From the IMG/VR virus record IMGVR_UViG_3300021962_000038: DNA of 64,000 nt; one strand, written 5' to 3'. Positions 1 through 64,000 of the stretch are shown piece after piece. Every line of letters begins with the position of its first letter. Position 1 is the stretch's first letter. The DNA is from an uncultured virus (IMG/VR IMGVR_UViG_3300021962_000038). Lineage: Duplodnaviria > Heunggongvirae > Uroviricota > Caudoviricetes. Made by a program: the position numbers and the translations under genes. The notes under the pieces were generated by a model. The model saw only the letters and a program-made list of their open reading frames with translations, searched no databases and had not been told where the DNA came from.

Positions 1-1
1 A

Positions 2-403
2 CCCAAACTCCAAACCCTACAAGAACTTCAGCATATCCCACGCTACGCCGTGCAATGTTGGGTCAATAAGTTATATTTCAACGAGTTCCTACCACTCCAT
101 TGTCACGAGGACGAAGACACCACGAGCCGATTTTATGCATCGACTGTCTTTCTCGGTGGCCCAGTAGAGACAGGCACATGGTACGAACCCATAGGCATAC
201 GACAGAATAGTATCGGAGAACTGCAAATCGCCTCCTCGGATGTACTGCATAAAGTCCCCAAACACCTATTCAAAGAACCAAGAATATCCCTTGCCATGGA
301 TATCATAATCGATAAGCATAAACTACAAGATATTGAAGAGAAACAGCATGCCGGCATACTGTATGAGAGACGATTTATGTTCTTTGAAAACGCAAATGCA
401 TAG
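2..403 (+). CDS. Putative 2OG-Fe(II) oxygenase/cupin-like protein, 5'-truncated by the window edge
   Basis: Frame is open from base 2. Contains CWVN..HCH..ASTVFL, resembling phage 2OG-Fe(II) oxygenase-like proteins. Confidence 0.4.
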   Translation, partial: PKLQTLQELQHIPRYAVQCWVNKLYFNEFLPLHCHEDEDTTSRFYASTVFLGGPVETGTWYEPIGIRQNSIGELQIASSDVLHKVPKHLFKEPRISLAMDIIIDKHKLQDIEEKQHAGILYERRFMFFENANA

Positions 404-842
404 GTAATATCACATTGATAATGGATACACTTCGCCATGTATTCGTATCATTCCTATAACAATGTGGTAAACTGTTCTCATCATTGATAAACCAATAACC
501 ACAGTTATTTTTCCATTCCACCTCAAAATCCTCAAAAATCGTTCCATTACCATGCAAACCATGATAAATGATCAATGTATAGAGTTTCTTCGGTGTATCT
601 CTATGCCAATCAAAGAAAGAATATGGGGGTGACATACGAATACGGTGTGAGATACGGTGAGTTTGTGGATCGTATGCAGGAAAGGTGTTTTTGATAAAAT
701 GCGTGGTATGCTCGGAATGACTTAGGTAGATCGTCTGTTTATCCGTGGTAGGATTGGCTGCATGAGACTGTATCTGAGCATCTATATGGGCGAGTTCAGG
801 GGCTGGAAAGTAGTCGTTTATTATATTTACGGACATAGTCAT
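375..842 (-). CDS. 2OG-Fe(II) oxygenase family protein
   Basis: WHRD (HxD) ... LIIY ... distal H (LPHCY) ... R-S. Likely start is MTMSV near 842 rather than 965. Confidence 0.6.
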   Translation of the reverse strand: MTMSVNIINDYFPAPELAHIDAQIQSHAANPTTDKQTIYLSHSEHTTHFIKNTFPAYDPQTHRISHRIRMSPPYSFFDWHRDTPKKLYTLIIYHGLHGNGTIFEDFEVEWKNNCGYWFINDENSLPHCYRNDTNTWRSVSIINVILPMHLRFQRT

Positions 843-991
843 GTATGTAGGAATATAATAGTGTGTGAAAGTGTGGTAAAGTGTGAAAAATAATGGGATT
901 TGTTGATCGTGGGAAAAAGTGGATTTTTTTGGTTTTGCTTGGTTGTTCTTGGAGATCCTAACCACTTATTTACTTGAGAGTCAACACCCAG

Positions 992-1061
992 CAAACCCAA
1001 GCACAGTAAGGGTTTCAGAGCACCCCCCCAAACCCAAGCACAGTAAGGGTTTCAGAGCACC
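992..1061. repeat. Two identical 33-bp direct repeats (period 37), each containing an AAACCC...GGGTTT inverted repeat
   Basis: caaacccaagcacagtaagggtttcagagcacc at 992-1024 and 1029-1061. Confidence 0.95.
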
Positions 1062-1094
1062 TCAGAGAAACCCTGAAAAATCTCTGTGAAAACC

Positions 1095-1124
1095 TTGACA
1101 ATACCCCTCACTTTTTGATACACT
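1095..1124 (+). promoter_or_regulatory. sigma70-type early promoter TTGACA-18-TACACT with TCACTTTTT spacer motif
   Basis: ttgaca atacccctcactttttga tacact. The same architecture recurs at 16253, 17353 and 18814. Confidence 0.8.
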
Positions 1125-1151
1125 TATAGTATGGTAAAACAAGGTGATAAA

Positions 1152-1280
1152 ATGAAAGGTTATGTTCTGACTGTAGGGAATAATGTTTACTACTATGATA
1201 ATGAGAAAGCTGCACGGAAAGCCTTTCATCTATCAGTAGTAAAGAACGGTTTAAACAATGTGAGGATTACAGTATGCTAA
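1152..1280 (+). CDS. Small early hypothetical protein (42 aa)
   Basis: ATG after AAGGTG SD. Directly behind the early promoter and overlaps the next ORF. Confidence 0.55.
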   Translation: MKGYVLTVGNNVYYYDNEKAARKAFHLSVVKNGLNNVRITVC

Positions 1281-1492
1281 GTATAAGTGCTTTTAATAAA
1301 GATGAATATCCTTTTGATTCTGCTGTCAGAGTGGTGTCTAACTACGGTGACGGTGACCTTCTAAAGGGAATGAAAGCAATCAAAGAGATATATTTGAACG
1401 GTGATGACGATACAGAAGACGCGTATCACATAGAGTTCAACTGTTATAATGCAGTCTTCAAACCAATGTCGGAGATGTTTCATGGTAAGTAA
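1274..1492 (+). CDS. Early hypothetical protein
   Basis: ORF with GAGGA SD in a tightly packed early operon. Confidence 0.7.
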   Translation: MLSISAFNKDEYPFDSAVRVVSNYGDGDLLKGMKAIKEIYLNGDDDTEDAYHIEFNCYNAVFKPMSEMFHGK

Positions 1493-1781
1493 TAATGATA
1501 ATAGTTTTGTTGATCGTACTGTGGGTATAAAGAACCTTATTCTCAAGGCCCTTGATGTGCCTGAGAATGTAGAGAATGGTCGTGTCAATTGGAACTATGT
1601 GGATGCAGACATTCATGGTTGGAATCATGAATGGAATCTAGGGTTTACTGACAAGGAGTTACATAATGGATTGAACGCCTTTGCATGTTCTTTGGTACCA
1701 GCTCATCTGACCTGTACCTGTGCGCGGTGTGGATTGAATAACTTTCTTGGTGAACTCACTGAAGCATCTAAGGATTTCTAA
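1482..1781 (+). CDS. Early hypothetical protein (NWNYVDAD motif)
   Basis: ORF with GGAG upstream of ATG 1482. The NWNxVDAD motif is typical of small T4-like phage early proteins. Confidence 0.65.
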   Translation: MVSNNDNSFVDRTVGIKNLILKALDVPENVENGRVNWNYVDADIHGWNHEWNLGFTDKELHNGLNAFACSLVPAHLTCTCARCGLNNFLGELTEASKDF

Positions 1782-1792
1782 GCAAAAACCTA

Positions 1793-1821
1793 TTGACAGG
1801 GAAAGGAATATGAATTATAAT
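1793..1821 (+). promoter_or_regulatory. sigma70 consensus promoter TTGACA-17-TATAAT
   Basis: Perfect -35 and -10 with 17-bp spacing in an intergenic region. Confidence 0.85.
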
Positions 1822-2236
1822 TAACCTATACAGAGTGATCTGAGACACTCAGTGATGTCTACATTATGGTCTCAGGGGTTGATTACCGAACATCCAAGGG
1901 GGAAATGAGAAAGTCCCCCACTTACACTATGGCCGAAAAACAGACAAGCACTGTATGGATATACAGTATCGACACCAAGATAACCAATATCGATGGGTCG
2001 CACAAACTCGTGAAACGCTGTGAGAAACCTCTGAGCATGAAGGCAGGTCTGTCGTTGGCCTCAGAGCTGCACAAGCAGGGTCATGTGGTAGAGGTACGCA
2101 GGGTCTCGGAATAGCTCGGAGAAACAGTATTTTGGGACTCCTAGAAAAAATAGCAGGGGAGTAAAGTGGTACCCCAAAAGTCTCAAAGGAGTTCAAATAA
2201 ATCCAAGCAAAAAATTTTTCAGCAGCAAAAACCCTC

Positions 2237-2265
2237 TAGACAGCTCGTCCAACATCGAGTATAAT
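2237..2265 (+). promoter_or_regulatory. sigma70-type promoter TAGACA-17-TATAAT
   Basis: Near-consensus boxes preceded by A-rich AAAAACCC, upstream of the SD-led ORF at 2289. Confidence 0.7.
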
Positions 2266-2288
2266 AATGCTATAACAGGAGATAAAAA

Positions 2289-2624
2289 ATGGCAGAATTT
2301 TATGACGAAAGCAAATTCAATCTAAGACAAGACTGGTACTGGTCTAAGGTCATTGGTAAGAGAGACGAGTTGCAGTTCCAAGAAAACGAAGAGGAAATGC
2401 ATGATGTTCTCATGGAGTACTTAGAGTTGAATGATCTTGCAGACTTCACAGAAGAACACTTAGAACAATGCGAAGAGTTGGTAAGATACTTAGAGACACC
2501 TTATAGTGAAGGTGGTGCAGGTTACGATATGGATACTTCTGCACACTTCTATGCATTGTGGTATACAGTGAATCAATGGAGTGAACAGTGGCACGAAGGC
2601 AGTTGGCAGGACTACTATGGATAA
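2289..2624 (+). CDS. Acidic early hypothetical protein
   Basis: AGGAGA SD and 111-aa ORF. Confidence 0.75.
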   Translation: MAEFYDESKFNLRQDWYWSKVIGKRDELQFQENEEEMHDVLMEYLELNDLADFTEEHLEQCEELVRYLETPYSEGGAGYDMDTSAHFYALWYTVNQWSEQWHEGSWQDYYG

Positions 2625-2730
2625 TAACTGGCCTATACTCATTCTTATATTCTTTATGATAGTGGTTTCTGCTATCGGTGCGATATACACACCTGAGTTT
2701 GCACTCTATCCTATACCTGCATTACCGTGA
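2617..2730 (+). CDS. Small single-TM membrane protein (37 aa)
   Basis: MDNNWPILILIFFMIVVSAIGAIY...; overlaps the upstream stop. Confidence 0.5.
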   Translation: MDNNWPILILIFFMIVVSAIGAIYTPEFALYPIPALP

Positions 2731-2766
2731 TCTACAATCGTTTACGGTCTGCACCCTACGGTTACG

Positions 2767-3024
2767 GTGGTTACTATTGGAGACAATGGCGTGAGTCAAG
2801 AAGTTAGAGAAATACATGCACGGACTGCTTCGGTGGTCTTCAGTGGTTTGGTGATCAACTACCCACTCCAAATCCTTGTGTTGTATATACTGATTGATCG
2901 GTTCAGTGTGTTGGATAGTTTTTGGATTGCCACCTATTCAACACTGATCATGACCGTGTTTGCATACACAAGAGTCTATATCGTCAATCGGTTCTTTACT
3001 AAAAGAGGGAGACAAAAAGTTTGA
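2767..3024 (+). CDS. Small two-TM membrane protein
   Basis: Two hydrophobic stretches. Exact start is uncertain. Confidence 0.6.
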   Translation: MVTIGDNGVSQEVREIHARTASVVFSGLVINYPLQILVLYILIDRFSVLDSFWIATYSTLIMTVFAYTRVYIVNRFFTKRGRQKV

Positions 3025-3551
3025 GACTGGAACCCTATGTCGTAAAAAGTGTATTCAGTGATGCCGAGTGTTTGGATATACTGGATATCTGTAAATACAA
3101 AGAGTTGAAAACCTCAGGTATTGGTGTGCATAAGACCAAGGCTAAAGAGAGTATGATTCGTCAATCGAAACAGGCATGGGTGCATGAGATACAGGCATAC
3201 GAAGAAAAGTTTCTTCATATTATGAACGGTGTCAAGCAGGCTGTCCCTGATTGGAACCTAAGGTTTCTCTATCGTGAACCGTGGCAGTATACGGTCTACG
3301 ATAAGGGTGATCATTACACATGGCACAACGATCAAACGCATCCCTCAGAAGACGGTAGCATTCGTGCCTTGAGTACGATTTTGTTATTGCAGGGTGCAAG
3401 TAGGGGTGGCATATTAGAGACCTCTGAGGGAGTCGTACAACTCTCACAGGGGGATTGGTGTGTGTTCCCTTCTTTCTTAGAACATCGTGTCACTCCAGTC
3501 GAACTGGGTCAACGAATTTCTCTCGTAGGTTGGTATCGATGTCGTGCATAA
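3021..3551 (+). CDS. 2OG-Fe(II) oxygenase (PKHD/P4H-type)
   Basis: QYTVY..GDHYTWHND, GG.L, FPSFLEHRVTPVELGQRISLVGW. Confidence 0.9.
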   Translation: MRLEPYVVKSVFSDAECLDILDICKYKELKTSGIGVHKTKAKESMIRQSKQAWVHEIQAYEEKFLHIMNGVKQAVPDWNLRFLYREPWQYTVYDKGDHYTWHNDQTHPSEDGSIRALSTILLLQGASRGGILETSEGVVQLSQGDWCVFPSFLEHRVTPVELGQRISLVGWYRCRA

Positions 3552-3793
3552 ATAATTCCGTGGACTTTCATAAAGTAAGAGAAAAACTATTACAAGGTAA
3601 ACATCGGCTGGTTTACAATTCGCTTACTACGGAAGGAAAACAACACACCATGATCGCATCCTTGTTGAACACGAACATGTTTCTCCATCAATCGGAGAGT
3701 GATAAAATAATTGTGTTTGATGAAGAGATTCAAGCATGGAAAGATATAGAGGTAAGTACCATTGTCAGTATGGAAAAAGTGGATGGACTTTGA
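3539..3793 (+). CDS. Hypothetical protein (WYL/SH3-like fold candidate)
   Basis: IIVFDEEIQAWKDI resembles the small T4-like SH3-fold family. Start is uncertain. Confidence 0.5.
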   Translation: MSCINNSVDFHKVREKLLQGKHRLVYNSLTTEGKQHTMIASLLNTNMFLHQSESDKIIVFDEEIQAWKDIEVSTIVSMEKVDGL

Positions 3794-4076
3794 TCCTAAA
3801 GAACTAAAGAACAGTAAACGCATATTCAAGTCTGCGACACCGAAATACGATTTGTCGTGGTATGTCAAATGGATTGCATCCGTCTTTGTATTGATCGGTA
3901 TGTCGATGCGAGGCATACCTGAACTTGCCTTTCTTGATATGAGCTTTAGTATGATTGGTGTGGGATTATGGTTATGGGTTGCCATTCTATGGCAAGACCG
4001 TGCATTGATATTGTTGAACGGTATCGGTCTCGGTTTTCTAATTAACAATATGATAAAATTTTTAGTGGGGTATTGA
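3762..4076 (+). CDS. Membrane protein (3 TM; WYVKWIAS / WQDRALILLN family)
   Basis: Hydrophobic ORF with conserved-looking phage membrane motifs. Confidence 0.7.
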   Translation: MSVWKKWMDFDPKELKNSKRIFKSATPKYDLSWYVKWIASVFVLIGMSMRGIPELAFLDMSFSMIGVGLWLWVAILWQDRALILLNGIGLGFLINNMIKFLVGY

Positions 4077-4077
4077 T

Positions 4078-4299
4078 ATGTTGGATTGGTGGTTTTTTGA
4101 TATACCGATGTGGATCTTCGTGACCACATACAGTGTGATCTTTTGGTTTAGTGTGGGAGCCTTTGGAGTGTATTCCATCGAACGCTTTTTTGGAACAAAA
4201 CTTTCGAAGTGGTGGCGAGAGAAAGTCGTCAACCGTTATAAAGTAAAATCAAACTCAGGGGACGATACTTATATGAACCCTGACGATTGGGGAGTCTAA
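4078..4299 (+). CDS. Small membrane protein
   Basis: N-terminal TM segment in a contiguous operon. Confidence 0.55.
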   Translation: MLDWWFFDIPMWIFVTTYSVIFWFSVGAFGVYSIERFFGTKLSKWWREKVVNRYKVKSNSGDDTYMNPDDWGV

Positions 4300-4508
4300 T
4301 GGAAACATTTTTACTGCTTACTGCACTCATACTATTTTTAGATAGTCAAATGGTACAACCACCACTGATGGTTGAGCCACCTATTGAAGAAAAAACACAA
4401 GAGGTAAGAGAGGTGCCAAAAGATGCTGTCAATGTGACAGAAGTCATGGCACTAAAAGAAATATTAGAGAAGGTCGTTGATCTTCAAAAGAAAGAAGGAG
4501 AAGAATAA
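4299..4508 (+). CDS. Small protein with N-terminal signal or anchor
   Basis: TAATG coupling at 4297-4301 and METFLLLTALILFL. Confidence 0.55.
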   Translation: METFLLLTALILFLDSQMVQPPLMVEPPIEEKTQEVREVPKDAVNVTEVMALKEILEKVVDLQKKEGEE

Positions 4509-4675
4509 TGGATCTTTACATCGTACATCTATTGTACATCACTGCATGTGTATCCACTTGTTACTACATGGGATATCGAAACGGAAAACAAAAGGGTTCA
4601 AGACAAACTCTAAATATGTTGATAGCAGATAGATTACTATCAGCAGACAGACTGGAAAAATTTTACGGTAAATAA
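4508..4675 (+). CDS. Small hypothetical membrane-anchored protein (55 aa)
   Basis: TAATG coupling and AGGAG SD. Fills the gap before the carbamoyltransferase. Confidence 0.55.
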   Translation: MDLYIVHLLYITACVSTCYYMGYRNGKQKGSRQTLNMLIADRLLSADRLEKFYGK

Positions 4676-4678
4676 ATT

Positions 4679-5815
4679 ATGAATATATTGGGTGTGAATA
4701 TTTCACACGATACTTCGGTTGCATCCATTACGGATGACACCATCGACTTCGTTTTTGACGAAGCACGGTTCAGACGCCAGAAGTATTGGGAAGTGGATGA
4801 AATGATGAAACGCAACGAAGATGGACTGCAGTGTATTGTGCAACGCAATATTCCTACTCCTGATAAACTGATTGTTGCAACCTTTGATCGTAGGGGTGTC
4901 AAACTGAGTGTCCCTTACGAGGATATCGTGTGTGATCGTTTGAAGTCGATGGAGTTCTGTCGTGTATTTCAAAACGAACAACTCTCTAACGACACGATTC
5001 AAAAACTGATCAAGGATTATGAGATCACCGAAGAACGCATGGAAGACGCGGATGCATTGATTTCACAAGTCATTGCAGAACAAGTCGGACTTAAAAAATT
5101 TCACTTAGACTTTGAACATCACCTGTATCATGCAGAGTGTGTTCATGCACTGTCACCATGGAAAGGTGAAGAGTGTCTTGCAGTCGTATGGGACGGTGGT
5201 GGTGTGTATGCAGAGTACGACACTTACCCCACTCATCAAGAAATGGAAACACTCTATCATTGTGTGCCAGGCAAGACACCAAGAAAAATATGGCAACGAT
5301 TATCCAACCATCGTTTTCTTATCGACATGGGGTGGACATTCCCTAACCTTCCTTACGATTGTTTGGTCAACTGGGAAGATGAGATCATAGATCGAGACGG
5401 TGTGGAGATTGTTATTTCTTCACGACCATCCTCAGGTATGAACTTTAGTAATCTATCCAAAGTGTTTGGTTGTGATAATCAAGGAAGAGCTGCAGGTAAG
5501 ATCATGGGTATGGCAAGTTACGGTTCCGTTCATCCGAATGCATTCAATCAATACTCGGTTGCACAACAATGTGAATTAGAATCGTTGACCAACTCCGTCA
5601 ACATCATACAAAAAGGTATCGACATGCTTCCTCATGTCAATAAAATTCTTTTGAGTGGTGGGTACTCATTGAACTGTACCAACAACTACAAGTATCTCTC
5701 TGCATTCCCTGAGCATAAATTCTTTGTGGATCCTATTCCTCATGACGGTGGAACCGCACTGGGTGCATGTATGTGGTTGAAACGACATCTGAAACAAGGA
5801 GACAACAATGATTAG
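4679..5815 (+). CDS. Carbamoyltransferase, N-terminal Kae1-like domain (NodU/CmcH family)
   Basis: ILGVNISHDTS, EARF.R.K, EHHLYHA, WDGGG, GKIMGMASYG, SGGYSLNC..N, P.PHDGGTALG. Confidence 0.92.
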   Translation: MNILGVNISHDTSVASITDDTIDFVFDEARFRRQKYWEVDEMMKRNEDGLQCIVQRNIPTPDKLIVATFDRRGVKLSVPYEDIVCDRLKSMEFCRVFQNEQLSNDTIQKLIKDYEITEERMEDADALISQVIAEQVGLKKFHLDFEHHLYHAECVHALSPWKGEECLAVVWDGGGVYAEYDTYPTHQEMETLYHCVPGKTPRKIWQRLSNHRFLIDMGWTFPNLPYDCLVNWEDEIIDRDGVEIVISSRPSSGMNFSNLSKVFGCDNQGRAAGKIMGMASYGSVHPNAFNQYSVAQQCELESLTNSVNIIQKGIDMLPHVNKILLSGGYSLNCTNNYKYLSAFPEHKFFVDPIPHDGGTALGACMWLKRHLKQGDNND

Positions 5816-6398
5816 AACAGAAATAGTCAGAGACTTAGATACGGTATTAGACTTATTGATTGATCAACAAAAGATTGTTGCGATCTTTCAAGGCGAGTCC
5901 GAATGGGGCCCTCGTGCATTGGGTAATCGATCTATCATGTTTGATCCACGACATCCTGAAGCAAAACAAATTGTCAACGGTGTGAAGAAACGAGAAGACT
6001 ATCGTCCTTTTGCAGGAAGTGTATTGGCTGAACATGCACACGAATGGTTTGAAATGTTGACACTGGATGATTCCCCATGGATGTCTTTTGCGATTCAAGC
6101 AAAACAAATTGCATACGAGAAGATACCAAGTATTGTCCATGCAGACGGAACCTGTCGTATTCAAACAGTGACACGAGAACAGAATGCAAACTACTACGAC
6201 TTGATCAAAGGGTTTCATGGTATCACGGATGTTCCTGTTATCTTCAACACTTCATTCAACCTAGGTGGTGAAGCATTAGTAGAGACTATCTACGATGCAA
6301 TCGACACTTGCAATCGTAGTGAGATAAACTTTCTCTATGTTCCTGAAGATCAGGATATTCATATTCCTTTTGAACTTATCAAACCAAAACATTTCTAA
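5808..6398 (+). CDS. Carbamoyltransferase, C-terminal YrdC-like domain
   Basis: FQGESEWGPRALGNRSI, KKREDYRPFA, HADGTCRIQTV, NTSFNLGGE. Confidence 0.93.
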   Translation: MIRTEIVRDLDTVLDLLIDQQKIVAIFQGESEWGPRALGNRSIMFDPRHPEAKQIVNGVKKREDYRPFAGSVLAEHAHEWFEMLTLDDSPWMSFAIQAKQIAYEKIPSIVHADGTCRIQTVTREQNANYYDLIKGFHGITDVPVIFNTSFNLGGEALVETIYDAIDTCNRSEINFLYVPEDQDIHIPFELIKPKHF

Positions 6399-6727
6399 TG
6401 GAACTAGGTATCACAAATGAGGCAATTGAAAAACTACTTGAGAAGAAAGCTAAACTCAATTTCACCTACATCCGATTGGGTGTTACTGGTGGGGGGTGTA
6501 GTGGTTTTAAATATGTCTTTGACACTGATGATGTATTTGACGAGAGTATAGACGAACTCGTTGACATGGGTCAACTGCAGTTCGTAGTTGACAAACATTC
6601 CCTTCCCTACTTAGACGGTATGACCTTAGACTTCAAAGTCGAAAGGTTCAACGAGTATTTTGATTTTATAAATCCCAAAGAACAAGCATCGTGTGGATGT
6701 GGTGAAAGTATTACCTTTACTATATAA
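6398..6727 (+). CDS. iscA: Iron-sulfur cluster assembly accessory protein (IscA/HesB family)
   Basis: GGGCSGFKY and C-terminal NP...SCGCGESI. Confidence 0.92.
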   Translation: MELGITNEAIEKLLEKKAKLNFTYIRLGVTGGGCSGFKYVFDTDDVFDESIDELVDMGQLQFVVDKHSLPYLDGMTLDFKVERFNEYFDFINPKEQASCGCGESITFTI

Positions 6728-6730
6728 ATA
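6723..6730 (+). promoter_or_regulatory. T4-type late promoter TATAAATA
   Basis: Exact consensus, 11 nt before ORF 6742. Confidence 0.7.
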
Positions 6731-6741
6731 GTATTATCGTT

Positions 6742-7071
6742 ATGAAAACATCAAGTGCAAAAGCAAAAGGTCGTAGACTACAACAATGGGTTGCAACCAA
6801 ACTTGTTGAACACTTAGGAGTTGATGCAGAAGATTTAGAATCAAGACCTATGGGTTCCTCAGGTGAAGATATCATTATGGGAAAACTCACTAGACAAAAG
6901 TTTCCCTATAGTGTAGAATGTAAGAATCAAGAAGCAGTGAATGTGTGGAAAGCATACGAACAGGCAGAGTCAAACTGTAAAGGATACGAACCTGTCGTGG
7001 TGATCAAAAGAAATAATCACAAACCCTTGGTTGTTGTGGATGCAGAGTATTTTATCGGATTACATAAATGA
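6742..7071 (+). CDS. PD-(D/E)xK nuclease, Holliday-junction-resolvase-like
   Basis: SAKAKGRRLQ, GEDI, SVECKNQE, PVVVIKRN. Confidence 0.75.
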   Translation: MKTSSAKAKGRRLQQWVATKLVEHLGVDAEDLESRPMGSSGEDIIMGKLTRQKFPYSVECKNQEAVNVWKAYEQAESNCKGYEPVVVIKRNNHKPLVVVDAEYFIGLHK

Positions 7072-8453
7072 AAAGTTTTTTAGAGGCTGTCAAAGGAGAC
7101 GACAAAGTTACGAACAATAAGTTTCGTCTAGTTGTCTTGGCTAACCGTCCTAAAGAACAAACCGATAAGTCTACCTCATTCAAACTAGTCAAACAAGCAG
7201 AGAAGATGGGCATCGAAGTTTATAACTGTCGTATCAACGGTGCATTCATCAATAGAGATCAAGACACTGAGGTCATCACCATTCACAACGAGGGTGATGA
7301 TAAAGGTTTTGAATTGGATATGGATACACTAGTTCTTGTTCGTGGTAATGTTACACAAAAAGATTCTTACATGGATTTGATTTCTCAGATTGAGAGATAC
7401 GGTATTGCAATATCAAACTTCCGTGAAACTATTGAAGTATGTTCAGATAAGTTCCGTGCATATCTTCGTTTACAAGAGGTGGGTATGAACCAACCTCGTA
7501 CCGTATTGATACCAAGTGATGATCCTGAAGCAGTCAATCGTGCTCATGAAGCACTTGATGATAAGTTCCCTATGGTGTTGAAAACATTGCAGGGTTCTAA
7601 AGGTGTGGGTGTTCTGTTGATTGAAACAGAGAGATCACTCCAGTCTACCGTACAATTGATTGCAAAGATTGATCCTTATGCAGACTTACTCTTACAAGAA
7701 TACATCGAAGAAGACTACGATGTGAGAGTTATTATCCTCAATCGTAAGATCATAGGTGCAATGAAACGACCTAAGATTATTGATGACTTCCGTTCTAATG
7801 TCTCTCAGGGTTCTAAACCTACAGAGATAACACTTACAGAGAAAGAGAAGGATGCAGCCTTGAACGCTGCAAAAGCAGTAAATGGACAATGGGTAGGTGT
7901 GGATTTCATGCCTGCAAAAAATAGAGAAACTGGTGAACCTTATATTATTGAGATCAACCACTCGCCTGGCACCGAAGGTATATCCAGTGTGATAGGTGAA
8001 GACATCAATAGAATTGTGTTAGAAGAATTCTTTGATAGAGATATATGGAAGAAGGCTGCAACTGAATGTGGTGTGTTAGAAACCATAGAAATCGAGGGTG
8101 AAGAACTAATGGTCAAACTCGATACTGGTAATAACACAACGGTGTGTTCCCTTCATGCAGAGGACATCGTAATCAAAGGAAAGAATATCTCATGGAACAC
8201 ATACGGAAAAAAATATACCAAACCACTTGAACGAACAATCGAACTATTGAAACCTGCAGAGAAAAGACCAGTAGTCTTGCTGGATGTAAAATTTCTAAAT
8301 AAGAACTATGAGGTGGAAGTCTCGTTAGATAAGAGGAACCAAATACCCTTCCTTGCAAACAGAGATTTTATGAAACGAGCAAACCTTATGATCAATCCTG
8401 CAAGGAAGTTTATGTTGACGAAGAAAGTGGATTATGACAAGTCAGAAGATTAG
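7068..8453 (+). CDS. rimK: RimK-family ATP-grasp ligase fused to a C-terminal RimB-like retropepsin-type protease
   Basis: DKF..Y..L, P.T, KTLQGSKGVGV, QEYI, DVRV, DFRSNVSQG, GVD, EINHSPG; then KLDTGN...SLHAEDI, RPVV, FLANRDFM, INP. Confidence 0.88.
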   Translation: MKSFLEAVKGDDKVTNNKFRLVVLANRPKEQTDKSTSFKLVKQAEKMGIEVYNCRINGAFINRDQDTEVITIHNEGDDKGFELDMDTLVLVRGNVTQKDSYMDLISQIERYGIAISNFRETIEVCSDKFRAYLRLQEVGMNQPRTVLIPSDDPEAVNRAHEALDDKFPMVLKTLQGSKGVGVLLIETERSLQSTVQLIAKIDPYADLLLQEYIEEDYDVRVIILNRKIIGAMKRPKIIDDFRSNVSQGSKPTEITLTEKEKDAALNAAKAVNGQWVGVDFMPAKNRETGEPYIIEINHSPGTEGISSVIGEDINRIVLEEFFDRDIWKKAATECGVLETIEIEGEELMVKLDTGNNTTVCSLHAEDIVIKGKNISWNTYGKKYTKPLERTIELLKPAEKRPVVLLDVKFLNKNYEVEVSLDKRNQIPFLANRDFMKRANLMINPARKFMLTKKVDYDKSED

Positions 8454-9138
8454 TATTCAAGAAAGAATGAGAAACAAGGCACTCAGTGCCATGGATCATG
8501 TCGAGTTTGAAATTGATAAAATCATGGACAATCATAAGTCCAACTTCTCTATGTACGACTATCTCAAAAAACTAGACTACAGTTCTCGTGTCATAGAACA
8601 CATGAAAGGATACTTTGAGAATACAATCTTCGAACTCAAGAACGAAGAAGAATGTGAACAGTTGGATGAAGCCTATAGTTTTCTAAAGAATAAAGACTAC
8701 ACTATAAAATTTATAGAAAGTATAGAAAAGGATATTGTCCGATATTGTGATGATTACAAACCAGTCCGTAGGGTTCGTATCAAGACCCCTGCTCAACTCG
8801 TAAAGAAATTACCATTTGCAAAAAGGTTTACCAAATACGATAGTGTAAACCCTGAGGATATTATCCGTGCAAAAATGTTATACACTTACAACACTTCAAA
8901 TAAAAAACTCACTTGCTTTGATGCAGGTATGGGTGGACTATCCGTCAAAGGATCTCACATAATTGGATTTCAGAAATGTGAAGAAAAGACCTTGACAGAT
9001 TTGAAGTTATTGGATAGACTAATTAAAGGTGGTAATACTATTGCAAAAAATTTCTTAGACGAGATACCAAGAAGTAAACGAAAAGAAGGAAACAACAGGA
9101 TTACCAAAAATACATTATTAGCTAAAGTGATTAAATGA
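8434..9138 (+). CDS. Conserved T4-like hypothetical protein upstream of rnh
   Basis: SIQERM, QLDEAYS, GLSVKG, RITKNTLL motifs. Confidence 0.7.
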   Translation: MTSQKISIQERMRNKALSAMDHVEFEIDKIMDNHKSNFSMYDYLKKLDYSSRVIEHMKGYFENTIFELKNEEECEQLDEAYSFLKNKDYTIKFIESIEKDIVRYCDDYKPVRRVRIKTPAQLVKKLPFAKRFTKYDSVNPEDIIRAKMLYTYNTSNKKLTCFDAGMGGLSVKGSHIIGFQKCEEKTLTDLKLLDRLIKGGNTIAKNFLDEIPRSKRKEGNNRITKNTLLAKVIK

Positions 9139-9977
9139 TACTTATAGATTTTACTCAGACCATCATTGCAGGTCTGATGGCACAACTCAAGATAAACGAT
9201 GGAGAGATCAGTAAAGACCTACTTCGTCACATGATAATAAACTCAGTTCGGAACTATCAGAAACGATATGCAAGTGAATACGGTTCCATTGTTTTATGTA
9301 CTGATGCAAGTAATCCATGGAGAAGAGATTACTTTCCCTTTTACAAATCAAACAGAAAGAAAGCTAGAGATAAAGATGATTTAGATTGGGGTCTTATATT
9401 TGAGACTTTGCAAACAGTCAAAGAAGAAATCAGAGATAACTTTCCTTACTACTACATGTATGTAGAGAACTGTGAAGCAGATGATATCATTGCAGTCCTC
9501 ACTAAAAGAAATGCAGAGGTGGGTGAGGATACACTTATCATATCAGGTGATAAGGACTTTCAACAGTTGCATGGTGAAACAGTAAAACAGTTCTCACCTA
9601 ACTTAGGTCGGTTCATTGTATGCAGTGATCCGATTGCATTCAAACAAGAACATATACTCAAAGGTGATAAGTCTGATGGAATACCAAACATACTCTCTAC
9701 AGACAATTGTTTAGATGAAGGTATCAGACAAACTCCACTGAGAAAAAATGTTTTAGATAAATACATGAGAATTACGATTGAAAACGATGATAAATACTAT
9801 CGTAATTATTTACGAAATCAAACTCTTATTGATTTAGATTTCATTCCTAGTGATATAGAACAAAACATTGTGAATGAATTTGAAAAGTGTGAACCACCCC
9901 AAGGTAAAGTTTTCGATTACCTTAGGGAACACAGACTCAATGAGTTATTAGATAATGTCGAGGATTTTAGATTATGA
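9135..9977 (+). CDS. rnh: T4-type RNase H (5'-3' exonuclease)
   Basis: MILIDF, WRRDYFPFYK, EADDIIA, SGDKDFQQL, GDKSDGIPN. Confidence 0.95.
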   Translation: MILIDFTQTIIAGLMAQLKINDGEISKDLLRHMIINSVRNYQKRYASEYGSIVLCTDASNPWRRDYFPFYKSNRKKARDKDDLDWGLIFETLQTVKEEIRDNFPYYYMYVENCEADDIIAVLTKRNAEVGEDTLIISGDKDFQQLHGETVKQFSPNLGRFIVCSDPIAFKQEHILKGDKSDGIPNILSTDNCLDEGIRQTPLRKNVLDKYMRITIENDDKYYRNYLRNQTLIDLDFIPSDIEQNIVNEFEKCEPPQGKVFDYLREHRLNELLDNVEDFRL

Positions 9978-10492
9978 TAGAAGAAAAGAAAAGAGGTAGA
10001 GGGAGACCAAAGGGAGCTCCTAATAAACCTAAAATGGAACTGATTACTGAGAGGAAGAATCTTACTCATAATGCAGATGTATTTGAAATACTATGTCAGG
10101 CAAACATTGTTGCAGGTGAAGATAAAGACAAAGCAGTCAATGGTCTGAGAGTATTCAATGATAGAAACGGTGCAGTAAAAAAAGTACTGCAATGGTTATT
10201 TGATCCTAAGATTGTTTCTACATTGCCTGAAGGTAAAACACCATATAACTCCAACACTGCACCTGCATCCGACCTGAGTGAAACTGCATTGAGATTAGAG
10301 ACAAGACAGTTCAAGTACTTTGTAACAGAACAGGTACCCCAAGTCAGAAGAGAAACGATGTGGATACAACTACTAGAAGGTATCCCATCTAAAGAAGCTG
10401 AACTTATGGATTTGGTAAAGGATAAAGTAAATCCTTTCCCTAACATAACTAAAGAACTTGTATCAAAGGCATTCCCTGAGATTCAAGTATAA
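9974..10492 (+). CDS. Conserved hypothetical protein with N-terminal AT-hook
   Basis: KKRGRGRPKG; LPEG..PY, RRE.MWIQLLEG. Confidence 0.75.
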   Translation: MIEEKKRGRGRPKGAPNKPKMELITERKNLTHNADVFEILCQANIVAGEDKDKAVNGLRVFNDRNGAVKKVLQWLFDPKIVSTLPEGKTPYNSNTAPASDLSETALRLETRQFKYFVTEQVPQVRRETMWIQLLEGIPSKEAELMDLVKDKVNPFPNITKELVSKAFPEIQV

Positions 10493-10495
10493 ATA
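10488..10495 (+). promoter_or_regulatory. T4-type late promoter TATAAATA
   Basis: Exact consensus upstream of ORF 10613. Confidence 0.65.
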
Positions 10496-10612
10496 AATAT
10501 TAGTACAGTCCTCAGAGACTACATATAGAAAAAAGGGAGTTATTATATAACTTCGACTTATGTAACTTCTATAGTCGAGTAGGACTCCTAGGATTTTTAT
10601 GAGGAATATATA

Positions 10613-11980
10613 ATGGCAACAGATGAATTGAAACCATCCCAATTTGCTCAAGAACAAGCAATCCGTCAAAAAACAGAATCGGAAAGACTAGTTGAGCGTG
10701 TAGAAAATTTTACTGTAGGTATAAAACCCAACACAGCACAAAGTGTAAGACAAGTAATAGAGAAAGGATTACAGAAGGGTATCTTTTCTCTCCAAGAATT
10801 AGACTCTCTCTTAGTAGTCAGAAATGAAGTAGAGAAAGGAATACTTGATTTCAATAACACTGTAAAGTTTGTACAAACAAAACTTGCTGAATTGCAAGAA
10901 GAAGAACTTGTCGCAAAACAAGCTGAACTTGCAAAACGAGAAGCTGAAAGAACACAAGAAATCACAGACGAAAGACAACGAAGAAAGAAAGCAGAAGAAG
11001 AAGTACGAATTCTCAAAGCCCAACTCGAAGTACTTTCAGGTGTTGCAGGTAATGTAACATCTGCACCTGTAGCTGTAGAACAACCACATGCACCAAAAGT
11101 AGAGAAACCAAAATCAAAAGCATGGGATATGATTCGTGCAGGTAGACCTCATATAGATGATGCCTATGATTCTGATCTAAGTCATACAATCAAACCTCAA
11201 CCAAAGGATGATCCTGATTTAGTAGAAGCAACTACACCACACATAGAACTATCTCGTAGAGAAAAAGTTCTCTTAGATCCACTAGGTGCAAGTCAGAAAG
11301 ATGCAACAACAACAAGTGTAGATAAAGTTATTGAACTCGATGTTCCTCAAGATGCAAAGACCGTCAAAGACTTCTTTGAGGAAGTGCAAAGAGTAGAAGA
11401 TCTTCCGTCTGCAATTCCACAAGAGAGATTGCAACCAACTCACTACATGGAAGATACCTTTGAAGAACTAGAAGCATCACAAGAGTCAGACTTCAAATTC
11501 GTTGAAGAAGATGTAAAGACAAAACCTAACTACACTAAACCAACTATCACTGCTGGTAATGCACCCAATCTAAAAGCAGTTGTTCAAGAACCTAAAAATG
11601 TTGAAGCAAAAGTAGACAAACCTATTCGTCAATATGATAGTGAAGAAGAACTCCTTGCAGATGCAAAACGAAGAGCAGAAGAAAGAAAGGCACAAAAAGA
11701 AGCAGAAGAAGAGTTTGAAGAAATAACTATACCTTCTGAAAGTGAACTTCGTGGTATGACTAAAACAGAAATTGAAACTATTGCAAAGACATTAGGTTTT
11801 GAGTCAGTAATTACATCACTCACTAAAGATAAAATGATTGATAACTTTCTAAGTGAAACCGATTCTTTTATAACCAGCCTACAAGAGAGTGGTGAGTTTG
11901 TAAGTGCATCTGAAACAGATGTGAAAGATGAAACGGATAAGAAGGATGCTGACGATATCAGAGACGGCGGATACTTTTAG
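10613..11980 (+). CDS. Acidic coiled-coil hypothetical protein with a possible Rho-N/HeH-like C-terminal motif
   Basis: GAGGA SD, heptad-rich N-half, and ELRGMTKTEIETIAKTLG..LTKDKMI. Confidence 0.7.
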   Translation: MATDELKPSQFAQEQAIRQKTESERLVERVENFTVGIKPNTAQSVRQVIEKGLQKGIFSLQELDSLLVVRNEVEKGILDFNNTVKFVQTKLAELQEEELVAKQAELAKREAERTQEITDERQRRKKAEEEVRILKAQLEVLSGVAGNVTSAPVAVEQPHAPKVEKPKSKAWDMIRAGRPHIDDAYDSDLSHTIKPQPKDDPDLVEATTPHIELSRREKVLLDPLGASQKDATTTSVDKVIELDVPQDAKTVKDFFEEVQRVEDLPSAIPQERLQPTHYMEDTFEELEASQESDFKFVEEDVKTKPNYTKPTITAGNAPNLKAVVQEPKNVEAKVDKPIRQYDSEEELLADAKRRAEERKAQKEAEEEFEEITIPSESELRGMTKTEIETIAKTLGFESVITSLTKDKMIDNFLSETDSFITSLQESGEFVSASETDVKDETDKKDADDIRDGGYF

Positions 11981-12383
11981 TTATGGAGTGGTTGAACCAC
12001 TAGACACAAAAAAAGTAAGTCGTCATTATGTTGATAGACTAGAAGAAATTGCAGACGATGTTCTTCGTTTCAATTTTCCTCATGACTATTCTGTTAGACT
12101 AGGTTCTCTCTACTCAGGTAGAATGTTTCTACATAAAGAGAATGATGAACTTATTTTCTGTATGACACAACTTCCTATTCTCAATCAGATCACTCTTAGA
12201 CCTTACCTATATAAAAGAAAAGGAAATCCTACATCTATAGTTTTAGATGCAGATGAAGATTGTCAGTTCTTTATTGTACCCAAATATTTTTCACCCTTCA
12301 AAGAAGGTGATAAGATTGAGTTTGAATATGTACCTGAAGATGAACCTGATACAGAAAGAAAGGTACTATGTCGGAAATTATAG
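11928..12383 (+). CDS. Hypothetical protein
   Basis: Fills the gap in the operon. Start is uncertain. Confidence 0.6.
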   Translation: MKRIRRMLTISETADTFSYGVVEPLDTKKVSRHYVDRLEEIADDVLRFNFPHDYSVRLGSLYSGRMFLHKENDELIFCMTQLPILNQITLRPYLYKRKGNPTSIVLDADEDCQFFIVPKYFSPFKEGDKIEFEYVPEDEPDTERKVLCRKL

Positions 12384-13327
12384 CAACAACAAAGGTAGAT
12401 CAATATGAGTTTCTTGAGCACAGAAGAGAACAAGAGAGAAAACACTGGAACAAAAACAGTCTCAGTGGGAGACCTCTTGACTCGATTCTTACAGTTGAAA
12501 TTAATACTACTGAGTTGTGCAATCGCACCTGTATCTTTTGCCCTAGACATGACCCACAAGTATTCCCCAACAGGAATTTACATCTTACGCCTAAAGGTGC
12601 TGAAACCATTGCAGAACAATTAGAAGAAGAAGGATATAACGGTAAGATTTCGTTTAGTGGTTTCGGAGAGAACCTACTCAATCCTAATTTCGTAGAGATC
12701 GTCAAGATATTCAAAACAGCATTACCCTATGCAACCATAGAGTGCAACACAAACGGTGACAAACTTACAGACAAGTATATCAGAGACCTAGTTCATTATG
12801 CGGGTTTAGACTTGTTGTATATCAATCTATATGATGGCCCTGAACAAATGAAACACTTTGATGAAATGATTCTATCGGCAGAGATAAGACCTGATCAATA
12901 TAAGTATCGTATGCACTGGGGTGATTATGAGAAACATGGATTGATACTAAATAACAGAAGTGGTGTGATAGATTGGGTTGGTATTGAAGAAGATAATATC
13001 AAGTCTCTACAAGGTAAACCCTGTCATTATCCCTTCTATAAAATGTTTGTTGATTGGAACGGTGATGTGTTATTCTGTTCTAACGATTGGGGTAGAGAAC
13101 ATGTAGTAGGCAATCTACTGCAACAATCCTTATACGATGTATGGTTCTCTAAACCTATGACAAAGATCCGTAAACGACTTATGAAGGGTGATCGTTCACA
13201 TTCACCTTGTAATAAATGCAGTGTAGATGGTTCACTGTTTGGAAAACCATCGTTTGATTTGGTAGTGAAACACTATGAAGATATTAATAATGGGTCTGCC
13301 AGGCTCAGGAAAGACGACACTAGCTAA
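12368..13327 (+). CDS. Radical SAM protein with SPASM/twitch domain
   Basis: CNRTCIFC (CxxxCxxC), SGFGENLL, NTNG; C-terminal PC..P...VDWNGDVLFC..D, CNKC. Confidence 0.93.
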   Translation: MSEIIATTKVDQYEFLEHRREQERKHWNKNSLSGRPLDSILTVEINTTELCNRTCIFCPRHDPQVFPNRNLHLTPKGAETIAEQLEEEGYNGKISFSGFGENLLNPNFVEIVKIFKTALPYATIECNTNGDKLTDKYIRDLVHYAGLDLLYINLYDGPEQMKHFDEMILSAEIRPDQYKYRMHWGDYEKHGLILNNRSGVIDWVGIEEDNIKSLQGKPCHYPFYKMFVDWNGDVLFCSNDWGREHVVGNLLQQSLYDVWFSKPMTKIRKRLMKGDRSHSPCNKCSVDGSLFGKPSFDLVVKHYEDINNGSARLRKDDTS

Positions 13328-13712
13328 AGAGTTATCTTACCACTTTCTTATTCCACACTACAATGCAGATACCCTTAGGGAGTTTCATGACGATTGGGAT
13401 TTCTCTAATTTAGGTAGAGCAAGACAGGCACATAGAATGTCATCTTTTGAATTTGGTATTCTAGATTTCGTTTGTCCTTCTCCTGCATACAGAGATATAG
13501 TCAATGCAGATTATACCATTTGGATGGATACGATTGAAAAAGGAAGATTTGAAGATACAAACAAAGTGTTCATACCACCTACCAAATATAATGTAAGGAT
13601 AGAAAAATGGATTGGACTAAACCGACTACGCAAATGCTTGGGAGATTCCAGCCCTGGCATACAGGGCATACAGAACTTTTTAGAAGAGCAATTGCCAAAA
13701 CTGGCCAAGTAG
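13275..13712 (+). CDS. P-loop kinase, adenylylsulfate-kinase-like
   Basis: ILIMGLPGSGKTT, NAD..R, DWDFS..GR.RQA.RM, DFVCP, GRFEDTNK. Confidence 0.8.
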   Translation: MKILIMGLPGSGKTTLAKELSYHFLIPHYNADTLREFHDDWDFSNLGRARQAHRMSSFEFGILDFVCPSPAYRDIVNADYTIWMDTIEKGRFEDTNKVFIPPTKYNVRIEKWIGLNRLRKCLGDSSPGIQGIQNFLEEQLPKLAK

Positions 13713-13984
13713 TTATACTGATTAGAAATACTGAGTTAGACGATAAGAATCCCTACACTTTTGGAGAGAGGGAAAAACAAATTGTATATGCATTAGAAAG
13801 TAATGGATATAGACACTTAGAAGATTTTACAATTCTTAGAGTACCCAACATCACACATATCACCTATGGTCGTGATGTAGGTTACACTATAGAACAAGAA
13901 CACTTAGATAAGGAGATAGAAAACATAAGTGCAACAGACATTAGAAAAAGACTCAAAGACAAAGAGTCTACTGAAAACATTTAG
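13607..13984 (+). CDS. Cytidylyltransferase-like (HxGH) nucleotidyltransferase
   Basis: LGRFQPWHTGH, NPY, YGRDVGY, ISATDIR. Confidence 0.88.
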   Translation: MDWTKPTTQMLGRFQPWHTGHTELFRRAIAKTGQVVILIRNTELDDKNPYTFGEREKQIVYALESNGYRHLEDFTILRVPNITHITYGRDVGYTIEQEHLDKEIENISATDIRKRLKDKESTENI

Positions 13985-14135
13985 TTGGAGAACGATTGCA
14001 ACCATATCCACAATAGGGATAGCATATCTCTTTACGGATAATGTTGAAGTTGCACTGAGTATAGGAGTAGCAGAATTTATTTTCAAGATGGTGATCTTCT
14101 ATATACACGAAAGAGCATGGAGTAATGTAAAATGA
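13929..14135 (+). CDS. DUF2061-type small membrane protein
   Basis: SLLKTFSWR..A ... FYIHERAW. Confidence 0.8.
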   Translation: MQQTLEKDSKTKSLLKTFSWRTIATISTIGIAYLFTDNVEVALSIGVAEFIFKMVIFYIHERAWSNVK

Positions 14136-14707
14136 AAAGAATACTAATAACAGGTAGCACAAAACTTGCAAGGTCAATAACAAATACCTTTACCAAAACC
14201 CCATGGCAAGGTGGTGTGTTTACAGTACACAATGCAAGAGTGGACGAAGCGATATCATGGAATGACTATGATATCTTTATCAACAATGCACATGTCAAGT
14301 TCAGACAAACAGAATTATTGTGGGAATGTTTCCAACATTGGGGTAGTGATGAAACCAAACACATCATCAATATCTCCAGTCGTGCTCATGAGCCTAATAT
14401 CTCAAAGGGGTATTTGTATTCAGCACAAAAGGCTGCACTCAATCATCTTGCAAGTAATCTAGTGTACAACTCTGATAAGAAGTGTAGAATGACTACACTC
14501 AATCTCGGTCTTATGAACCATGAACTTCCTAGTTTGAGTTATCAGTATGTTGCAGGTGAAGTGTATCGTATAGTGACACAATACCCTGATGTCGAAATGA
14601 CAGAAGTAACTATTCAACATAGAGAGAACTACAAAAGTGTTCAGAATGACAAAGAGTTTCTTTTGACTATGGACAAGTATAAGACAGATGGGTTCCCATT
14701 TGCATAA
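14132..14707 (+). CDS. Short-chain dehydrogenase/reductase-like protein
   Basis: ILITGS, DIFINNA, IINISS, YSAQK (YxxxK). Confidence 0.85.
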   Translation: MKRILITGSTKLARSITNTFTKTPWQGGVFTVHNARVDEAISWNDYDIFINNAHVKFRQTELLWECFQHWGSDETKHIINISSRAHEPNISKGYLYSAQKAALNHLASNLVYNSDKKCRMTTLNLGLMNHELPSLSYQYVAGEVYRIVTQYPDVEMTEVTIQHRENYKSVQNDKEFLLTMDKYKTDGFPFA

Positions 14708-14715
14708 ATAATAGT

Positions 14716-14964
14716 ATGAGTATAGAATACAACGACTTCGGTTTTACAGCAATGGATGCAGAGGAACTTGCTTCTGTAGATACTAAGATTGTACAAAAGA
14801 CCACAACAGCAACAGAAGTTATCAACAAACTAGATAACTTCATCCGACCTCTCCTTGAAAACCTTGCAAAGGACTCAGACAAGGACTACATCTATTGGCC
14901 CAATAGAGTAGAGATCATCAATAAGAAAATTCAAGAACTAAACGACATTCAAAATAATTTATAA
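14716..14964 (+). CDS. Conserved T4-like hypothetical protein
   Basis: DFGFTA, PLLENL.K, YIYWPNR. CATAAATA late promoter at 14703-14710. Confidence 0.75.
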   Translation: MSIEYNDFGFTAMDAEELASVDTKIVQKTTTATEVINKLDNFIRPLLENLAKDSDKDYIYWPNRVEIINKKIQELNDIQNNL

Positions 14965-14991
14965 TTTTTTTATAAAAAAATAAAAAACCCC

Positions 14992-15020
14992 TTTACAGAA
15001 CAGTCCATCTGCCCTATAAT
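14992..15020 (+). promoter_or_regulatory. sigma70-type promoter TTTACA-17-TATAAT
   Basis: Preceded by an A-tract UP-like element and AAAACCCC. Confidence 0.7.
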
Positions 15021-15089
15021 GTAATCATGGTTGAATCAATACAGGGTTTTGTATTGAGAACCGAACCGTAATACATTGAGGTATTTTAT

Positions 15090-16250
15090 ATGTCATTACA
15101 AAACAAATATATTGTGGACTTGGCGAAATCTACAGTATTTACCGATAAGGATTTAGAATTGTCAAAATCAGTTTTCAATCCTGATACGCATCCTGAATAC
15201 TTTTATCTCTCAGAAATGGGACTAGAGTATGTCAAAACAACCCTTATGGAAGATGTTGAAGTTAACAACATCAACCCAACACTTCGTAAGAAGATGTTGC
15301 AAATGTTCCGTAAAGGTTCGTCAAAAAAATATCCTATCGTTAAAGACAGTTTTCTCAGTAGAGGGTATGACCTTCGTGCAAAAGGAATATTTGTCCTAGT
15401 TGACGAGAATGGTAATGTTGAATATCTGTTTAGTGGAAACACTACTCATGATATTCTAACCAAACACACTAATATGCAAAATAGAGTTGTGCATGTATTC
15501 AGAAAGAATGCATTCTTTTCTATAGCCAAACTTGCACAAATTGGTGGATATTTCAATGCCTTAGATTTAGAATTTGATTCTATCTCTTGGGAAGATATGG
15601 AAGTTATAGCTAGAGTCCAAGTGGAACAAGGTGAAATTGCACTTCCTAAAAATCCTACTGAAAAACAGAGAAAAAAATTCTTTGATGATATTAGAGAAGT
15701 TATTTCTTTTACAGGAAATGGTAAGTTCGATACGAAGGAACAGAAGATCAACGCTCTTCTAATTGAACTTTATGTTGAACAGACAGGTGATGCTTCTGTC
15801 ATTACTATCAAAAGTGAAACACAGTTGATGGAAATTCTAAAGGAACAATTTCCTGAAATATACACTGATGGAAAGTATAATCAGTGGACTGGTTATTCTT
15901 GTTTCTCAGAAAAAATCTTACCAAGTTTTTCTGCAAAATGGTATGATAGAGGAAGGTGTGAGAAAGTAAGAATGGATATGATCATCCATTTTGGAACACC
16001 AAATCCTAGTGATCCTATCAAATGGATTAGGGATGCGTTTGTGGCATTCGAGTATGAGTGGAGAAGATTGCATGACTTCTTTGGGAATGCATACTTCAAC
16101 TCACCTCTCGTCCTCACTAATAGGTTCTCTATTGAGGGGTTCTACCAGCAATCTCTAGAGTTGGATAGGGAGTCAGATGGATTACTGAAGTTTGGAACAG
16201 TAATTCCTTTTGATGTCATGAAAAATTATTTTCAAAACTATTTGAAATAG
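15090..16250 (+). CDS. Hypothetical protein (386 aa) with its own promoter
   Basis: Long ORF with GAGG SD. No confident family. Confidence 0.7.
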   Translation: MSLQNKYIVDLAKSTVFTDKDLELSKSVFNPDTHPEYFYLSEMGLEYVKTTLMEDVEVNNINPTLRKKMLQMFRKGSSKKYPIVKDSFLSRGYDLRAKGIFVLVDENGNVEYLFSGNTTHDILTKHTNMQNRVVHVFRKNAFFSIAKLAQIGGYFNALDLEFDSISWEDMEVIARVQVEQGEIALPKNPTEKQRKKFFDDIREVISFTGNGKFDTKEQKINALLIELYVEQTGDASVITIKSETQLMEILKEQFPEIYTDGKYNQWTGYSCFSEKILPSFSAKWYDRGRCEKVRMDMIIHFGTPNPSDPIKWIRDAFVAFEYEWRRLHDFFGNAYFNSPLVLTNRFSIEGFYQQSLELDRESDGLLKFGTVIPFDVMKNYFQNYLK

Positions 16251-16252
16251 CC

Positions 16253-16282
16253 TTGACTACACCTCTCACTTTTTATTATACT
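16253..16282 (+). promoter_or_regulatory. Early promoter TTGACT-18-TATACT with TCACTTTTT spacer
   Basis: ttgact acacctctcactttttat tatact. Confidence 0.75.
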
Positions 16283-16331
16283 AATAATACTATAACTGTG
16301 AGAGGTGTATCTCTCTACTAAGGAGTATATT

Positions 16332-16598
16332 ATGTTATCAGAAAATGGTATTGTTGCATTAGGTAGACACCTAATCAATCAATGTGAAAAGAATGAATTG
16401 TATCCTAAGGACGATCTCTTGTGGAATGCAGCTGTTACTGCTGGGAATAAGATGGTAACCGTGGGAACAGTATGGTCTAGGTTCAAAGACTTCTCGTCTT
16501 TAGACAGAAACGAAATACAAGCAGTATTAGGTTTTATCAAATCCAAACAAGGTGCTAAGTTTCTTGAAGAGGTGAACCTAACCACTGCAAAACTATGA
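16332..16598 (+). CDS. Hypothetical protein
   Basis: AAGGAG SD before ATG 16332. Confidence 0.7.
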   Translation: MLSENGIVALGRHLINQCEKNELYPKDDLLWNAAVTAGNKMVTVGTVWSRFKDFSSLDRNEIQAVLGFIKSKQGAKFLEEVNLTTAKL

Positions 16599-17356
16599 TA
16601 GATTTACAACACAAAGATTGTCTAGAATTTTTGTATGCACTTCCTGATGAAAGTGTAGGACATATCAATTGTGATCCACCTTACAACATTGGTTATGACG
16701 GTGGTGCAGGATGGGATACATTTGCAAATGAAGATGAATATTTGGAATGGTCTAAGTTGTGGATTACCGAGTGTAGTCGTGTATTGAAACCCAATCGTAT
16801 GTTATGTGTATGGGGAACACAAAAGACCGATCTATTCTTTCGTCTGAAGTTGGAAGTGTTGAACAAGATAGAAGGACTTGTTCCTCAGTCTGCAATCCAC
16901 TGGTCATACAACTGGGGTGGTCGTCCTCGTAATAACTTTGCACACAAGTTTGAAACTGCATGGTGTTATTCTAAAGGTAAAGACTTTCACTTTGATAGGA
17001 CACACATTGAAGTTCCTAGAAAGATGGAGATCAATGTAAGGACTGGAGAGAAGTATGAGAACGGAACTATCCCCACTACTATTTGGGAAGGTAATCTAAC
17101 CACTAACTCTAAGGAAGCTAAAGAGTCAAACTTCCACCCCACCGTAAAACCCCAGTTTATTCTACAACGAATGATCAATGCTTACTGTCCTAAGGATGAG
17201 ACCGTATTAGACTGTTTCAGTGGATCAGGTAGCACTGCATTAGCCTGTATCAATACTGGTCGTGATTTCGTTGGTTGTGAGGGGTATGAGGAGTATTATA
17301 ATAAGTCCTTAGAACGGTTATCGCTACATACAGGAATAACTGAATTTATGGGTTGA
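16595..17356 (+). CDS. DNA amino-methyltransferase (N4-C/N6-A, beta class)
   Basis: N-terminal DPPY, HPTVKP, C-terminal LDCFSGSGST. Confidence 0.93.
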   Translation: MIDLQHKDCLEFLYALPDESVGHINCDPPYNIGYDGGAGWDTFANEDEYLEWSKLWITECSRVLKPNRMLCVWGTQKTDLFFRLKLEVLNKIEGLVPQSAIHWSYNWGGRPRNNFAHKFETAWCYSKGKDFHFDRTHIEVPRKMEINVRTGEKYENGTIPTTIWEGNLTTNSKEAKESNFHPTVKPQFILQRMINAYCPKDETVLDCFSGSGSTALACINTGRDFVGCEGYEEYYNKSLERLSLHTGITEFMG

Positions 17357-17398
17357 CAATAGGTATCACTTTTTTATATAATTAAATTATGAGAGAAA
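17353..17398 (+). promoter_or_regulatory. Early promoter cassette (46 bp, identical to 18814-18859)
   Basis: ttgacaataggtatcacttttttatataattaaattatgagagaaa. Confidence 0.85.
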
Positions 17399-17412
17399 TA
17401 AAAGGAGACAAT

Positions 17413-17784
17413 ATGAAACTTTCTGAATTAGTAAATGAAGTGAACCAAGAACAAGAGTTGTTCCAGTTATGTGATAAACTCTGTGAAGATATCGCAGCTG
17501 AACACTTCAAAAATTTTCCTACTCTAACCGATTATTCTTGGGGTTATGAAGTTGGACGAAAATACATCAAGATAATTGAAAGTGGTACCTACCAACGATC
17601 CGTTTGGGGTTTTATCAACAAAACTGAATTCAAAAAAGGTTCGTGTGGAATTACTTTCAAAGTTGGTGATGTTCTTATGGCAGCTGGTTGGAAAACACCT
17701 GCTCTAAACAGACCAAGAGGAAACCTCTTTGACGGTTATGTGATCAAAGGAAGAAGAAGATACGGCCCTGACTATCTAATCTAA
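17413..17784 (+). CDS. Conserved early hypothetical protein (GRKYIKI...AAGWKTPA.N..RGN family)
   Basis: AAGGAGA SD. In-frame upstream ATG at 17389. Confidence 0.8.
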   Translation: MKLSELVNEVNQEQELFQLCDKLCEDIAAEHFKNFPTLTDYSWGYEVGRKYIKIIESGTYQRSVWGFINKTEFKKGSCGITFKVGDVLMAAGWKTPALNRPRGNLFDGYVIKGRRRYGPDYLI

Positions 17785-17869
17785 TGAAAACTTTTTTCAA
17801 ACTACTAGGATACTCTGCACTACTTTTTGTAGTGTGGTGTATCATAGTTATTCTTATAGGAACGACACT

Positions 17870-18523
17870 ATGAAACTAGAAGATTTTACAGATGCTAACG
17901 GCCGTCCATTGACATTTGACGATTTACGATATTTTGCAAAGCAACAATTCTCTGTTGATAATTGGGCAAACGGACTTTATCTTTCAACTGAGGAACTGGG
18001 TATGCAAAAGGGAACTGACAAGACACAGTGGAGAGAAGCGTCAATGGCGGGTAAACTAAGACATAAAGTGCATCCTAAGATATCCTCAGGTGCAGGATCG
18101 GATGAATACGGTTCTGATGCACTCAACGAGGAAACTGGTAAATTCTCAGAATACAAATCCAATGCAGTCGTTGATCGTCAACTACGAAACTTTTACGAAC
18201 TACCTAAAGGAAACAATGGACAAACCTTTGCACCTCTTGTTGTGAAGGGTGTCTACAATGGTGCATACAAAGAGAGTGCAATCGAAGCATACACAAAGAT
18301 TGATCATTACTTTGGAGTGTTTTGGAAAGAAGAAGTTCTGTTGATTATCAAAGTCAACACTGATGAGGTCATACGACAGTTGACAGAAAACAATGCAAAG
18401 AGAAAGCCAGGCAAAACAACCAACTGTAATAATGTGTCAATCAGTTTACGAGATATACACTTGTATGAGATTGCATACAAACGAGAGGGAAATGTGATAG
18501 AGGAAAATAATATAAAACTATGA
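17870..18523 (+). CDS. Putative PD-(D/E)xK (restriction-type) endonuclease
   Basis: GSDA-(8 aa)-SEYKS catalytic-like motif. Confidence 0.55.
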   Translation: MKLEDFTDANGRPLTFDDLRYFAKQQFSVDNWANGLYLSTEELGMQKGTDKTQWREASMAGKLRHKVHPKISSGAGSDEYGSDALNEETGKFSEYKSNAVVDRQLRNFYELPKGNNGQTFAPLVVKGVYNGAYKESAIEAYTKIDHYFGVFWKEEVLLIIKVNTDEVIRQLTENNAKRKPGKTTNCNNVSISLRDIHLYEIAYKREGNVIEENNIKL

Positions 18524-18732
18524 GAGTGTTAGTGCAAAACTATGGGGATGTCAGGATATTCTACGATAGACCATTTGGATATAAGAGATACCATGTGGTG
18601 TGGCCTGACAAGACTGAAATGTTCTCAGGTATTTGGTATAAAGAAAAGGATGTTATTGAACATGTTGAAAAGCGTCTGTTCTTTGCACTAGGAGAAGATC
18701 ACAATAGGGGCTCCGAGCTCGGGCAGGGATAA
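18520..18732 (+). CDS. Small hypothetical protein
   Basis: ATGA coupling with the upstream ORF. Confidence 0.6.
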   Translation: MRVLVQNYGDVRIFYDRPFGYKRYHVVWPDKTEMFSGIWYKEKDVIEHVEKRLFFALGEDHNRGSELGQG

Positions 18733-18813
18733 TGGGTCAAGTATCACAAAATCCACAAGTATTTACACGATTGATGTGTGCGACCCACCCCGCCAACTTT
18801 CTTTTCAAAACAC

Positions 18814-18859
18814 TTGACAATAGGTATCACTTTTTTATATAATTAAATTATGAGAGAAA
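18814..18859 (+). promoter_or_regulatory. Early promoter cassette (copy 2)
   Basis: Identical 46 bp to 17353-17398. Confidence 0.85.
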
Positions 18860-18876
18860 CAATAAAAGGAGACACA

Positions 18877-19209
18877 ATGTTTGACATCATGCAATACGAA
18901 ACCAAGAATGATAATGCTTTATACAAGGGTATTCCTGCTGTATATCGTTATCATCCTGCAGTTAGAGATCTTATGAAAACTAGGTTGTTCTCTGTCAAAT
19001 ACAGAGGAAGATCTAAGGAAGGTTATAAAAGACCACAAAACTATTGTCATAAGGACTATGCAGAAACCTTTGCAATTTATCCTTATTCAAGTTATTCTGA
19101 ATACAGTGCTTTGAGAAACCAATACTTAAAAGATTGGGGATATAACCTTGCATGGGGTAAACTCAGAAACTATCTAAAAGATTTATCAACCTTTGTAGGA
19201 GCAAAATAA
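18877..19209 (+). CDS. Early hypothetical protein
   Basis: AAGGAGA SD. In-frame upstream ATG at 18850. Confidence 0.7.
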   Translation: MFDIMQYETKNDNALYKGIPAVYRYHPAVRDLMKTRLFSVKYRGRSKEGYKRPQNYCHKDYAETFAIYPYSSYSEYSALRNQYLKDWGYNLAWGKLRNYLKDLSTFVGAK

Positions 19210-19502
19210 TGGTAAAAAGATTTTTTGATACAATAGAAGTCGCAGGTCGTGACTACAAAAGATGGTCTGTTACAGGCACATTCTCTACTACAGGCAATGT
19301 AGTAGAAAAATACAAAGACAAGTTTTATGTAGCTCCTGGCGACATAGTTCGTTGGAAGTCTAACAATCAATTACCTTTTGGTGATGTGTTGTTAGATCTA
19401 TGTGAAGCACTCTACATAACACCTAAACAACTCAAAAAGACTTGTGAGTTGAGGGAAGATGAAACAGATAAATTTTGGGGGAACCTAGGAGAAAAGATAT
19501 GA
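19209..19502 (+). CDS. Hypothetical protein
   Basis: TAATG coupling, AGGAG SD, and VRWKSNN..PF.D motif. Confidence 0.7.
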   Translation: MVKRFFDTIEVAGRDYKRWSVTGTFSTTGNVVEKYKDKFYVAPGDIVRWKSNNQLPFGDVLLDLCEALYITPKQLKKTCELREDETDKFWGNLGEKI

Positions 19503-19693
19503 TACAACTAAAACTAGATTGGTTGCCGAATGCAATGGCAGACTACGAGAACCTAAGTGAAACAGAAAAGGCACATGTTGATGCTGCCCTTGATCACTTT
19601 GAAAATCAAAATCATCAAAACGATAACGACACATGTGTTTGTGGTGAAACTAATTGTGCAGATGAATATGCACATGTAACAAGTGGGTACTAA
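19499..19693 (+). CDS. Small protein with C-terminal Cys/His motif
   Basis: ATGA coupling and CVCG...C..EYAH.TSGY. Confidence 0.6.
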   Translation: MIQLKLDWLPNAMADYENLSETEKAHVDAALDHFENQNHQNDNDTCVCGETNCADEYAHVTSGY

Positions 19694-19695
19694 AT

Positions 19696-19827
19696 ATGGT
19701 AACAATACTTGTAATCGTTATCACAATTGTTATGGTACTATGTGTTTACATTGGTGCCGTGATATGTGAGGAGAATCGACAGAAAAAACGCATACCCCTT
19801 ATATGGGAGAAGGAGTTTTGGAAATGA
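19696..19827 (+). CDS. Small single-TM protein (43 aa)
   Basis: MVTILVIVITIVMVLCVYIG...; its stop overlaps ATG 19824. Confidence 0.5.
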   Translation: MVTILVIVITIVMVLCVYIGAVICEENRQKKRIPLIWEKEFWK

Positions 19828-20390
19828 ACGAGAAACATAAGTTTGGAGTAATTGGGAAAATAGCTGAACGAGAACTACTCATTCGTTTGGGTATTGGATT
19901 AGGTTCAGCAACATTTGGTTTTTTGATGGGTCTGTTCCTCATGTTTGTATCAATAAAAGCAAATGCTTCAGATGAGAACGGAGATATACTTTGTCTTGCA
20001 CAGAACATTTACTTCGAGAGTGGTAATCAACCTCTAGCAGGAAAGATAGCAGTATCTCATGTAGTTCTCAATCGTGTAGAGAGTGATCTCTATCCTGACA
20101 CTATCTGTGGTGTCATATATGATGCAGAACTCAAAGAAAACTGGTTAGGTAAAATGGTTCCTGTTATAGGTCGTTGTCAGTTCAGTTGGTATTGTGATGG
20201 TAAATCTGACGACCCTGTAGACAGTAAGACTTGGATAGAAAGTATCCTGATTGCAAGGAGAGTAGTGCAAGGTGAATGGTCAGACATCACTGAGGGTGCA
20301 ACTCACTATCATGCAGACTACATACATCCCTTTTGGGCAGACAGCCTAAACAAAACAACAACAATCGATAACCACATATTTTACAAATGA
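19824..20390 (+). CDS. Cell wall hydrolase (SleB/Hydrolase_2) with N-terminal TM anchor
   Basis: CLAQNIYFES, VVLNRV, YPDTICGVI, CQFSWYCDG, GATHYHA, HIFY. Confidence 0.93.
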   Translation: MNEKHKFGVIGKIAERELLIRLGIGLGSATFGFLMGLFLMFVSIKANASDENGDILCLAQNIYFESGNQPLAGKIAVSHVVLNRVESDLYPDTICGVIYDAELKENWLGKMVPVIGRCQFSWYCDGKSDDPVDSKTWIESILIARRVVQGEWSDITEGATHYHADYIHPFWADSLNKTTTIDNHIFYK

Positions 20391-20641
20391 GACACATAGG
20401 CAGTTTACATAGAACATACGACAGAAACGATGGTGTATCGTTAGAGTTTACTTTTGCGAATGGTTGGGGTGCAAGTGTCATAAAGAGTCAATACTCTTAT
20501 GGTGGTAAAGATGGACTTTGGGAACTTGCAGTGTTAGATCATGGAGTTATATGCTATGATACACATATAACAAATGATGTACTAGGACATCTGACTTGGG
20601 AACAAGTCGAAAACACCCTAGACGAGATACAAAAACTATAA
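20387..20641 (+). CDS. Conserved phage hypothetical protein
   Basis: FANGWGASV, SYGG..GLWELAV, ITNDVLGHL. Confidence 0.8.
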   Translation: MRHIGSLHRTYDRNDGVSLEFTFANGWGASVIKSQYSYGGKDGLWELAVLDHGVICYDTHITNDVLGHLTWEQVENTLDEIQKL

Positions 20642-20656
20642 TATAATGGAGACTAT

Positions 20657-20845
20657 ATGGAAGAAATACTAAAAGCATTACAAGAAAGAATAGAGAAGAA
20701 CCAAGACATATTGGAACAAATAGAATACCAAGTGTCCTCTCTACAAAGTGAAATAAACATACTTTCAAATTCTATCAACACTGTTGACAGTATACTAGGT
20801 TCACTAGAAAGTACAGTCAACTCAATAGATAGCAGAGTATCGTGA
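20657..20845 (+). CDS. Small coiled-coil protein
   Basis: Heptad pattern and GGAG SD. Confidence 0.65.
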   Translation: MEEILKALQERIEKNQDILEQIEYQVSSLQSEINILSNSINTVDSILGSLESTVNSIDSRVS

Positions 20846-21381
20846 ACCTATTCTACTTAGATACAAGACCTGAGAAATGTGCAACTCTGCATTGTGATAA
20901 ACATGTGGTCAAGATGATCATCGAGTATGCACAACTCATGTCTACTGCACACCGTGTGTTAGATGGATCTGAGTATGAAGATAAAACTAAAAACGGTAGA
21001 AGGATTAGACGATGGAAACATCCTAACAATAATATGGAGAATGTGTTGTATAAAGCTTCACACATCAACCATCCTACTGCAGTATGGACAAGACAGTCTT
21101 GGGGTAACTACCGTTATCTCTACAAACTGTTTTGTGCGTTGTGTGATGAATACACATATCGTTATGGTAAAACACATTTGACTGATACACTACTCAGACA
21201 AGTGTTAGAGGAACCACCTCAAAACATTCCTAGTGAAAGATTTTCTGCACCACCACCTGCAATGCCAGATGATGTCAAGGAAAAAAATGTCATAAATGCA
21301 TACCATAAATACTACAGAGTTTATAAGAAAGACTTTGCAAAGTGGACTGGTCGACCAGTTCCTAGTTTTATGAGTGCATAA
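20842..21381 (+). CDS. denV: Pyrimidine-dimer DNA glycosylase-like (DenV-like)
   Basis: MNLFYLD, HCDKHVVKMI.EYAQL.STAH, HINHP...W.R, EY..RYGK.H. Confidence 0.8.
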   Translation: MNLFYLDTRPEKCATLHCDKHVVKMIIEYAQLMSTAHRVLDGSEYEDKTKNGRRIRRWKHPNNNMENVLYKASHINHPTAVWTRQSWGNYRYLYKLFCALCDEYTYRYGKTHLTDTLLRQVLEEPPQNIPSERFSAPPPAMPDDVKEKNVINAYHKYYRVYKKDFAKWTGRPVPSFMSA

Positions 21382-21686
21382 TGCCAACATACGAATTTCT
21401 AAATACCGAAACCAACGAGATTGAAGAACACTTCATGTCTTACACTAAGTTGGATGAGTTCAAAGAAAACAACCCACACCTCAAACAACAGATCGGTTCA
21501 CCTAACATTGTTGGTCGTGTAACTATCAGAGATAAGACTGGTGGGTTCAATGAAGTGTTATCACGAATAGGTGAAGCTAATCCTGCATCTAAACTTGCAG
21601 AGACCCACGGAAACAAATCAATCAAAAGAATAAAAGCAGAACAAGTTGTCAGAAAACACATAGACAAACAGAACAAAAACAAGTAA
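21381..21686 (+). CDS. FmdB-like small regulatory protein (Cys-less)
   Basis: MPTYEF, NPHL, GFNEVLS.I..A.P. Confidence 0.65.
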   Translation: MPTYEFLNTETNEIEEHFMSYTKLDEFKENNPHLKQQIGSPNIVGRVTIRDKTGGFNEVLSRIGEANPASKLAETHGNKSIKRIKAEQVVRKHIDKQNKNK

Positions 21687-21695
21687 AATAATATC

Positions 21696-22373
21696 ATGGG
21701 TAAAGTGCAAACAGATTACTTAGACTTTTCTGATTTAGAAAGATTAGATCTAAAAACTATTACAGAAAACGGAACACGGTTTTATGTAGATAGTATGGGA
21801 ACTAAATTACCCAGTGTTACTACAGTCGTTGGACTAAAGACAAGAGATCAAATACAACTATGGAGAAAACGAGTTGGTGAAGAAGAAGCCAATCGTATAT
21901 CCCAAAAGGCTGCAAGACGAGGAACTGCATTCCACGATAAAGTAGAACAGTACCTTCGTAGAGAAGATGATTACATAGAGTTTAATAACCTAATAGAAGA
22001 AGGTATGTTCAAAGGTATTCGAGGTTTGTTAGATCAAATAACACCTCTTGCAATTGAGTGTCCCCTCTACAGTCCAACACTGTCTATGGCAGGTCGTGTG
22101 GATTGTGTAGGTATCTTTGAAGATGCACTTGCAATTATAGATTTCAAGACAAGTGCAAAATATAAGAAAGAGGAGTATGCAGAGTCTTGGTATTTACAAA
22201 TGACTGCTTATGCAATCATGGTTGAAGAACTAACTGGTGAAGCCATAGATGAGTTGTGTGCGATTGTTGCAATAGAAGACGGTAATTATCAACTGTTTGT
22301 TAGTGAACCTCATCGTCATGTCGAGGAACTGGTATCGTTGAGAAATCGTTATAAAAATTTATATGGAGTATAA
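21696..22373 (+). CDS. PD-(D/E)xK exonuclease (Cas4-like)
   Basis: PSVTT, WRKRVG, RGT.FH, AGRVDC, IIDFKT, Q.TAYA. Confidence 0.9.
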   Translation: MGKVQTDYLDFSDLERLDLKTITENGTRFYVDSMGTKLPSVTTVVGLKTRDQIQLWRKRVGEEEANRISQKAARRGTAFHDKVEQYLRREDDYIEFNNLIEEGMFKGIRGLLDQITPLAIECPLYSPTLSMAGRVDCVGIFEDALAIIDFKTSAKYKKEEYAESWYLQMTAYAIMVEELTGEAIDELCAIVAIEDGNYQLFVSEPHRHVEELVSLRNRYKNLYGV

Positions 22374-22616
22374 ATGTCAATACTATCTAAAAAACAATTC
22401 AACGAAAAGGTAGAACGATTATTGAGTAATGGTCGTGCAGGTGTCGTAGATGCAATTCTTAGAGTGTGTGATGATCATGCACTAGAACCTGAGAGTGCAA
22501 AGAGATTGTTATCTGACCCATTGAAACAAAAACTAGAGGCAGAAGCCAAGTCCCTAAATCTAATCAATAGAGGTAAGTCTAGTCAAGGGACACTTACCAG
22601 TTTTTATTCCAAATAG
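22374..22616 (+). CDS. gp33: Late promoter transcription coactivator
   Basis: F..KVE, DAI...C, EPE, PLKQKLEAEA..LN; synteny with gp59 and gp32. Confidence 0.8.
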   Translation: MSILSKKQFNEKVERLLSNGRAGVVDAILRVCDDHALEPESAKRLLSDPLKQKLEAEAKSLNLINRGKSSQGTLTSFYSK

Positions 22617-22624
22617 GAGTTGTT

Positions 22625-22915
22625 ATGAAAAACGGTGAAATTGTTGCAGTAGTTACAATGTCAGGAGAGTATGTTGGAGAGTTAGTCAACCTAACAGAAG
22701 GTAGTGTTGAACTCAAAAACCCTCGTATGATATTGTCAGATGGACATGGAAAAATGGGATTTGCAAAAGGTATTTGTGTATCAGGTGTAGAGAACCCCAC
22801 TTCTCAAGTGTTCAATCAATTCGTGTTTGTTGCAGAAGTCAATGAGACTATTGCAGATGGACACAGACAAGCAGTGTCAGGTATTACAGTCGCAAAACCC
22901 AAGATTGTAATCTAA
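22625..22915 (+). CDS. Conserved hypothetical protein (Sm/SH3-like beta fold)
   Basis: GEIV.V.T.SGEYVG ... L.NPR.I. Confidence 0.7.
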   Translation: MKNGEIVAVVTMSGEYVGELVNLTEGSVELKNPRMILSDGHGKMGFAKGICVSGVENPTSQVFNQFVFVAEVNETIADGHRQAVSGITVAKPKIVI

Positions 22916-23508
22916 TGACCAGTAGAGAAGGATTTGATGCATATCAGTTGTACCTTGGAATAAAGTTACACTTTCATTCAGATAGTTATAACTTTATAAC
23001 ATACAACGGTAAAGTAAAGGCTGACATCAATTCTTTTCTCAAACGAAAAGACAAATACCACTTTGGTAAACTATACAAAACATATAAAACAGAACTGAAA
23101 GATTTCTTTGTTGCAAATCTATCACAACATGACTTGTGGGCAGGTGATCTACTCAATGAGGAAAGTGATAGACGATACATAGAATGGAAGAAGAAACATC
23201 AGAAACTTTTTTATATGTTTGAAACAGAAGTGTCTGACTTACTTAGAAGTAAAACCATCAAACAAGTCATTGAAGTAAAGAATGGACAACATCCTATTCT
23301 ACTCAAAGAGTTTATGAGAAAAAGTATCTCCATTGAAACCATGTGTATACTGGATGACATCATGGGGTTTTTACCTACATGGTCTAAACTGATTGGGGAA
23401 CAAGTTATCTATCCTGATTTACAAAACAGAATAAGTAAGTACAAATCCTTTATTTCTTATGATTTCAAAAAGTATAAAGAAAGACTAATTGAATTATGCT
23501 CACAATAG
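22915..23508 (+). CDS. gp59: Helicase loader
   Basis: Y..YL.IKLHF...SY.F..Y.GK, F.KRKDKY.F.KL, FFVAN, ISIET. Confidence 0.88.
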   Translation: MTSREGFDAYQLYLGIKLHFHSDSYNFITYNGKVKADINSFLKRKDKYHFGKLYKTYKTELKDFFVANLSQHDLWAGDLLNEESDRRYIEWKKKHQKLFYMFETEVSDLLRSKTIKQVIEVKNGQHPILLKEFMRKSISIETMCILDDIMGFLPTWSKLIGEQVIYPDLQNRISKYKSFISYDFKKYKERLIELCSQ

Positions 23509-24212
23509 TTGGAAACGGTAGAAGTAGAGAAGGAATAAATCTTGACACTATCGGTAGATGGTGGGGGTGTAATGCAGTGTATCGTGATGGATACATTCCT
23601 GAACTACTCTTTGCAATGGATATTTCAATGCAGAGTGAGATCATCCACTCAGGATACTACGAGAAGAACAAAGTTGTGGTTGGTGGATGGGAACCCATAG
23701 ACATATCTATGTTAGATATTATCCGTGCAGGATTTGAGTGGTCAGAAGAAAAACAGAATGTTTTTATCAAAGAGGGGGATACTCATTTTGTTGTACAAGG
23801 TGGGGAAGGACAAGTAGATTTCTTGGGATATAGAGCTGGTTTTCAAGATAACATAGTTATATATAAAAAAGAGAAACTCAAGAACCTCTTTACTGGAATG
23901 AGTGCATTGGGATATGCATTAGAGGAAGGAATGACTGAGATTACACTCTTAGGTTTTGATGCACTCTTTTCAGAAAATGTTGGTAATGTTTATGAAGGTT
24001 CAACTCATTATCGATATAAATATACGCTTGAGGACAGAGTGTATGATGCACAGCGTTCTCAATTTATTGCTCTTTTAGAAGAGTATAAAAATAGTAAAGT
24101 TTATTTCCAAAAGTCGCTTGACGATATAGAGGAAATTGACTATACTAATCTTAGTTACTATGAAAATAGTGAAAGGTGGATTCTAGGTTTCGGTCTAGAA
24201 TCTAGTAGATAA
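23496..24212 (+). CDS. Hypothetical protein with Rossmann-like start (GT29/MptE-like)
   Basis: IVGNG.SR, WGCNAVYRD, TG.SAL..A, ITLLGFD. Confidence 0.65.
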   Translation: MLTIVGNGRSREGINLDTIGRWWGCNAVYRDGYIPELLFAMDISMQSEIIHSGYYEKNKVVVGGWEPIDISMLDIIRAGFEWSEEKQNVFIKEGDTHFVVQGGEGQVDFLGYRAGFQDNIVIYKKEKLKNLFTGMSALGYALEEGMTEITLLGFDALFSENVGNVYEGSTHYRYKYTLEDRVYDAQRSQFIALLEEYKNSKVYFQKSLDDIEEIDYTNLSYYENSERWILGFGLESSR

Positions 24213-24247
24213 AATGCAAATACAATGTAATACAATAGGAGAATACA

Positions 24248-25141
24248 ATGTCAGCATCATTAGATAAACTTCGTGCAGCCATGAACGCTGCTTCACCAAC
24301 TCAAGGTGAAACAAAATCCTACTCAGACGATAGATACTGGAAACCTGAACTCGACAAGAGTGGTAATGGTTTTGCAGTGGTTCGTTTTTTACCTACGCCA
24401 GAGGGAGAGGAATTACCTTGGGTTTCTTACTGGGATCATGGTTTCCAAGGCCCAGGCGGTTGGTATATTGAGAAGTCTTTGACTACCCTCAATAAACAAG
24501 ACCCAGTGTCAGAATACAACACTCAGTTGTGGAATACTGGAATTGAAGCAAACAAAGAAATTGCAAGGAGACAAAAACGCAGATTGCACTATGTCTCAAA
24601 TGTCTTTGTTGTTTCTGATCCAAAAAATCCTGACAATGAAGGTAAAGTTTTCTTATTCAAATATGGTAAGAAAATCTTTGAACAACTCAAAGAAGCAATG
24701 TCACCTGCATTTGAAGATGAAAAAGCAGTAAATCCTTTTGATCTCAGAGAGGGTGCTAACTTCAAAATCAAAATCAGAAAAGTAGACGGTTATTGGAACT
24801 ACGACAAATCAGAATTTGATTCAGTTTCACCACTTTTTACAGATGAAACAAGACTAACAGAAGTGTTTAATTCTGTGCATGGTCTTGCTGATATCGTTGC
24901 ACCATCAGAGTTCAAAACCTACGAAGAACTCAAAGAAAAATTTGAGAGAGTTCTAGGTCTCACTGGTAGTGTTGCAACCTCTACAGCAGAAAGTATTGCG
25001 AATGACGAAGAAGAAGTGCCTTGGTCAAATGCAAACGAATCTGTTGCAGATGAACCAGTAATCAGATCAGTTGACTCATCATTAGAAGATAGTGAAGATG
25101 ATACTATGGATTACTTCCGTAAACTTGCAACTGAACAGTAA
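24248..25141 (+). CDS. gp32: Single-stranded DNA-binding protein
   Basis: DDRYWKP.LDKSGNG.AVVRFLP, HGFQGPGGWYIEKSLTT, YGKKIF, NYDKSEF, acidic tail with YF.KLA. Confidence 0.97.
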   Translation: MSASLDKLRAAMNAASPTQGETKSYSDDRYWKPELDKSGNGFAVVRFLPTPEGEELPWVSYWDHGFQGPGGWYIEKSLTTLNKQDPVSEYNTQLWNTGIEANKEIARRQKRRLHYVSNVFVVSDPKNPDNEGKVFLFKYGKKIFEQLKEAMSPAFEDEKAVNPFDLREGANFKIKIRKVDGYWNYDKSEFDSVSPLFTDETRLTEVFNSVHGLADIVAPSEFKTYEELKEKFERVLGLTGSVATSTAESIANDEEEVPWSNANESVADEPVIRSVDSSLEDSEDDTMDYFRKLATEQ

Positions 25142-25154
25142 GTTTATGTTTGGG

Positions 25155-25304
25155 ATGGTAGTATGATTATAATGTGTCCTATGAAAGTACTACCATTGAC
25201 TAAGACCGTGGATAACAGGGGGTACTTAGTAGGGGTAAGAAGTTCAGCTAGATGCGGGGACTTCGGTGAAGAGCGGGTTGCTATAACAGTAGGGGCGACT
25301 TCAC
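25155..25304 (+). ncRNA. Candidate structured RNA / rpsU leader (four stem-loops)
   Basis: Stems atggtagta/tactaccat, actaag/cttagt, gaagttc/ggacttc, gtgaag/cttcac. GC-richer than the flanks and has no plus-strand ORF. Confidence 0.45.
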
Positions 25305-25326
25305 ATTTTTTATTATAGGAAAATTT

Positions 25327-25563
25327 ATGCCAAGTGTAACACCAAGAACTAATCCAAAATCTAAATTTGTTGAACCGTTTGATAAGATGCTAAGAAGGTT
25401 TAAGAAATCTTGTGAAAAAGCAGGTATCGTAGAGGAAGTAAGAAAAAGAGAATTTTTCGAAAAACCAGCTGCTAAGAAACACAAAAAAATGCAAGATCAA
25501 AATAGAAAAAGACAGTTAGAAAAGGAAAGACAAGCACTAAACGGTTATAGAAGGAAAAGATAA
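25327..25563 (+). CDS. rpsU: 30S ribosomal protein S21 (bS21)
   Basis: MP.V...[28 protein letters not shown], close to the E. coli S21 pattern. Confidence 0.95.
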
Positions 25564-25733
25564 TGTCTAAAGGTTCAAAGAGAAGACCTCAAATCGTATC
25601 AGACGAACAGTTCTCTTTGGCTTGGGATAAGATATTTACTCAAAAGAAAACACCATCACACGGACTTACTCAAGTCCATACAGATAAAACAAAATATAAT
25701 AGAAAGAAATCTAGTATACAAACTGAGTGCTAG
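25563..25733 (+). CDS. Small basic protein (56 aa) coupled to rpsU
   Basis: TAATG overlap; [20 protein letters not shown]...VHTDKTKYNRKK. Confidence 0.6.
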   Translation: MSKGSKRRPQIVSDEQFSLAWDKIFTQKKTPSHGLTQVHTDKTKYNRKKSSIQTEC

Positions 25734-27813
25734 CAACAGTTGCACCGTATCTGTCTTGGTTCCTAGTTTGTGGGGCTGAAGGATAGACATTAGAGGTTGA
25801 ACTGTTTGTTGATTGTGCATTAGTTACAATCACTGGTTGTTGTGTACTTGTACCAGCAGCTGACTCTGTTGCTAGTATTGTTGCTTGTTGTTGATATGCA
25901 AGTTCTTGTTCATCAGCAGCTCTAATTGCAGCTCTATCTGCGAGTATACCTTCTAATGTTTCACGATCAGCAGGACTTACATCAGCAGTATCTAAGATTG
26001 CTTGGATCTGTTTATCGGATGCTCTTCCAGCCATTGAAGTGTCAATGGTGTCCATACCCCAATCACGAGTAAGAATACCTGAAGAATCTGCAAGATCTTT
26101 CTGTGCATCAAACTCTTCACCGCCTCCAAACAAACCACCTATAACTGGTATATCTTTGATTATGTTTTTGAAATAACCTAATATATCAAAATTGAATAGT
26201 TCACTAAAGAAATCAAATAGTCCCTGCAACGGAGATGTTATAACATCCCAAAAACCACTAAAAGTTTGCTTCAGACCTGCCCACATCATTCCGAAGTCGA
26301 GGGTGAATAGACCATAAAAGAAGGTTCCTATTCCACCGAAGAAATCAAACAATCCACCTAATGCAGTGGAGAAGGAAGTTGATATACCTGACCATAGTGC
26401 AGAGAAGAAACCTGTCTTTTCTTCAATCCATTCTGCTGCTTTGTATACTGCATAACCAAGAGCAATCACTGCAGCTGCTATTGCAATATATGGTAATGCA
26501 GCTACTAACATACCAGCAGCAGTTGCTAATAAACCAGTAACGAATGCAAGTGCAGCTGGAATAAATGCTATCAATGCTCTTCCTAGACCTTTTGCAGCCG
26601 TACCAAGTCCTGCGGCTATTTTTTCAAGAACTTTGATTAGTGATCCAGCAGAAACAGCGAGGGATTTTATTACAGTTGCAAATCCTGTAGCCAAACCAGT
26701 AAACAATTTTCCTAATCCAACTATACTTGCTCTAAACATTTTAGATGCTAATTCAAGTTTATTATCGGATGCAAAGAAGTTCTGAGAAGCACTGACGACA
26801 CTTCCAAATAAATCTTTTTTACCGAATATTTTTCCAACTGCATTGGTGTATTTTACTACATCATCAAATACACTTTCTAGATCAATGACACCATCAGTCA
26901 AGTCCTTGAGACCCTCTGCAAAATCACCTATCGGATTACTATCATTATTTAATTCTTTGAGGTTTTTCTTTACTCTTTCGTTGAAGTCTTTTTGGAGTCT
27001 TAAGTTTTCTTCTTGATCTTCTTCTGCTTGTGCAAGTTGTTGTTCAAGACCACTTTTGTTTAATTCTGCAATTTCTTCTCCTAAGAGAGAAGCTTCTCCT
27101 TGTAATATTCTTGATTTTTTATAAAGTTCTCTATTCTTGTCTATAGCTGCAAGAGCATCATCTCCATCTTGTTTAGAAATAAGTCCTTCACCAATATAGT
27201 CCTGATAAAATTGAAAATTTTCATCTAATTTTTTTTGGATATCTTCTAGAGAAGAAGATGGATCTATCTTCAAAAATTTTGCAGTTTCTTTTATGAACTT
27301 GTCTGTTTCTTTATTGTTTTCTTCTTGTGTTTGTGTTAGAAAACCTATTCTATCTGCCTGTTCACCTAATTGTCTTTGTACTTCAAAAAATCTATCAGTA
27401 GTTCTCTTTACCTCTGCTTCAATGTTTGCAAATGTATCAAAATCAAAATCTTTATCACCGTATTTTGCGAAGGTGTCTCTTATCAAATCAAGATCACCAC
27501 CTGCTTCTTTAAATGCTTCTATTGTTTGTTTTTTTTGAAGTAACTCGATGTTAGATATAACTAGTTCAGACTTTCGTTTTTGCAATGCACCTGCAAGAGT
27601 ATCTTTAGTTGTCTTACGAATTTCTGCAACTGTTTTTGCTAATTCAGGATTTACTTCTTGTAAACCCTTAACGACTTTTTGAAAAGAACTAGAAAACTCT
27701 CTAGTAGTTGCATCAATCTCACGATTTGTTTCTGCGAGATCTCTTGCAGCTTCTTTCTGTTGTTTTGCCTGTTCTTTTAGAACCTTACTTAGTTCGTTGT
27801 CGTTATCAGCCAT
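25711..27813 (-). CDS. Tape-measure-like / baseplate hub protein (gp29-like)
   Basis: Coiled-coil N-half, Ala/Gly-rich hydrophobic helices, aromatic-periodic repeats, and position downstream of gp26/gp51. Confidence 0.7.
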   Translation of the reverse strand: MADNDNELSKVLKEQAKQQKEAARDLAETNREIDATTREFSSSFQKVVKGLQEVNPELAKTVAEIRKTTKDTLAGALQKRKSELVISNIELLQKKQTIEAFKEAGGDLDLIRDTFAKYGDKDFDFDTFANIEAEVKRTTDRFFEVQRQLGEQADRIGFLTQTQEENNKETDKFIKETAKFLKIDPSSSLEDIQKKLDENFQFYQDYIGEGLISKQDGDDALAAIDKNRELYKKSRILQGEASLLGEEIAELNKSGLEQQLAQAEEDQEENLRLQKDFNERVKKNLKELNNDSNPIGDFAEGLKDLTDGVIDLESVFDDVVKYTNAVGKIFGKKDLFGSVVSASQNFFASDNKLELASKMFRASIVGLGKLFTGLATGFATVIKSLAVSAGSLIKVLEKIAAGLGTAAKGLGRALIAFIPAALAFVTGLLATAAGMLVAALPYIAIAAAVIALGYAVYKAAEWIEEKTGFFSALWSGISTSFSTALGGLFDFFGGIGTFFYGLFTLDFGMMWAGLKQTFSGFWDVITSPLQGLFDFFSELFNFDILGYFKNIIKDIPVIGGLFGGGEEFDAQKDLADSSGILTRDWGMDTIDTSMAGRASDKQIQAILDTADVSPADRETLEGILADRAAIRAADEQELAYQQQATILATESAAGTSTQQPVIVTNAQSTNSSTSNVYPSAPQTRNQDRYGATVASTQFVY

Positions 27814-27824
27814 TTATTTTTCTC

Positions 27825-28211
27825 TTATTGTTTACCAAATGCCTTTCCAGCTTCTGCAATACCGAATGAACCTAAAGTAACCACCACGAAGGAAGTGTAG
27901 ATAGTGTCTGAGATTACTAAATCTTGTCCCATGTAACCTGTGACTAGATCAGTGATACCAAAGATCACCATCATAAAGAATGATATAAATCCAATGATTG
28001 ATTTCTCATTGAGATGATTGTCATCCATAAACAAAGAACCAAATGTGAACTTCTCTTTAGGTTTAGCTTCTAGAGCTGCAACCTTAAGGTCTTTGGTTAG
28101 TTTTTCCATTTCTTTGATCTTGTCATTTGCATCGTCTAACTTTAACATTAGATCGGTGTATTTCTCAAGATCGATGTTTACTTCATTTCTATTTTCTACT
28201 GCTTCACTCAT
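27825..28211 (-). CDS. Coiled-coil plus two-TM membrane protein (holin-like candidate)
   Basis: NEKSIIGF.SF..MV.F, TLG.FGI; two TM segments. Confidence 0.6.
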   Translation of the reverse strand: MSEAVENRNEVNIDLEKYTDLMLKLDDANDKIKEMEKLTKDLKVAALEAKPKEKFTFGSLFMDDNHLNEKSIIGFISFFMMVIFGITDLVTGYMGQDLVISDTIYTSFVVVTLGSFGIAEAGKAFGKQ

Positions 28212-28232
28212 TGTTGTGTCCTCGTGAGTTTA

Positions 28233-28436
28233 TTATTTTTTCATTCTGGCTTCTCTAGCCTTTTGCCTCTCCTCTTCTTCCTTTAGGTATTTGATGAGAA
28301 GATTTATGTAAATTTCTCTTTCCCAAGGAATCATATTTTCAAGTTCTGATAACGAATACTTGTGGTGTTGCATCATCTGAAAGTTTGAGTTGTAATAGTT
28401 ATACAAACTCTCATGAGAGAGGCATACTAAAAAAAA
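28233..28436 (-). CDS. gp51: Baseplate hub assembly protein gp51-like (probably reached by -1 frameshift from gp26; first in-frame Met at 28376)
   Basis: LSHESLYNYYNSNFQMMQHHKYSLSELENMIPWEREIYINLL. Confidence 0.8.
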   Translation of the reverse strand, partial: FFLVCLSHESLYNYYNSNFQMMQHHKYSLSELENMIPWEREIYINLLIKYLKEEEERQKAREARMKK

Positions 28437-29128
28437 CTTTGTATACCCTCTAATCTACGAGTGTTTTGTTTCCCACATGTGTTACATTCGTAACTTGCAT
28501 CAAAACTAATTTTAGGTGATTTCTCAAACCAATTGGTCAATTTTTGTAGTTGATCAATTGTTAGGTTATCTATAAAATCATTTAGATCACTATCTGATAT
28601 ATCCACCCTTTCAAAAATTTGTTCATTATCAAAAATTCTTGCGATACTTGCTTTTAGTACTCCAATGATTTGTTCGTCTTGTGTTTTATCAAACAAATCT
28701 TGGACTCCATCAACGGTTAGAAGTTTCAAGTTGACACCTACAGAGTCAGTTATCATTATAGGTTCGTTACTAGCTTCACCTGTCACTTTTACTCCTTCAA
28801 TGTCAATATGGATTTCTCCAGTACCGTTACATTCTGTATCTGAACACTTCAGATTTACCGTTATGTTCTCACCTACTGACTTAGATCTGATTTGTAAAAA
28901 TAACCATTCTAAGTCAACGGCTGCAATTTTATCTGTATCTATTTCTCCAAAAGTACATGCAGTTATCAGTTCCTTTACTGACTCTAACTGTTGCTTTTGG
29001 TCATCTGATTCTCTTGCAAGAATCAAAAGTTTTTGTTCCTTCACAAGGAACGGTCTGTATTTCACCTCTTCATTAGAACTTGGTAATAAGGTTCTATAAG
29101 TTGGTGCAGACTGTATTGGTAATGCCAT
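28427..29128 (-). CDS. gp26: Baseplate hub assembly chaperone
   Basis: MALP...PTY, YRPFLVKEQK.L, D.EWLFLQIRSKSVGE, two CxxC-like motifs, GIQSFF end. Confidence 0.92.
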   Translation of the reverse strand: MALPIQSAPTYRTLLPSSNEEVKYRPFLVKEQKLLILARESDDQKQQLESVKELITACTFGEIDTDKIAAVDLEWLFLQIRSKSVGENITVNLKCSDTECNGTGEIHIDIEGVKVTGEASNEPIMITDSVGVNLKLLTVDGVQDLFDKTQDEQIIGVLKASIARIFDNEQIFERVDISDSDLNDFIDNLTIDQLQKLTNWFEKSPKISFDASYECNTCGKQNTRRLEGIQSFF

Positions 29129-29144
29129 AATTTTTCCTCACTTA

Positions 29145-29915
29145 CTATCCACCAATTAAATCACTGACTTGTCCAGCAATACTGTCAAGTCTATTCAAAC
29201 GATCTGAAAATCTTCTTGCAGAATCGTTAAATCTTCCGAGTACACTTGAACCTTGTATAAGTGCATCAAGTGCTAGTCTACCTCTATTTAGTGCAGACCT
29301 AGGTGGTGCATCGGTGTACTCATTTGTAAAATCTGCAAATGCAAAAGTAACATCAAATCTCATCAACGAGTCTGTTGACGATTTATCTAAATCTTGTGCA
29401 GAATAACTTATCGGATAAGTGTCGAACAATGTACACTTGAGTGCAGGTCTGTCAATTTTCATATCTCGTCTAAGTTGATAAATTATAATTTGTGAACCTT
29501 GTGCATATTCGTTATGATAACTAAAAATAGGGTATGAACTGTTTACTCTCTCTGAAGTATTAGGAGATGCATAGATCATTTGCATCCATGCCTCTATAAT
29601 AAATCTATCGTAAAAACTACTATCACACAAAAAGGTCATATCGATAGTAGTGTCATGGTTGTAACCTGAAACTCTTGGTTTGGTAGGCCCCCATATTTTG
29701 TAATCTGTTGTTTCAAGTGTTCTAGAAGGTAAAGAACACTTCTCAACTCTTAGACCCATGTCTCTTGGTCTGTTTGCACCCTCTCTATCTCTATTCTGAG
29801 AAATAAGTATTTGTGGTAGGAAAAAGTCTACATGAAAAAGATTAGACCTTGCACCGAAATCAAAGTTATACTTGAATTTGTTTATTGAACCTTTTTGTAA
29901 ATAATTGTCAGCCAT
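29145..29915 (-). CDS. gp54: Tail tube initiator / tube-like baseplate protein (gp54-like)
   Basis: ARSNLF.V, SLP.R, TF.CD, WM..I, YP ... V.FAF. Confidence 0.7.
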   Translation of the reverse strand: MADNYLQKGSINKFKYNFDFGARSNLFHVDFFLPQILISQNRDREGANRPRDMGLRVEKCSLPSRTLETTDYKIWGPTKPRVSGYNHDTTIDMTFLCDSSFYDRFIIEAWMQMIYASPNTSERVNSSYPIFSYHNEYAQGSQIIIYQLRRDMKIDRPALKCTLFDTYPISYSAQDLDKSSTDSLMRFDVTFAFADFTNEYTDAPPRSALNRGRLALDALIQGSSVLGRFNDSARRFSDRLNRLDSIAGQVSDLIGG

Positions 29916-30505
29916 TAAAATTGTTTCCTACTTTTTGCATAAACCGTGTTTGCATTTATGTTGAAGTCTTGTAGTGGTAAGAGTGCAATCATATCCCAAA
30001 ATTTAGGTGGGACTTGAAATAGTGGACTTTTCAGTTGTGATATTAGATATCTTTTGATACAAGGTTTTGCATATCTGAATACAGTTGCAGATATCAATCT
30101 TTCATAACTGAGTGCATCTCTTTTGAAAGCACCTGTGGTTTCGTTTATTTCTATAGAACCATACATTGCATCAAGTAATCTTACTCTGTATCTTGGTGCA
30201 ATATAGTGTAGATTGATACCATACCATCCATCACTCATATATTTGTAAGGAATTACAACTGGAAATCTATCCCAGTATGGTAGTTTCTTATCCCACTTTG
30301 CACCATAAGAATAAATATACATTTCACCTAAACGAGGATATGCTTGAGTTTCTCTCTTCAAGTCATCATCCAACATCAAGTCTTGTTGATCTAAACGAAT
30401 AACTCTAAGTCTTTGTTTGAACCACTCTAAACTTTCAAAACTTCTTTTTTCATACTGTTCAGGAAGTTTAACTCGTTGTTCTAATAAATCTGAGAGTATT
30501 GCCAT
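29915..30505 (-). CDS. gp2: DNA end protector protein
   Basis: S.EWF, G.MY.Y.Y.AK....LPYWDRFP, GINLHY, KPCIKRYL. Confidence 0.92.
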   Translation of the reverse strand: MAILSDLLEQRVKLPEQYEKRSFESLEWFKQRLRVIRLDQQDLMLDDDLKRETQAYPRLGEMYIYSYGAKWDKKLPYWDRFPVVIPYKYMSDGWYGINLHYIAPRYRVRLLDAMYGSIEINETTGAFKRDALSYERLISATVFRYAKPCIKRYLISQLKSPLFQVPPKFWDMIALLPLQDFNINANTVYAKSRKQF

Positions 30506-30521
30506 ATAACTATTTATGCAA

Positions 30522-30962
30522 TTATGTCAATTGATCTTCTGTTAAAATTCTAAAACCTAATCTTCTTTCCTTGCAAAAACTTTCAGCAGCCTTGAACTTT
30601 GCTTGATTGATCATATAGGATACACACTCATTTAGATATCTCTGTGTTCTCCTTTTGGGTTCAGGTGGTGGTTTGAGTTTACTCTTTGGTTTGACTTCTA
30701 TAATTTCTCTTACAGTATGACCTTTTGAGTTTACATATTTGACATAGAAGTCAGGGAAATAACGGTGTATCTTTTTGTCAAGTGGAGACCTATAGGGGAT
30801 GATAACTTCTTCACTTCCCCACTCTATAATGTTTGGATTGTTATCACAATAGACCATAAATCGTCTTTCCCACAGAGAACGATAAATAATTCTTGTTGGA
30901 TCACCCTTATATTTCTTATAATTCTTGGGTTTAAACTTTCCTTTATAAGCTTTTCTTGACAT
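30522..30962 (-). CDS. gp4: Head completion nuclease
   Basis: YKGKFKPKN..KY.GD, YRSLWE, W.SEE..IPY, HRYFPDF, IEVKP, NQAK..AA. Confidence 0.95.
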   Translation of the reverse strand: MSRKAYKGKFKPKNYKKYKGDPTRIIYRSLWERRFMVYCDNNPNIIEWGSEEVIIPYRSPLDKKIHRYFPDFYVKYVNSKGHTVREIIEVKPKSKLKPPPEPKRRTQRYLNECVSYMINQAKFKAAESFCKERRLGFRILTEDQLT

Positions 30963-30992
30963 AAATAACAGTAATAGTATTTATTATTTATA
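30960..30992. promoter_or_regulatory. Overlapping divergent late promoters
   Basis: CATAAATA (+) at 30960-30967 and TATAAATA (-) at 30992-30985. Confidence 0.7.
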
Positions 30993-31003
30993 GGTCACAA
31001 TTA

Positions 31004-32194
31004 ATGGCATCACTTAGCAAACTAATCAAAAAATTCAAAAAAGTACAGAATGCAATAAATTCATTCAAAGGAATTAGTGGCAAACTAAGAAGTATCAACT
31101 ACGATGGAGTTATCAGTAACGATATTCTTGCAGATAGAAGAGAGGATGCACGAAATCGTTTAGATCAGAGAAGAGAGTCTCTAAAGGCATCGTTTGATTC
31201 TGCAAATGCACCAGTACGATTTGCATCACTTCAACCTAATGGAAGTCCTCTCGCGTTGACCTACCCATTACATCACCAAATGATGAACTCTATAGAGTTT
31301 AGATCACTAGCAAGAAATGCAATTCCACAAACTTCAGATAATACAGAAGGGGGAACAGGTAATATATATGATTTTATACAAGAAGTAAGTATCATGTTGT
31401 ATATACCTGATGGTGCAATGATAAGTGATATAGAAGTATCTACAGGTAAAAAGGAATTCGGTATTTTGTCTAGAGGAATGACATCTACTGGAAGTGCATT
31501 TGCAAATGAAGGTGTAGGTGCTGGTTTTTCTCAACTTGGGAGAACAGTAAGTACTGCAATTGGAACAGGTCTCAATGCAATTAGTAATACAATGACTGGT
31601 GGTTATTCTAACTTCCGTGCAGGTAAAGCGAAAAACCCTATGGAAGAAATGCAATTTCAAGGAATGGATTTTAGATCACATAGTTTTGCTTTTGAGTTTA
31701 TACCTGCAAGTGCAGAAGAAGCTCAGCAAGTTGAGTTGATTTGTCATCATTTCAAAATGTTGATGTTACCTAATACCTTTAGACACGGTATGTTTGGTCG
31801 TCAAGATCATGGTGCAGAACAAGGTCAAGAAGAAACATTAGAAAACTTTTTCAATTATCCAAACAAATTTCAAATAGACTATCACGGCCCTATCAAAAAT
31901 CATGTAGAAGGATTTCTACCTTGCTTTTTAACAAAGGCTTCTGTTAAATATGCAGACGATTACACTATGACTTACCACGATGGTTATCCTATAAAAACAA
32001 CATTAGATTTAGAGTTTACTGAAGTTGTTATTGCAACACAAGAAAATTATAAAGAATACATCTCAGTAAAACGAAATGGGTATCATGATTTTCAAGGTAA
32101 TCAAGATGAGTTACAAGCAGAAGCAGATGAATTAGCAGCCGCTAGAAGACGAGAGGAAGAAAGAAGACAAAGAGCTGCAGGGGGTGACGGATAA
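31004..32194 (+). CDS. gp48: Baseplate tail tube cap
   Basis: I.LYIP, NP..E..FQGMDFRSHSF.F.F.P....EA, YP..F.I, C.LT...V.Y, L.FTE. Confidence 0.85.
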   Translation: MASLSKLIKKFKKVQNAINSFKGISGKLRSINYDGVISNDILADRREDARNRLDQRRESLKASFDSANAPVRFASLQPNGSPLALTYPLHHQMMNSIEFRSLARNAIPQTSDNTEGGTGNIYDFIQEVSIMLYIPDGAMISDIEVSTGKKEFGILSRGMTSTGSAFANEGVGAGFSQLGRTVSTAIGTGLNAISNTMTGGYSNFRAGKAKNPMEEMQFQGMDFRSHSFAFEFIPASAEEAQQVELICHHFKMLMLPNTFRHGMFGRQDHGAEQGQEETLENFFNYPNKFQIDYHGPIKNHVEGFLPCFLTKASVKYADDYTMTYHDGYPIKTTLDLEFTEVVIATQENYKEYISVKRNGYHDFQGNQDELQAEADELAAARRREEERRQRAAGGDG

Positions 32195-32901
32195 TGCCTA
32201 ATCAGTATTTTTCAAATTTCCCTAAGATAAAGTATCAACTAGAAACTGGTAATATCATAAGAATCAAAGATATTTTTCGTAAGGTTGTAATTGAACCTGA
32301 AGCACTTGATAGTATGATAGAATACACAAGTTATGAAATTCACGATGGTGAAAGACCTGATATAGTTGCAACAAAACTATACGGTGATGCAGACTTACAT
32401 TGGTTATTCTTTTTGACAAACAACTTTGATAACTATTACCAATGGTATAAAAGTTTTGATGAATTTGAAGAGTATATCAGTCAAAAATATCCAGGCTACA
32501 TACTAACTGCATCGAACACCACCGATATTGTTTCATCTTCTTCTAAGTTCTTATTAGGAGAAAAAATCAGTAGTTCTTTATCAACTGCAAATGTTATATT
32601 TGTTGATCCAACATTCAAAAGAGTTATTGTCGACAGAGGTTCATGGACTGCAGGAGATGTGGTTACAGGTGCAAATAGTGGTAAATCATTTACAGTACAG
32701 TCTGTGCAAAATCATAGAGACGGTGTAACACATTATAAGAACTCAGATGGAGTTGAAAAGAATACTCCATCATCAGGTTTTAATCCTGTTACTTTTTATG
32801 ACGAAGAATTTGCAATAAATGAGAAGAAGAGGAGTATCAAAGTACTTAAGAGACACTTAGTAAAACCCCTAATTGCTGAGTTAGATAGATTATTGGGATA
32901 A
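32194..32901 (+). CDS. gp53: Baseplate wedge subunit
   Basis: YFSNFP.I.Y, GERPD.VA.KLYGD..LHW, E...NE.KR.IK. Confidence 0.9.
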   Translation: MPNQYFSNFPKIKYQLETGNIIRIKDIFRKVVIEPEALDSMIEYTSYEIHDGERPDIVATKLYGDADLHWLFFLTNNFDNYYQWYKSFDEFEEYISQKYPGYILTASNTTDIVSSSSKFLLGEKISSSLSTANVIFVDPTFKRVIVDRGSWTAGDVVTGANSGKSFTVQSVQNHRDGVTHYKNSDGVEKNTPSSGFNPVTFYDEEFAINEKKRSIKVLKRHLVKPLIAELDRLLG

Positions 32902-32908
32902 TTATATT

Positions 32909-34384
32909 ATGTCAGGCAGACAAACAGAAACACAAAACCTGATTGCAGGTCAATTTGAAATCGATGCACTTGTTCTTATCAATCAGTTTGAAGAGGCTGT
33001 TGATTTGAGATCGTTGTGTACCAATCTTAGAATCTTTGAATCTATAGATTCAAAATTTCTTACTGGTGATGCATCTATCATTGATGGTATGGATTACTTA
33101 AAAAACTTCCGTATGACTGGACAAGAATTTCTTAGAGTTGCATTCAGACAAAAAGAAGGAATGAATAAGAGTGCAGAAACTCAATTTTCTATAGACAAAA
33201 CTTTTCGTATTCACAAAGTACATAATATTCAAGACAATCCTGAGGGACTAGGTATTGGTTATCAACTTATATTTTGTGATCCAAGAGAATTCTATGCAAA
33301 ACGAACACGAATCAGTCAAGTGTATAGAGGTTCGTGGAGTAATATCTTACAGAACATTTTACTCAATGATGCGAGCTTCAAAGAAGAAGAATTTGATCAT
33401 TGGGAAGATACCAAATACGAAAACTTTCAATTCATTTCTCCTAACTGGACAGTAAACGATATAATAGATTACATTTCAGCACAAGGTACTCCATCCGATA
33501 ACACATGGGGTAATGAAATGTTTTTCTTTCAAACTGCAAACGGTAAGTTTCAATTCAAGTCGTTTTCAGAAATGTGTCAAAGTGAATTTCCAGTAGAGTT
33601 CGACAATGTTCCAAGAACAGATTACGATGCAAGTATTCGTGATCTAAATGGAAAGGGTGGTCTACATTCTGAAATCAAAACATTTATGAGGGAACAACAA
33701 TTTGACACACTCAAACTAACAGAAACAGGTGGGTATGCAAGTACCATGAAAGTATTTGACCCTATAAGAAAAATACAATACAACCAAGTGTTTGATCTAA
33801 AGAAAGTGTATAACAAAGGTCATCATGTATCAGGTCATCCACTAAGTGTTTTAGATCAAGACGAAGTTTGGTTAACTTCTGATAACCTTAAAGGTGCAAC
33901 AGAGAACATAACAGTTACTCAATACGATGTTGACTCTGCACCAAACGAACAAGACGGTTCACTTATTGTACACGACATTCATTCACGACATTCATTTGAT
34001 AATGGTCAAATAGACCAAGATGAAGAATGGAGAGGTAGACAAAATTTAGATGAAAAGAGATTAGGTAGAAATGCACTAATGCAAGTTATAGGACAATATC
34101 GTGTAACAGTTCAAATTCCTTTTAGAACAGATCTAAGTGTGGGTCATGTTATCATACTGAAACAACAACCTAAGGATGTACAGGGTAGACAAGTATCTCC
34201 TGACAAACTGAACGATAATCGGTACATTATAACTGAAATTGGTTATGAGTGTTCACCAGTAGAAGAAGTGGGTATACTCAATCTTAGTTGTGTAAAAGAA
34301 AGTTATGCAGGTATTATCAAAGATATACCTTCACCATTATTGACAGCAAGTGGCCCTGAAGAAGGAAGTGCAATAAGACGATGA
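32909..34384 (+). CDS. Baseplate hub protein (gp27-like)
   Basis: I.ESI...F.TG...I.D, GQE, PNW, FFFQT..G.F.F.S; position between gp53 and gp5. Confidence 0.65.
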   Translation: MSGRQTETQNLIAGQFEIDALVLINQFEEAVDLRSLCTNLRIFESIDSKFLTGDASIIDGMDYLKNFRMTGQEFLRVAFRQKEGMNKSAETQFSIDKTFRIHKVHNIQDNPEGLGIGYQLIFCDPREFYAKRTRISQVYRGSWSNILQNILLNDASFKEEEFDHWEDTKYENFQFISPNWTVNDIIDYISAQGTPSDNTWGNEMFFFQTANGKFQFKSFSEMCQSEFPVEFDNVPRTDYDASIRDLNGKGGLHSEIKTFMREQQFDTLKLTETGGYASTMKVFDPIRKIQYNQVFDLKKVYNKGHHVSGHPLSVLDQDEVWLTSDNLKGATENITVTQYDVDSAPNEQDGSLIVHDIHSRHSFDNGQIDQDEEWRGRQNLDEKRLGRNALMQVIGQYRVTVQIPFRTDLSVGHVIILKQQPKDVQGRQVSPDKLNDNRYIITEIGYECSPVEEVGILNLSCVKESYAGIIKDIPSPLLTASGPEEGSAIRR

Positions 34385-35451
34385 ATTTTTATTACGGTGT
34401 AGTTGAAGATAGAAACGATCCACAAAAGTTGGGTCGCGTGCGTGTGCGTGTGCATGGGTTACACACGGAGAACAAACAAAAGATAGGAACACCTGACTTA
34501 CCATGGGCAACCGTTCTTATGCCTACAACCTCTGCAACATTATCAGGTTTCGGAACTCAACACGGACTTGTAGAGGGAACTACTGTAGTTGTAACTTTCA
34601 AAGACGGAAAATCAATGCAAGAACCTATGGTCATAGGTGGTATGGTAGGGTTCAATCAACCTAAAGAAATACCAGTTACAGGATTTGGATTAGGAGATGC
34701 AAGAAGAGAAAAAATAAGAGACAGAGAAATTGGTTTCAATGATCCTAGAGCACTGAAGGAGAGTGACTATGTTGGAACACCTGATGGCCCTATCTTTGGT
34801 GCAGGAAGAAGTTTTGGTTTACTCGGTGATTTAGAAAATGCACCTATTACACCTAAAACAGTTGAGATTGATTACTCCTCTAAACTTGCATCAGGTGGTG
34901 CAACTGGAATTTTGTCATCGATCAGAGATGCAATAAGTTCGTTGACAGGTTCAGGTAGTGATGAGAAAAAAGGTTCAGGTGGAACTAAGATTACTAACCC
35001 AACACTTACAAATGATGACTTACCTTATTATCCACTAGAAGATTATTACAACATGTCAGATGTATCTGTTTTTGCACAAGGTGAAGCAGACTATTCATTT
35101 CTAAACTCACCTCATACACCTGATACAAAAGCTGCACCTAAGTATCCATATAACAAGTCAATGTACACTGAGTCAGGACACTTGATTGAATATGATGACA
35201 CAAGAGATGCAGAAAGAATACTAATCTATCATCGTTCAGGAACATATACTGAAGTACAACCACTAGGTGATAGACATACAAGAATCGTACAAAGTGATTA
35301 CGAAGTTGTGTGTGGTGATAAAGAAGTCACCGTTTGTGGTGATATGAAAATAGTTGTGAAAGGAAATGCAAGTATAGAAGTCACAGGTAAAACAGATATT
35401 ACCTCAGGTGGTGATTTGACAGTTGCAGCTCCTACCATAACATTGAACTAA
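34381..35451 (+). CDS. gp5: Baseplate spike protein (OB-fold plus beta-helix, no lysozyme domain)
   Basis: GVVEDRNDP.KLGRVRVRV.G.H, LPWA, YPYN....TESGH..EYDDT...ERI..YHRSGTY.E. Confidence 0.92.
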   Translation: MNFYYGVVEDRNDPQKLGRVRVRVHGLHTENKQKIGTPDLPWATVLMPTTSATLSGFGTQHGLVEGTTVVVTFKDGKSMQEPMVIGGMVGFNQPKEIPVTGFGLGDARREKIRDREIGFNDPRALKESDYVGTPDGPIFGAGRSFGLLGDLENAPITPKTVEIDYSSKLASGGATGILSSIRDAISSLTGSGSDEKKGSGGTKITNPTLTNDDLPYYPLEDYYNMSDVSVFAQGEADYSFLNSPHTPDTKAAPKYPYNKSMYTESGHLIEYDDTRDAERILIYHRSGTYTEVQPLGDRHTRIVQSDYEVVCGDKEVTVCGDMKIVVKGNASIEVTGKTDITSGGDLTVAAPTITLN

Positions 35452-35452
35452 A

Positions 35453-37096
35453 ATGGCATTCACACTTCCATCAATTCCAAGCAAGATCTCATGCCCACAG
35501 GGAGACATTTTTCAATTTCCTACACCTGCTGATTTAACAAACATACTCAATGAAATTGGTCAGATACCAAGTAAACTTAGAGCATGGATGGTAGAACAAA
35601 GAGACGAGATTACAGATGAAATCCGTGCAGAGATAGAGGAAGTTATTAACACCATAGAAGAATGGAGAGAAAAAATTGCAAATATATTATCTCCATGGTG
35701 GAATATAGATGGTGTTGATCCTGATATCAGAAGAAGAATACAAGAACTCATGGCAGAACTCGAAGGTAAGGTCGGTGAGGAAAGAGAAAGAATACTTGAA
35801 CAGATAAGACAACTTAGACTTGAGTTCAATGTTCGTGATTGGCAAGCAGAAGCAAGGCAGGCAGTTACAGAGTTCATACAAGAAATGCATATCTATATTC
35901 CTATGAAGGTTGCAGAATTGATTTCTAAGATTACAAGTTTTAGTCTCAAAGTCACACTCTTTGGTATTTCCATTGATGTTGCAAAACTTGCTACAAAGGC
36001 AGAACAGGAAAGAATCAAAATGCAGATATGTGAGAAGATTGATTCTCTTTATGATTTAGTTCCTGAGGGTTATAAAACATTTGATGGTACTTTTGGAGTA
36101 GATGACAGAAAGAAAAGATGTCAAGTTGTTTGGAGTTGGATAAAGTCAGAGGTACATGATTGGATCACAAATGGTATCTTCAAACTTGCAAAAACTCTTA
36201 TAAAAATTTTCAAAGTTATTTGGAAACTTTTAGGACTTCCTGATCTATCTGCATTATTTGAGTTTGATGTTTCAGCTTTCATTCAAGCTGCAATAGGTAA
36301 ATTTAAGACTGAGATAAATGAGTTGAGAGAAAAACTTAGGAATATTGACTTATCTGAAGAACTACGAAAAGAATATAACAAGAGAATTCAACAACTAAGA
36401 AAGTTAGTATGTCGTACACTTGAGGAATTGAACATTCTAGGTTTCAATGTGTTATCACTTTTAGGTGGTGAAATAAAGTCAACGGTCAAATCATGTGATG
36501 AACTTATACAATCATACATAGAAGCATTCAGAGATTTTGCAATCAACTGGAAAAAGAAACTTTTATTTGATTGGGTCAAAATTATAAAGAAGTTTTTTGA
36601 CAAGATTGGATTGGGTTCTATTTTCAAATGGATCAACATAACTTTCTGTGATATATTAGAACTTATAGGTTTCCCCTTCGATCTTCCTTCAAATTTAGGT
36701 TCAGGTTTATCTGCACTTGCAGCTGCTAAAATTATAGATGTTGATGAGTCCCAAACTTTCAACTTCAATACAACTGTAAGAGGTTCAGGTACAGTAAATG
36801 AATACCTTGAAGTAGAGGATGCATTGGGAAGAAAAACAAAAGTCACATCACAAGAACAGTTGAACGAGATTTTAGAGAGATCAGAAAGAGTCAATGTTGC
36901 ATATTATCAAGGTGATGGTGTAACTGATAAGTTTATTGCACCTACTGGTAAGGGAACCCTTCGTGTTTATCTGAACGATAATAGATTGATAAACTCAGCT
37001 GCACTTGGTGTCAATAACTATGTGGAAAACGGAAATTATGTGAGATTTGTGGATACACCAAAAGAAGGTGATAATATCTCACTAATTAGAATCTAA
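35453..37096 (+). CDS. Large helical virion-associated hypothetical protein
   Basis: 547-aa ORF between gp5 and gp25. C-terminal GDG.T..F beta domain. Confidence 0.7.
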   Translation: MAFTLPSIPSKISCPQGDIFQFPTPADLTNILNEIGQIPSKLRAWMVEQRDEITDEIRAEIEEVINTIEEWREKIANILSPWWNIDGVDPDIRRRIQELMAELEGKVGEERERILEQIRQLRLEFNVRDWQAEARQAVTEFIQEMHIYIPMKVAELISKITSFSLKVTLFGISIDVAKLATKAEQERIKMQICEKIDSLYDLVPEGYKTFDGTFGVDDRKKRCQVVWSWIKSEVHDWITNGIFKLAKTLIKIFKVIWKLLGLPDLSALFEFDVSAFIQAAIGKFKTEINELREKLRNIDLSEELRKEYNKRIQQLRKLVCRTLEELNILGFNVLSLLGGEIKSTVKSCDELIQSYIEAFRDFAINWKKKLLFDWVKIIKKFFDKIGLGSIFKWINITFCDILELIGFPFDLPSNLGSGLSALAAAKIIDVDESQTFNFNTTVRGSGTVNEYLEVEDALGRKTKVTSQEQLNEILERSERVNVAYYQGDGVTDKFIAPTGKGTLRVYLNDNRLINSAALGVNNYVENGNYVRFVDTPKEGDNISLIRI

Positions 37097-37123
37097 AGAT
37101 TATATTTGTTTATAAATAGTATT

Positions 37124-37543
37124 ATGGTAGATTTAGTTAATCAAGCAAAAGTAGTTGCTACAGGTAAGAGTCTATATTCTGATTTAGATTTATTTCTTAC
37201 ACCTCATCCTGTAACAGGTGATATTACACTCAAGACAGATGCAGAGGCAGTTAAGAGGTCAGTAAGAAATATCGTTCTTACTAATTTCTACGAGAGACCA
37301 TTTAAACCTAACCTCGGAACCAATATCAGAGCTTCGTTGTTTGAGTTAGATAACGACAGAATAAGACACTTACTCTATGATAGAGTAGTCAATGCAATCG
37401 AAACACTTGAACCAAGAGTATACAATGTAAAACTACAGTTTTCAAATCAGAGTAATAATCACTTGCATGTTTCTGTTACATATACCATAAGAAATAGTTC
37501 ACTAACGAACAGTTTTGAAGTAAAAATTAAAAGGACACGATAA
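37124..37543 (+). CDS. gp25: Baseplate wedge / sheath initiator
   Basis: YSDLDL....HPVTGD, AVKRSVRNIV.TN.YERPF.P, EPRV. TATAAATA at 37111-37118. Confidence 0.92.
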   Translation: MVDLVNQAKVVATGKSLYSDLDLFLTPHPVTGDITLKTDAEAVKRSVRNIVLTNFYERPFKPNLGTNIRASLFELDNDRIRHLLYDRVVNAIETLEPRVYNVKLQFSNQSNNHLHVSVTYTIRNSSLTNSFEVKIKRTR

Positions 37544-37545
37544 CC

Positions 37546-39414
37546 ATGGCAGTCAAAAGTTCATTATTAAATGTATCGGATTTAGATTTTGATGATATTT
37601 CAGCGAATCTAAAAACCTATCTCAAAGGTCAAGACAAATTCAAAGATTATAACTTTGAAGGTTCAAATATGTCTTTACTTATTGACTTACTTGCTTATGC
37701 ATCACATATCAATGCATTCAATACTAACTTAGCTGCATCAGAGTTATTCTTAGACTCTGCACAGATTAGAAAAAATGTTGTATCTCGTGCAAAAGATTTA
37801 GGTTTTATCCCTGCATCAGAAAAGGCTGCAAGAGCAAAAATAGAACTTACACTTTCTAATGTAAGGAATGCAGACGGTACATATCCGACTACAACAGAGA
37901 TGACTCTTCTAAGAGGAAATGTATTCGAGTCAGTCTTTGATGGTTCAAACTATAAATTTGTTGTTTCCTCTTCTGTCAAACCAGTTCAAAATGGTACAAA
38001 CTTTAGCTACACTGATGTAGAACTAATTCAGGGAACATATGTTACAGATACCTTTGTTCATGATCGTCAAATAAAAAATCCAAAATATGTTTTATCTAAT
38101 GATAGAGTAGATGGATCATCTATAGAGGTCACAGTTACTTCTAACAATGTCTCTACTGCATATACACTTTCTACCGATGTATCAGAAATCAAAACAACAT
38201 CTGAAGTGTTTTACATTCAAGAAAACGAAGAAGGGTTTCAAGAAATTTATTTTGGTGATGGTGTATTAGGAAAAGAACTTTTAGATGGTGATATTATTGA
38301 TGTAACTTATATATTGGTTGATGATGACCATGCAAATGGTGCTAAATCTTTTAGTATTGTTACTGCAATCAATGGATACTCTAGAGGTACTATTATTGTT
38401 CAAACACCTGCAACTGGTGGTTCAGAGAGAGAAAGTATTGACTCAATCAAGTTCAAAGCCAATAAGTTCTTTACATCACAAAACAGATTAGTTACATTGA
38501 ACGACTATAAAGCAAAAGTTTCTGAGTACTATCCAAATGCTGATGCAATTGCAGTATGGGGTGGTGAAGATAATGATCCACCTGAATACGGTAAAGTATT
38601 CCTTGCAATCAAACCAAACAATTCTGATTATATAACTGCAGAAGAAAAACGAGTGATACAACAGAAACTCAGAAAACTTAATATGATTACAGTTCGACCT
38701 GTAATCATTGATCCTGAAATTATCAAAATACTTGTCTCAACTACATTCAAGTACAACCCTAAATCAACAAGACTTTCTCTAGGAGAATTGCAGACATTAG
38801 TAACGAATGCAATCGTTGATTGGGATACTGCAAATCTAAACAATTTTGATTCAATCTTTAGACATTCAAAACTTGTCAGAGCTATTGATGATGCAGACTC
38901 AAGTATTTTGTCAAACATTACAAACATAAGACTAAGAAAACAACACTCTGTTACAATTGGTCAGAAGAAAGACATCACTGTAAACTTTGGAAACAGTCTT
39001 TACAATCCTCATTCAGGACACATGGCAAGTACAGGTGGTATTCTAACCACAACAGGTTTTTTACTTGATGGTGATACAAAAACATATTACTTTGACGAAG
39101 ATGGTACAGGTAATGTAAGAAGATATCACCTATCAGGTTCTACAAGAATTTATAACGATTCAGAAGCTGGAACAATAAATTATTCCACTGGATTGTTATC
39201 AATAGATGCATTGAACATTACCTCAACGGTAAATGCCAATACATCAATCGACTTCACCGTCATACCAAACAGTTATGATGTTGTTGCAACAAGGGGTAAT
39301 CTAATAGATATCTCTTCTGCCGACATTTCGGTACAAGGTGAAATAGACACCATCGCAAGTGGTGAGTCTAGTGCAGGTGTCGGTTATAAATCAACACCTT
39401 CATCTAGTTACTAA
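37546..39414 (+). CDS. gp6: Baseplate wedge subunit
   Basis: LDFD.I..NLK.YL, DYNFEGS, E.FLDSA..R..VVS.AK.LG, FGDG..G, QNRLVT..DY, WGGEDNDPP.YGKV. Confidence 0.95.
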   Translation: MAVKSSLLNVSDLDFDDISANLKTYLKGQDKFKDYNFEGSNMSLLIDLLAYASHINAFNTNLAASELFLDSAQIRKNVVSRAKDLGFIPASEKAARAKIELTLSNVRNADGTYPTTTEMTLLRGNVFESVFDGSNYKFVVSSSVKPVQNGTNFSYTDVELIQGTYVTDTFVHDRQIKNPKYVLSNDRVDGSSIEVTVTSNNVSTAYTLSTDVSEIKTTSEVFYIQENEEGFQEIYFGDGVLGKELLDGDIIDVTYILVDDDHANGAKSFSIVTAINGYSRGTIIVQTPATGGSERESIDSIKFKANKFFTSQNRLVTLNDYKAKVSEYYPNADAIAVWGGEDNDPPEYGKVFLAIKPNNSDYITAEEKRVIQQKLRKLNMITVRPVIIDPEIIKILVSTTFKYNPKSTRLSLGELQTLVTNAIVDWDTANLNNFDSIFRHSKLVRAIDDADSSILSNITNIRLRKQHSVTIGQKKDITVNFGNSLYNPHSGHMASTGGILTTTGFLLDGDTKTYYFDEDGTGNVRRYHLSGSTRIYNDSEAGTINYSTGLLSIDALNITSTVNANTSIDFTVIPNSYDVVATRGNLIDISSADISVQGEIDTIASGESSAGVGYKSTPSSSY

Positions 39415-39480
39415 TTATGTATAAAGTGATCAGGAGTCCCCTGAGTAGTTTCCCATTTATTTGGATTATAGGAGAAAAAA

Positions 39481-39954
39481 ATGGCAGATAAAAAAATTAG
39501 TGCTTTAACAGCAGTTGCAGATTCAGACATCGGTGCCGATGATCTTTTGCATATTGTTGACAACCCTGGCGGCACACCAGTAAATAAAAAAATGACTATC
39601 GGACAATTGTTCGAGAATGTTCCTACATTTCTTGCAGTAGATGATATTGCATCATTGACAGCAACTGCATCAAACCTTGCAAGTACTTTTGGTACTGCAT
39701 TTGATGGTGGTTCTTTCAGTGCTCATACATCATTTACACTTGACAATGGAACTAACACTGGTCAATTAAAAGTATTGTGGATGAAATCATTTCATGGTTC
39801 ATCTTACGAAGCAAGAGTAACAGTAACCTCATGGGGTTATTCATCAACAACAACAAACCAAATCGTGTTTGATGCACTTGGTGAAGCTGCTATTCTTATT
39901 TGGGACGGTAACAACTGGTTCCCATTAGGTACTGTTGGAGCAACATTAACATAA
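39481..39954 (+). CDS. Virion structural protein
   Basis: MADKKISAL N-terminus; GT.TGQLK ... LIWDG.NW. Confidence 0.7.
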   Translation: MADKKISALTAVADSDIGADDLLHIVDNPGGTPVNKKMTIGQLFENVPTFLAVDDIASLTATASNLASTFGTAFDGGSFSAHTSFTLDNGTNTGQLKVLWMKSFHGSSYEARVTVTSWGYSSTTTNQIVFDALGEAAILIWDGNNWFPLGTVGATLT

Positions 39955-39958
39955 TATT

Positions 39959-42900
39959 ATGTCACACGAAAAATATGTCATTGATAAACTAAGTCAAAGA
40001 TTACCGAATCTTCTTCCTGATTTTGTTAAGGAAGAATCACCTATCTTTGAGCAGTTTCTTAAAGCATATTTTGAGTACCTAGAAGCTGAGATTTTAGTTC
40101 TAAAGTCTCAAAGTGAAATAGACGGTATTTTACTTGAAGACGGTGATGGGTCAATTTTACTTGAACCTGCCACCGTCTCTCCGTCTCCTGATCAAAATGT
40201 TTCAAAGATAAAAACAGAATCATCTTCTGCAAACACAAACCCAACTGCAAGTCCGTTTGTAGTAGGTGAATACATCTACAGTGAAACAAACGGTTCAGTT
40301 GCAAAAATAGAAGTCATCAGTGGTAATACTCTTTACATTCGGTCTATATCAGGAACAGGTTTTTCAAAACTTGAAACAATAAAGGGAAGAGACGGTAATC
40401 AAACTGCCATAGTGCAGACATATAAACAAAACACAATCTCTGCAAACAACAGACTTCTAGATATAGGAGATGTAGATCATACAACAGAAGATTTCCTAGA
40501 ATATTATCAAAGAGACTTTGTACCATCATTAGACTTGACTAATGTTCCGAACAAAAGACTTGCAATCAAACATATAAAAGAACTATATCAGACTAAGGGT
40601 ACAGAAGAGTCTGCAAAGTTCTTGATGCGTATATTGTTTGGTGAAGATTCAGAGATACGATATCCTGATAACGAAACAATATATCTTTCAGATTCTAGTT
40701 ACAGCCAACAACGAAGATTGGTTGTGCAAATGGATAGAGATTACTTACCCAAAGCAACAGATAAGATTACCAAATATGATATAGATGGTATCACAATACT
40801 TGCAGAGTCAATTATTGAAAATGTCTATGTGTTAGACAGTTCTGCATTTATCTATTCATGTAATATCAAAAACAATCACTACGGTACATTTAGTAATACC
40901 GATGCAGTCACATTTTTAGATAGAGACGATAAAACAAAATATACAGGTGTTATCAAAGGTATCATTGCAGGAACCAATTTAGACAATTCATCTGTTTATG
41001 TTGAACATGACGATAGTGGTGTTATTCTTTTAGAAGATGGTGGTGGTCTAACTCTAGAAACACCAACTAGAGGTTCCATGTACAATATCAGTGATGCAAT
41101 CAATTATACTGGTTCAAAAGATGATACAGATGTAGTCAGTTCAAAAGGTGTTGTAGATGGTCTTACTTACGGCCCTATCACACATATCTACATTGAAGAA
41201 GAAGGAATAAACTATGACTCAGGTGATTTAGTTGTATTTGAAGATAATCTACAAACAGGTGGTGCAGAGGCAATCATCGGTTCAGTAGGTGATGAAATCC
41301 TTTTAGAAAATGCAACTTACTGGGGTCAGTTTGAAATCACTGCAGCAGCTAGTCAGACTGTTTTTTCAGGAGTAGACAACAATGGTAAAAGAATATTTTT
41401 CAATGACAATACTGTAAGAGTATTTGTTGATGGTATTGAATCAACTCCTACAACTGATTTTATATCACAAAACGATAGAGTTACATTCACATCTCCACTT
41501 TCAGGTGGTGAACTCGTAGAGATTTATACACAGTTCAATAGAATAACCTATGAAGATGGTTCACTTATAAACCAAGAGACTACTGTAGGTAATATTCGTT
41601 CAATTAGAATCAAAGACGGTGGATGGTATAATAGTGTACCCAATGTGTATCCAGGCGGATACATTTATTTTGATGACATAACAGGTTTCCAAGAAGGTGA
41701 GGTTGTTACAGGAACAAACTCTTCTGCAACTGCAACTATTCTTAGACTTGAACCTAAGAAGAAAAGAATAGTTGTCAAAAGAGAATCAACAGACACAGGG
41801 GTGTTCATAGATGGTGAACAGATTACTGGTGGTACATCAAATACACAAAAACTAAACACTAACACAACCGTTTCATCAGGTACAGGTGCAAAACTTTTCG
41901 CATACGGTGAAAACATTGGTGGTGTTGCATCAGTCAATATACAAGAACAAGGTTATAAGTTTGACTCAGATGGTGCATTAGATAGTTCCTCATTCTCACC
42001 TATGTTAATCGAAACACCTACTGCAACACTTACACGAGATATAACACTTACAGGGGATATCTCAGGTGCAACTGCAACAGTAGTTTCTTACAATGCAAAC
42101 AAACATATTGTAACTGTCAAAGATGTTGATGGATACTTTTTAGAAAATGAAATGGTATCTTACAACAATGTGGACGAGTTTAGAGTTCTAAAATTTGATC
42201 CTTACACTGGTCGTGGTACACAAGCTGGTGAGGGTATCATACAAACTAATTTCTTGGGTGTTAGAAGTTTCTTAGATGAAGATGCAGCTAACATTCACGA
42301 TGGTTATTATTATCAGACACACTCTTATGTTTTGAAGGTTGGAGAATCAATCAACAAATGGAGAGGTGCATTGAAAGACCTCTTACATCCAGCAGGTCAT
42401 ATTTTCTTTGGTGAGGTTGCAATCAAAAATGTTATTGATGCACAACCAACAGAACAGGTTAGATTTAGACCAACTATTATTATCGGACTTGAAGTTGTAC
42501 CTTATGTAGTCAATGCATTTACAAACTCAATGAGAGAAATTGAGATTTACACGAATGCAGATGAGATGAATACACCATTGATTGTATTGAGAGATGCAGG
42601 TGTACCTTCTATCTTTAGAACAACACCTTTCACAGAGTTCGGTGATTCATCTCATAGAAACAGACACTTGAATATAAACATTATCAATAGTTTTGCAAGT
42701 GCAACTACACTTACAGGAACAAGACTACAAGGTGGTAATGGAACAGTTACATCTTTATCACTTGAGTCAGCAGACAACGGTTGGTTGTCAATAGAAACAG
42801 AAAGAAGGCCTGCAAGACACGGTAAAGTTTTCACTTCATACGATATTGTAGATGAAGTATTGATATTAGAAGATGGTAGTCGAATAGAATTAGAAGAAGA

Positions 42901-43429
42901 AGTTTGCAAACTAAGATTAGAACCTAGTGAACATGCAAATGTTAAGGGTGATTATGGTGATGTAATGATTATGGAAGATGGTGATATTGTTAGATTAGAA
43001 TCTGCAACAACAGATGAACCAGTACATTACTTTACAACAGAAAGATCAATAGAACTCAAAGACAAATACTTCTTGTTTGAAGATGGTAATAGAATCATCT
43101 TTGAAGATGGCGATGCAATCTCAGACGAGGATGCAGGTAGTCATAGTTATACTTCTTTTGTCCCATTAGGGTCAACTTATAGAACAATAAATACAATATC
43201 AAATCAACGGACTTACGACATCTCTTATTACTTAAAAGATGAAACGGATGAAGATGATTTCTTATTGGAAGACGGTACAGGTAATGTTCTAAGTGAAGAA
43301 TCACAACCTGAAGGAATTAGAATATCTGATATGGAATACTATCTACCTAAGATGTATGTATCAGAATTGCCTTTACATGAAAGAAAAAGGACAAATTTAT
43401 CATTTAATGCTTATGTAAAGTCTGCATAA
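39959..43429 (+). CDS. gp7: Baseplate wedge initiator (gp7-like)
   Basis: P.FV.EE...F..FLKAYFEYLE, Y..KGT..S..FL.RILF, D..YYQ..SYV, HPAG..FFGE; recurrent LLEDG motifs. Confidence 0.8.
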   Translation: MSHEKYVIDKLSQRLPNLLPDFVKEESPIFEQFLKAYFEYLEAEILVLKSQSEIDGILLEDGDGSILLEPATVSPSPDQNVSKIKTESSSANTNPTASPFVVGEYIYSETNGSVAKIEVISGNTLYIRSISGTGFSKLETIKGRDGNQTAIVQTYKQNTISANNRLLDIGDVDHTTEDFLEYYQRDFVPSLDLTNVPNKRLAIKHIKELYQTKGTEESAKFLMRILFGEDSEIRYPDNETIYLSDSSYSQQRRLVVQMDRDYLPKATDKITKYDIDGITILAESIIENVYVLDSSAFIYSCNIKNNHYGTFSNTDAVTFLDRDDKTKYTGVIKGIIAGTNLDNSSVYVEHDDSGVILLEDGGGLTLETPTRGSMYNISDAINYTGSKDDTDVVSSKGVVDGLTYGPITHIYIEEEGINYDSGDLVVFEDNLQTGGAEAIIGSVGDEILLENATYWGQFEITAAASQTVFSGVDNNGKRIFFNDNTVRVFVDGIESTPTTDFISQNDRVTFTSPLSGGELVEIYTQFNRITYEDGSLINQETTVGNIRSIRIKDGGWYNSVPNVYPGGYIYFDDITGFQEGEVVTGTNSSATATILRLEPKKKRIVVKRESTDTGVFIDGEQITGGTSNTQKLNTNTTVSSGTGAKLFAYGENIGGVASVNIQEQGYKFDSDGALDSSSFSPMLIETPTATLTRDITLTGDISGATATVVSYNANKHIVTVKDVDGYFLENEMVSYNNVDEFRVLKFDPYTGRGTQAGEGIIQTNFLGVRSFLDEDAANIHDGYYYQTHSYVLKVGESINKWRGALKDLLHPAGHIFFGEVAIKNVIDAQPTEQVRFRPTIIIGLEVVPYVVNAFTNSMREIEIYTNADEMNTPLIVLRDAGVPSIFRTTPFTEFGDSSHRNRHLNINIINSFASATTLTGTRLQGGNGTVTSLSLESADNGWLSIETERRPARHGKVFTSYDIVDEVLILEDGSRIELEEEVCKLRLEPSEHANVKGDYGDVMIMEDGDIVRLESATTDEPVHYFTTERSIELKDKYFLFEDGNRIIFEDGDAISDEDAGSHSYTSFVPLGSTYRTINTISNQRTYDISYYLKDETDEDDFLLEDGTGNVLSEESQPEGIRISDMEYYLPKMYVSELPLHERKRTNLSFNAYVKSA

Positions 43430-43431
43430 GT

Positions 43432-43451
43432 TATAAATAGTATTATAAATA
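43432..43451 (+). promoter_or_regulatory. Tandem late promoters TATAAATA x2
   Basis: 43432-43439 and 43444-43451. Confidence 0.75.
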
Positions 43452-43469
43452 ATCTGAGGAGATTAAAAA

Positions 43470-44924
43470 ATGGCAGCAATTATTACGGAAAAGTTTAGAG
43501 TACATAACGCTAAACAATTTAAGGAAGATTTCGGTGAATCCGCTTCATCGACTTATTTATTCATAGGTAGACCATGGGCATGGACTGACGATAACAACCC
43601 ACCTTCACCTTCAAACGGTATAGGGGAAGAGGTTGATGCATGGTCAGATATGATTGCAATGAAGAAGGTTTCTTCTTCAGATGTATCACATGGTATAACA
43701 AGATACGACTGGACTTCAGGAACATCTTACGATGAGTATGCACATGATTATTCATCATCAAATCAAACACCTGCAACATCACAAAACAGTTTGTTTGATG
43801 GAAGATTTTATGTCATAACAGACGAGTATAATGTTTACAAATGTATTAGAACAGGTAGAGATGCAAATGGTGCTGTCGTTGCCTCTACTGTCAAACCTAC
43901 TGGTACAAGCTCAACTGCAATAGTTACAACCTCAGATTCAGGAGCTGCCCAAGGATATCAGTGGAAATACATGTACACAATATCTGCCTCAGACACAATC
44001 AAATTTGTAACTAACGACTTCATTCCAGTAAAAACACTTGGTGCTCAAGCTGAAATAGACGGAACAGGAACAAGTGGTGGAATGGGTTCATCTGCAACCG
44101 ATGATGGTTCTTCTCAATGGGATGTTGAGAACGATGCAGTAGACGGTGCAATCTATCATGTAAGAGTAGATGCAGGTGGTTCAGGTTATAACAATGGTTC
44201 ATATACTTCAGTTGCTATCGATGGTGATGGTTCAAGTGGTGAATGTACAGTTGTTGTTGCAAACGGTGCTGTAGACTATGTTACAGTTACAACTTACGGA
44301 ACAGGTTATAGAAGAGCATCGATTGACATTGCAGGTATCACAGGTATCGGATCAGGATCAAATGCAGTTGTTACACCAATTATTACACCTTTAATCGGAC
44401 ACGGTGCAGATCCAGTTCAAGAACTTGGTGGAAACTATGTAATCGTAAACTCAAGACTTGAGTTTGCAGAAGGTTCAGGTGACTTCCCAACAGATAACGA
44501 TTTCAGAAGAATTGGTCTAGTTCAAGATCCATTCACTGTTGGTACAACCACTGTCGCAACTGCAACTACATTAGCTGCATACAAAAAAATGACACTTTCA
44601 AGTGTTTCAGGACTATCAACAGATGACATCATTATGGATGCAGCTGCTAATGGTGCTGGTGTAGCAGTAGGAAGAATTTTATCTATATCATCAAATGATG
44701 TTTCCTATATCCCTGTCGCAAATAGTGAAGGTGGTTATGCTTCGTTTGCAGCTGCTGATACTGTTTATGAAAGTGGTTCATCAATTGGTACAGTGTCTTC
44801 AGTTTCAACAAGTTTCCCTGAAGTAGAAAAATATACAGGACAAGTTCTTTATATTGAAAATAGGGGTGCTGTATCAAGAGCTGCCGACCAAATAGAAGAT
44901 ATCAAACTGATTATCGAAATGTAA
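43470..44924 (+). CDS. gp8: Baseplate wedge subunit
   Basis: MAAIIT.KFR, YLFIGR, R.DW.SG, VYKC, Y.WKYMY, GHGADP..ELG, NDFRRIGL, Q.EDIKLI.E. Confidence 0.92.
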   Translation: MAAIITEKFRVHNAKQFKEDFGESASSTYLFIGRPWAWTDDNNPPSPSNGIGEEVDAWSDMIAMKKVSSSDVSHGITRYDWTSGTSYDEYAHDYSSSNQTPATSQNSLFDGRFYVITDEYNVYKCIRTGRDANGAVVASTVKPTGTSSTAIVTTSDSGAAQGYQWKYMYTISASDTIKFVTNDFIPVKTLGAQAEIDGTGTSGGMGSSATDDGSSQWDVENDAVDGAIYHVRVDAGGSGYNNGSYTSVAIDGDGSSGECTVVVANGAVDYVTVTTYGTGYRRASIDIAGITGIGSGSNAVVTPIITPLIGHGADPVQELGGNYVIVNSRLEFAEGSGDFPTDNDFRRIGLVQDPFTVGTTTVATATTLAAYKKMTLSSVSGLSTDDIIMDAAANGAGVAVGRILSISSNDVSYIPVANSEGGYASFAAADTVYESGSSIGTVSSVSTSFPEVEKYTGQVLYIENRGAVSRAADQIEDIKLIIEM

Positions 44925-44969
44925 TTGGTGAGGAGAGTTCTCCTCAAACATTAATAACGAGTAGGGAAT

Positions 44970-47900
44970 ATGCAGAAAACTGACCTAAATATTACACCAT
45001 ATTATGACGACTATAGTGAGGACAAAAACTTTCATAAGGTTCTGTTCCGTGCTGGTCGTCCACTTCAAGCAAGAGAATTAACTCAATCACAGTCTATATT
45101 ACAAAATCAGGTTGAAAGACTTGGTAGTCACTTCTTCAAAGAAGGTTCTATCATACAAGGTGCTCAAACTGATGTCAATATGGACTACTACTTTGTTAAA
45201 GTAAATTCTGCAAACCCTAATTCAAATGGTGATGCTAATGTAGAGACATATAGAACATCATCACACGGTTCATTTATCAGAGGTAAAACTTCAGGTGTAG
45301 TTGCACAGATTATGACATCTAGTGCAGAGACAACCGATGATAAACTAACACTATTTGTCAAGTATAAATCACAAGGTACAGACACAGATCATTCATTTGC
45401 CTTTACTGCAAATGAGAGTATAGAATTTGTTTCATTTGATTCAAGTGGTAATGCAACTGCAACTGGAAGTAATAACGAGTTCTCAGTTGTTGCATCTACC
45501 GACACACCAAATGGTCGTGCCTCTATTGCAAACATTTCAGAGGGTGTCGTCTTTATCAGAGGTTTCTTCTGTAAAGTAGATGCACAAGAAATTATACTTG
45601 AGAAATATTCAGGTAAACCATCTTATAGAGTAGGTCTAAAAGTAACAGAAGAACTTATCAGTTCTGCAAATGACAACACACTTTTAGACAATGCAACAGG
45701 AACAAATAACGAGAATGCAGCTGGTGCTGACAGACTTAAGTTTTCTCTTACTCTCTCCAAGTTTTCACTTACAGATACAGACGATACAAACTTCATTGAG
45801 TTTGTAAGAGTCAATAATGGTATCATCGAATTAGAAATCACCAAACCTATTTACAATGAAATAGAGAACACACTTGCAAGAAGAACATACGATACAAACG
45901 GTGATTTTGTTGTCAATCAATTCCGATATAATTTCAGAGAACACTTAGACGACACAACCAACAGAGGATATTACACTTCTGCACTTGGTGGTGATGAGAC
46001 TAAAGTTATTATGCAAGTGTCGCCTGGAAAAGCATATGTAAGAGGATACGAAATTGATAAAGTTGGAACAACACCAATCACTATCAATAAAGCAAGAACA
46101 AAAGTATCACTTGACAATGCAAACTCACCAGTTAGACTTGGAAACTTTTTACGAGTAAACAATGCACACTCACTACCTGAATTTGGTAATGAGTCAGGTA
46201 CAGATGCACAAACTCCATACGGATTATGTAAACTATGGAGTGATTATACATCTTCATCTGCAGGTACAGAACCTTCAGGAGACTATATTGGTTTCTGTAG
46301 AGTTAGAGACATCACAATTAGATCAAGTGGTGGTGTTGACGGAGACGGTGTATACAACGACAGTTCAGTATTTCAACTTAGTATATTTGATGTAAAATTA
46401 CTGACAAAGATTTCATATTCTGCACATTCAGGTACAGCAAAAGGTGGTGATAAAGTCACTGGTTCTGTATCAGGTGCAACAGGTATCATTGCATACGATA
46501 ACAACTCGAATGCACTTTACATACACGATGTAGATGGTACATTCTTAGACACTGATGCAATCAGTTCAGAAGGTGCTGGAGACTTTGCACTTACAGCAGG
46601 TCAAAACACAGGAGTTAGAACCTATGACATTGGTGTGGTTAGAGGTATTTCTCAAGTTCCACAAAACACAAACAGAGAAGTTTTCACAGCTGATACACTT
46701 GTTGATAAAGAAGCAACATTATCAGGAGTTGTAACATTTACTAATGCATCTGCAACCATGTCAGGATTTGGTTCTAGATTTGTAAATCAACTAAATGTAG
46801 GTGATGTGGTATACAACCCTGCAGCTTCTGAATATCATGTTGTAACAGCAGTAACCAACGATACAACTGCAACCATTACACAATTCAATGGAAACGGTGC
46901 AACGACTGCTGGTGGAGACTATCAAGGTAAAGTAACAAGATTTAGAACTGCAATCTATAACCAAGACCAACTTGCAAATATATTTGCATGGCCAAGAGAT
47001 TGGGTTGCAACACATACAGGTGAGTCTGCTACTGTAAGAAGACAAGAGGTTGTTACCGTTGACTCAAACGGTAAGTTTGAATTAGACACAGGAACAGGTA
47101 CTTTTGGTACAAGAAACACAGATAATTTCACTCTTGCAATTGTAGAACCTAAGTCAGGTGGAACACCTGATTATGCCGCTGGTGATTTGATCGATATCGA
47201 ATCACTTACTGAAGATAGTTTGACTTCTACAGGTTCAGGTCAGGTTCTTACAATGTCAGGATTACCAAACGATAATGGTGCATTGATTCGTGCAACATTT
47301 ACAGTTACAATTACTAATCCATCTAACAGACAAAAAGTATTACGACAAGCAAGATGTTTGAAAGTCGGAAGTGCAAGAACTGCTGGTGGATACTATGGAA
47401 CTGCATACGATGATAGAGATATTACACTAGGTGTCTCTGATGTATTCAGAATTCGTGCAATTTACGAAGGTGTGGGTGGAACAGATCCACTACCACCAAG
47501 TGCAACACTAAACAGTATCAATGGAACATTTACACTCTTTGAAACTGTCGTTGGTCAGACTTCAGGTGCAAGAGCAACACTAATCGATTACAATGGTGGA
47601 AGTGCAACTTCATATTGGTATTATACAAATGCAAATAAATTTGTAGATGGAGAGACAATCGTTGGAGCGACTTCAAGTGCCTTTGCAACAATTAGTGGTG
47701 TATCACAAGGTTCACCAAATATTAGAAACAGATATCTATTTGATGATGGACAGAGAGATGGATACTATGACATATCAAAAATCATTAGAAAACAAGGTAG
47801 TGCAGCTCCAAATAATCCAATTGTAATTGTATTTGATTATTTCACCTCTTCAGGTAGTGGAGATTACTATGATGTAAACTCATATCTAAATGCAGGTGTT

Positions 47901-50900
47901 GATTATAAAGACATTCCTGTTTACTCACCAAGTAGAGTTGACTTAGGTGGATTAGAACCTGATGGTACATTTGAATTATCAGATGCAGTCGACTTTAGAC
48001 CAAACTTAGGACAAATTCTAGGTACTACAACTTTTGGAAGTGCAAACCCTGATCTTACATCGATTGTAGACTTATCAAACACAACAAGTGGTGCTGTATA
48101 TGCACCATTCTCATATGTTGGTAATACACAAGCACTTGGTACAAATCACGGTAAATCATTTGAGTCTGCAAGAACAGGTATCACTGCAACTGGTTCAAGT
48201 GTAAACGATGTTCCAGTTGACGGAACAAGTGTTGTCGGAGATATTGATTTTTATGTAAGTAGAATAGACAGAGTATACTTACATAAGAGTGGACTATTCC
48301 AAGTTGCAACTGGTATTCCTGCAATCACACCTCAAAGACCTAAAGGTGTTGATGATGCAATCGAATTATTCGAGTTACGCATACCTGCGTACACGCTGAA
48401 TACAGATGGAATAACAGTAACCTCAAAAGATCACAGACGATACACAATGGCTGATATCGGTAAGATAAACAAAAGGGTTACCAACTTAGAAAGAATAACA
48501 TCACTTTCATTATTAGAAAAAGATGTTCAATCAAAACAGATTTTAGACGCTGACGGTTTCGACAGATTCAAGTCAGGTTTCTTAGTAGATAACTTTAGAG
48601 GTCACAAACGAGGTGATGTTTTCCATCCTGATTATCAGTGTGCAATTGATAGTAAGAGAGGACAACTAAGACCAAGATCATACGAACAATTCTTTGACAT
48701 TTCACAGAATACAAGTTCATCCTCACACTTCCGAAAAACTGGTGATCTTATAACATTACCTTATACTGAAGCGACCTTTATCAATCAATCAAAAGGTTCG
48801 AGATCTATCAATGTAAACCCATATAATGTGTATGCATTTATAGGTAATGTAAAACTATCACCTGAAACAGATGTATGGCAAGATACAGAGAACTTACCAA
48901 CAGTAACCATCAATAGAGAAGGAACTTTTGATGCAGTTCTCGCAGGTAACGGAAATCAAACTGTAGGAACAGTTTGGAACGACTGGCAAACAACATGGGT
49001 TGGAGAACCCTCAGTAGTAGATACTGAATTAGTTTCAACAACTGGTGGTCATTGGGAAGGAGATCCTGCACAAGGTGGAACATGGATTTCAGGAGAAGTG
49101 GTTACAAGAGAAATTACTGAAACTCCTGAAGTAGAAACTAGATCAGGAATTACAACTACAGTTGTTGAAGATTTTGTAGAAACAAGAAACGATAGAGTCG
49201 TATCAGTTTCAATTATTCCTTTCATGAGATCAAGGACTATTACAATTGATGCAACCAATCTAAAACCAAATACACATCATTGGGTATTCTTTGATGGTAT
49301 CAGAGTTGATGCATATGTAAGACCATACAGTGCAACTTACTCACAAGACGGTGGAACAACTGTTTCATCAGGTGTGAAAACAGATGGTAACGGTAGACTT
49401 CGTGCATACTTTGAACTACCAAATAGTTCAACACAAAGGTTCCCAACAGGTGAAGCTAAATTAGAAATCACCTCAAGTTATTACAATAACCCTGCACCTG
49501 CATCTCATGGAAGTGCAACATATAGTGCTCAAGGTTTATTACAGTCAAATCAAACAGAAATTATTTCAACAAGAAACGGAAAGGTAATTGTAGAAAATGT
49601 ATCTGCATCAAGAAACATTATAAGAAGAGGTGAACAACTAAACTCTCTTGCAATTGATGAGATACCACCTGACACAACACCACAAGAAGATCCAAATCCA
49701 TTTGATTGGGGTGAAGCAGATGATGATGATGATCGTCCACCACCAATCTCTGATTTACCTGAAGATAATGATATGCCTGTTGACAGAGGTGGAGACCGAA
49801 GGGTAGTTCCAATTAGACCTCGTGAGGGTAGAGAAATTGATGGTGGTTATGGTGATCCACTTGCACAATCATTCTTGGTTGATGCACAAGGTGGTATTAT
49901 GTTGACATCTGTTGATCTGTTCTTCCATAAGAAATCTACAGATATGCCAGTCAGTGTTGAAATTAGAAATATGGTCAACGGTTATCCTGGCCAGATTATT
50001 CTTCCATTCTCAAAGGTATCAAAAAATCCTGCTGATGTTAATATATCTACAGATGGTTCAACTGCAACAACCTTTACATTCGACTCTCCAGTTTTCCTAG
50101 AAGAAGGAAAGGAGTATTCCTTTGTAGTTATCTCAAACTCAGATGATTATGAAGCATTTATTTCTAGAATGGGTGAAACAGATCTAGTTACAGGACAAAC
50201 AATTTCAGGACAACCTTATGCAGGTTCATTATTCTTATCACAAAATGCATCTACATGGACAGCAGAACAAACAGACGATTTGAAATTCCATCTGAAGATG
50301 GCTTCATTTGATACAACTAAGAATGGTTCTGTAGTGTTTGAGAATGATGCACTACCAACTGTAAAACTACAAGAGAACCCAATTAAGATGTTCTCAGGAC
50401 AAACTTATTTCCAAGTTGCAAGTTATTCACACGGTATGTATCATACATCATCAAATGTAACTCTCTCAAACATTGAGGGAGATGAAGAAGGTGTAGTTAC
50501 AAATATCACACACAGTTCATCAGGTACACTACCAGTTGCAGGAACTTACTCTGCACAATCAACTACTGATACAGTTGGAACTGGTTCAGGTTGTACAGTT
50601 ACAGTTGTTGTATCAGGTTCAGTTGGAAACGAAGTTATCGATAGTGTCAAGATTGCAAGTGGTGGTACAGGATATACAACAAGTTCATCTCTACAAGTTA
50701 CTAACTTAGGTGGAGAGACAAATACACTTACTATGTCAGTTGATGCAGTCAGTGACACATTGGGTGGAATACCAATTGGTGCATTGAATACTACATTTAC
50801 TGCAATTGCAAATATTACGATTGATACATTTACTGTAACTGCTGATTTATCTTCTTATGACTTTATAAGTGGATATACTGCAACACATAACACAATAGGT

Positions 50901-51689
50901 GGTGGTATTGAAGTTAGATCAAGTAGAAACTATTACTTTGATGCAATTCATACTATGATACCTAGTGTTGTCCATACAGGTACAAGAATGTTTTGTCAAG
51001 TTTATGGAACTTACATGGATACTCCTGAAGCAACAGGGGGTGGTACAGTTTACACACAACAAGCCTCAGGTGAGTATATAACATTGAATGATAACTCATT
51101 CTTCTCATACCCAAGAATTGTTGCATCAAGTATCAATGAAACAAATGAAATGTCATCTAAGAAGTCATTCAAACTTGTTTTATCAATCAAATCATTCAAT
51201 AAAAACATCTCACCGATTATAGATGTTGGTACGATTGGTTGTTTAGGTATCATGAATAGAATAAACAATGTGGATACATCTGCTGATGTACCTACAGGAA
51301 CAACTTACATTCCTTCAACAGTTGCAGAAGGTGATAACAATGCATTCGTGTATTGCACTAAGAAAGTAAATCTTCAAACACCTGCAACTGCAATTAGAGT
51401 AAATGCAGATGTGTTTAGACCTTTTGGTTCAGATGTTAAATTCTTATTCAAAATTTTGACAAACGATGATAATACACCTTGGGATGAATTAGGTTGGAAT
51501 TATTTCAATACAGATGGTTCACCTGATACATCGATACCTCAAGATGGAAGAAACTTCAAAGAATATGAGTTTACTGCCGAGAACCTAAGAGAGTTTAGTG
51601 CATTTGCAGTCAAGATTGTTGGACAATCATCAAATACAAGTAGACCACCATTGGTGTCTTCATTGAGATGTTTAGGACTTGCAACATAA
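44970..51689 (+). CDS. Large virion structural protein (VrlC/DUF4815-like)
   Basis: LN..PYYDD, LFR.G..LQARELTQ.Q, GADR, PGKAYV.GYE, FDDGQRD, DRFKSGF.VDNF, DPLAQSF. Confidence 0.88.
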   Translation: MQKTDLNITPYYDDYSEDKNFHKVLFRAGRPLQARELTQSQSILQNQVERLGSHFFKEGSIIQGAQTDVNMDYYFVKVNSANPNSNGDANVETYRTSSHGSFIRGKTSGVVAQIMTSSAETTDDKLTLFVKYKSQGTDTDHSFAFTANESIEFVSFDSSGNATATGSNNEFSVVASTDTPNGRASIANISEGVVFIRGFFCKVDAQEIILEKYSGKPSYRVGLKVTEELISSANDNTLLDNATGTNNENAAGADRLKFSLTLSKFSLTDTDDTNFIEFVRVNNGIIELEITKPIYNEIENTLARRTYDTNGDFVVNQFRYNFREHLDDTTNRGYYTSALGGDETKVIMQVSPGKAYVRGYEIDKVGTTPITINKARTKVSLDNANSPVRLGNFLRVNNAHSLPEFGNESGTDAQTPYGLCKLWSDYTSSSAGTEPSGDYIGFCRVRDITIRSSGGVDGDGVYNDSSVFQLSIFDVKLLTKISYSAHSGTAKGGDKVTGSVSGATGIIAYDNNSNALYIHDVDGTFLDTDAISSEGAGDFALTAGQNTGVRTYDIGVVRGISQVPQNTNREVFTADTLVDKEATLSGVVTFTNASATMSGFGSRFVNQLNVGDVVYNPAASEYHVVTAVTNDTTATITQFNGNGATTAGGDYQGKVTRFRTAIYNQDQLANIFAWPRDWVATHTGESATVRRQEVVTVDSNGKFELDTGTGTFGTRNTDNFTLAIVEPKSGGTPDYAAGDLIDIESLTEDSLTSTGSGQVLTMSGLPNDNGALIRATFTVTITNPSNRQKVLRQARCLKVGSARTAGGYYGTAYDDRDITLGVSDVFRIRAIYEGVGGTDPLPPSATLNSINGTFTLFETVVGQTSGARATLIDYNGGSATSYWYYTNANKFVDGETIVGATSSAFATISGVSQGSPNIRNRYLFDDGQRDGYYDISKIIRKQGSAAPNNPIVIVFDYFTSSGSGDYYDVNSYLNAGVDYKDIPVYSPSRVDLGGLEPDGTFELSDAVDFRPNLGQILGTTTFGSANPDLTSIVDLSNTTSGAVYAPFSYVGNTQALGTNHGKSFESARTGITATGSSVNDVPVDGTSVVGDIDFYVSRIDRVYLHKSGLFQVATGIPAITPQRPKGVDDAIELFELRIPAYTLNTDGITVTSKDHRRYTMADIGKINKRVTNLERITSLSLLEKDVQSKQILDADGFDRFKSGFLVDNFRGHKRGDVFHPDYQCAIDSKRGQLRPRSYEQFFDISQNTSSSSHFRKTGDLITLPYTEATFINQSKGSRSINVNPYNVYAFIGNVKLSPETDVWQDTENLPTVTINREGTFDAVLAGNGNQTVGTVWNDWQTTWVGEPSVVDTELVSTTGGHWEGDPAQGGTWISGEVVTREITETPEVETRSGITTTVVEDFVETRNDRVVSVSIIPFMRSRTITIDATNLKPNTHHWVFFDGIRVDAYVRPYSATYSQDGGTTVSSGVKTDGNGRLRAYFELPNSSTQRFPTGEAKLEITSSYYNNPAPASHGSATYSAQGLLQSNQTEIISTRNGKVIVENVSASRNIIRRGEQLNSLAIDEIPPDTTPQEDPNPFDWGEADDDDDRPPPISDLPEDNDMPVDRGGDRRVVPIRPREGREIDGGYGDPLAQSFLVDAQGGIMLTSVDLFFHKKSTDMPVSVEIRNMVNGYPGQIILPFSKVSKNPADVNISTDGSTATTFTFDSPVFLEEGKEYSFVVISNSDDYEAFISRMGETDLVTGQTISGQPYAGSLFLSQNASTWTAEQTDDLKFHLKMASFDTTKNGSVVFENDALPTVKLQENPIKMFSGQTYFQVASYSHGMYHTSSNVTLSNIEGDEEGVVTNITHSSSGTLPVAGTYSAQSTTDTVGTGSGCTVTVVVSGSVGNEVIDSVKIASGGTGYTTSSSLQVTNLGGETNTLTMSVDAVSDTLGGIPIGALNTTFTAIANITIDTFTVTADLSSYDFISGYTATHNTIGGGIEVRSSRNYYFDAIHTMIPSVVHTGTRMFCQVYGTYMDTPEATGGGTVYTQQASGEYITLNDNSFFSYPRIVASSINETNEMSSKKSFKLVLSIKSFNKNISPIIDVGTIGCLGIMNRINNVDTSADVPTGTTYIPSTVAEGDNNAFVYCTKKVNLQTPATAIRVNADVFRPFGSDVKFLFKILTNDDNTPWDELGWNYFNTDGSPDTSIPQDGRNFKEYEFTAENLREFSAFAVKIVGQSSNTSRPPLVSSLRCLGLAT

Positions 51690-51690
51690 G

Positions 51691-51903
51691 ATGAAAAAGT
51701 TTGCAAGAGTTGAAGGACACAACACTCTCGTAAGAGATGAAGAAACAACTGCAATCATAAACACAGATATAAATGCATATTTTTATGCAAAACAAAGAAA
51801 GGAAAAATTCTTATCTCAAACAAGAGAAATAAATACATTAAAACAAGAAGTAACTGAGATAAAAGAGTTACTTCATAGAGTGGTAGAGAAAATAAATGGC
51901 TAA
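51691..51903 (+). CDS. Small conserved T4-like protein
   Basis: VEGH..LVRD..T.AIIN ... EI..LK.E..EIK.LL. Confidence 0.75.
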   Translation: MKKFARVEGHNTLVRDEETTAIINTDINAYFYAKQRKEKFLSQTREINTLKQEVTEIKELLHRVVEKING

Positions 51904-53263
51904 GACAGTAGACAATTTTAGTACAATAGAAAACTTCAGAACGAGGTATAATGAACTCGCCACCGATGTTGGTGATATTGCAGGTCTTAGAAGTGCAATT
52001 GGTGGTGCAACACTTGTAGATGCACTCAACACTTTAGAAGATAAATCATTTTTCTTTCAAGAATTTATTTTCAATGCAACTGCATCTCAAACCACATTTA
52101 GTGGTAATGATGAATTTGATAATGAACTAAGATTCAAAAGAAATAGAATTCAAGTTTTCCAAAACGCTAATCATCTATTAGAAGATGTTGATTACATTAT
52201 CGGAGGCCCATCAGGAAGTTTCCACACTTCTATTATTCTAAACTCAGGTGCATCTCTAAATGATAAAATTGTCATCTATGCATATACTGGTTCCTTTGAA
52301 GGAACATCTGCATCTGCTAATATTGTAGGATATTTTTCAGAGTCAACACTAAACACTATTTACAATACTAACGATAATGGTATTATTCTAAATGGTGATA
52401 ACTCTACACCTACAACACAACTACAATCAGGTTACACAATTCAACTTGCAGGTAAAACATATGCAGAAGATAATATTACACTTGCAAGTGGTAAAACACT
52501 TTCTGCACCTGTCATAACAGATGGTACTGCACAAATCACAGGTGGTGTTGGAACTTCATTCTCAAGTATTACTTCAACAAATTTTGTAGGTAATCTAACA
52601 GGTAATGTTACCTCAACAGGAACATCAACATTTTCAAATATAGATGTCAACGGTGGTGCAATAGACGGTGCTGTTATTGGTGCAAACTCAGCAGCTGCAA
52701 TCACTGGTACAACAATTACCGCAAGTACTAACTTCTCAGGAAATCTAACAGGTAATGTCACTGGTAATGTCACTGGTGATGTGACAGGAACAGTTTCAAG
52801 TTTATCTAACCACGATACAGATGATGTAGCAGAAGGATCAACTAACCAATACTTCACAAACGCAAGAGCAGATGCTAGAATCGCAGCTGCTAGTATAGAA
52901 GATTTGTCAGATGTACACACATTAGGAACACCAACTGCTGGTCAGATACTTGCATGGAATGCTTCAAATAATAGATTTGAAATAGCAGACAATGCAACAG
53001 TTTCAGGAAGTATTACAGAAACAACAAATAAATACTTTACAGATGCCAGAGTAAATGATGTAATATCTGCTGGTTCAGGTCTTGCTAAATCTTATAATGC
53101 AGGCACTAGTGATCCTTTAGATGGTGTCGCTACATTATCTGTAAACACATCAAACGGTATCAAAATAGACGGTGATGATGTAGAGTTAGATTACGAAACA
53201 GTGAGTTCCGCACCTTCTAGTGTAGGTTCAACTTCAACAGGTCACTTGTGGTTTGTGATTTAA
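51896..53263 (+). CDS. Fibre/whisker-like structural protein
   Basis: T.E.FR...N N-terminus, GNLTGNVTG repeats, TDD..EGSTN.YFT repeats, C-terminal P......GHLWFV. Confidence 0.75.
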   Translation: MAKTVDNFSTIENFRTRYNELATDVGDIAGLRSAIGGATLVDALNTLEDKSFFFQEFIFNATASQTTFSGNDEFDNELRFKRNRIQVFQNANHLLEDVDYIIGGPSGSFHTSIILNSGASLNDKIVIYAYTGSFEGTSASANIVGYFSESTLNTIYNTNDNGIILNGDNSTPTTQLQSGYTIQLAGKTYAEDNITLASGKTLSAPVITDGTAQITGGVGTSFSSITSTNFVGNLTGNVTSTGTSTFSNIDVNGGAIDGAVIGANSAAAITGTTITASTNFSGNLTGNVTGNVTGDVTGTVSSLSNHDTDDVAEGSTNQYFTNARADARIAAASIEDLSDVHTLGTPTAGQILAWNASNNRFEIADNATVSGSITETTNKYFTDARVNDVISAGSGLAKSYNAGTSDPLDGVATLSVNTSNGIKIDGDDVELDYETVSSAPSSVGSTSTGHLWFVI

Positions 53264-53279
53264 TGAAAAATGGTAGATA

Positions 53280-54479
53280 ATGTCAGAAGAAATTTATATA
53301 AACAGTGGAAGCACATTTCAACAACCTTATATAGGTAGAGCTTCTGTTAATGCACAACAACCTACCGTAGGTAGAACTCCATTCATTTATACAGCACAGG
53401 GACGATCACCCTTTACTTATCAGGCACAGAACCCTGCAACCTATCAAGCACAGGGTCAAGGTCAAACACCATATATTGCTAATGCACAACAGCCTTATCC
53501 ATATATTGCAAATGCACAGACACCTTACATTGCAAATGCAACTCAACCTTACCCATTTATTGCTAATGCACAACAGCCTTATATTGCTAATGCACAACAA
53601 CCGTATCCCTATATTGCAAATGCACAAACACCTTATATTGCAAATGCACAACAACCTTATCCATATATTGCGAATGCTCAACAACCATACATAGCAAATG
53701 CAAGAAACCCATTTACTTATCAGGCACAGGGAAATACACAACAACCTTATCCGTTTAGTTTTCAAAACCCATTTACTTTTCAGGCACAAGGTCAGACACC
53801 TTATCCGTACATTGCAAGTGGAAGAAGACCTGTTAGTGTACAGAGTCCATACACATTTAGTACACAACAACCTGTAATAGGAAGAACACCTTACATATAT
53901 GCAGGTGATGTAAGTTATATTGGAAGTTATGGAGTTTCTTATGGTGAATATACTTCACGATCATCAGGTTCTGCAACTGCAACCTGTTCATGGATTTTCT
54001 ATGCATATTACACAGATTTAACTATAATTGAATTAAGAATACTAAGGCAGCAGTCAGATAGTGGTGGTTATTACAATACATCAAATGTATTTCAAAGTCC
54101 AAATACTTATGCTGATCTACCTCAGCCAGTTACTTCTGCCATAGGTTTATGTTATTATATTGATGATGTTCCAAGTGGGTATTCAGTTAGATATAATATA
54201 AACAGTACAAATGACGATGGTATTGGTAGTTCTATTATCGATGGTTATTCAAGTTCACCATGCAACGCTACAATGACAACATCTGCACAAAGTATTTCAA
54301 TGAGTACTATACGAGGTGTTCGTTTTAGAAAATCTGTAACGGTTACTGACGGTGAGTTTGAGGCTGGTTTTACAGTATGGAATGTCTCATTCATTTTTGA
54401 AAAATCAGGTTCAACAACCTTTACAAAAACATTTGATATAGAATTACTTGCAGAAGCAGAATCATTTGGGGGTCAATAA
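53280..54479 (+). CDS. Pro/Tyr/Gln repeat fibre protein A (QQPYIANA repeats plus C-terminal beta-rich domain)
   Basis: Residues 16-204 are a strict 6/8/10/12-residue proline-punctuated repeat. The last ~190 aa are non-repetitive. Confidence 0.8.
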   Translation: MSEEIYINSGSTFQQPYIGRASVNAQQPTVGRTPFIYTAQGRSPFTYQAQNPATYQAQGQGQTPYIANAQQPYPYIANAQTPYIANATQPYPFIANAQQPYIANAQQPYPYIANAQTPYIANAQQPYPYIANAQQPYIANARNPFTYQAQGNTQQPYPFSFQNPFTFQAQGQTPYPYIASGRRPVSVQSPYTFSTQQPVIGRTPYIYAGDVSYIGSYGVSYGEYTSRSSGSATATCSWIFYAYYTDLTIIELRILRQQSDSGGYYNTSNVFQSPNTYADLPQPVTSAIGLCYYIDDVPSGYSVRYNINSTNDDGIGSSIIDGYSSSPCNATMTTSAQSISMSTIRGVRFRKSVTVTDGEFEAGFTVWNVSFIFEKSGSTTFTKTFDIELLAEAESFGGQ

Positions 54480-54481
54480 AA

Positions 54482-54679
54482 ATGTCAGTAACATATAATA
54501 TTGATAACATTGAAGTTTTAAATTCTGATTTGTCAAATGTAACTGTTACTTTTACTGATGGTTCAAACACACTAACAAGAACCTATAAAAGACTAACAAA
54601 ACATGAATCTTTAGATGCACAGAGTTGGAAACTAGATAGAGTAAAAGAATTTTTAGAAACAGAGGTATGGAGTAGTTAA
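54482..54679 (+). CDS. Small hypothetical protein between the repeat genes
   Basis: 65-aa ORF with 2-nt gaps to both neighbours. Confidence 0.65.
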   Translation: MSVTYNIDNIEVLNSDLSNVTVTFTDGSNTLTRTYKRLTKHESLDAQSWKLDRVKEFLETEVWSS

Positions 54680-54681
54680 AG

Positions 54682-55407
54682 ATGCCTATAGGTCAACAAC
54701 CATATCCATATACTGTCCCTGTTATTGCAAATGGAACTTATCCAGTTATAACACAGCAGCCCTATACATTTTCAGCACAGGGTACAACACCTTATCCGTA
54801 TATTGGAAATGCAAGACAACCTGTAACAGCTCAAGGACGAACACCTGCAACATATCCTTATATTGCAAGTGCCCAACAACCGTTCACTTATCAAGCAAGA
54901 CAACCATTTACATATCAAGCAACTGGTAGAACACCGTTCACATATCAGAACAGACAACCAAGTACTTATCAAGCAACTGGACGAACACCCTTTACATATA
55001 ATGCAAGATCACCTTTTACTTATCAAGCAACTGGGGGTACACCATTTACCTATCAAGCAAGACAACCAAGTACTTATCAAGCACAGGGAAGGACACCATT
55101 TACATATCAAAACAGACAACCGTTTCCTTATCCGTATATTGCAAACACTAATCAACCTTATATAGCTAATGCACAACAACCTTACACATACAATGCAAAT
55201 GCACAACAACCTTATATTTTCCAAACACCGTTTACTTATCAGGTTCCGTATATTGCAACTAGACCTATCGGCCCGATTGCAAAGGTGAAGGGTGTCTTCA
55301 TAAATCAAAATGGTTCAATTGTAAAAGCACAAGAAATATATGTAAATGATAGTGGAACCCTAAGAAAAATACATCAAGCAGTTCCAAATGCACAATTTCA
55401 AACATAA
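54682..55407 (+). CDS. Pro/Tyr/Gln repeat fibre protein B (RQPFTYQA/GRTPFTYQ repeats)
   Basis: Residues 7-195 are repeats. C-terminal KVKGVFIN...EIYVNDSG beta motif. Confidence 0.8.
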   Translation: MPIGQQPYPYTVPVIANGTYPVITQQPYTFSAQGTTPYPYIGNARQPVTAQGRTPATYPYIASAQQPFTYQARQPFTYQATGRTPFTYQNRQPSTYQATGRTPFTYNARSPFTYQATGGTPFTYQARQPSTYQAQGRTPFTYQNRQPFPYPYIANTNQPYIANAQQPYTYNANAQQPYIFQTPFTYQVPYIATRPIGPIAKVKGVFINQNGSIVKAQEIYVNDSGTLRKIHQAVPNAQFQT

Positions 55408-55425
55408 AGTGGTATAAATAGTTAT

Positions 55426-55758
55426 ATGGCTATCATTGCAAACCTCTATATAGATCAAGGAACAGACTTCAGTATTACAGTTGATGTAACTGATAGTGCA
55501 GGTGATATTTTAGAGTTGAGTGACTATACAGCAGCTGCACAAATTAGAAAAACTTATAGTTCATCATCTGTCAGTGCAACCTTTGCTACTTCAATTGCAG
55601 AGTTAGCAGGTCAAGTAACTATTTCTTTGACTGATACACAAACAGCTGCACTTGAATCAGGTAGATATGTGTACGATCTAAATATAACAAGTTCTGCAGG
55701 TTTAGTCACAAGAGTAATTGAAGGACAGGCAATCGTAACGCCTGGTGTAACAAGGTAA
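55426..55758 (+). CDS. Virion structural protein (BppU-N-like Ig fold)
   Basis: NL.IDQG.DF, L..Y.A.AQIRK, G...ISLT..QT, GRYVYD, RVIEG...V.PGVT. TATAAATA at 55413-55420. Confidence 0.8.
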   Translation: MAIIANLYIDQGTDFSITVDVTDSAGDILELSDYTAAAQIRKTYSSSSVSATFATSIAELAGQVTISLTDTQTAALESGRYVYDLNITSSAGLVTRVIEGQAIVTPGVTR

Positions 55759-55762
55759 TAAT

Positions 55763-55978
55763 ATGTCAAATATCAAAGCAAGAGTTTTACAAACAAACAC
55801 AATTCGTGCAAAGCAAGTTGCGATTGGTAACTCATCAACCAATGTAAACCTTTCTGCAAAATCAATCAACGAACTTGCAGATGTGAATGTTACTGAAACA
55901 GATGATGGACTTCTTTCTTATGATGCAGCTACTGATAAGTGGATAACAAAAACCACTATTGACGGCGGAACATTCTAG
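55763..55978 (+). CDS. Small structural protein ending IDGGTF
   Basis: L.DV......DG.L.YD....KW motif. Confidence 0.7.
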   Translation: MSNIKARVLQTNTIRAKQVAIGNSSTNVNLSAKSINELADVNVTETDDGLLSYDAATDKWITKTTIDGGTF

Positions 55979-55984
55979 TTTTTC

Positions 55985-56863
55985 GTGAATTCTATACGCT
56001 CATACGATGAGTGGTCTACTTTACAAGAAATTATATTAGGTACCACAGGTCTAAATTTTAGTCATCCTATCTTTCCGATAGTCGAAGAAGGGTTAGATGC
56101 ATTCTCAAATATTCTCAAAAAACACAATGTAAAGGTTTACAGACCTGAAGGGTTTTGTTATAATGTACGAGATTGTGCATTCGTCTATGGTGATATGATC
56201 GTAGATGCACCTATGAAATATCAAGACAAATATGTAGAACTCGATACACTCAAACCAATTTTTCAACAAAAAATGTTAGAGGGTGGTAGATGGTTGTCTG
56301 CACCCAAACCTAAATGGGACGGAACCAATGAACCCCTTTTTGATGCAGCTAATATTGCAAGAATAGGAAAGGATATAATTTTTGCAGTAAACAAAACATC
56401 CAATCGAATGGGAAGACAGTGGTTGAGATCCTTACTTCCTGATGACATCACCATACACTCTGTATCAACTTTTGCAACAGTATCACACATTGACACAACG
56501 ATTGTACCACTTGCACCTTATGTTGTAATGGTTAACTCTAGTAGAATTACACCTAGTACACTTCCCTCATGTTTTTTAAAATATGATGTGATATGGATAA
56601 AGGAAGATGACTTGGTAAAAACAGAACTTATTGATAACACACCTTTCAAGGAGACTGCAAGTGATTGGATAGGTATGAATGTTCTTTCATTAGATAAAGA
56701 AAGAGTTTTTGTACAAGAAGAACAAACAAAACTTATGGACAAACTTTCTAAACACGGTTTTGAGTGCATTCCTGTACCACTGAAACACACACGAGAAATG
56801 TGTGGTGGTCTACATTGTTGCACTTTAGATTTAGTTAGGGAGTCTTATTTGTATAAATATTAG
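55985..56863 (+). CDS. Amidinotransferase (glycine/inosamine-phosphate amidinotransferase family)
   Basis: EW..L.E.I.G, RD, FDAAN..R.G.D, HIDTT..PL, W.GMNVLS, GG.HC.TLD..R. Confidence 0.9.
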   Translation: MNSIRSYDEWSTLQEIILGTTGLNFSHPIFPIVEEGLDAFSNILKKHNVKVYRPEGFCYNVRDCAFVYGDMIVDAPMKYQDKYVELDTLKPIFQQKMLEGGRWLSAPKPKWDGTNEPLFDAANIARIGKDIIFAVNKTSNRMGRQWLRSLLPDDITIHSVSTFATVSHIDTTIVPLAPYVVMVNSSRITPSTLPSCFLKYDVIWIKEDDLVKTELIDNTPFKETASDWIGMNVLSLDKERVFVQEEQTKLMDKLSKHGFECIPVPLKHTREMCGGLHCCTLDLVRESYLYKY

Positions 56864-56999
56864 TATAAATCAAGGTGTCATCCATTGAGACACGACCCTC
56901 ATAGTGAGAGGACAGGTATATTATGATTCTTTCTCGGACAGTGAAGAGAAATTTTTATAAAAATTTAACTTAACTTTTTTTTTATTCTAGGAGAATAAC

Positions 57000-58595
57000 A
57001 TGGCAACAGTCATTCAAATTAAAAGGTCAACAGGTTTATCTGCTCCTACAACTTCTGACTTATCAGAAGGGGAATTAGCGTATACCCAAGACCGTTCCAA
57101 TAGTGGTGCAAGTGCAAAACTATGGATCGAATCTGTTGATTCAGATAACTCTACTCCTTTGATCCAAGCTATCGGTGGTAAATACTACACTGATATTCTT
57201 GCAGGATCATCTGCAACACCTGCTAACTTTATCGTTGGTAACGGTGCAACATCAGGTGCTTCAGTTCAATTGAGAGAAGATTCTGACAACGGTTCAAACT
57301 ATGTTGCATTGAAAGCACCTGATAATATTGGTACTTCATTGACCTTTACATTACCATCAGCTGATGGTACTTCAGGTCAGTTTTTATCAACAGACGCTTC
57401 AGGAAATCTTTCTTTTGCATCAGCAATTTCAACACTTGCAGGTGCTACAGACTCAGATATCTCTGCTCCAACATCAGGACAAGTTCTTGTATGGGATGGT
57501 ACAGATTCATTTGATAATGTAAGCATTTCAGGTGACGCTACACTTGCTTCAGACGGTGCTCTAACAATTTCTGCTGGTGCAGTTGAGAACTCAATGTTAG
57601 CAGGTTCAATCTCATATGACAAGATCGACTTCTTAGTTGACGAAGACAACATGGCATCTGATTCAGCTGTCAAAGTTCCTACTCAACAGTCAGTCAAAGC
57701 ATATGTTGATTCACAAGTAACTGCTCAAGACTTAGATGTTTCAGACGGAACTACAGCAATTGATATTGACTTAGATTCTGAAACTCTTTCAATCTTAGGT
57801 GGTACTGGTGTAACATCAACTGCTTCAGGTACAAGTGTCACACTTGCTATCGGTCAGGCAGTTGGTACATCTGATAATGTTCAGTTCAACAATGTTCAAG
57901 TTGACGGAACTCTTACTTCAGATGACTTAACATCAGCAAACATTACTGCTACAGGTAACTTGACTGTTTCAGGTAACTTGACTGTTAATGGTACAACAAC
58001 TACAGTTAACTCAACAACTACTTCAGTTGCTGACCCTGTATTTGAAATCGGTGATGATTCCTCAGACGATAACCTAGATCGTGGTATCAAATTCCTATGG
58101 AATGATGGTTCTGCTAAAGTAGGTTTCTTTGGTATGGATGATTCTGATTCTAAATTCAAATTTATTGCAAACGCTACAGATACCTCTTCAGTATTCTCAG
58201 GTTCACTTGGAAATGCTGCTTTCGGTGGTTTAGAAGCAACAGGACTTGCACTTTCAGGTTCTATTACTTCAGTTGACGGTTCTGCTCCTACTGCTGGACA
58301 ATTACTCATTGGTAATGGTTCTAATGGAGACATGGAACTTGCTACATTGACAGCTGGTGAAGGACTTGATGTAACAAATGCTGACGGTTCAATCACAATA
58401 TCTGCTGAAGATGCAACTGCTGGTAACAAAGGTATTGCTTCATTCTCTGCTAGTTACTTTACTGTAACTTCAGGTGATGTTGCTATCAATGATGCTTCAA
58501 CATCTGCAAAAGGTATTGCTTTATTTGACTCAAGTAACTTCTCAGTATCAAGTGGTACTGTAACAGTCACAGCTATAGACGGTGGTACATTCTAA
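57000..58595 (+). CDS. Tail fibre-like protein with Mtd-N-like N-terminus
   Basis: IQIKRS..GELA, LKAP, TLP.ADG..GQ.L.TD.SG.LSF, PTQQSVKAYVD, GNLTV.GTTTTVNST; ends IDGGTF. Confidence 0.8.
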   Translation: MATVIQIKRSTGLSAPTTSDLSEGELAYTQDRSNSGASAKLWIESVDSDNSTPLIQAIGGKYYTDILAGSSATPANFIVGNGATSGASVQLREDSDNGSNYVALKAPDNIGTSLTFTLPSADGTSGQFLSTDASGNLSFASAISTLAGATDSDISAPTSGQVLVWDGTDSFDNVSISGDATLASDGALTISAGAVENSMLAGSISYDKIDFLVDEDNMASDSAVKVPTQQSVKAYVDSQVTAQDLDVSDGTTAIDIDLDSETLSILGGTGVTSTASGTSVTLAIGQAVGTSDNVQFNNVQVDGTLTSDDLTSANITATGNLTVSGNLTVNGTTTTVNSTTTSVADPVFEIGDDSSDDNLDRGIKFLWNDGSAKVGFFGMDDSDSKFKFIANATDTSSVFSGSLGNAAFGGLEATGLALSGSITSVDGSAPTAGQLLIGNGSNGDMELATLTAGEGLDVTNADGSITISAEDATAGNKGIASFSASYFTVTSGDVAINDASTSAKGIALFDSSNFSVSSGTVTVTAIDGGTF

Positions 58596-58623
58596 TAACA
58601 GTCACTAACTATAGGAGAAAAAT

Positions 58624-59451
58624 ATGGCAACATTAATTCAATTCAAAAGAAGTTCTACTCAAAGTGCTGTTCCTACAACTGGTGATTTATCACTAGGGGA
58701 ATTAGCTGTCAATACATATCACGGTAGATTTTATACCGAGAAAAATGATGGCACAGCTGCTGTTGTAGAAGTTGGATCTAATCCTTCTTCATTGACTGTT
58801 AATGATGCTTTTACTTTCCCTACAAGTGATGGTAGTTCGAACCAAATTCTTCAAACGAATGGTTCAGGAACTCTTAGTTGGGCCGATCAGCCATCAAGCG
58901 GAATAACCGTTTACACCTACACCATATCAAGTACAACTACTTCGATTACTGGTTCAGATGACAACTCTGCTACACTTTCTTATACCGCAGGTACAGAACA
59001 AGTGTATATCAACGGTGTCAAGCTCGTAGGTGGGGGTGCTGACTATACAGCTACAAGTTCTTCAACTATCACACTAACGGAAAATGCTCTTAGTGGTGAT
59101 GTTGTTGAAGTGGTTGCAATAACAAGTGCAGCTAATTTAGTACAAGGTTTCTTTACTACATTTACTGCCTCAGCAACTACTGCAGATCAGGTACTATCAG
59201 CTAATGCAGTGGCAAACAAAACAGTCAAGTATGTGATCAATGCGACACATGCTACTGCTGGAACACACGCTGCTGAAGTATTATTAATCAACGATGGATC
59301 AAATGCATATTTCGTACAATACGGTGATGTGTATTCAAGTTCATCATTGTTTAGTTTGAGTTCAGATGTAAGTGGGGGAAACATGAGATTGCTCGTGACT
59401 CCTGCCAATACTAATACAACATTTGATACATTTCAAATCAGACTTTCATAG
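58624..59451 (+). CDS. Fibre/structural protein with Mtd-N-like N-terminus
   Basis: IQFKRS..GELAVN, FP..DG..NQ.L.T.GSG.LSW, VYINGVKL. Confidence 0.78.
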   Translation: MATLIQFKRSSTQSAVPTTGDLSLGELAVNTYHGRFYTEKNDGTAAVVEVGSNPSSLTVNDAFTFPTSDGSSNQILQTNGSGTLSWADQPSSGITVYTYTISSTTTSITGSDDNSATLSYTAGTEQVYINGVKLVGGGADYTATSSSTITLTENALSGDVVEVVAITSAANLVQGFFTTFTASATTADQVLSANAVANKTVKYVINATHATAGTHAAEVLLINDGSNAYFVQYGDVYSSSSLFSLSSDVSGGNMRLLVTPANTNTTFDTFQIRLS

Positions 59452-59460
59452 GAGTAACTA

Positions 59461-59871
59461 ATGGCTAAAACAAACGCATTCAAAGTCGCTGAGTTGATTA
59501 GAGTATTGTCTTACGATACATCTAATGATGTCATTACTACTTCTAAAGAGTTGGATACAAAGCATAGAACATCTACTGCATTGACAACAACTTCTACATC
59601 TCAAGTCAACTTGGACACTTTTGCCCATGCTGACTTTAGAGCTGCTAGATATGTTATCGCAATGTCAGAAGGTGCTAACTATCATTCAACTGAAATAGTA
59701 TTAGTACATGACGGAAGCACAGTAACCATGACTCAATATGGTACATTGAAAAATAACAGTGTCGCATCTTTTGACGCTGATATCAGTGAATCAGACTTGA
59801 GACTCAGAATTACACCTGCCTCAGCAAACAGTACGACTATTAAATTCCACAGGACTTTAATAGGCGCTTAG
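59461..59871 (+). CDS. Structural protein, paralogous to the C-terminal domain of 58624-59451
   Basis: RY.I......H..E..L.HDG......QYG ... LR.TPA is shared. Confidence 0.75.
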   Translation: MAKTNAFKVAELIRVLSYDTSNDVITTSKELDTKHRTSTALTTTSTSQVNLDTFAHADFRAARYVIAMSEGANYHSTEIVLVHDGSTVTMTQYGTLKNNSVASFDADISESDLRLRITPASANSTTIKFHRTLIGA

Positions 59872-59892
59872 TAGACTTTTTTACTAAAAAGG

Positions 59893-59920
59893 AAGGGGGA
59901 CTTTATGTCCCCCTTTTTTT
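59893..59920 (+). terminator. Rho-independent terminator
   Basis: aagggggac-tttat-gtccccc followed by T7. Confidence 0.9.
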
Positions 59921-59933
59921 ACTTCTAAAATGT

Positions 59934-59941
59934 TATAAATA
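59934..59941 (+). promoter_or_regulatory. T4-type late promoter TATAAATA
   Basis: Exact consensus immediately after the terminator. Confidence 0.75.
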
Positions 59942-59967
59942 GTTATATTATTTCGGAATAACACAAT

Positions 59968-62109
59968 ATGGCAAACCAAGAAAAGTTTTTTGTAGAGTAC
60001 GGTGTAGATACAGATTCTACCACCTCATTCAAAGTGCCTGCAGGAACTACCGCACAAAGAGATGCCTCACCTGAAAGTGGACTTTTTAGATACAATACTT
60101 CAAACAATCAGTTTGAGGGATATTCAAATGGTTCGTGGGGTGAGATCGGTGGTTCTTCTTTAGGTCAAAGTTTTGATGTGGATACATTCACAGGTGATAA
60201 TTCAACCACCGCATTTACACTAGGTCGTTCAGTCAGTAGTGAAGACTATCTTATTGTCTTTATTGACGGTGTATTTCAAGCACAAGATGCTTACACACTA
60301 TCAGGTACAACTCTTACTTTAGACTCACCACCTGCAACAGGTTCATCAATCATTGCCTATTCAGTAGTACCCATTTCAGTTGCAGAGATACCAGCAGATA
60401 CAGACGACCTTACAGAAGGATCAACCAATTTATATTTCACTAATGCTAGGGTAGATAGTAGATTATCCTCAGGTAGTGTTGCAACGATAGAGACATCAGG
60501 TAATGTAACAGTTGGTGGTGATCTCTCAGTCTCAGGTGGTCTTACAGTTTCAGGTACTACAACAACAGTCAATTCAACCACCACATCTGTAACAGACTCA
60601 ATGATCGAACTTGCAAACTCAAACACAAGTTCAGATGTTATTGATATTGGTATTTACGGAAACTATGATGATGGTTTATCAGAAGGTGGTGTATCAGAAT
60701 ACACAGGTTTATTCAGAGATGCTTCAGACTCAACTTGGAAACTCTTTGATGGTTTAGAAGAAGAACCTACCACAACAGTCAACATAGCAGGAACTAATTA
60801 CGCAAAAGCTGCTTTAGAAGTTGGTGACTTAGATGCAACAACAATAACAACAACAGACATAAATTTAGAGAACACAGGTGGTAATGCTGTAATAGATATA
60901 AAAGCAAGTAACTCAGGTTTATCAAGGGTCAATCTAGGTGATACAGATGGTGCAACTAGAGGCGGTCTAAAGTACGATCATTCAGATGACAGTATGGCAT
61001 TCAGAGCAAATGGTTCTGATCAAATGACCTTGACAAATACAGGATTGGGTATAGGTGCGGATACTCCACAGCAATTGCTACATTTAAGTGCTGAAAGTCC
61101 AAATATATTATTAGAGGGAACAAATTATCCTGCTTTAAAATTTTCAGGAACAGACTATACAACTGATGCTGAGATTTATTATGGAATTGGTGCAAGTGAT
61201 TTAAATATTAATAATTATAATAACGGAATAATAGCCCTTAAAACCAATAACACAGAACGCTTAAGGATTGATAGTTCAGGCAATCTTGGCGTTGGTATAT
61301 CTACCATAGAACAACTCGGTTCAGATAGTGTATACCCAAGAATACAATCATATAGTTCTGCTACCACAGGACATTTCTGTGGTCTTATGATTGGAAGACC
61401 AAATAATCCAGGCTTAGAATCATCAATAGCATTTACTGTTGGCGGAATTATGGTTGGAAAGATACAACATGACTATGTTGCAGAAAATCATAACGATATG
61501 TCATTTCACCTTAGAGGTGCTTCAAGCAATATAGATATAGAGGTTGCAAGATATTGGGCAGGCACAGGTACCGAAACAGCGTATTTGATTGGAACCACAT
61601 CTGCTACTTTATCAGGAACGGATGATGGATTTGTATTCAAAAGTGATGGTAATAGTTCATTTGTATCAGGTACAGGTATCATGTACATGCGAAGAACTAC
61701 CTCTAATGGAACACACATTAAATTTAGAAGCACTACAAATGCTACTGTAGGTCAAATTGATTCTGATGGTTCTAATACATCTTATGTAACATCTTCAGAT
61801 TATAGATTGAAAGAAAATGTAACTTACGATTTTGATGCACTTACAAGAGTACAACAACTCAAACCTGCAAGATTTAATTTTATTGCAAATCCTGATATTA
61901 CTCAGGATGGATTCATTGCACATGAGGTACAAGACATTGTTCCTATTGCAGTTTCGGGCATAAAAGATGCAGTAGATGAAGAAGGTAATATAGAACCACA
62001 AGGTGTTGACCATAGTAAACTTGTACCGCTTCTAACAAAAGCCATCCAAGAACAACAAACCATCATTGAAAACCTCAAAGCAAGAATAGAAACATTGGAG
62101 AACGCATAA
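59968..62109 (+). CDS. Tail fibre with C-terminal intramolecular chaperone (peptidase S74)
   Basis: ERLRIDSSGN.G.G repeats; SDYRLKEN, GFIAHEVQ..P.AV, KLVPLL.KAIQEQ. Confidence 0.9.
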   Translation: MANQEKFFVEYGVDTDSTTSFKVPAGTTAQRDASPESGLFRYNTSNNQFEGYSNGSWGEIGGSSLGQSFDVDTFTGDNSTTAFTLGRSVSSEDYLIVFIDGVFQAQDAYTLSGTTLTLDSPPATGSSIIAYSVVPISVAEIPADTDDLTEGSTNLYFTNARVDSRLSSGSVATIETSGNVTVGGDLSVSGGLTVSGTTTTVNSTTTSVTDSMIELANSNTSSDVIDIGIYGNYDDGLSEGGVSEYTGLFRDASDSTWKLFDGLEEEPTTTVNIAGTNYAKAALEVGDLDATTITTTDINLENTGGNAVIDIKASNSGLSRVNLGDTDGATRGGLKYDHSDDSMAFRANGSDQMTLTNTGLGIGADTPQQLLHLSAESPNILLEGTNYPALKFSGTDYTTDAEIYYGIGASDLNINNYNNGIIALKTNNTERLRIDSSGNLGVGISTIEQLGSDSVYPRIQSYSSATTGHFCGLMIGRPNNPGLESSIAFTVGGIMVGKIQHDYVAENHNDMSFHLRGASSNIDIEVARYWAGTGTETAYLIGTTSATLSGTDDGFVFKSDGNSSFVSGTGIMYMRRTTSNGTHIKFRSTTNATVGQIDSDGSNTSYVTSSDYRLKENVTYDFDALTRVQQLKPARFNFIANPDITQDGFIAHEVQDIVPIAVSGIKDAVDEEGNIEPQGVDHSKLVPLLTKAIQEQQTIIENLKARIETLENA

Positions 62110-62110
62110 C

Positions 62111-63034
62111 ATGGCAACCACAAAGGTAACAAAAGGAGTCATTGCAGATAATGCTGTCGGTATAGATCAGTTAGATGTAACCGATGGATCAAACGGTCAA
62201 GTTCTCTCTACAGACGGTAGTGGGACATTATCGTTCACTTCTGTTACAAGTTATTCTGATTCAGCTGTAGAGACATACTTAGATAGTGGAACATCAACCC
62301 CTATTTTAGCAAATGCAACATTTGGTGGAATAATATTAAGAGATGGAAGTGGTTCTATAGGAATAAATAGAAACCCTTATAATGGTAATAGTGTTTCAGA
62401 TTCAAACTTACAAAGATTTCAAATCAATGCTCCATCAAGTGGTTCAGACTTTTTAGATTTTCAATCTTATAACAGCAGCGGAACATATACAGGTAGTTTT
62501 TATTTAAACGCTGGCAAGCTTGGTATTGGTACGAGTAGCCCAACAGATAGACTTCATGTAGTAGGAACTTCATTTTTAAATGGTAATACTTATGTTGGTT
62601 CAGGTGGTTCAGGTAATATTTATCTTAGTGCAGGAACAGGTATTTACATGGATGGCGGTACAACTTCTGCAAATCTTCTTGACGATTACGAGGAAGGTAC
62701 TTGGACTCCTAGTTTAAATGCAGGAAGTTTTAGTTCTGTAAATGCTAGATACACAAAAATAGGTAGGGTTGTTACATTAACAGTAGATGCAACAGTAGGT
62801 ACTGGTGGTGGTTCACAAATATCTAACATACCATTTACTGCTGGAAATACTACAGGAACTGCAATATACACAAGTGGTCAAGATTTTAATAGTGGAAGAA
62901 CAGTTCCAATTGTCATAGTAGGTGGTGGTTCAACTACAATGTATTTTAGAGATATAGGAGATAATGTATCTTATTTAGGATTGGCTTTAACAGCAGGTGC
63001 AGCAATTTCTTTTACTTTAACTTATGATGTGTAA
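62111..63034 (+). CDS. Tail fibre protein
   Basis: GIGTSSP..LHV, LDDYEEGTWTP, YTKIGR.V, PF. Confidence 0.85.
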   Translation: MATTKVTKGVIADNAVGIDQLDVTDGSNGQVLSTDGSGTLSFTSVTSYSDSAVETYLDSGTSTPILANATFGGIILRDGSGSIGINRNPYNGNSVSDSNLQRFQINAPSSGSDFLDFQSYNSSGTYTGSFYLNAGKLGIGTSSPTDRLHVVGTSFLNGNTYVGSGGSGNIYLSAGTGIYMDGGTTSANLLDDYEEGTWTPSLNAGSFSSVNARYTKIGRVVTLTVDATVGTGGGSQISNIPFTAGNTTGTAIYTSGQDFNSGRTVPIVIVGGGSTTMYFRDIGDNVSYLGLALTAGAAISFTLTYDV

Positions 63035-63087
63035 CATAAATTTAACTAATATACCTAGTGGATTCTAGGTAAGGAGAAAAAAATAAA

Positions 63088-63336
63088 ATGGCAATAACAA
63101 AAGAACTAATAGAAGATAAAATAGAAATCGTAGGCGATTACAAACATGTACAGGTAAGAACTGCTACAGTCATTAAAGAAGATGGCGTAGAACTTAACAG
63201 GTCTTTCCATAGACATAGCTTAAATTGCTTAGACGATATAAGTGGTGAATCTTCTGAAGTCCAAGCAATCTGCAATGCAGTATGGACTGACGAACTAAGA
63301 GCAGCTTATCAAGCACATTTAGATAGTCAAAACTAA
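63088..63336 (+). CDS. Small fibre-associated protein
   Basis: DKIEIVG..KHVQVR.AT.I.EDG.E..RSFHRH, VQAIC.AVWT; AAGGAG SD. Confidence 0.75.
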   Translation: MAITKELIEDKIEIVGDYKHVQVRTATVIKEDGVELNRSFHRHSLNCLDDISGESSEVQAICNAVWTDELRAAYQAHLDSQN

Positions 63337-63445
63337 AATCTGCATAGTTTTACAAAAAAACTTCCCAAAAACATATTGTTTGAAGAGTAAGACTTACTAA
63401 ATATATGTGTATATACCCAATAACATTTTTTAGGACACACTAAAC

Positions 63446-63679
63446 ATGGCAACACAAAACAAATTTGTTATCGAGTACGGACTTAGTGTAGGTTCTACAG
63501 AAGTAATCACATCTTCAGGTAAGATCGTTGCAGCTGCAATTTCAGACTTAGACACAGACGATCTTTCAGAAGGTTCTACAAATGTTTACTTCTCAACCTC
63601 AAGAGTCGATACTCATCTCGCAGACGGAACTGCATCAAAAACATTAAACAATGTTCAGATTGACGGAGGCACCATCTAA
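63446..63679 (+). CDS. Small structural protein ending IDGGTI
   Basis: KFVIEYGL and TDDLSEGSTN.YF motifs shared with neighbours. Confidence 0.7.
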   Translation: MATQNKFVIEYGLSVGSTEVITSSGKIVAAAISDLDTDDLSEGSTNVYFSTSRVDTHLADGTASKTLNNVQIDGGTI

Positions 63680-64000
63680 TGGCTGGAGAAAAGAACTTTG
63701 TAGTCAAGAACGGACTCTCTATCGGAACAACAGAGGTAATAACCTCTTCAGGTAAAGTTACATCTGCAGCTTTATCATCAAACACTGATTTCACAGAACA
63801 GGTACAAGATATTGTCGGTGCTTTTATCACAGGAACAGGGTCAACAACAGTAACCTACAACGATGCTGGTGATGCACTTACAATCTCATCAACAGGTAAA
63901 ACCGAAGAAGAAATCCAAGATATCGTTGGTGCTCAGTTAGTAACCAACGGTTCACATACAAACATTACTGCATCTTACGATGATGCAGGAGACGGTGCAG
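63679..64000 (+). CDS. Fibre/structural protein, truncated by the window end
   Basis: TAATG coupling; MAGEKNFVVKNGLSIG..., repeated E.VQDIVGA. Open to the end of the window. Confidence 0.75.
   Translation, partial: MAGEKNFVVKNGLSIGTTEVITSSGKVTSAALSSNTDFTEQVQDIVGAFITGTGSTTVTYNDAGDALTISSTGKTEEEIQDIVGAQLVTNGSHTNITASYDDAGDGA

Follow-up and report, generated by a model that had tools for sequence, protein, structure and literature searches.

Gene organization of the locus

The window analysed here is a stretch of 64,000 nucleotides from an uncultured virus (IMG/VR IMGVR_UViG_3300021962_000038, Caudoviricetes). Two of its genes, A and B, each encode a long array of proline-bounded repeat units. 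The pair is located within a marine T4-like myophage baseplate and tail-fibre module, directly after a VrlC-like gene. The features of the locus are as follows.

44970..51689, + strand: giant DUF4815 (VrlC-like) protein, 2,239 aa, start of the host-recognition cluster
51896..53263, + strand: upstream fibre-like protein, 455 aa, C-terminal end ...GSTSTGHLWFVI
53280..54479, + strand: gene A, 399 aa (ORF and barcode)
Residues 1-15 of A: N-terminal docking motif (putative)
53325..53891, + strand: A array, residues 16-204, 21 units of 6, 8, 10 or 12 residues
53892..54476, + strand: A C-terminal domain, residues 205-399, predicted all-β sandwich, candidate distal tip
54482..54679, + strand: 65-aa small ORF between A and B, candidate tip-specific accessory protein or chaperone
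54682..55407, + strand: gene B, 241 aa, with N-terminus MPIGQQ, array (residues 7-195) and tail (residues 196-241)
54700..55266, + strand: B array, residues 7-195, 21 units
55426..55758, + strand: downstream 110-aa protein, LtfC-like (L-shaped tail fibre assembly protein) by PHROG matches

The A array is composed mainly of PYIANAQQ- and PYPYIANAQT-kind units and carries PFTYQ-type units at both flanks. The B array is composed mainly of PFTYQARQ and PFTYQATGRT units, with PYIANAQQ-type units at both flanks. In the mirror alignment described below, each B unit is equal in length to its A unit. Apart from the array and the short tail, B contains no domain. This tail is conserved among relatives, matches phrog_13729 (E 9.5e-06) and resembles the N-terminal motif of A.

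The DUF4815 protein matched Pfam PF16075 (E 6.8e-69, 233 bits against a cut-off of 30). According to the available text of PMC7029224, the tail fibres of most pelagimyophages are encoded by the genes that follow VrlC. The 455-aa upstream protein matched phrog_697 'structural protein' (E 2.2e-08) and is a candidate for the proximal part on which the A N-terminus and the B C-terminus dock. The 110-aa downstream protein matched phrog_1084 (E 2.1e-28) and phrog_3304 (E 2.9e-24), while its match to Pfam PF23926 (E 0.0016) was sub-threshold, with 19.4 bits against a cut-off of 27. Among the type-1 loci listed (types are defined below), a homologue of 110-111 aa follows B in all save L004, where the locus ends. 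The 65-aa ORF matched no Pfam or PHROG family. Homologous ORFs of 82-83 aa were found at the same place in loci L001 and L002, both with the same A tip domain, and loci with other A tip types have different small ORFs between A and B, or none.

Mirror arrangement of the prolines in A and B

The original prediction was that the unit-defining prolines of A and B are exact mirror images of each other. All listed positions were indeed prolines (22/22 in A and 22/22 in B), all 21 intervals are reversed between the two proteins, and each of the 22 position pairs sums to 211. The spacings in A are 12,6,10,8,12,8,10,8,10,8,10,8,10,8,12,8,10,10,6,8,6, those in B are the precise reverse, and all of them are even in both proteins, as claimed. 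The account of the prolines left out of this count was correct in that most are the second P of PxP and B 189 was named; B 59, however, had been excluded as well without being named, which leaves a small free choice in the selection of prolines. In the A array, the prolines left out are 74, 92, 110, 128, 158 and 176, all the second P of PxP. In the B array, they are 9, 39, 149 and 151 (PxP), 59 (+4) and 189 (+6), and prolines 2 and 198 of B lie outside the series.

We also used an objective rule, by which every proline of the repeat region was counted and PxP was collapsed. Under this rule, 21 of the 23 B prolines were mirrored in A at one offset, compared to 16 at the best parallel offset. 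When the intervals of the window pair were shuffled 200 times, at most 14 B prolines were mirrored. Opposite the two B prolines that lack a mirror partner, A has N and S. The central (8,10)x4,8 block with its flanking 12s is palindromic by itself, so that the non-trivial information resides in the flanks. A mirrored on itself gave only 16/24 matches.

A and B have 36 12-mers in common in direct orientation and none as reverse complement. Inverted DNA was therefore rejected as the source of the symmetry, in line with the earlier claim that the DNA is not an inverted repeat. The shared direct words indicate that A and B are paralogues. When the units of the window pair were classified with a crude two-class regex (classes a and b), 15 of the 19 consecutive matched unit pairs (11 + 4) were hetero-class, as expected from the proposed complementarity of unit types, three were a-a and one was b-b.

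Conservation of the mirror rule in related gene pairs

We found 319 relatives of A, most of them alike over the first ~210 residues only. An A-like ORF is followed by a B-like ORF in 74 of 80 viral loci; the other six (L010, L027, L054, L060, L066 and L076) have no second array ORF. Together with the window, these 74 loci amount to 75 pairs, of which 57 are distinct; they comprise 43 different B barcodes and array spans from about 150 to about 520 residues. In 40/57 pairs A and B are adjacent, with a gap of -1 to +39 nt.

It had been proposed to examine whether gains and losses of repeats in A are mirrored in B. This was the case in the 57 distinct pairs with their 43 barcodes: cognate arrays matched as mirror images at one offset with a median of 97%, a mean of 94.5% and a minimum of 73%. 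None of 11,400 interval shuffles reached the observed match. Parallel pairing was rejected, as the best parallel offset matched about half of the prolines, and so was self-palindromy, with a self-mirror match of ~50%. The mirror rule and the co-evolution of A with B thus extend over many pairs. Non-cognate pairs of similar span matched with a median of 57% (920 comparisons); some non-cognate pairs from related loci reached 100%, and the barcodes are therefore not all unique. Five contigs carry two A/B kits, and in these the cognate match was 80-100% and the cross match 39-70%.

In 11 pairs that were inspected individually (the imperfect ones and the window), all matches lay at one offset along the whole length. 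The unmatched prolines in these pairs face T, A, S or N, indicating substitutions rather than bulges.

The pairs are also coupled to the gene directly upstream of A. In all type-1 pairs (12/12) this gene has the C-terminal motif of the 455-aa protein, and in all type-2 pairs (41/41) it has a different fixed ending; four pairs could not be typed. This coupling of end motifs may reflect two clades rather than independent events.

At the tip position of A, related pairs carry unrelated domains. Some A-like relatives (e.g. P0006, P0010 and P0013) have the Hint-type Pfam families PF14623, PF01079 or PF14890. The A protein of the window showed no Hint- or intein-like match and no Pfam family at E up to 0.01, and no PHROG family was matched either.

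Complementarity and covariation of facing units

The proposed complementarity of unit types holds throughout the family, with 1,625 of 1,734 matched unit pairs being hetero-class; the remainder comprises 108 a-a pairs and a single b-b pair. In addition, facing residues covary beyond what the composition of each locus accounts for, with z up to 27 against a null in which partners were permuted within each locus. The last position of alpha units and position 1 of beta units gave a z of 26.7, and the third-last alpha position and beta position 1 gave 20.1-24.5. Most of this signal links positions that share a face. The changes are compensated in size: alpha Ala occurs with beta Phe, and alpha Ser with beta Gly (112/126 and 12/12 cases). 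Furthermore, where units of one class carry a PY extension, the facing units of the other class carry an extension that contains G.

The units follow a two-residue period. Tyr was found at odd offsets in 3,156 of 3,157 cases and Phe in 1,351 of 1,352, while Ile was at even offsets in 1,129 of 1,158 and every proline was at an even offset. The spacings in B were even in 99.4%. Judged by sequence, such strict periodicity corresponds to uninterrupted β-strands, one face of which is aromatic/alanine. Mutual information peaked at shift -2 (1.57, compared to 1.18 at shift 0), a measure that leaves the physical register unfixed, and the proline parity fits any even shift.

Single-chain relatives

A search for single-chain hairpin homologues had also been suggested, and such proteins exist: P0095, P0109, P0119 and P0128, and in addition P0194, P0195, P0068 and P0117. 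They combine an A-type N-terminus and a B-type C-terminus on one polypeptide, and the mirror offset between their two arms is precisely the one that the end anchors dictate. The single-chain relatives thus appear to fold the same code back on itself.

Structure predictions and similarity searches

The separate C-terminal domain of ~190 aa that had been postulated for A was confidently predicted to be a β-sandwich, as expected of a tip domain. AlphaFold2 assigned 11 strands to residues 208-399 with a pLDDT of ~80-98. The pLDDT of the A array was ~30, and the single-chain relative P0119 (7-row alignment) gave a mean pLDDT of 30.5 and a pTM of 0.16. A prediction of the complex of A(1-215) and B, made with one alignment per chain and no controls, scored 0.01 against a mark of 0.32, with a partner pLDDT below 50, a result that speaks neither for nor against pairing. 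Foldseek (best E 0.014) and VIA-align (best Z 6.0) returned generic Ig-like sandwiches and no clear solved relative for the tip domain.

Searches of A and B with phmmer against all PDB chains yielded no matches at E up to 1. When A, B, the B tail and a type-2 A were compared by tblastn with 50,697 deposited phage records, no true match was obtained, the sole hits being three weak Salmonella phage matches with 25-27% identity; the low-complexity filter of BLAST may mask the arrays, and the non-repetitive tip and tail were likewise without a match. The record nearest to the window (G001, a 47-kb fragment) had no B match. The nearest cultured relative is the Methylophilales phage Melnitz (43% identity in gp6), which has no such arrays within 42 kb around gp6. 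These repeats were not found described in full-text searches of the literature.

Discussion

Taking these comparisons together, we consider it likely that A and B associate in antiparallel orientation and a single register, and that they make up a tail-fibre shaft encoded in the host-recognition island. The two proteins would be two halves of one shaft, with the arrays lying side by side in opposite directions and residue i of A located opposite residue 211-i or so of B. Each unit would then be opposite one that has the same length and belongs to the complementary class, such that small, alanine-rich PYIANAQQ-kind units oppose aromatic PFTYQxRQ-kind units. The lengths (6, 8, 10 and 12) and classes follow one another irregularly, and this order would serve as a barcode that permits only one register and one partner. 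The A N-terminus and the B C-terminal tail would lie together at the end near the virion, where the upstream fibre protein is the probable docking site, and the distal tip would consist of the C-terminal β-sandwich of A and the N-terminus of B. A role of the A tip domain in receptor binding is suggested by this position.

The mirror rule fixes direction and register; the orientation of the strands relative to the fibre axis and the number of chains are not determined by it. If A and B bind each other as proposed, we favour a β-ribbon with strands along the axis, which would be ~60 nm long here; the length of 60-65 nm estimated originally depends on this orientation. The stoichiometry is probably 3+3, and instead of being heterodimeric, as it was first labelled, the fibre could be a trimer of A:B pairs.

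The same partners and the same antiparallel direction would also be compatible with strands that run across the axis, which we regard as unlikely. Here, each proline-bounded unit would be a short transverse strand, A and B would build a two-chain β-solenoid or two packed meander sheets progressing in opposite directions, and the fibre would be several-fold shorter than 60 nm. Equal unit lengths would be required at each level of such a stack, as is observed, and repeat units of even length suit β-helices, too. β-helices are frequent in phage fibres and spikes, for example in T4 gp5 with its three intertwined chains (available text of PMC4576200). However, the alternation of side chains is unbroken across every unit boundary, insertions within units are mirrored at the level of single residues, and the strongest covariation is at or beside the anti-diagonal of facing units. 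Continuous strand-to-strand pairing would fit these three observations best, antiparallel neighbours in a solenoid less so.

It is likewise unlikely that B is a sacrificial template or chaperone, which would zip onto A as it folds, fix the register and then come off, leaving a mature fibre of A only. Dedicated chaperones are common for phage fibres: T4 gp37 needs gp38 and gp57A (available text of PMC6957217), and transient chaperone caps are described for Alteromonas phage fibres (available text of PMC10579305). An array with a short tail and no further domain would be in keeping with such a function. In the single-chain relatives, however, the B-like arm stays covalently attached, and the conservation of the B tail and its similarity to the A N-terminus are expected of a part that remains docked. 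Moreover, a one-to-one template of the length of its client that covaries with it residue by residue exceeds the needs of known chaperones.

Finally, that A and B are separate paralogous repeat proteins whose mirror merely reflects composition, periodicity or proline choice can be dismissed as extremely improbable: despite the direct DNA words they have in common, the palindromic central (8,10) block and the hand-chosen prolines of the first count, the objective rule led to the same result, no shuffle reached the observed match, the parallel and self-mirror controls stayed at ~50%, the rule is kept in 43 barcodes, and within-locus permutations gave z above 20.

The antiparallel A:B shaft can be read more broadly as a naturally occurring protein 'duplex' with a pairing alphabet of its own, and to this we give an even chance. 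Complements of the same length would pair antiparallel, and the order of units would be the address for register and partner. Such an alphabet would comprise two complementary classes of β-units (small/alanine-rich and aromatic) and a third, self-complementary kind, all with unit lengths of 6, 8 or 10; it would evolve by compensated changes in two genes, and one phage could carry two orthogonal fibres. If true, this would be a programmable code in β-sheets, comparable to base pairing or to the codes of designed coiled coils.

If the chains zip as proposed, this would explain how a phage avoids mis-pairing of two similar fibres and how the fibre can change in length, from about 150 to 520 residues, with the register kept. 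It would also account for the exchange of tip domains on an unchanged shaft in the host-recognition island of abundant marine myophages. The pairing code is simple enough for peptide tests and could serve for designed protein fibres. In that event, the covariation of two genes would clearly bring out an assembly for which current structure predictors gave no model here.

Comparison with known systems

We did not find this fibre design, a long antiparallel pairing of two different proteins by a modular register code, described in the literature or in deposited phage genomes. In heterospecific coiled coils and tandem β-zippers, a repeating sequence code sets partner and register on extended chains. 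Coiled coils are α-helical, and a tandem β-zipper is made of a disordered peptide and folded modules of a host protein; neither consists of co-evolving repeat arrays mirrored unit for unit.

The triple-stranded β-helix of T4 gp5 has identical chains that run parallel and in register, in contrast to the two different chains here, for which the mirror match was 97% and the parallel match ~50%. What it has in common with the putative A:B shaft is a slender fibre, short β-strand repeats and several intertwined chains (available text of PMC4576200). The Pseudomonas podophage A1002 likewise builds a fibre from more than one protein species; there, in the available text of PMC13730344, dimers of gp40 or gp41 are arranged in tandem along a rope protein, rather than as long arrays paired antiparallel.

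The single-chain relatives share the out-and-back topology of the T4 gp37 needle. This needle is a six-stranded antiparallel trimer. Like the proposed shaft, the needle (D10-D11) is a thin, β-structured fibre end, with a chain that extends to a receptor-binding tip and then returns (available text of PMC6957217), as reflected in domain D10, which is formed by residues 811-881 and 1010-1026. There, too, a small residue must face an aromatic one on another strand (G921 and F970; PMC6957217). Opposed side-by-side segments of this kind are suggested here by covariation, in the 57 pairs and between the single-chain arms. The gp37 stem has histidine iron sites with seven iron atoms, H929 being one of the residues named (PMC6957217). 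As there is no histidine in residues 1-204 of A or residues 1-195 of B, iron sites of this type are impossible in the arrays. No modular repeat units, two-class complementarity or length barcode are described for gp37 in the available text of PMC6957217, and gp37 has no sequence similarity to A or B (phmmer, PDB chains). The arrays, with about 150 to 520 residues, are much longer than the gp37 needle. Whereas gp37 is one polypeptide, the outgoing and the returning arm in the window would be provided by two genes, with the 65-aa ORF between them.

Mirror-image proline arrays in proteins A and B

The proteins are encoded by adjacent genes of the window, separated by a small ORF:

53280-54479, plus strand: protein A, 399 aa
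54482-54679: 65-aa ORF between the A and B genes
54682-55407, plus strand: protein B, 241 aa

According to the original prediction, the barcode of B (its series of proline spacings) is that of A read backwards. Every position listed for the two proteins is indeed a proline, the reversed spacings of A equal those of B over 21 intervals, and in each of the 22 pairs the two positions add up to 211. The mirror was exact with this choice of prolines, but the choice contained a small freedom, as the second P of each PxP and also P59 and P189 of B had been omitted. Under an objective rule (all prolines of the repeat region counted, PxP collapsed), 21 of 23 B prolines were mirrored at a single offset, compared with 16 at the best parallel offset and 14 in the best of 200 shuffles. 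Opposite the two unmirrored prolines, A has N and S. Because the (8,10) block in the middle of the array is a palindrome by itself, the information sits in the flanks; mirrored on itself, the A array matched at only 16 of 24 prolines. The array DNA of the two genes shares 36 direct but no reverse-complement 12-mers, so the symmetry exists at the protein level only, as had been proposed.

The mirror rule across the family

When viral contigs were scanned with A, 191 stretches were confirmed and 80 loci were kept. An A-like ORF is followed by a B-like ORF on the same strand in 74 of them; L010, L027, L054, L060, L066 and L076 have a single array ORF on that strand. Adding the window brought the number of pairs to 75. 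Of these, 57 were distinct; they comprised 43 different B barcodes, and the span of the B array varied from 148 to 522 residues. At the best mirror offset, cognate pairs matched a median of 97% of their prolines (mean 94.5%, minimum 73%). About half were matched at the best parallel offset, about 50% when arrays were mirrored on themselves, and a median of 57% in 920 comparisons of non-cognate pairs of similar span, among which a few from closely related loci also reached 100%. The barcode of A at locus L001 (6,6,8,10,8,10,8,10,8,10,8,10,10,6,6,8,10,6,8,6) differs from that of the window, and a check by eye showed that L001 B is its exact reverse. Residue-level inspection of 11 pairs (those that matched less well, plus the window) placed every match at one offset, with unmatched prolines opposite T, A, S or N, which indicates substitutions and not register slips. 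Repeat changes in A are thus mirrored in B, as predicted.

The pairing code

Matched prolines bound 1,734 pairs of units (the residues between unit prolines), with lengths of 6 (613), 8 (793), 10 (319), 4 (6) and 12 (3) residues; 99.4% of 1,923 B spacings are even. In a crude two-class split, 'beta' units start with P-x-[T/I]-[Y/F] (e.g., PFTYQNRQ) and 'alpha' units are the rest (e.g., PYIANAQQ, PVNAQQ). By this split 1,625 pairs were hetero-class, 108 alpha-alpha and 1 beta-beta, which extends the predicted complementarity of unit types to the family; either class may occur on either chain. Most alpha-alpha pairs are of a third, 6-residue kind, PAGYRN-like opposite PVSYRV-like, a family-wide pairing beyond the two main classes.

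Enrichments were symmetric (I-R/R-I, Q-F/F-Q, A-Y/Y-A, G-Y/Y-G). With partners permuted within locus and class, beta position 1 covaried with the last alpha residue (z 26.7 in 8-residue and 12.9 in 10-residue units) and the third-last (z 20.1 and 24.5), and alpha position 1 with beta L-1 and L-3 (z 12-14). The changes compensate one another in size: beta Phe accompanies alpha Ala in 650 of 680 cases (8-residue units), and beta Gly accompanies alpha Ser in 112 of 126 (10-residue units) and 12 of 12 (8-residue units).

Relative to the unit proline, Tyr (3,156/3,157) and Phe (1,351/1,352) occupy odd offsets, Ile even ones (1,129/1,158), and Pro even ones in all cases. Since this side-chain alternation is unbroken across all unit borders, established beta-sheet geometry would make the arrays continuous strands with an aromatic/alanine face and a polar face. 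By the same geometry, the imide nitrogen of every proline should be directed at the same edge, and the even-offset mirror register may bring the prolines of both chains to non-hydrogen-bonded sites simultaneously.

Kit types and tips

The A/B pair and its neighbours form a kit, of which there are two types.

Ends of the two kit types
Type 1 (the window's): upstream fibre gene ending ...GHLWFVI; A start M-x-[D/E]-E-I-Y-I-N-T-G; B end a KVKGVF...KIHQ... tail, similar to A's start; following gene 110-aa LtfC-like
Type 2: upstream fibre gene ending ...GDLWILYS; A start three VKTPxGW-like motifs; B end ...PVIRWD...WP...; following gene about 525 aa

In all 53 typable pairs (12 + 41; 4 pairs were not typable), the three kinds of end coincide, a coupling that may reflect no more than two clades. 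A type-1 and a type-2 kit occur together, separated by about 10 kb, in five contigs (L001/L057, L004/L024, L003/L042, L005/L032, L018/L048), and their barcodes are orthogonal (cognate match 80-100%, cross match 39-70%). Within its 64 kb, the window has a type-1 kit only.

A-like proteins differ at the C-terminus: some carry the 190-aa domain seen in the window, others an unrelated domain of 140-350 aa, a Hint/intein-like domain, or only a short glycine-rich tail. For the window's domain, AlphaFold2 gave a confident beta-sandwich model (pLDDT about 80-98), and fold searches with it returned no clear relative among solved structures. The Hint/intein-like domain replaces the tip domain in L029:3905-5200, in A-like genes of L022, L031, L038, L047, L050, L072 and L075, and in proteins P0006, P0010 and P0013; it begins directly after a glycine run (…GGGGC…) and finishes …VHN. 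A-like proteins of L020, L025, L026, L033, L048 and L079 end soon after a matching run.

Small ORFs between A and B occur in the window, L001, L002 and 13 other loci, and their kind follows the type of tip domain. The 65-aa ORF has homologues only with the same tip domain (L001 and L002), other tip types have different ORFs, and 40 of 57 pairs leave no room for one. These ORFs may encode tip-specific chaperones.

Single-chain relatives

Single-chain hairpin homologues, whose existence had been raised as a check, were found: P0095, P0109, P0119 and P0128 combine an A-type N-terminus with a B-type C-terminal tail, and P0194, P0195, P0068 and P0117 came to light when the irregular middle of P0119 was used as query. 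In P0119, P0109 and P0095, the first proline and the PIGP-anchor proline sum exactly to the best mirror offset. Prolines of the first 110-145 residues (N-arm) lie opposite C-arm prolines, and the middle ~230 residues show no mirror, as would be expected of a tip. Since the arms mirror at the anchor-set offset, the two-gene form would have arisen by splitting of a hairpin, or the single-chain form by fusion.

Genomic setting

The window belongs to a T4-like myophage and spans its baseplate and tail-fibre genes, among them a tail tube gene and genes similar to gp5, gp6, gp25, gp48, gp53 and gp8. In gp6, it shares 43% identity with Methylophilales phage Melnitz and 38-40% with Pelagibacter phages Mosig and HTVC008M. 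A gene for a 2,239-aa DUF4815 (VrlC-like) protein directly precedes A and B. In pelagimyophages, the genes downstream of this 'VrlC' gene are described as a hypervariable host-recognition cluster with tail fibres (PMC7029224). The A/B family is small (138 representatives among 1.84 billion at E up to 0.001); all relatives are named 'hypothetical protein' and come solely from marine metagenomes. Other genes of the window were:

4679-5815 and 7068-8453: auxiliary-metabolism-like genes, both upstream of the structural module: one for a Nol-like carbamoyltransferase (phrog_1601), one resembling an S6 glutaminyl-transferase (phrog_2599)
55985-56863: 292-aa protein inside the fibre cluster, with a match to arginine deiminase/amidinotransferase (PF02274, E 1.4e-05, above cut-off) and phrog_25854
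57000-58595, 58624-59451, 59968-62109, 62111-63034 and 63446-63999: at least five more fibre-like genes in succession

Several of the latter begin with a similar N-terminal motif, M-A-T-x-I-Q-x-K-R-S…G-E-L, so the fibres of this phage appear to be numerous and diverse.

Proposed assembly

For the arrays, structure predictors returned nothing usable (window A, the A+B complex and a single-chain relative). Judged from their sequences, A and B probably co-assemble antiparallel in a single register to form a fibre shaft. Their aromatic/alanine faces would be buried, and because T4-type fibres are trimers, three A:B ribbons probably surround a threefold axis. The shared proximal end would dock onto the upstream fibre protein, with A's beta sandwich as the distal tip. 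If the strands run along the axis, a rise of 0.33 nm per residue would give 189 residues a length of about 62 nm. Through the barcode, the register would be fixed and the paralogous kit kept out, and arrays could change in length only when both genes change together.

An arrangement of the same partners as a transverse-strand solenoid or sandwich is unlikely. We give still less credit to B being a template chaperone that is later released. That the mirror is an artefact is barely conceivable, and none of 11,400 shuffles of B intervals reached the observed match.

Comparison with known systems

Full-text literature searches and searches of deposited phage genomes found no description of these repeats. 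The nearest known design to a co-assembled A/B shaft is the needle of T4 gp37, in which the chain runs out to the tip and back, an aromatic must oppose a small residue, and chaperones are required (PMC6957217). A and B nevertheless fall outside this type: the needle is one chain and they are two, the needle has histidine iron sites and their arrays do not, they showed no sequence similarity to gp37 in a search of PDB chains, and they have a modular code, which is not described for the needle.
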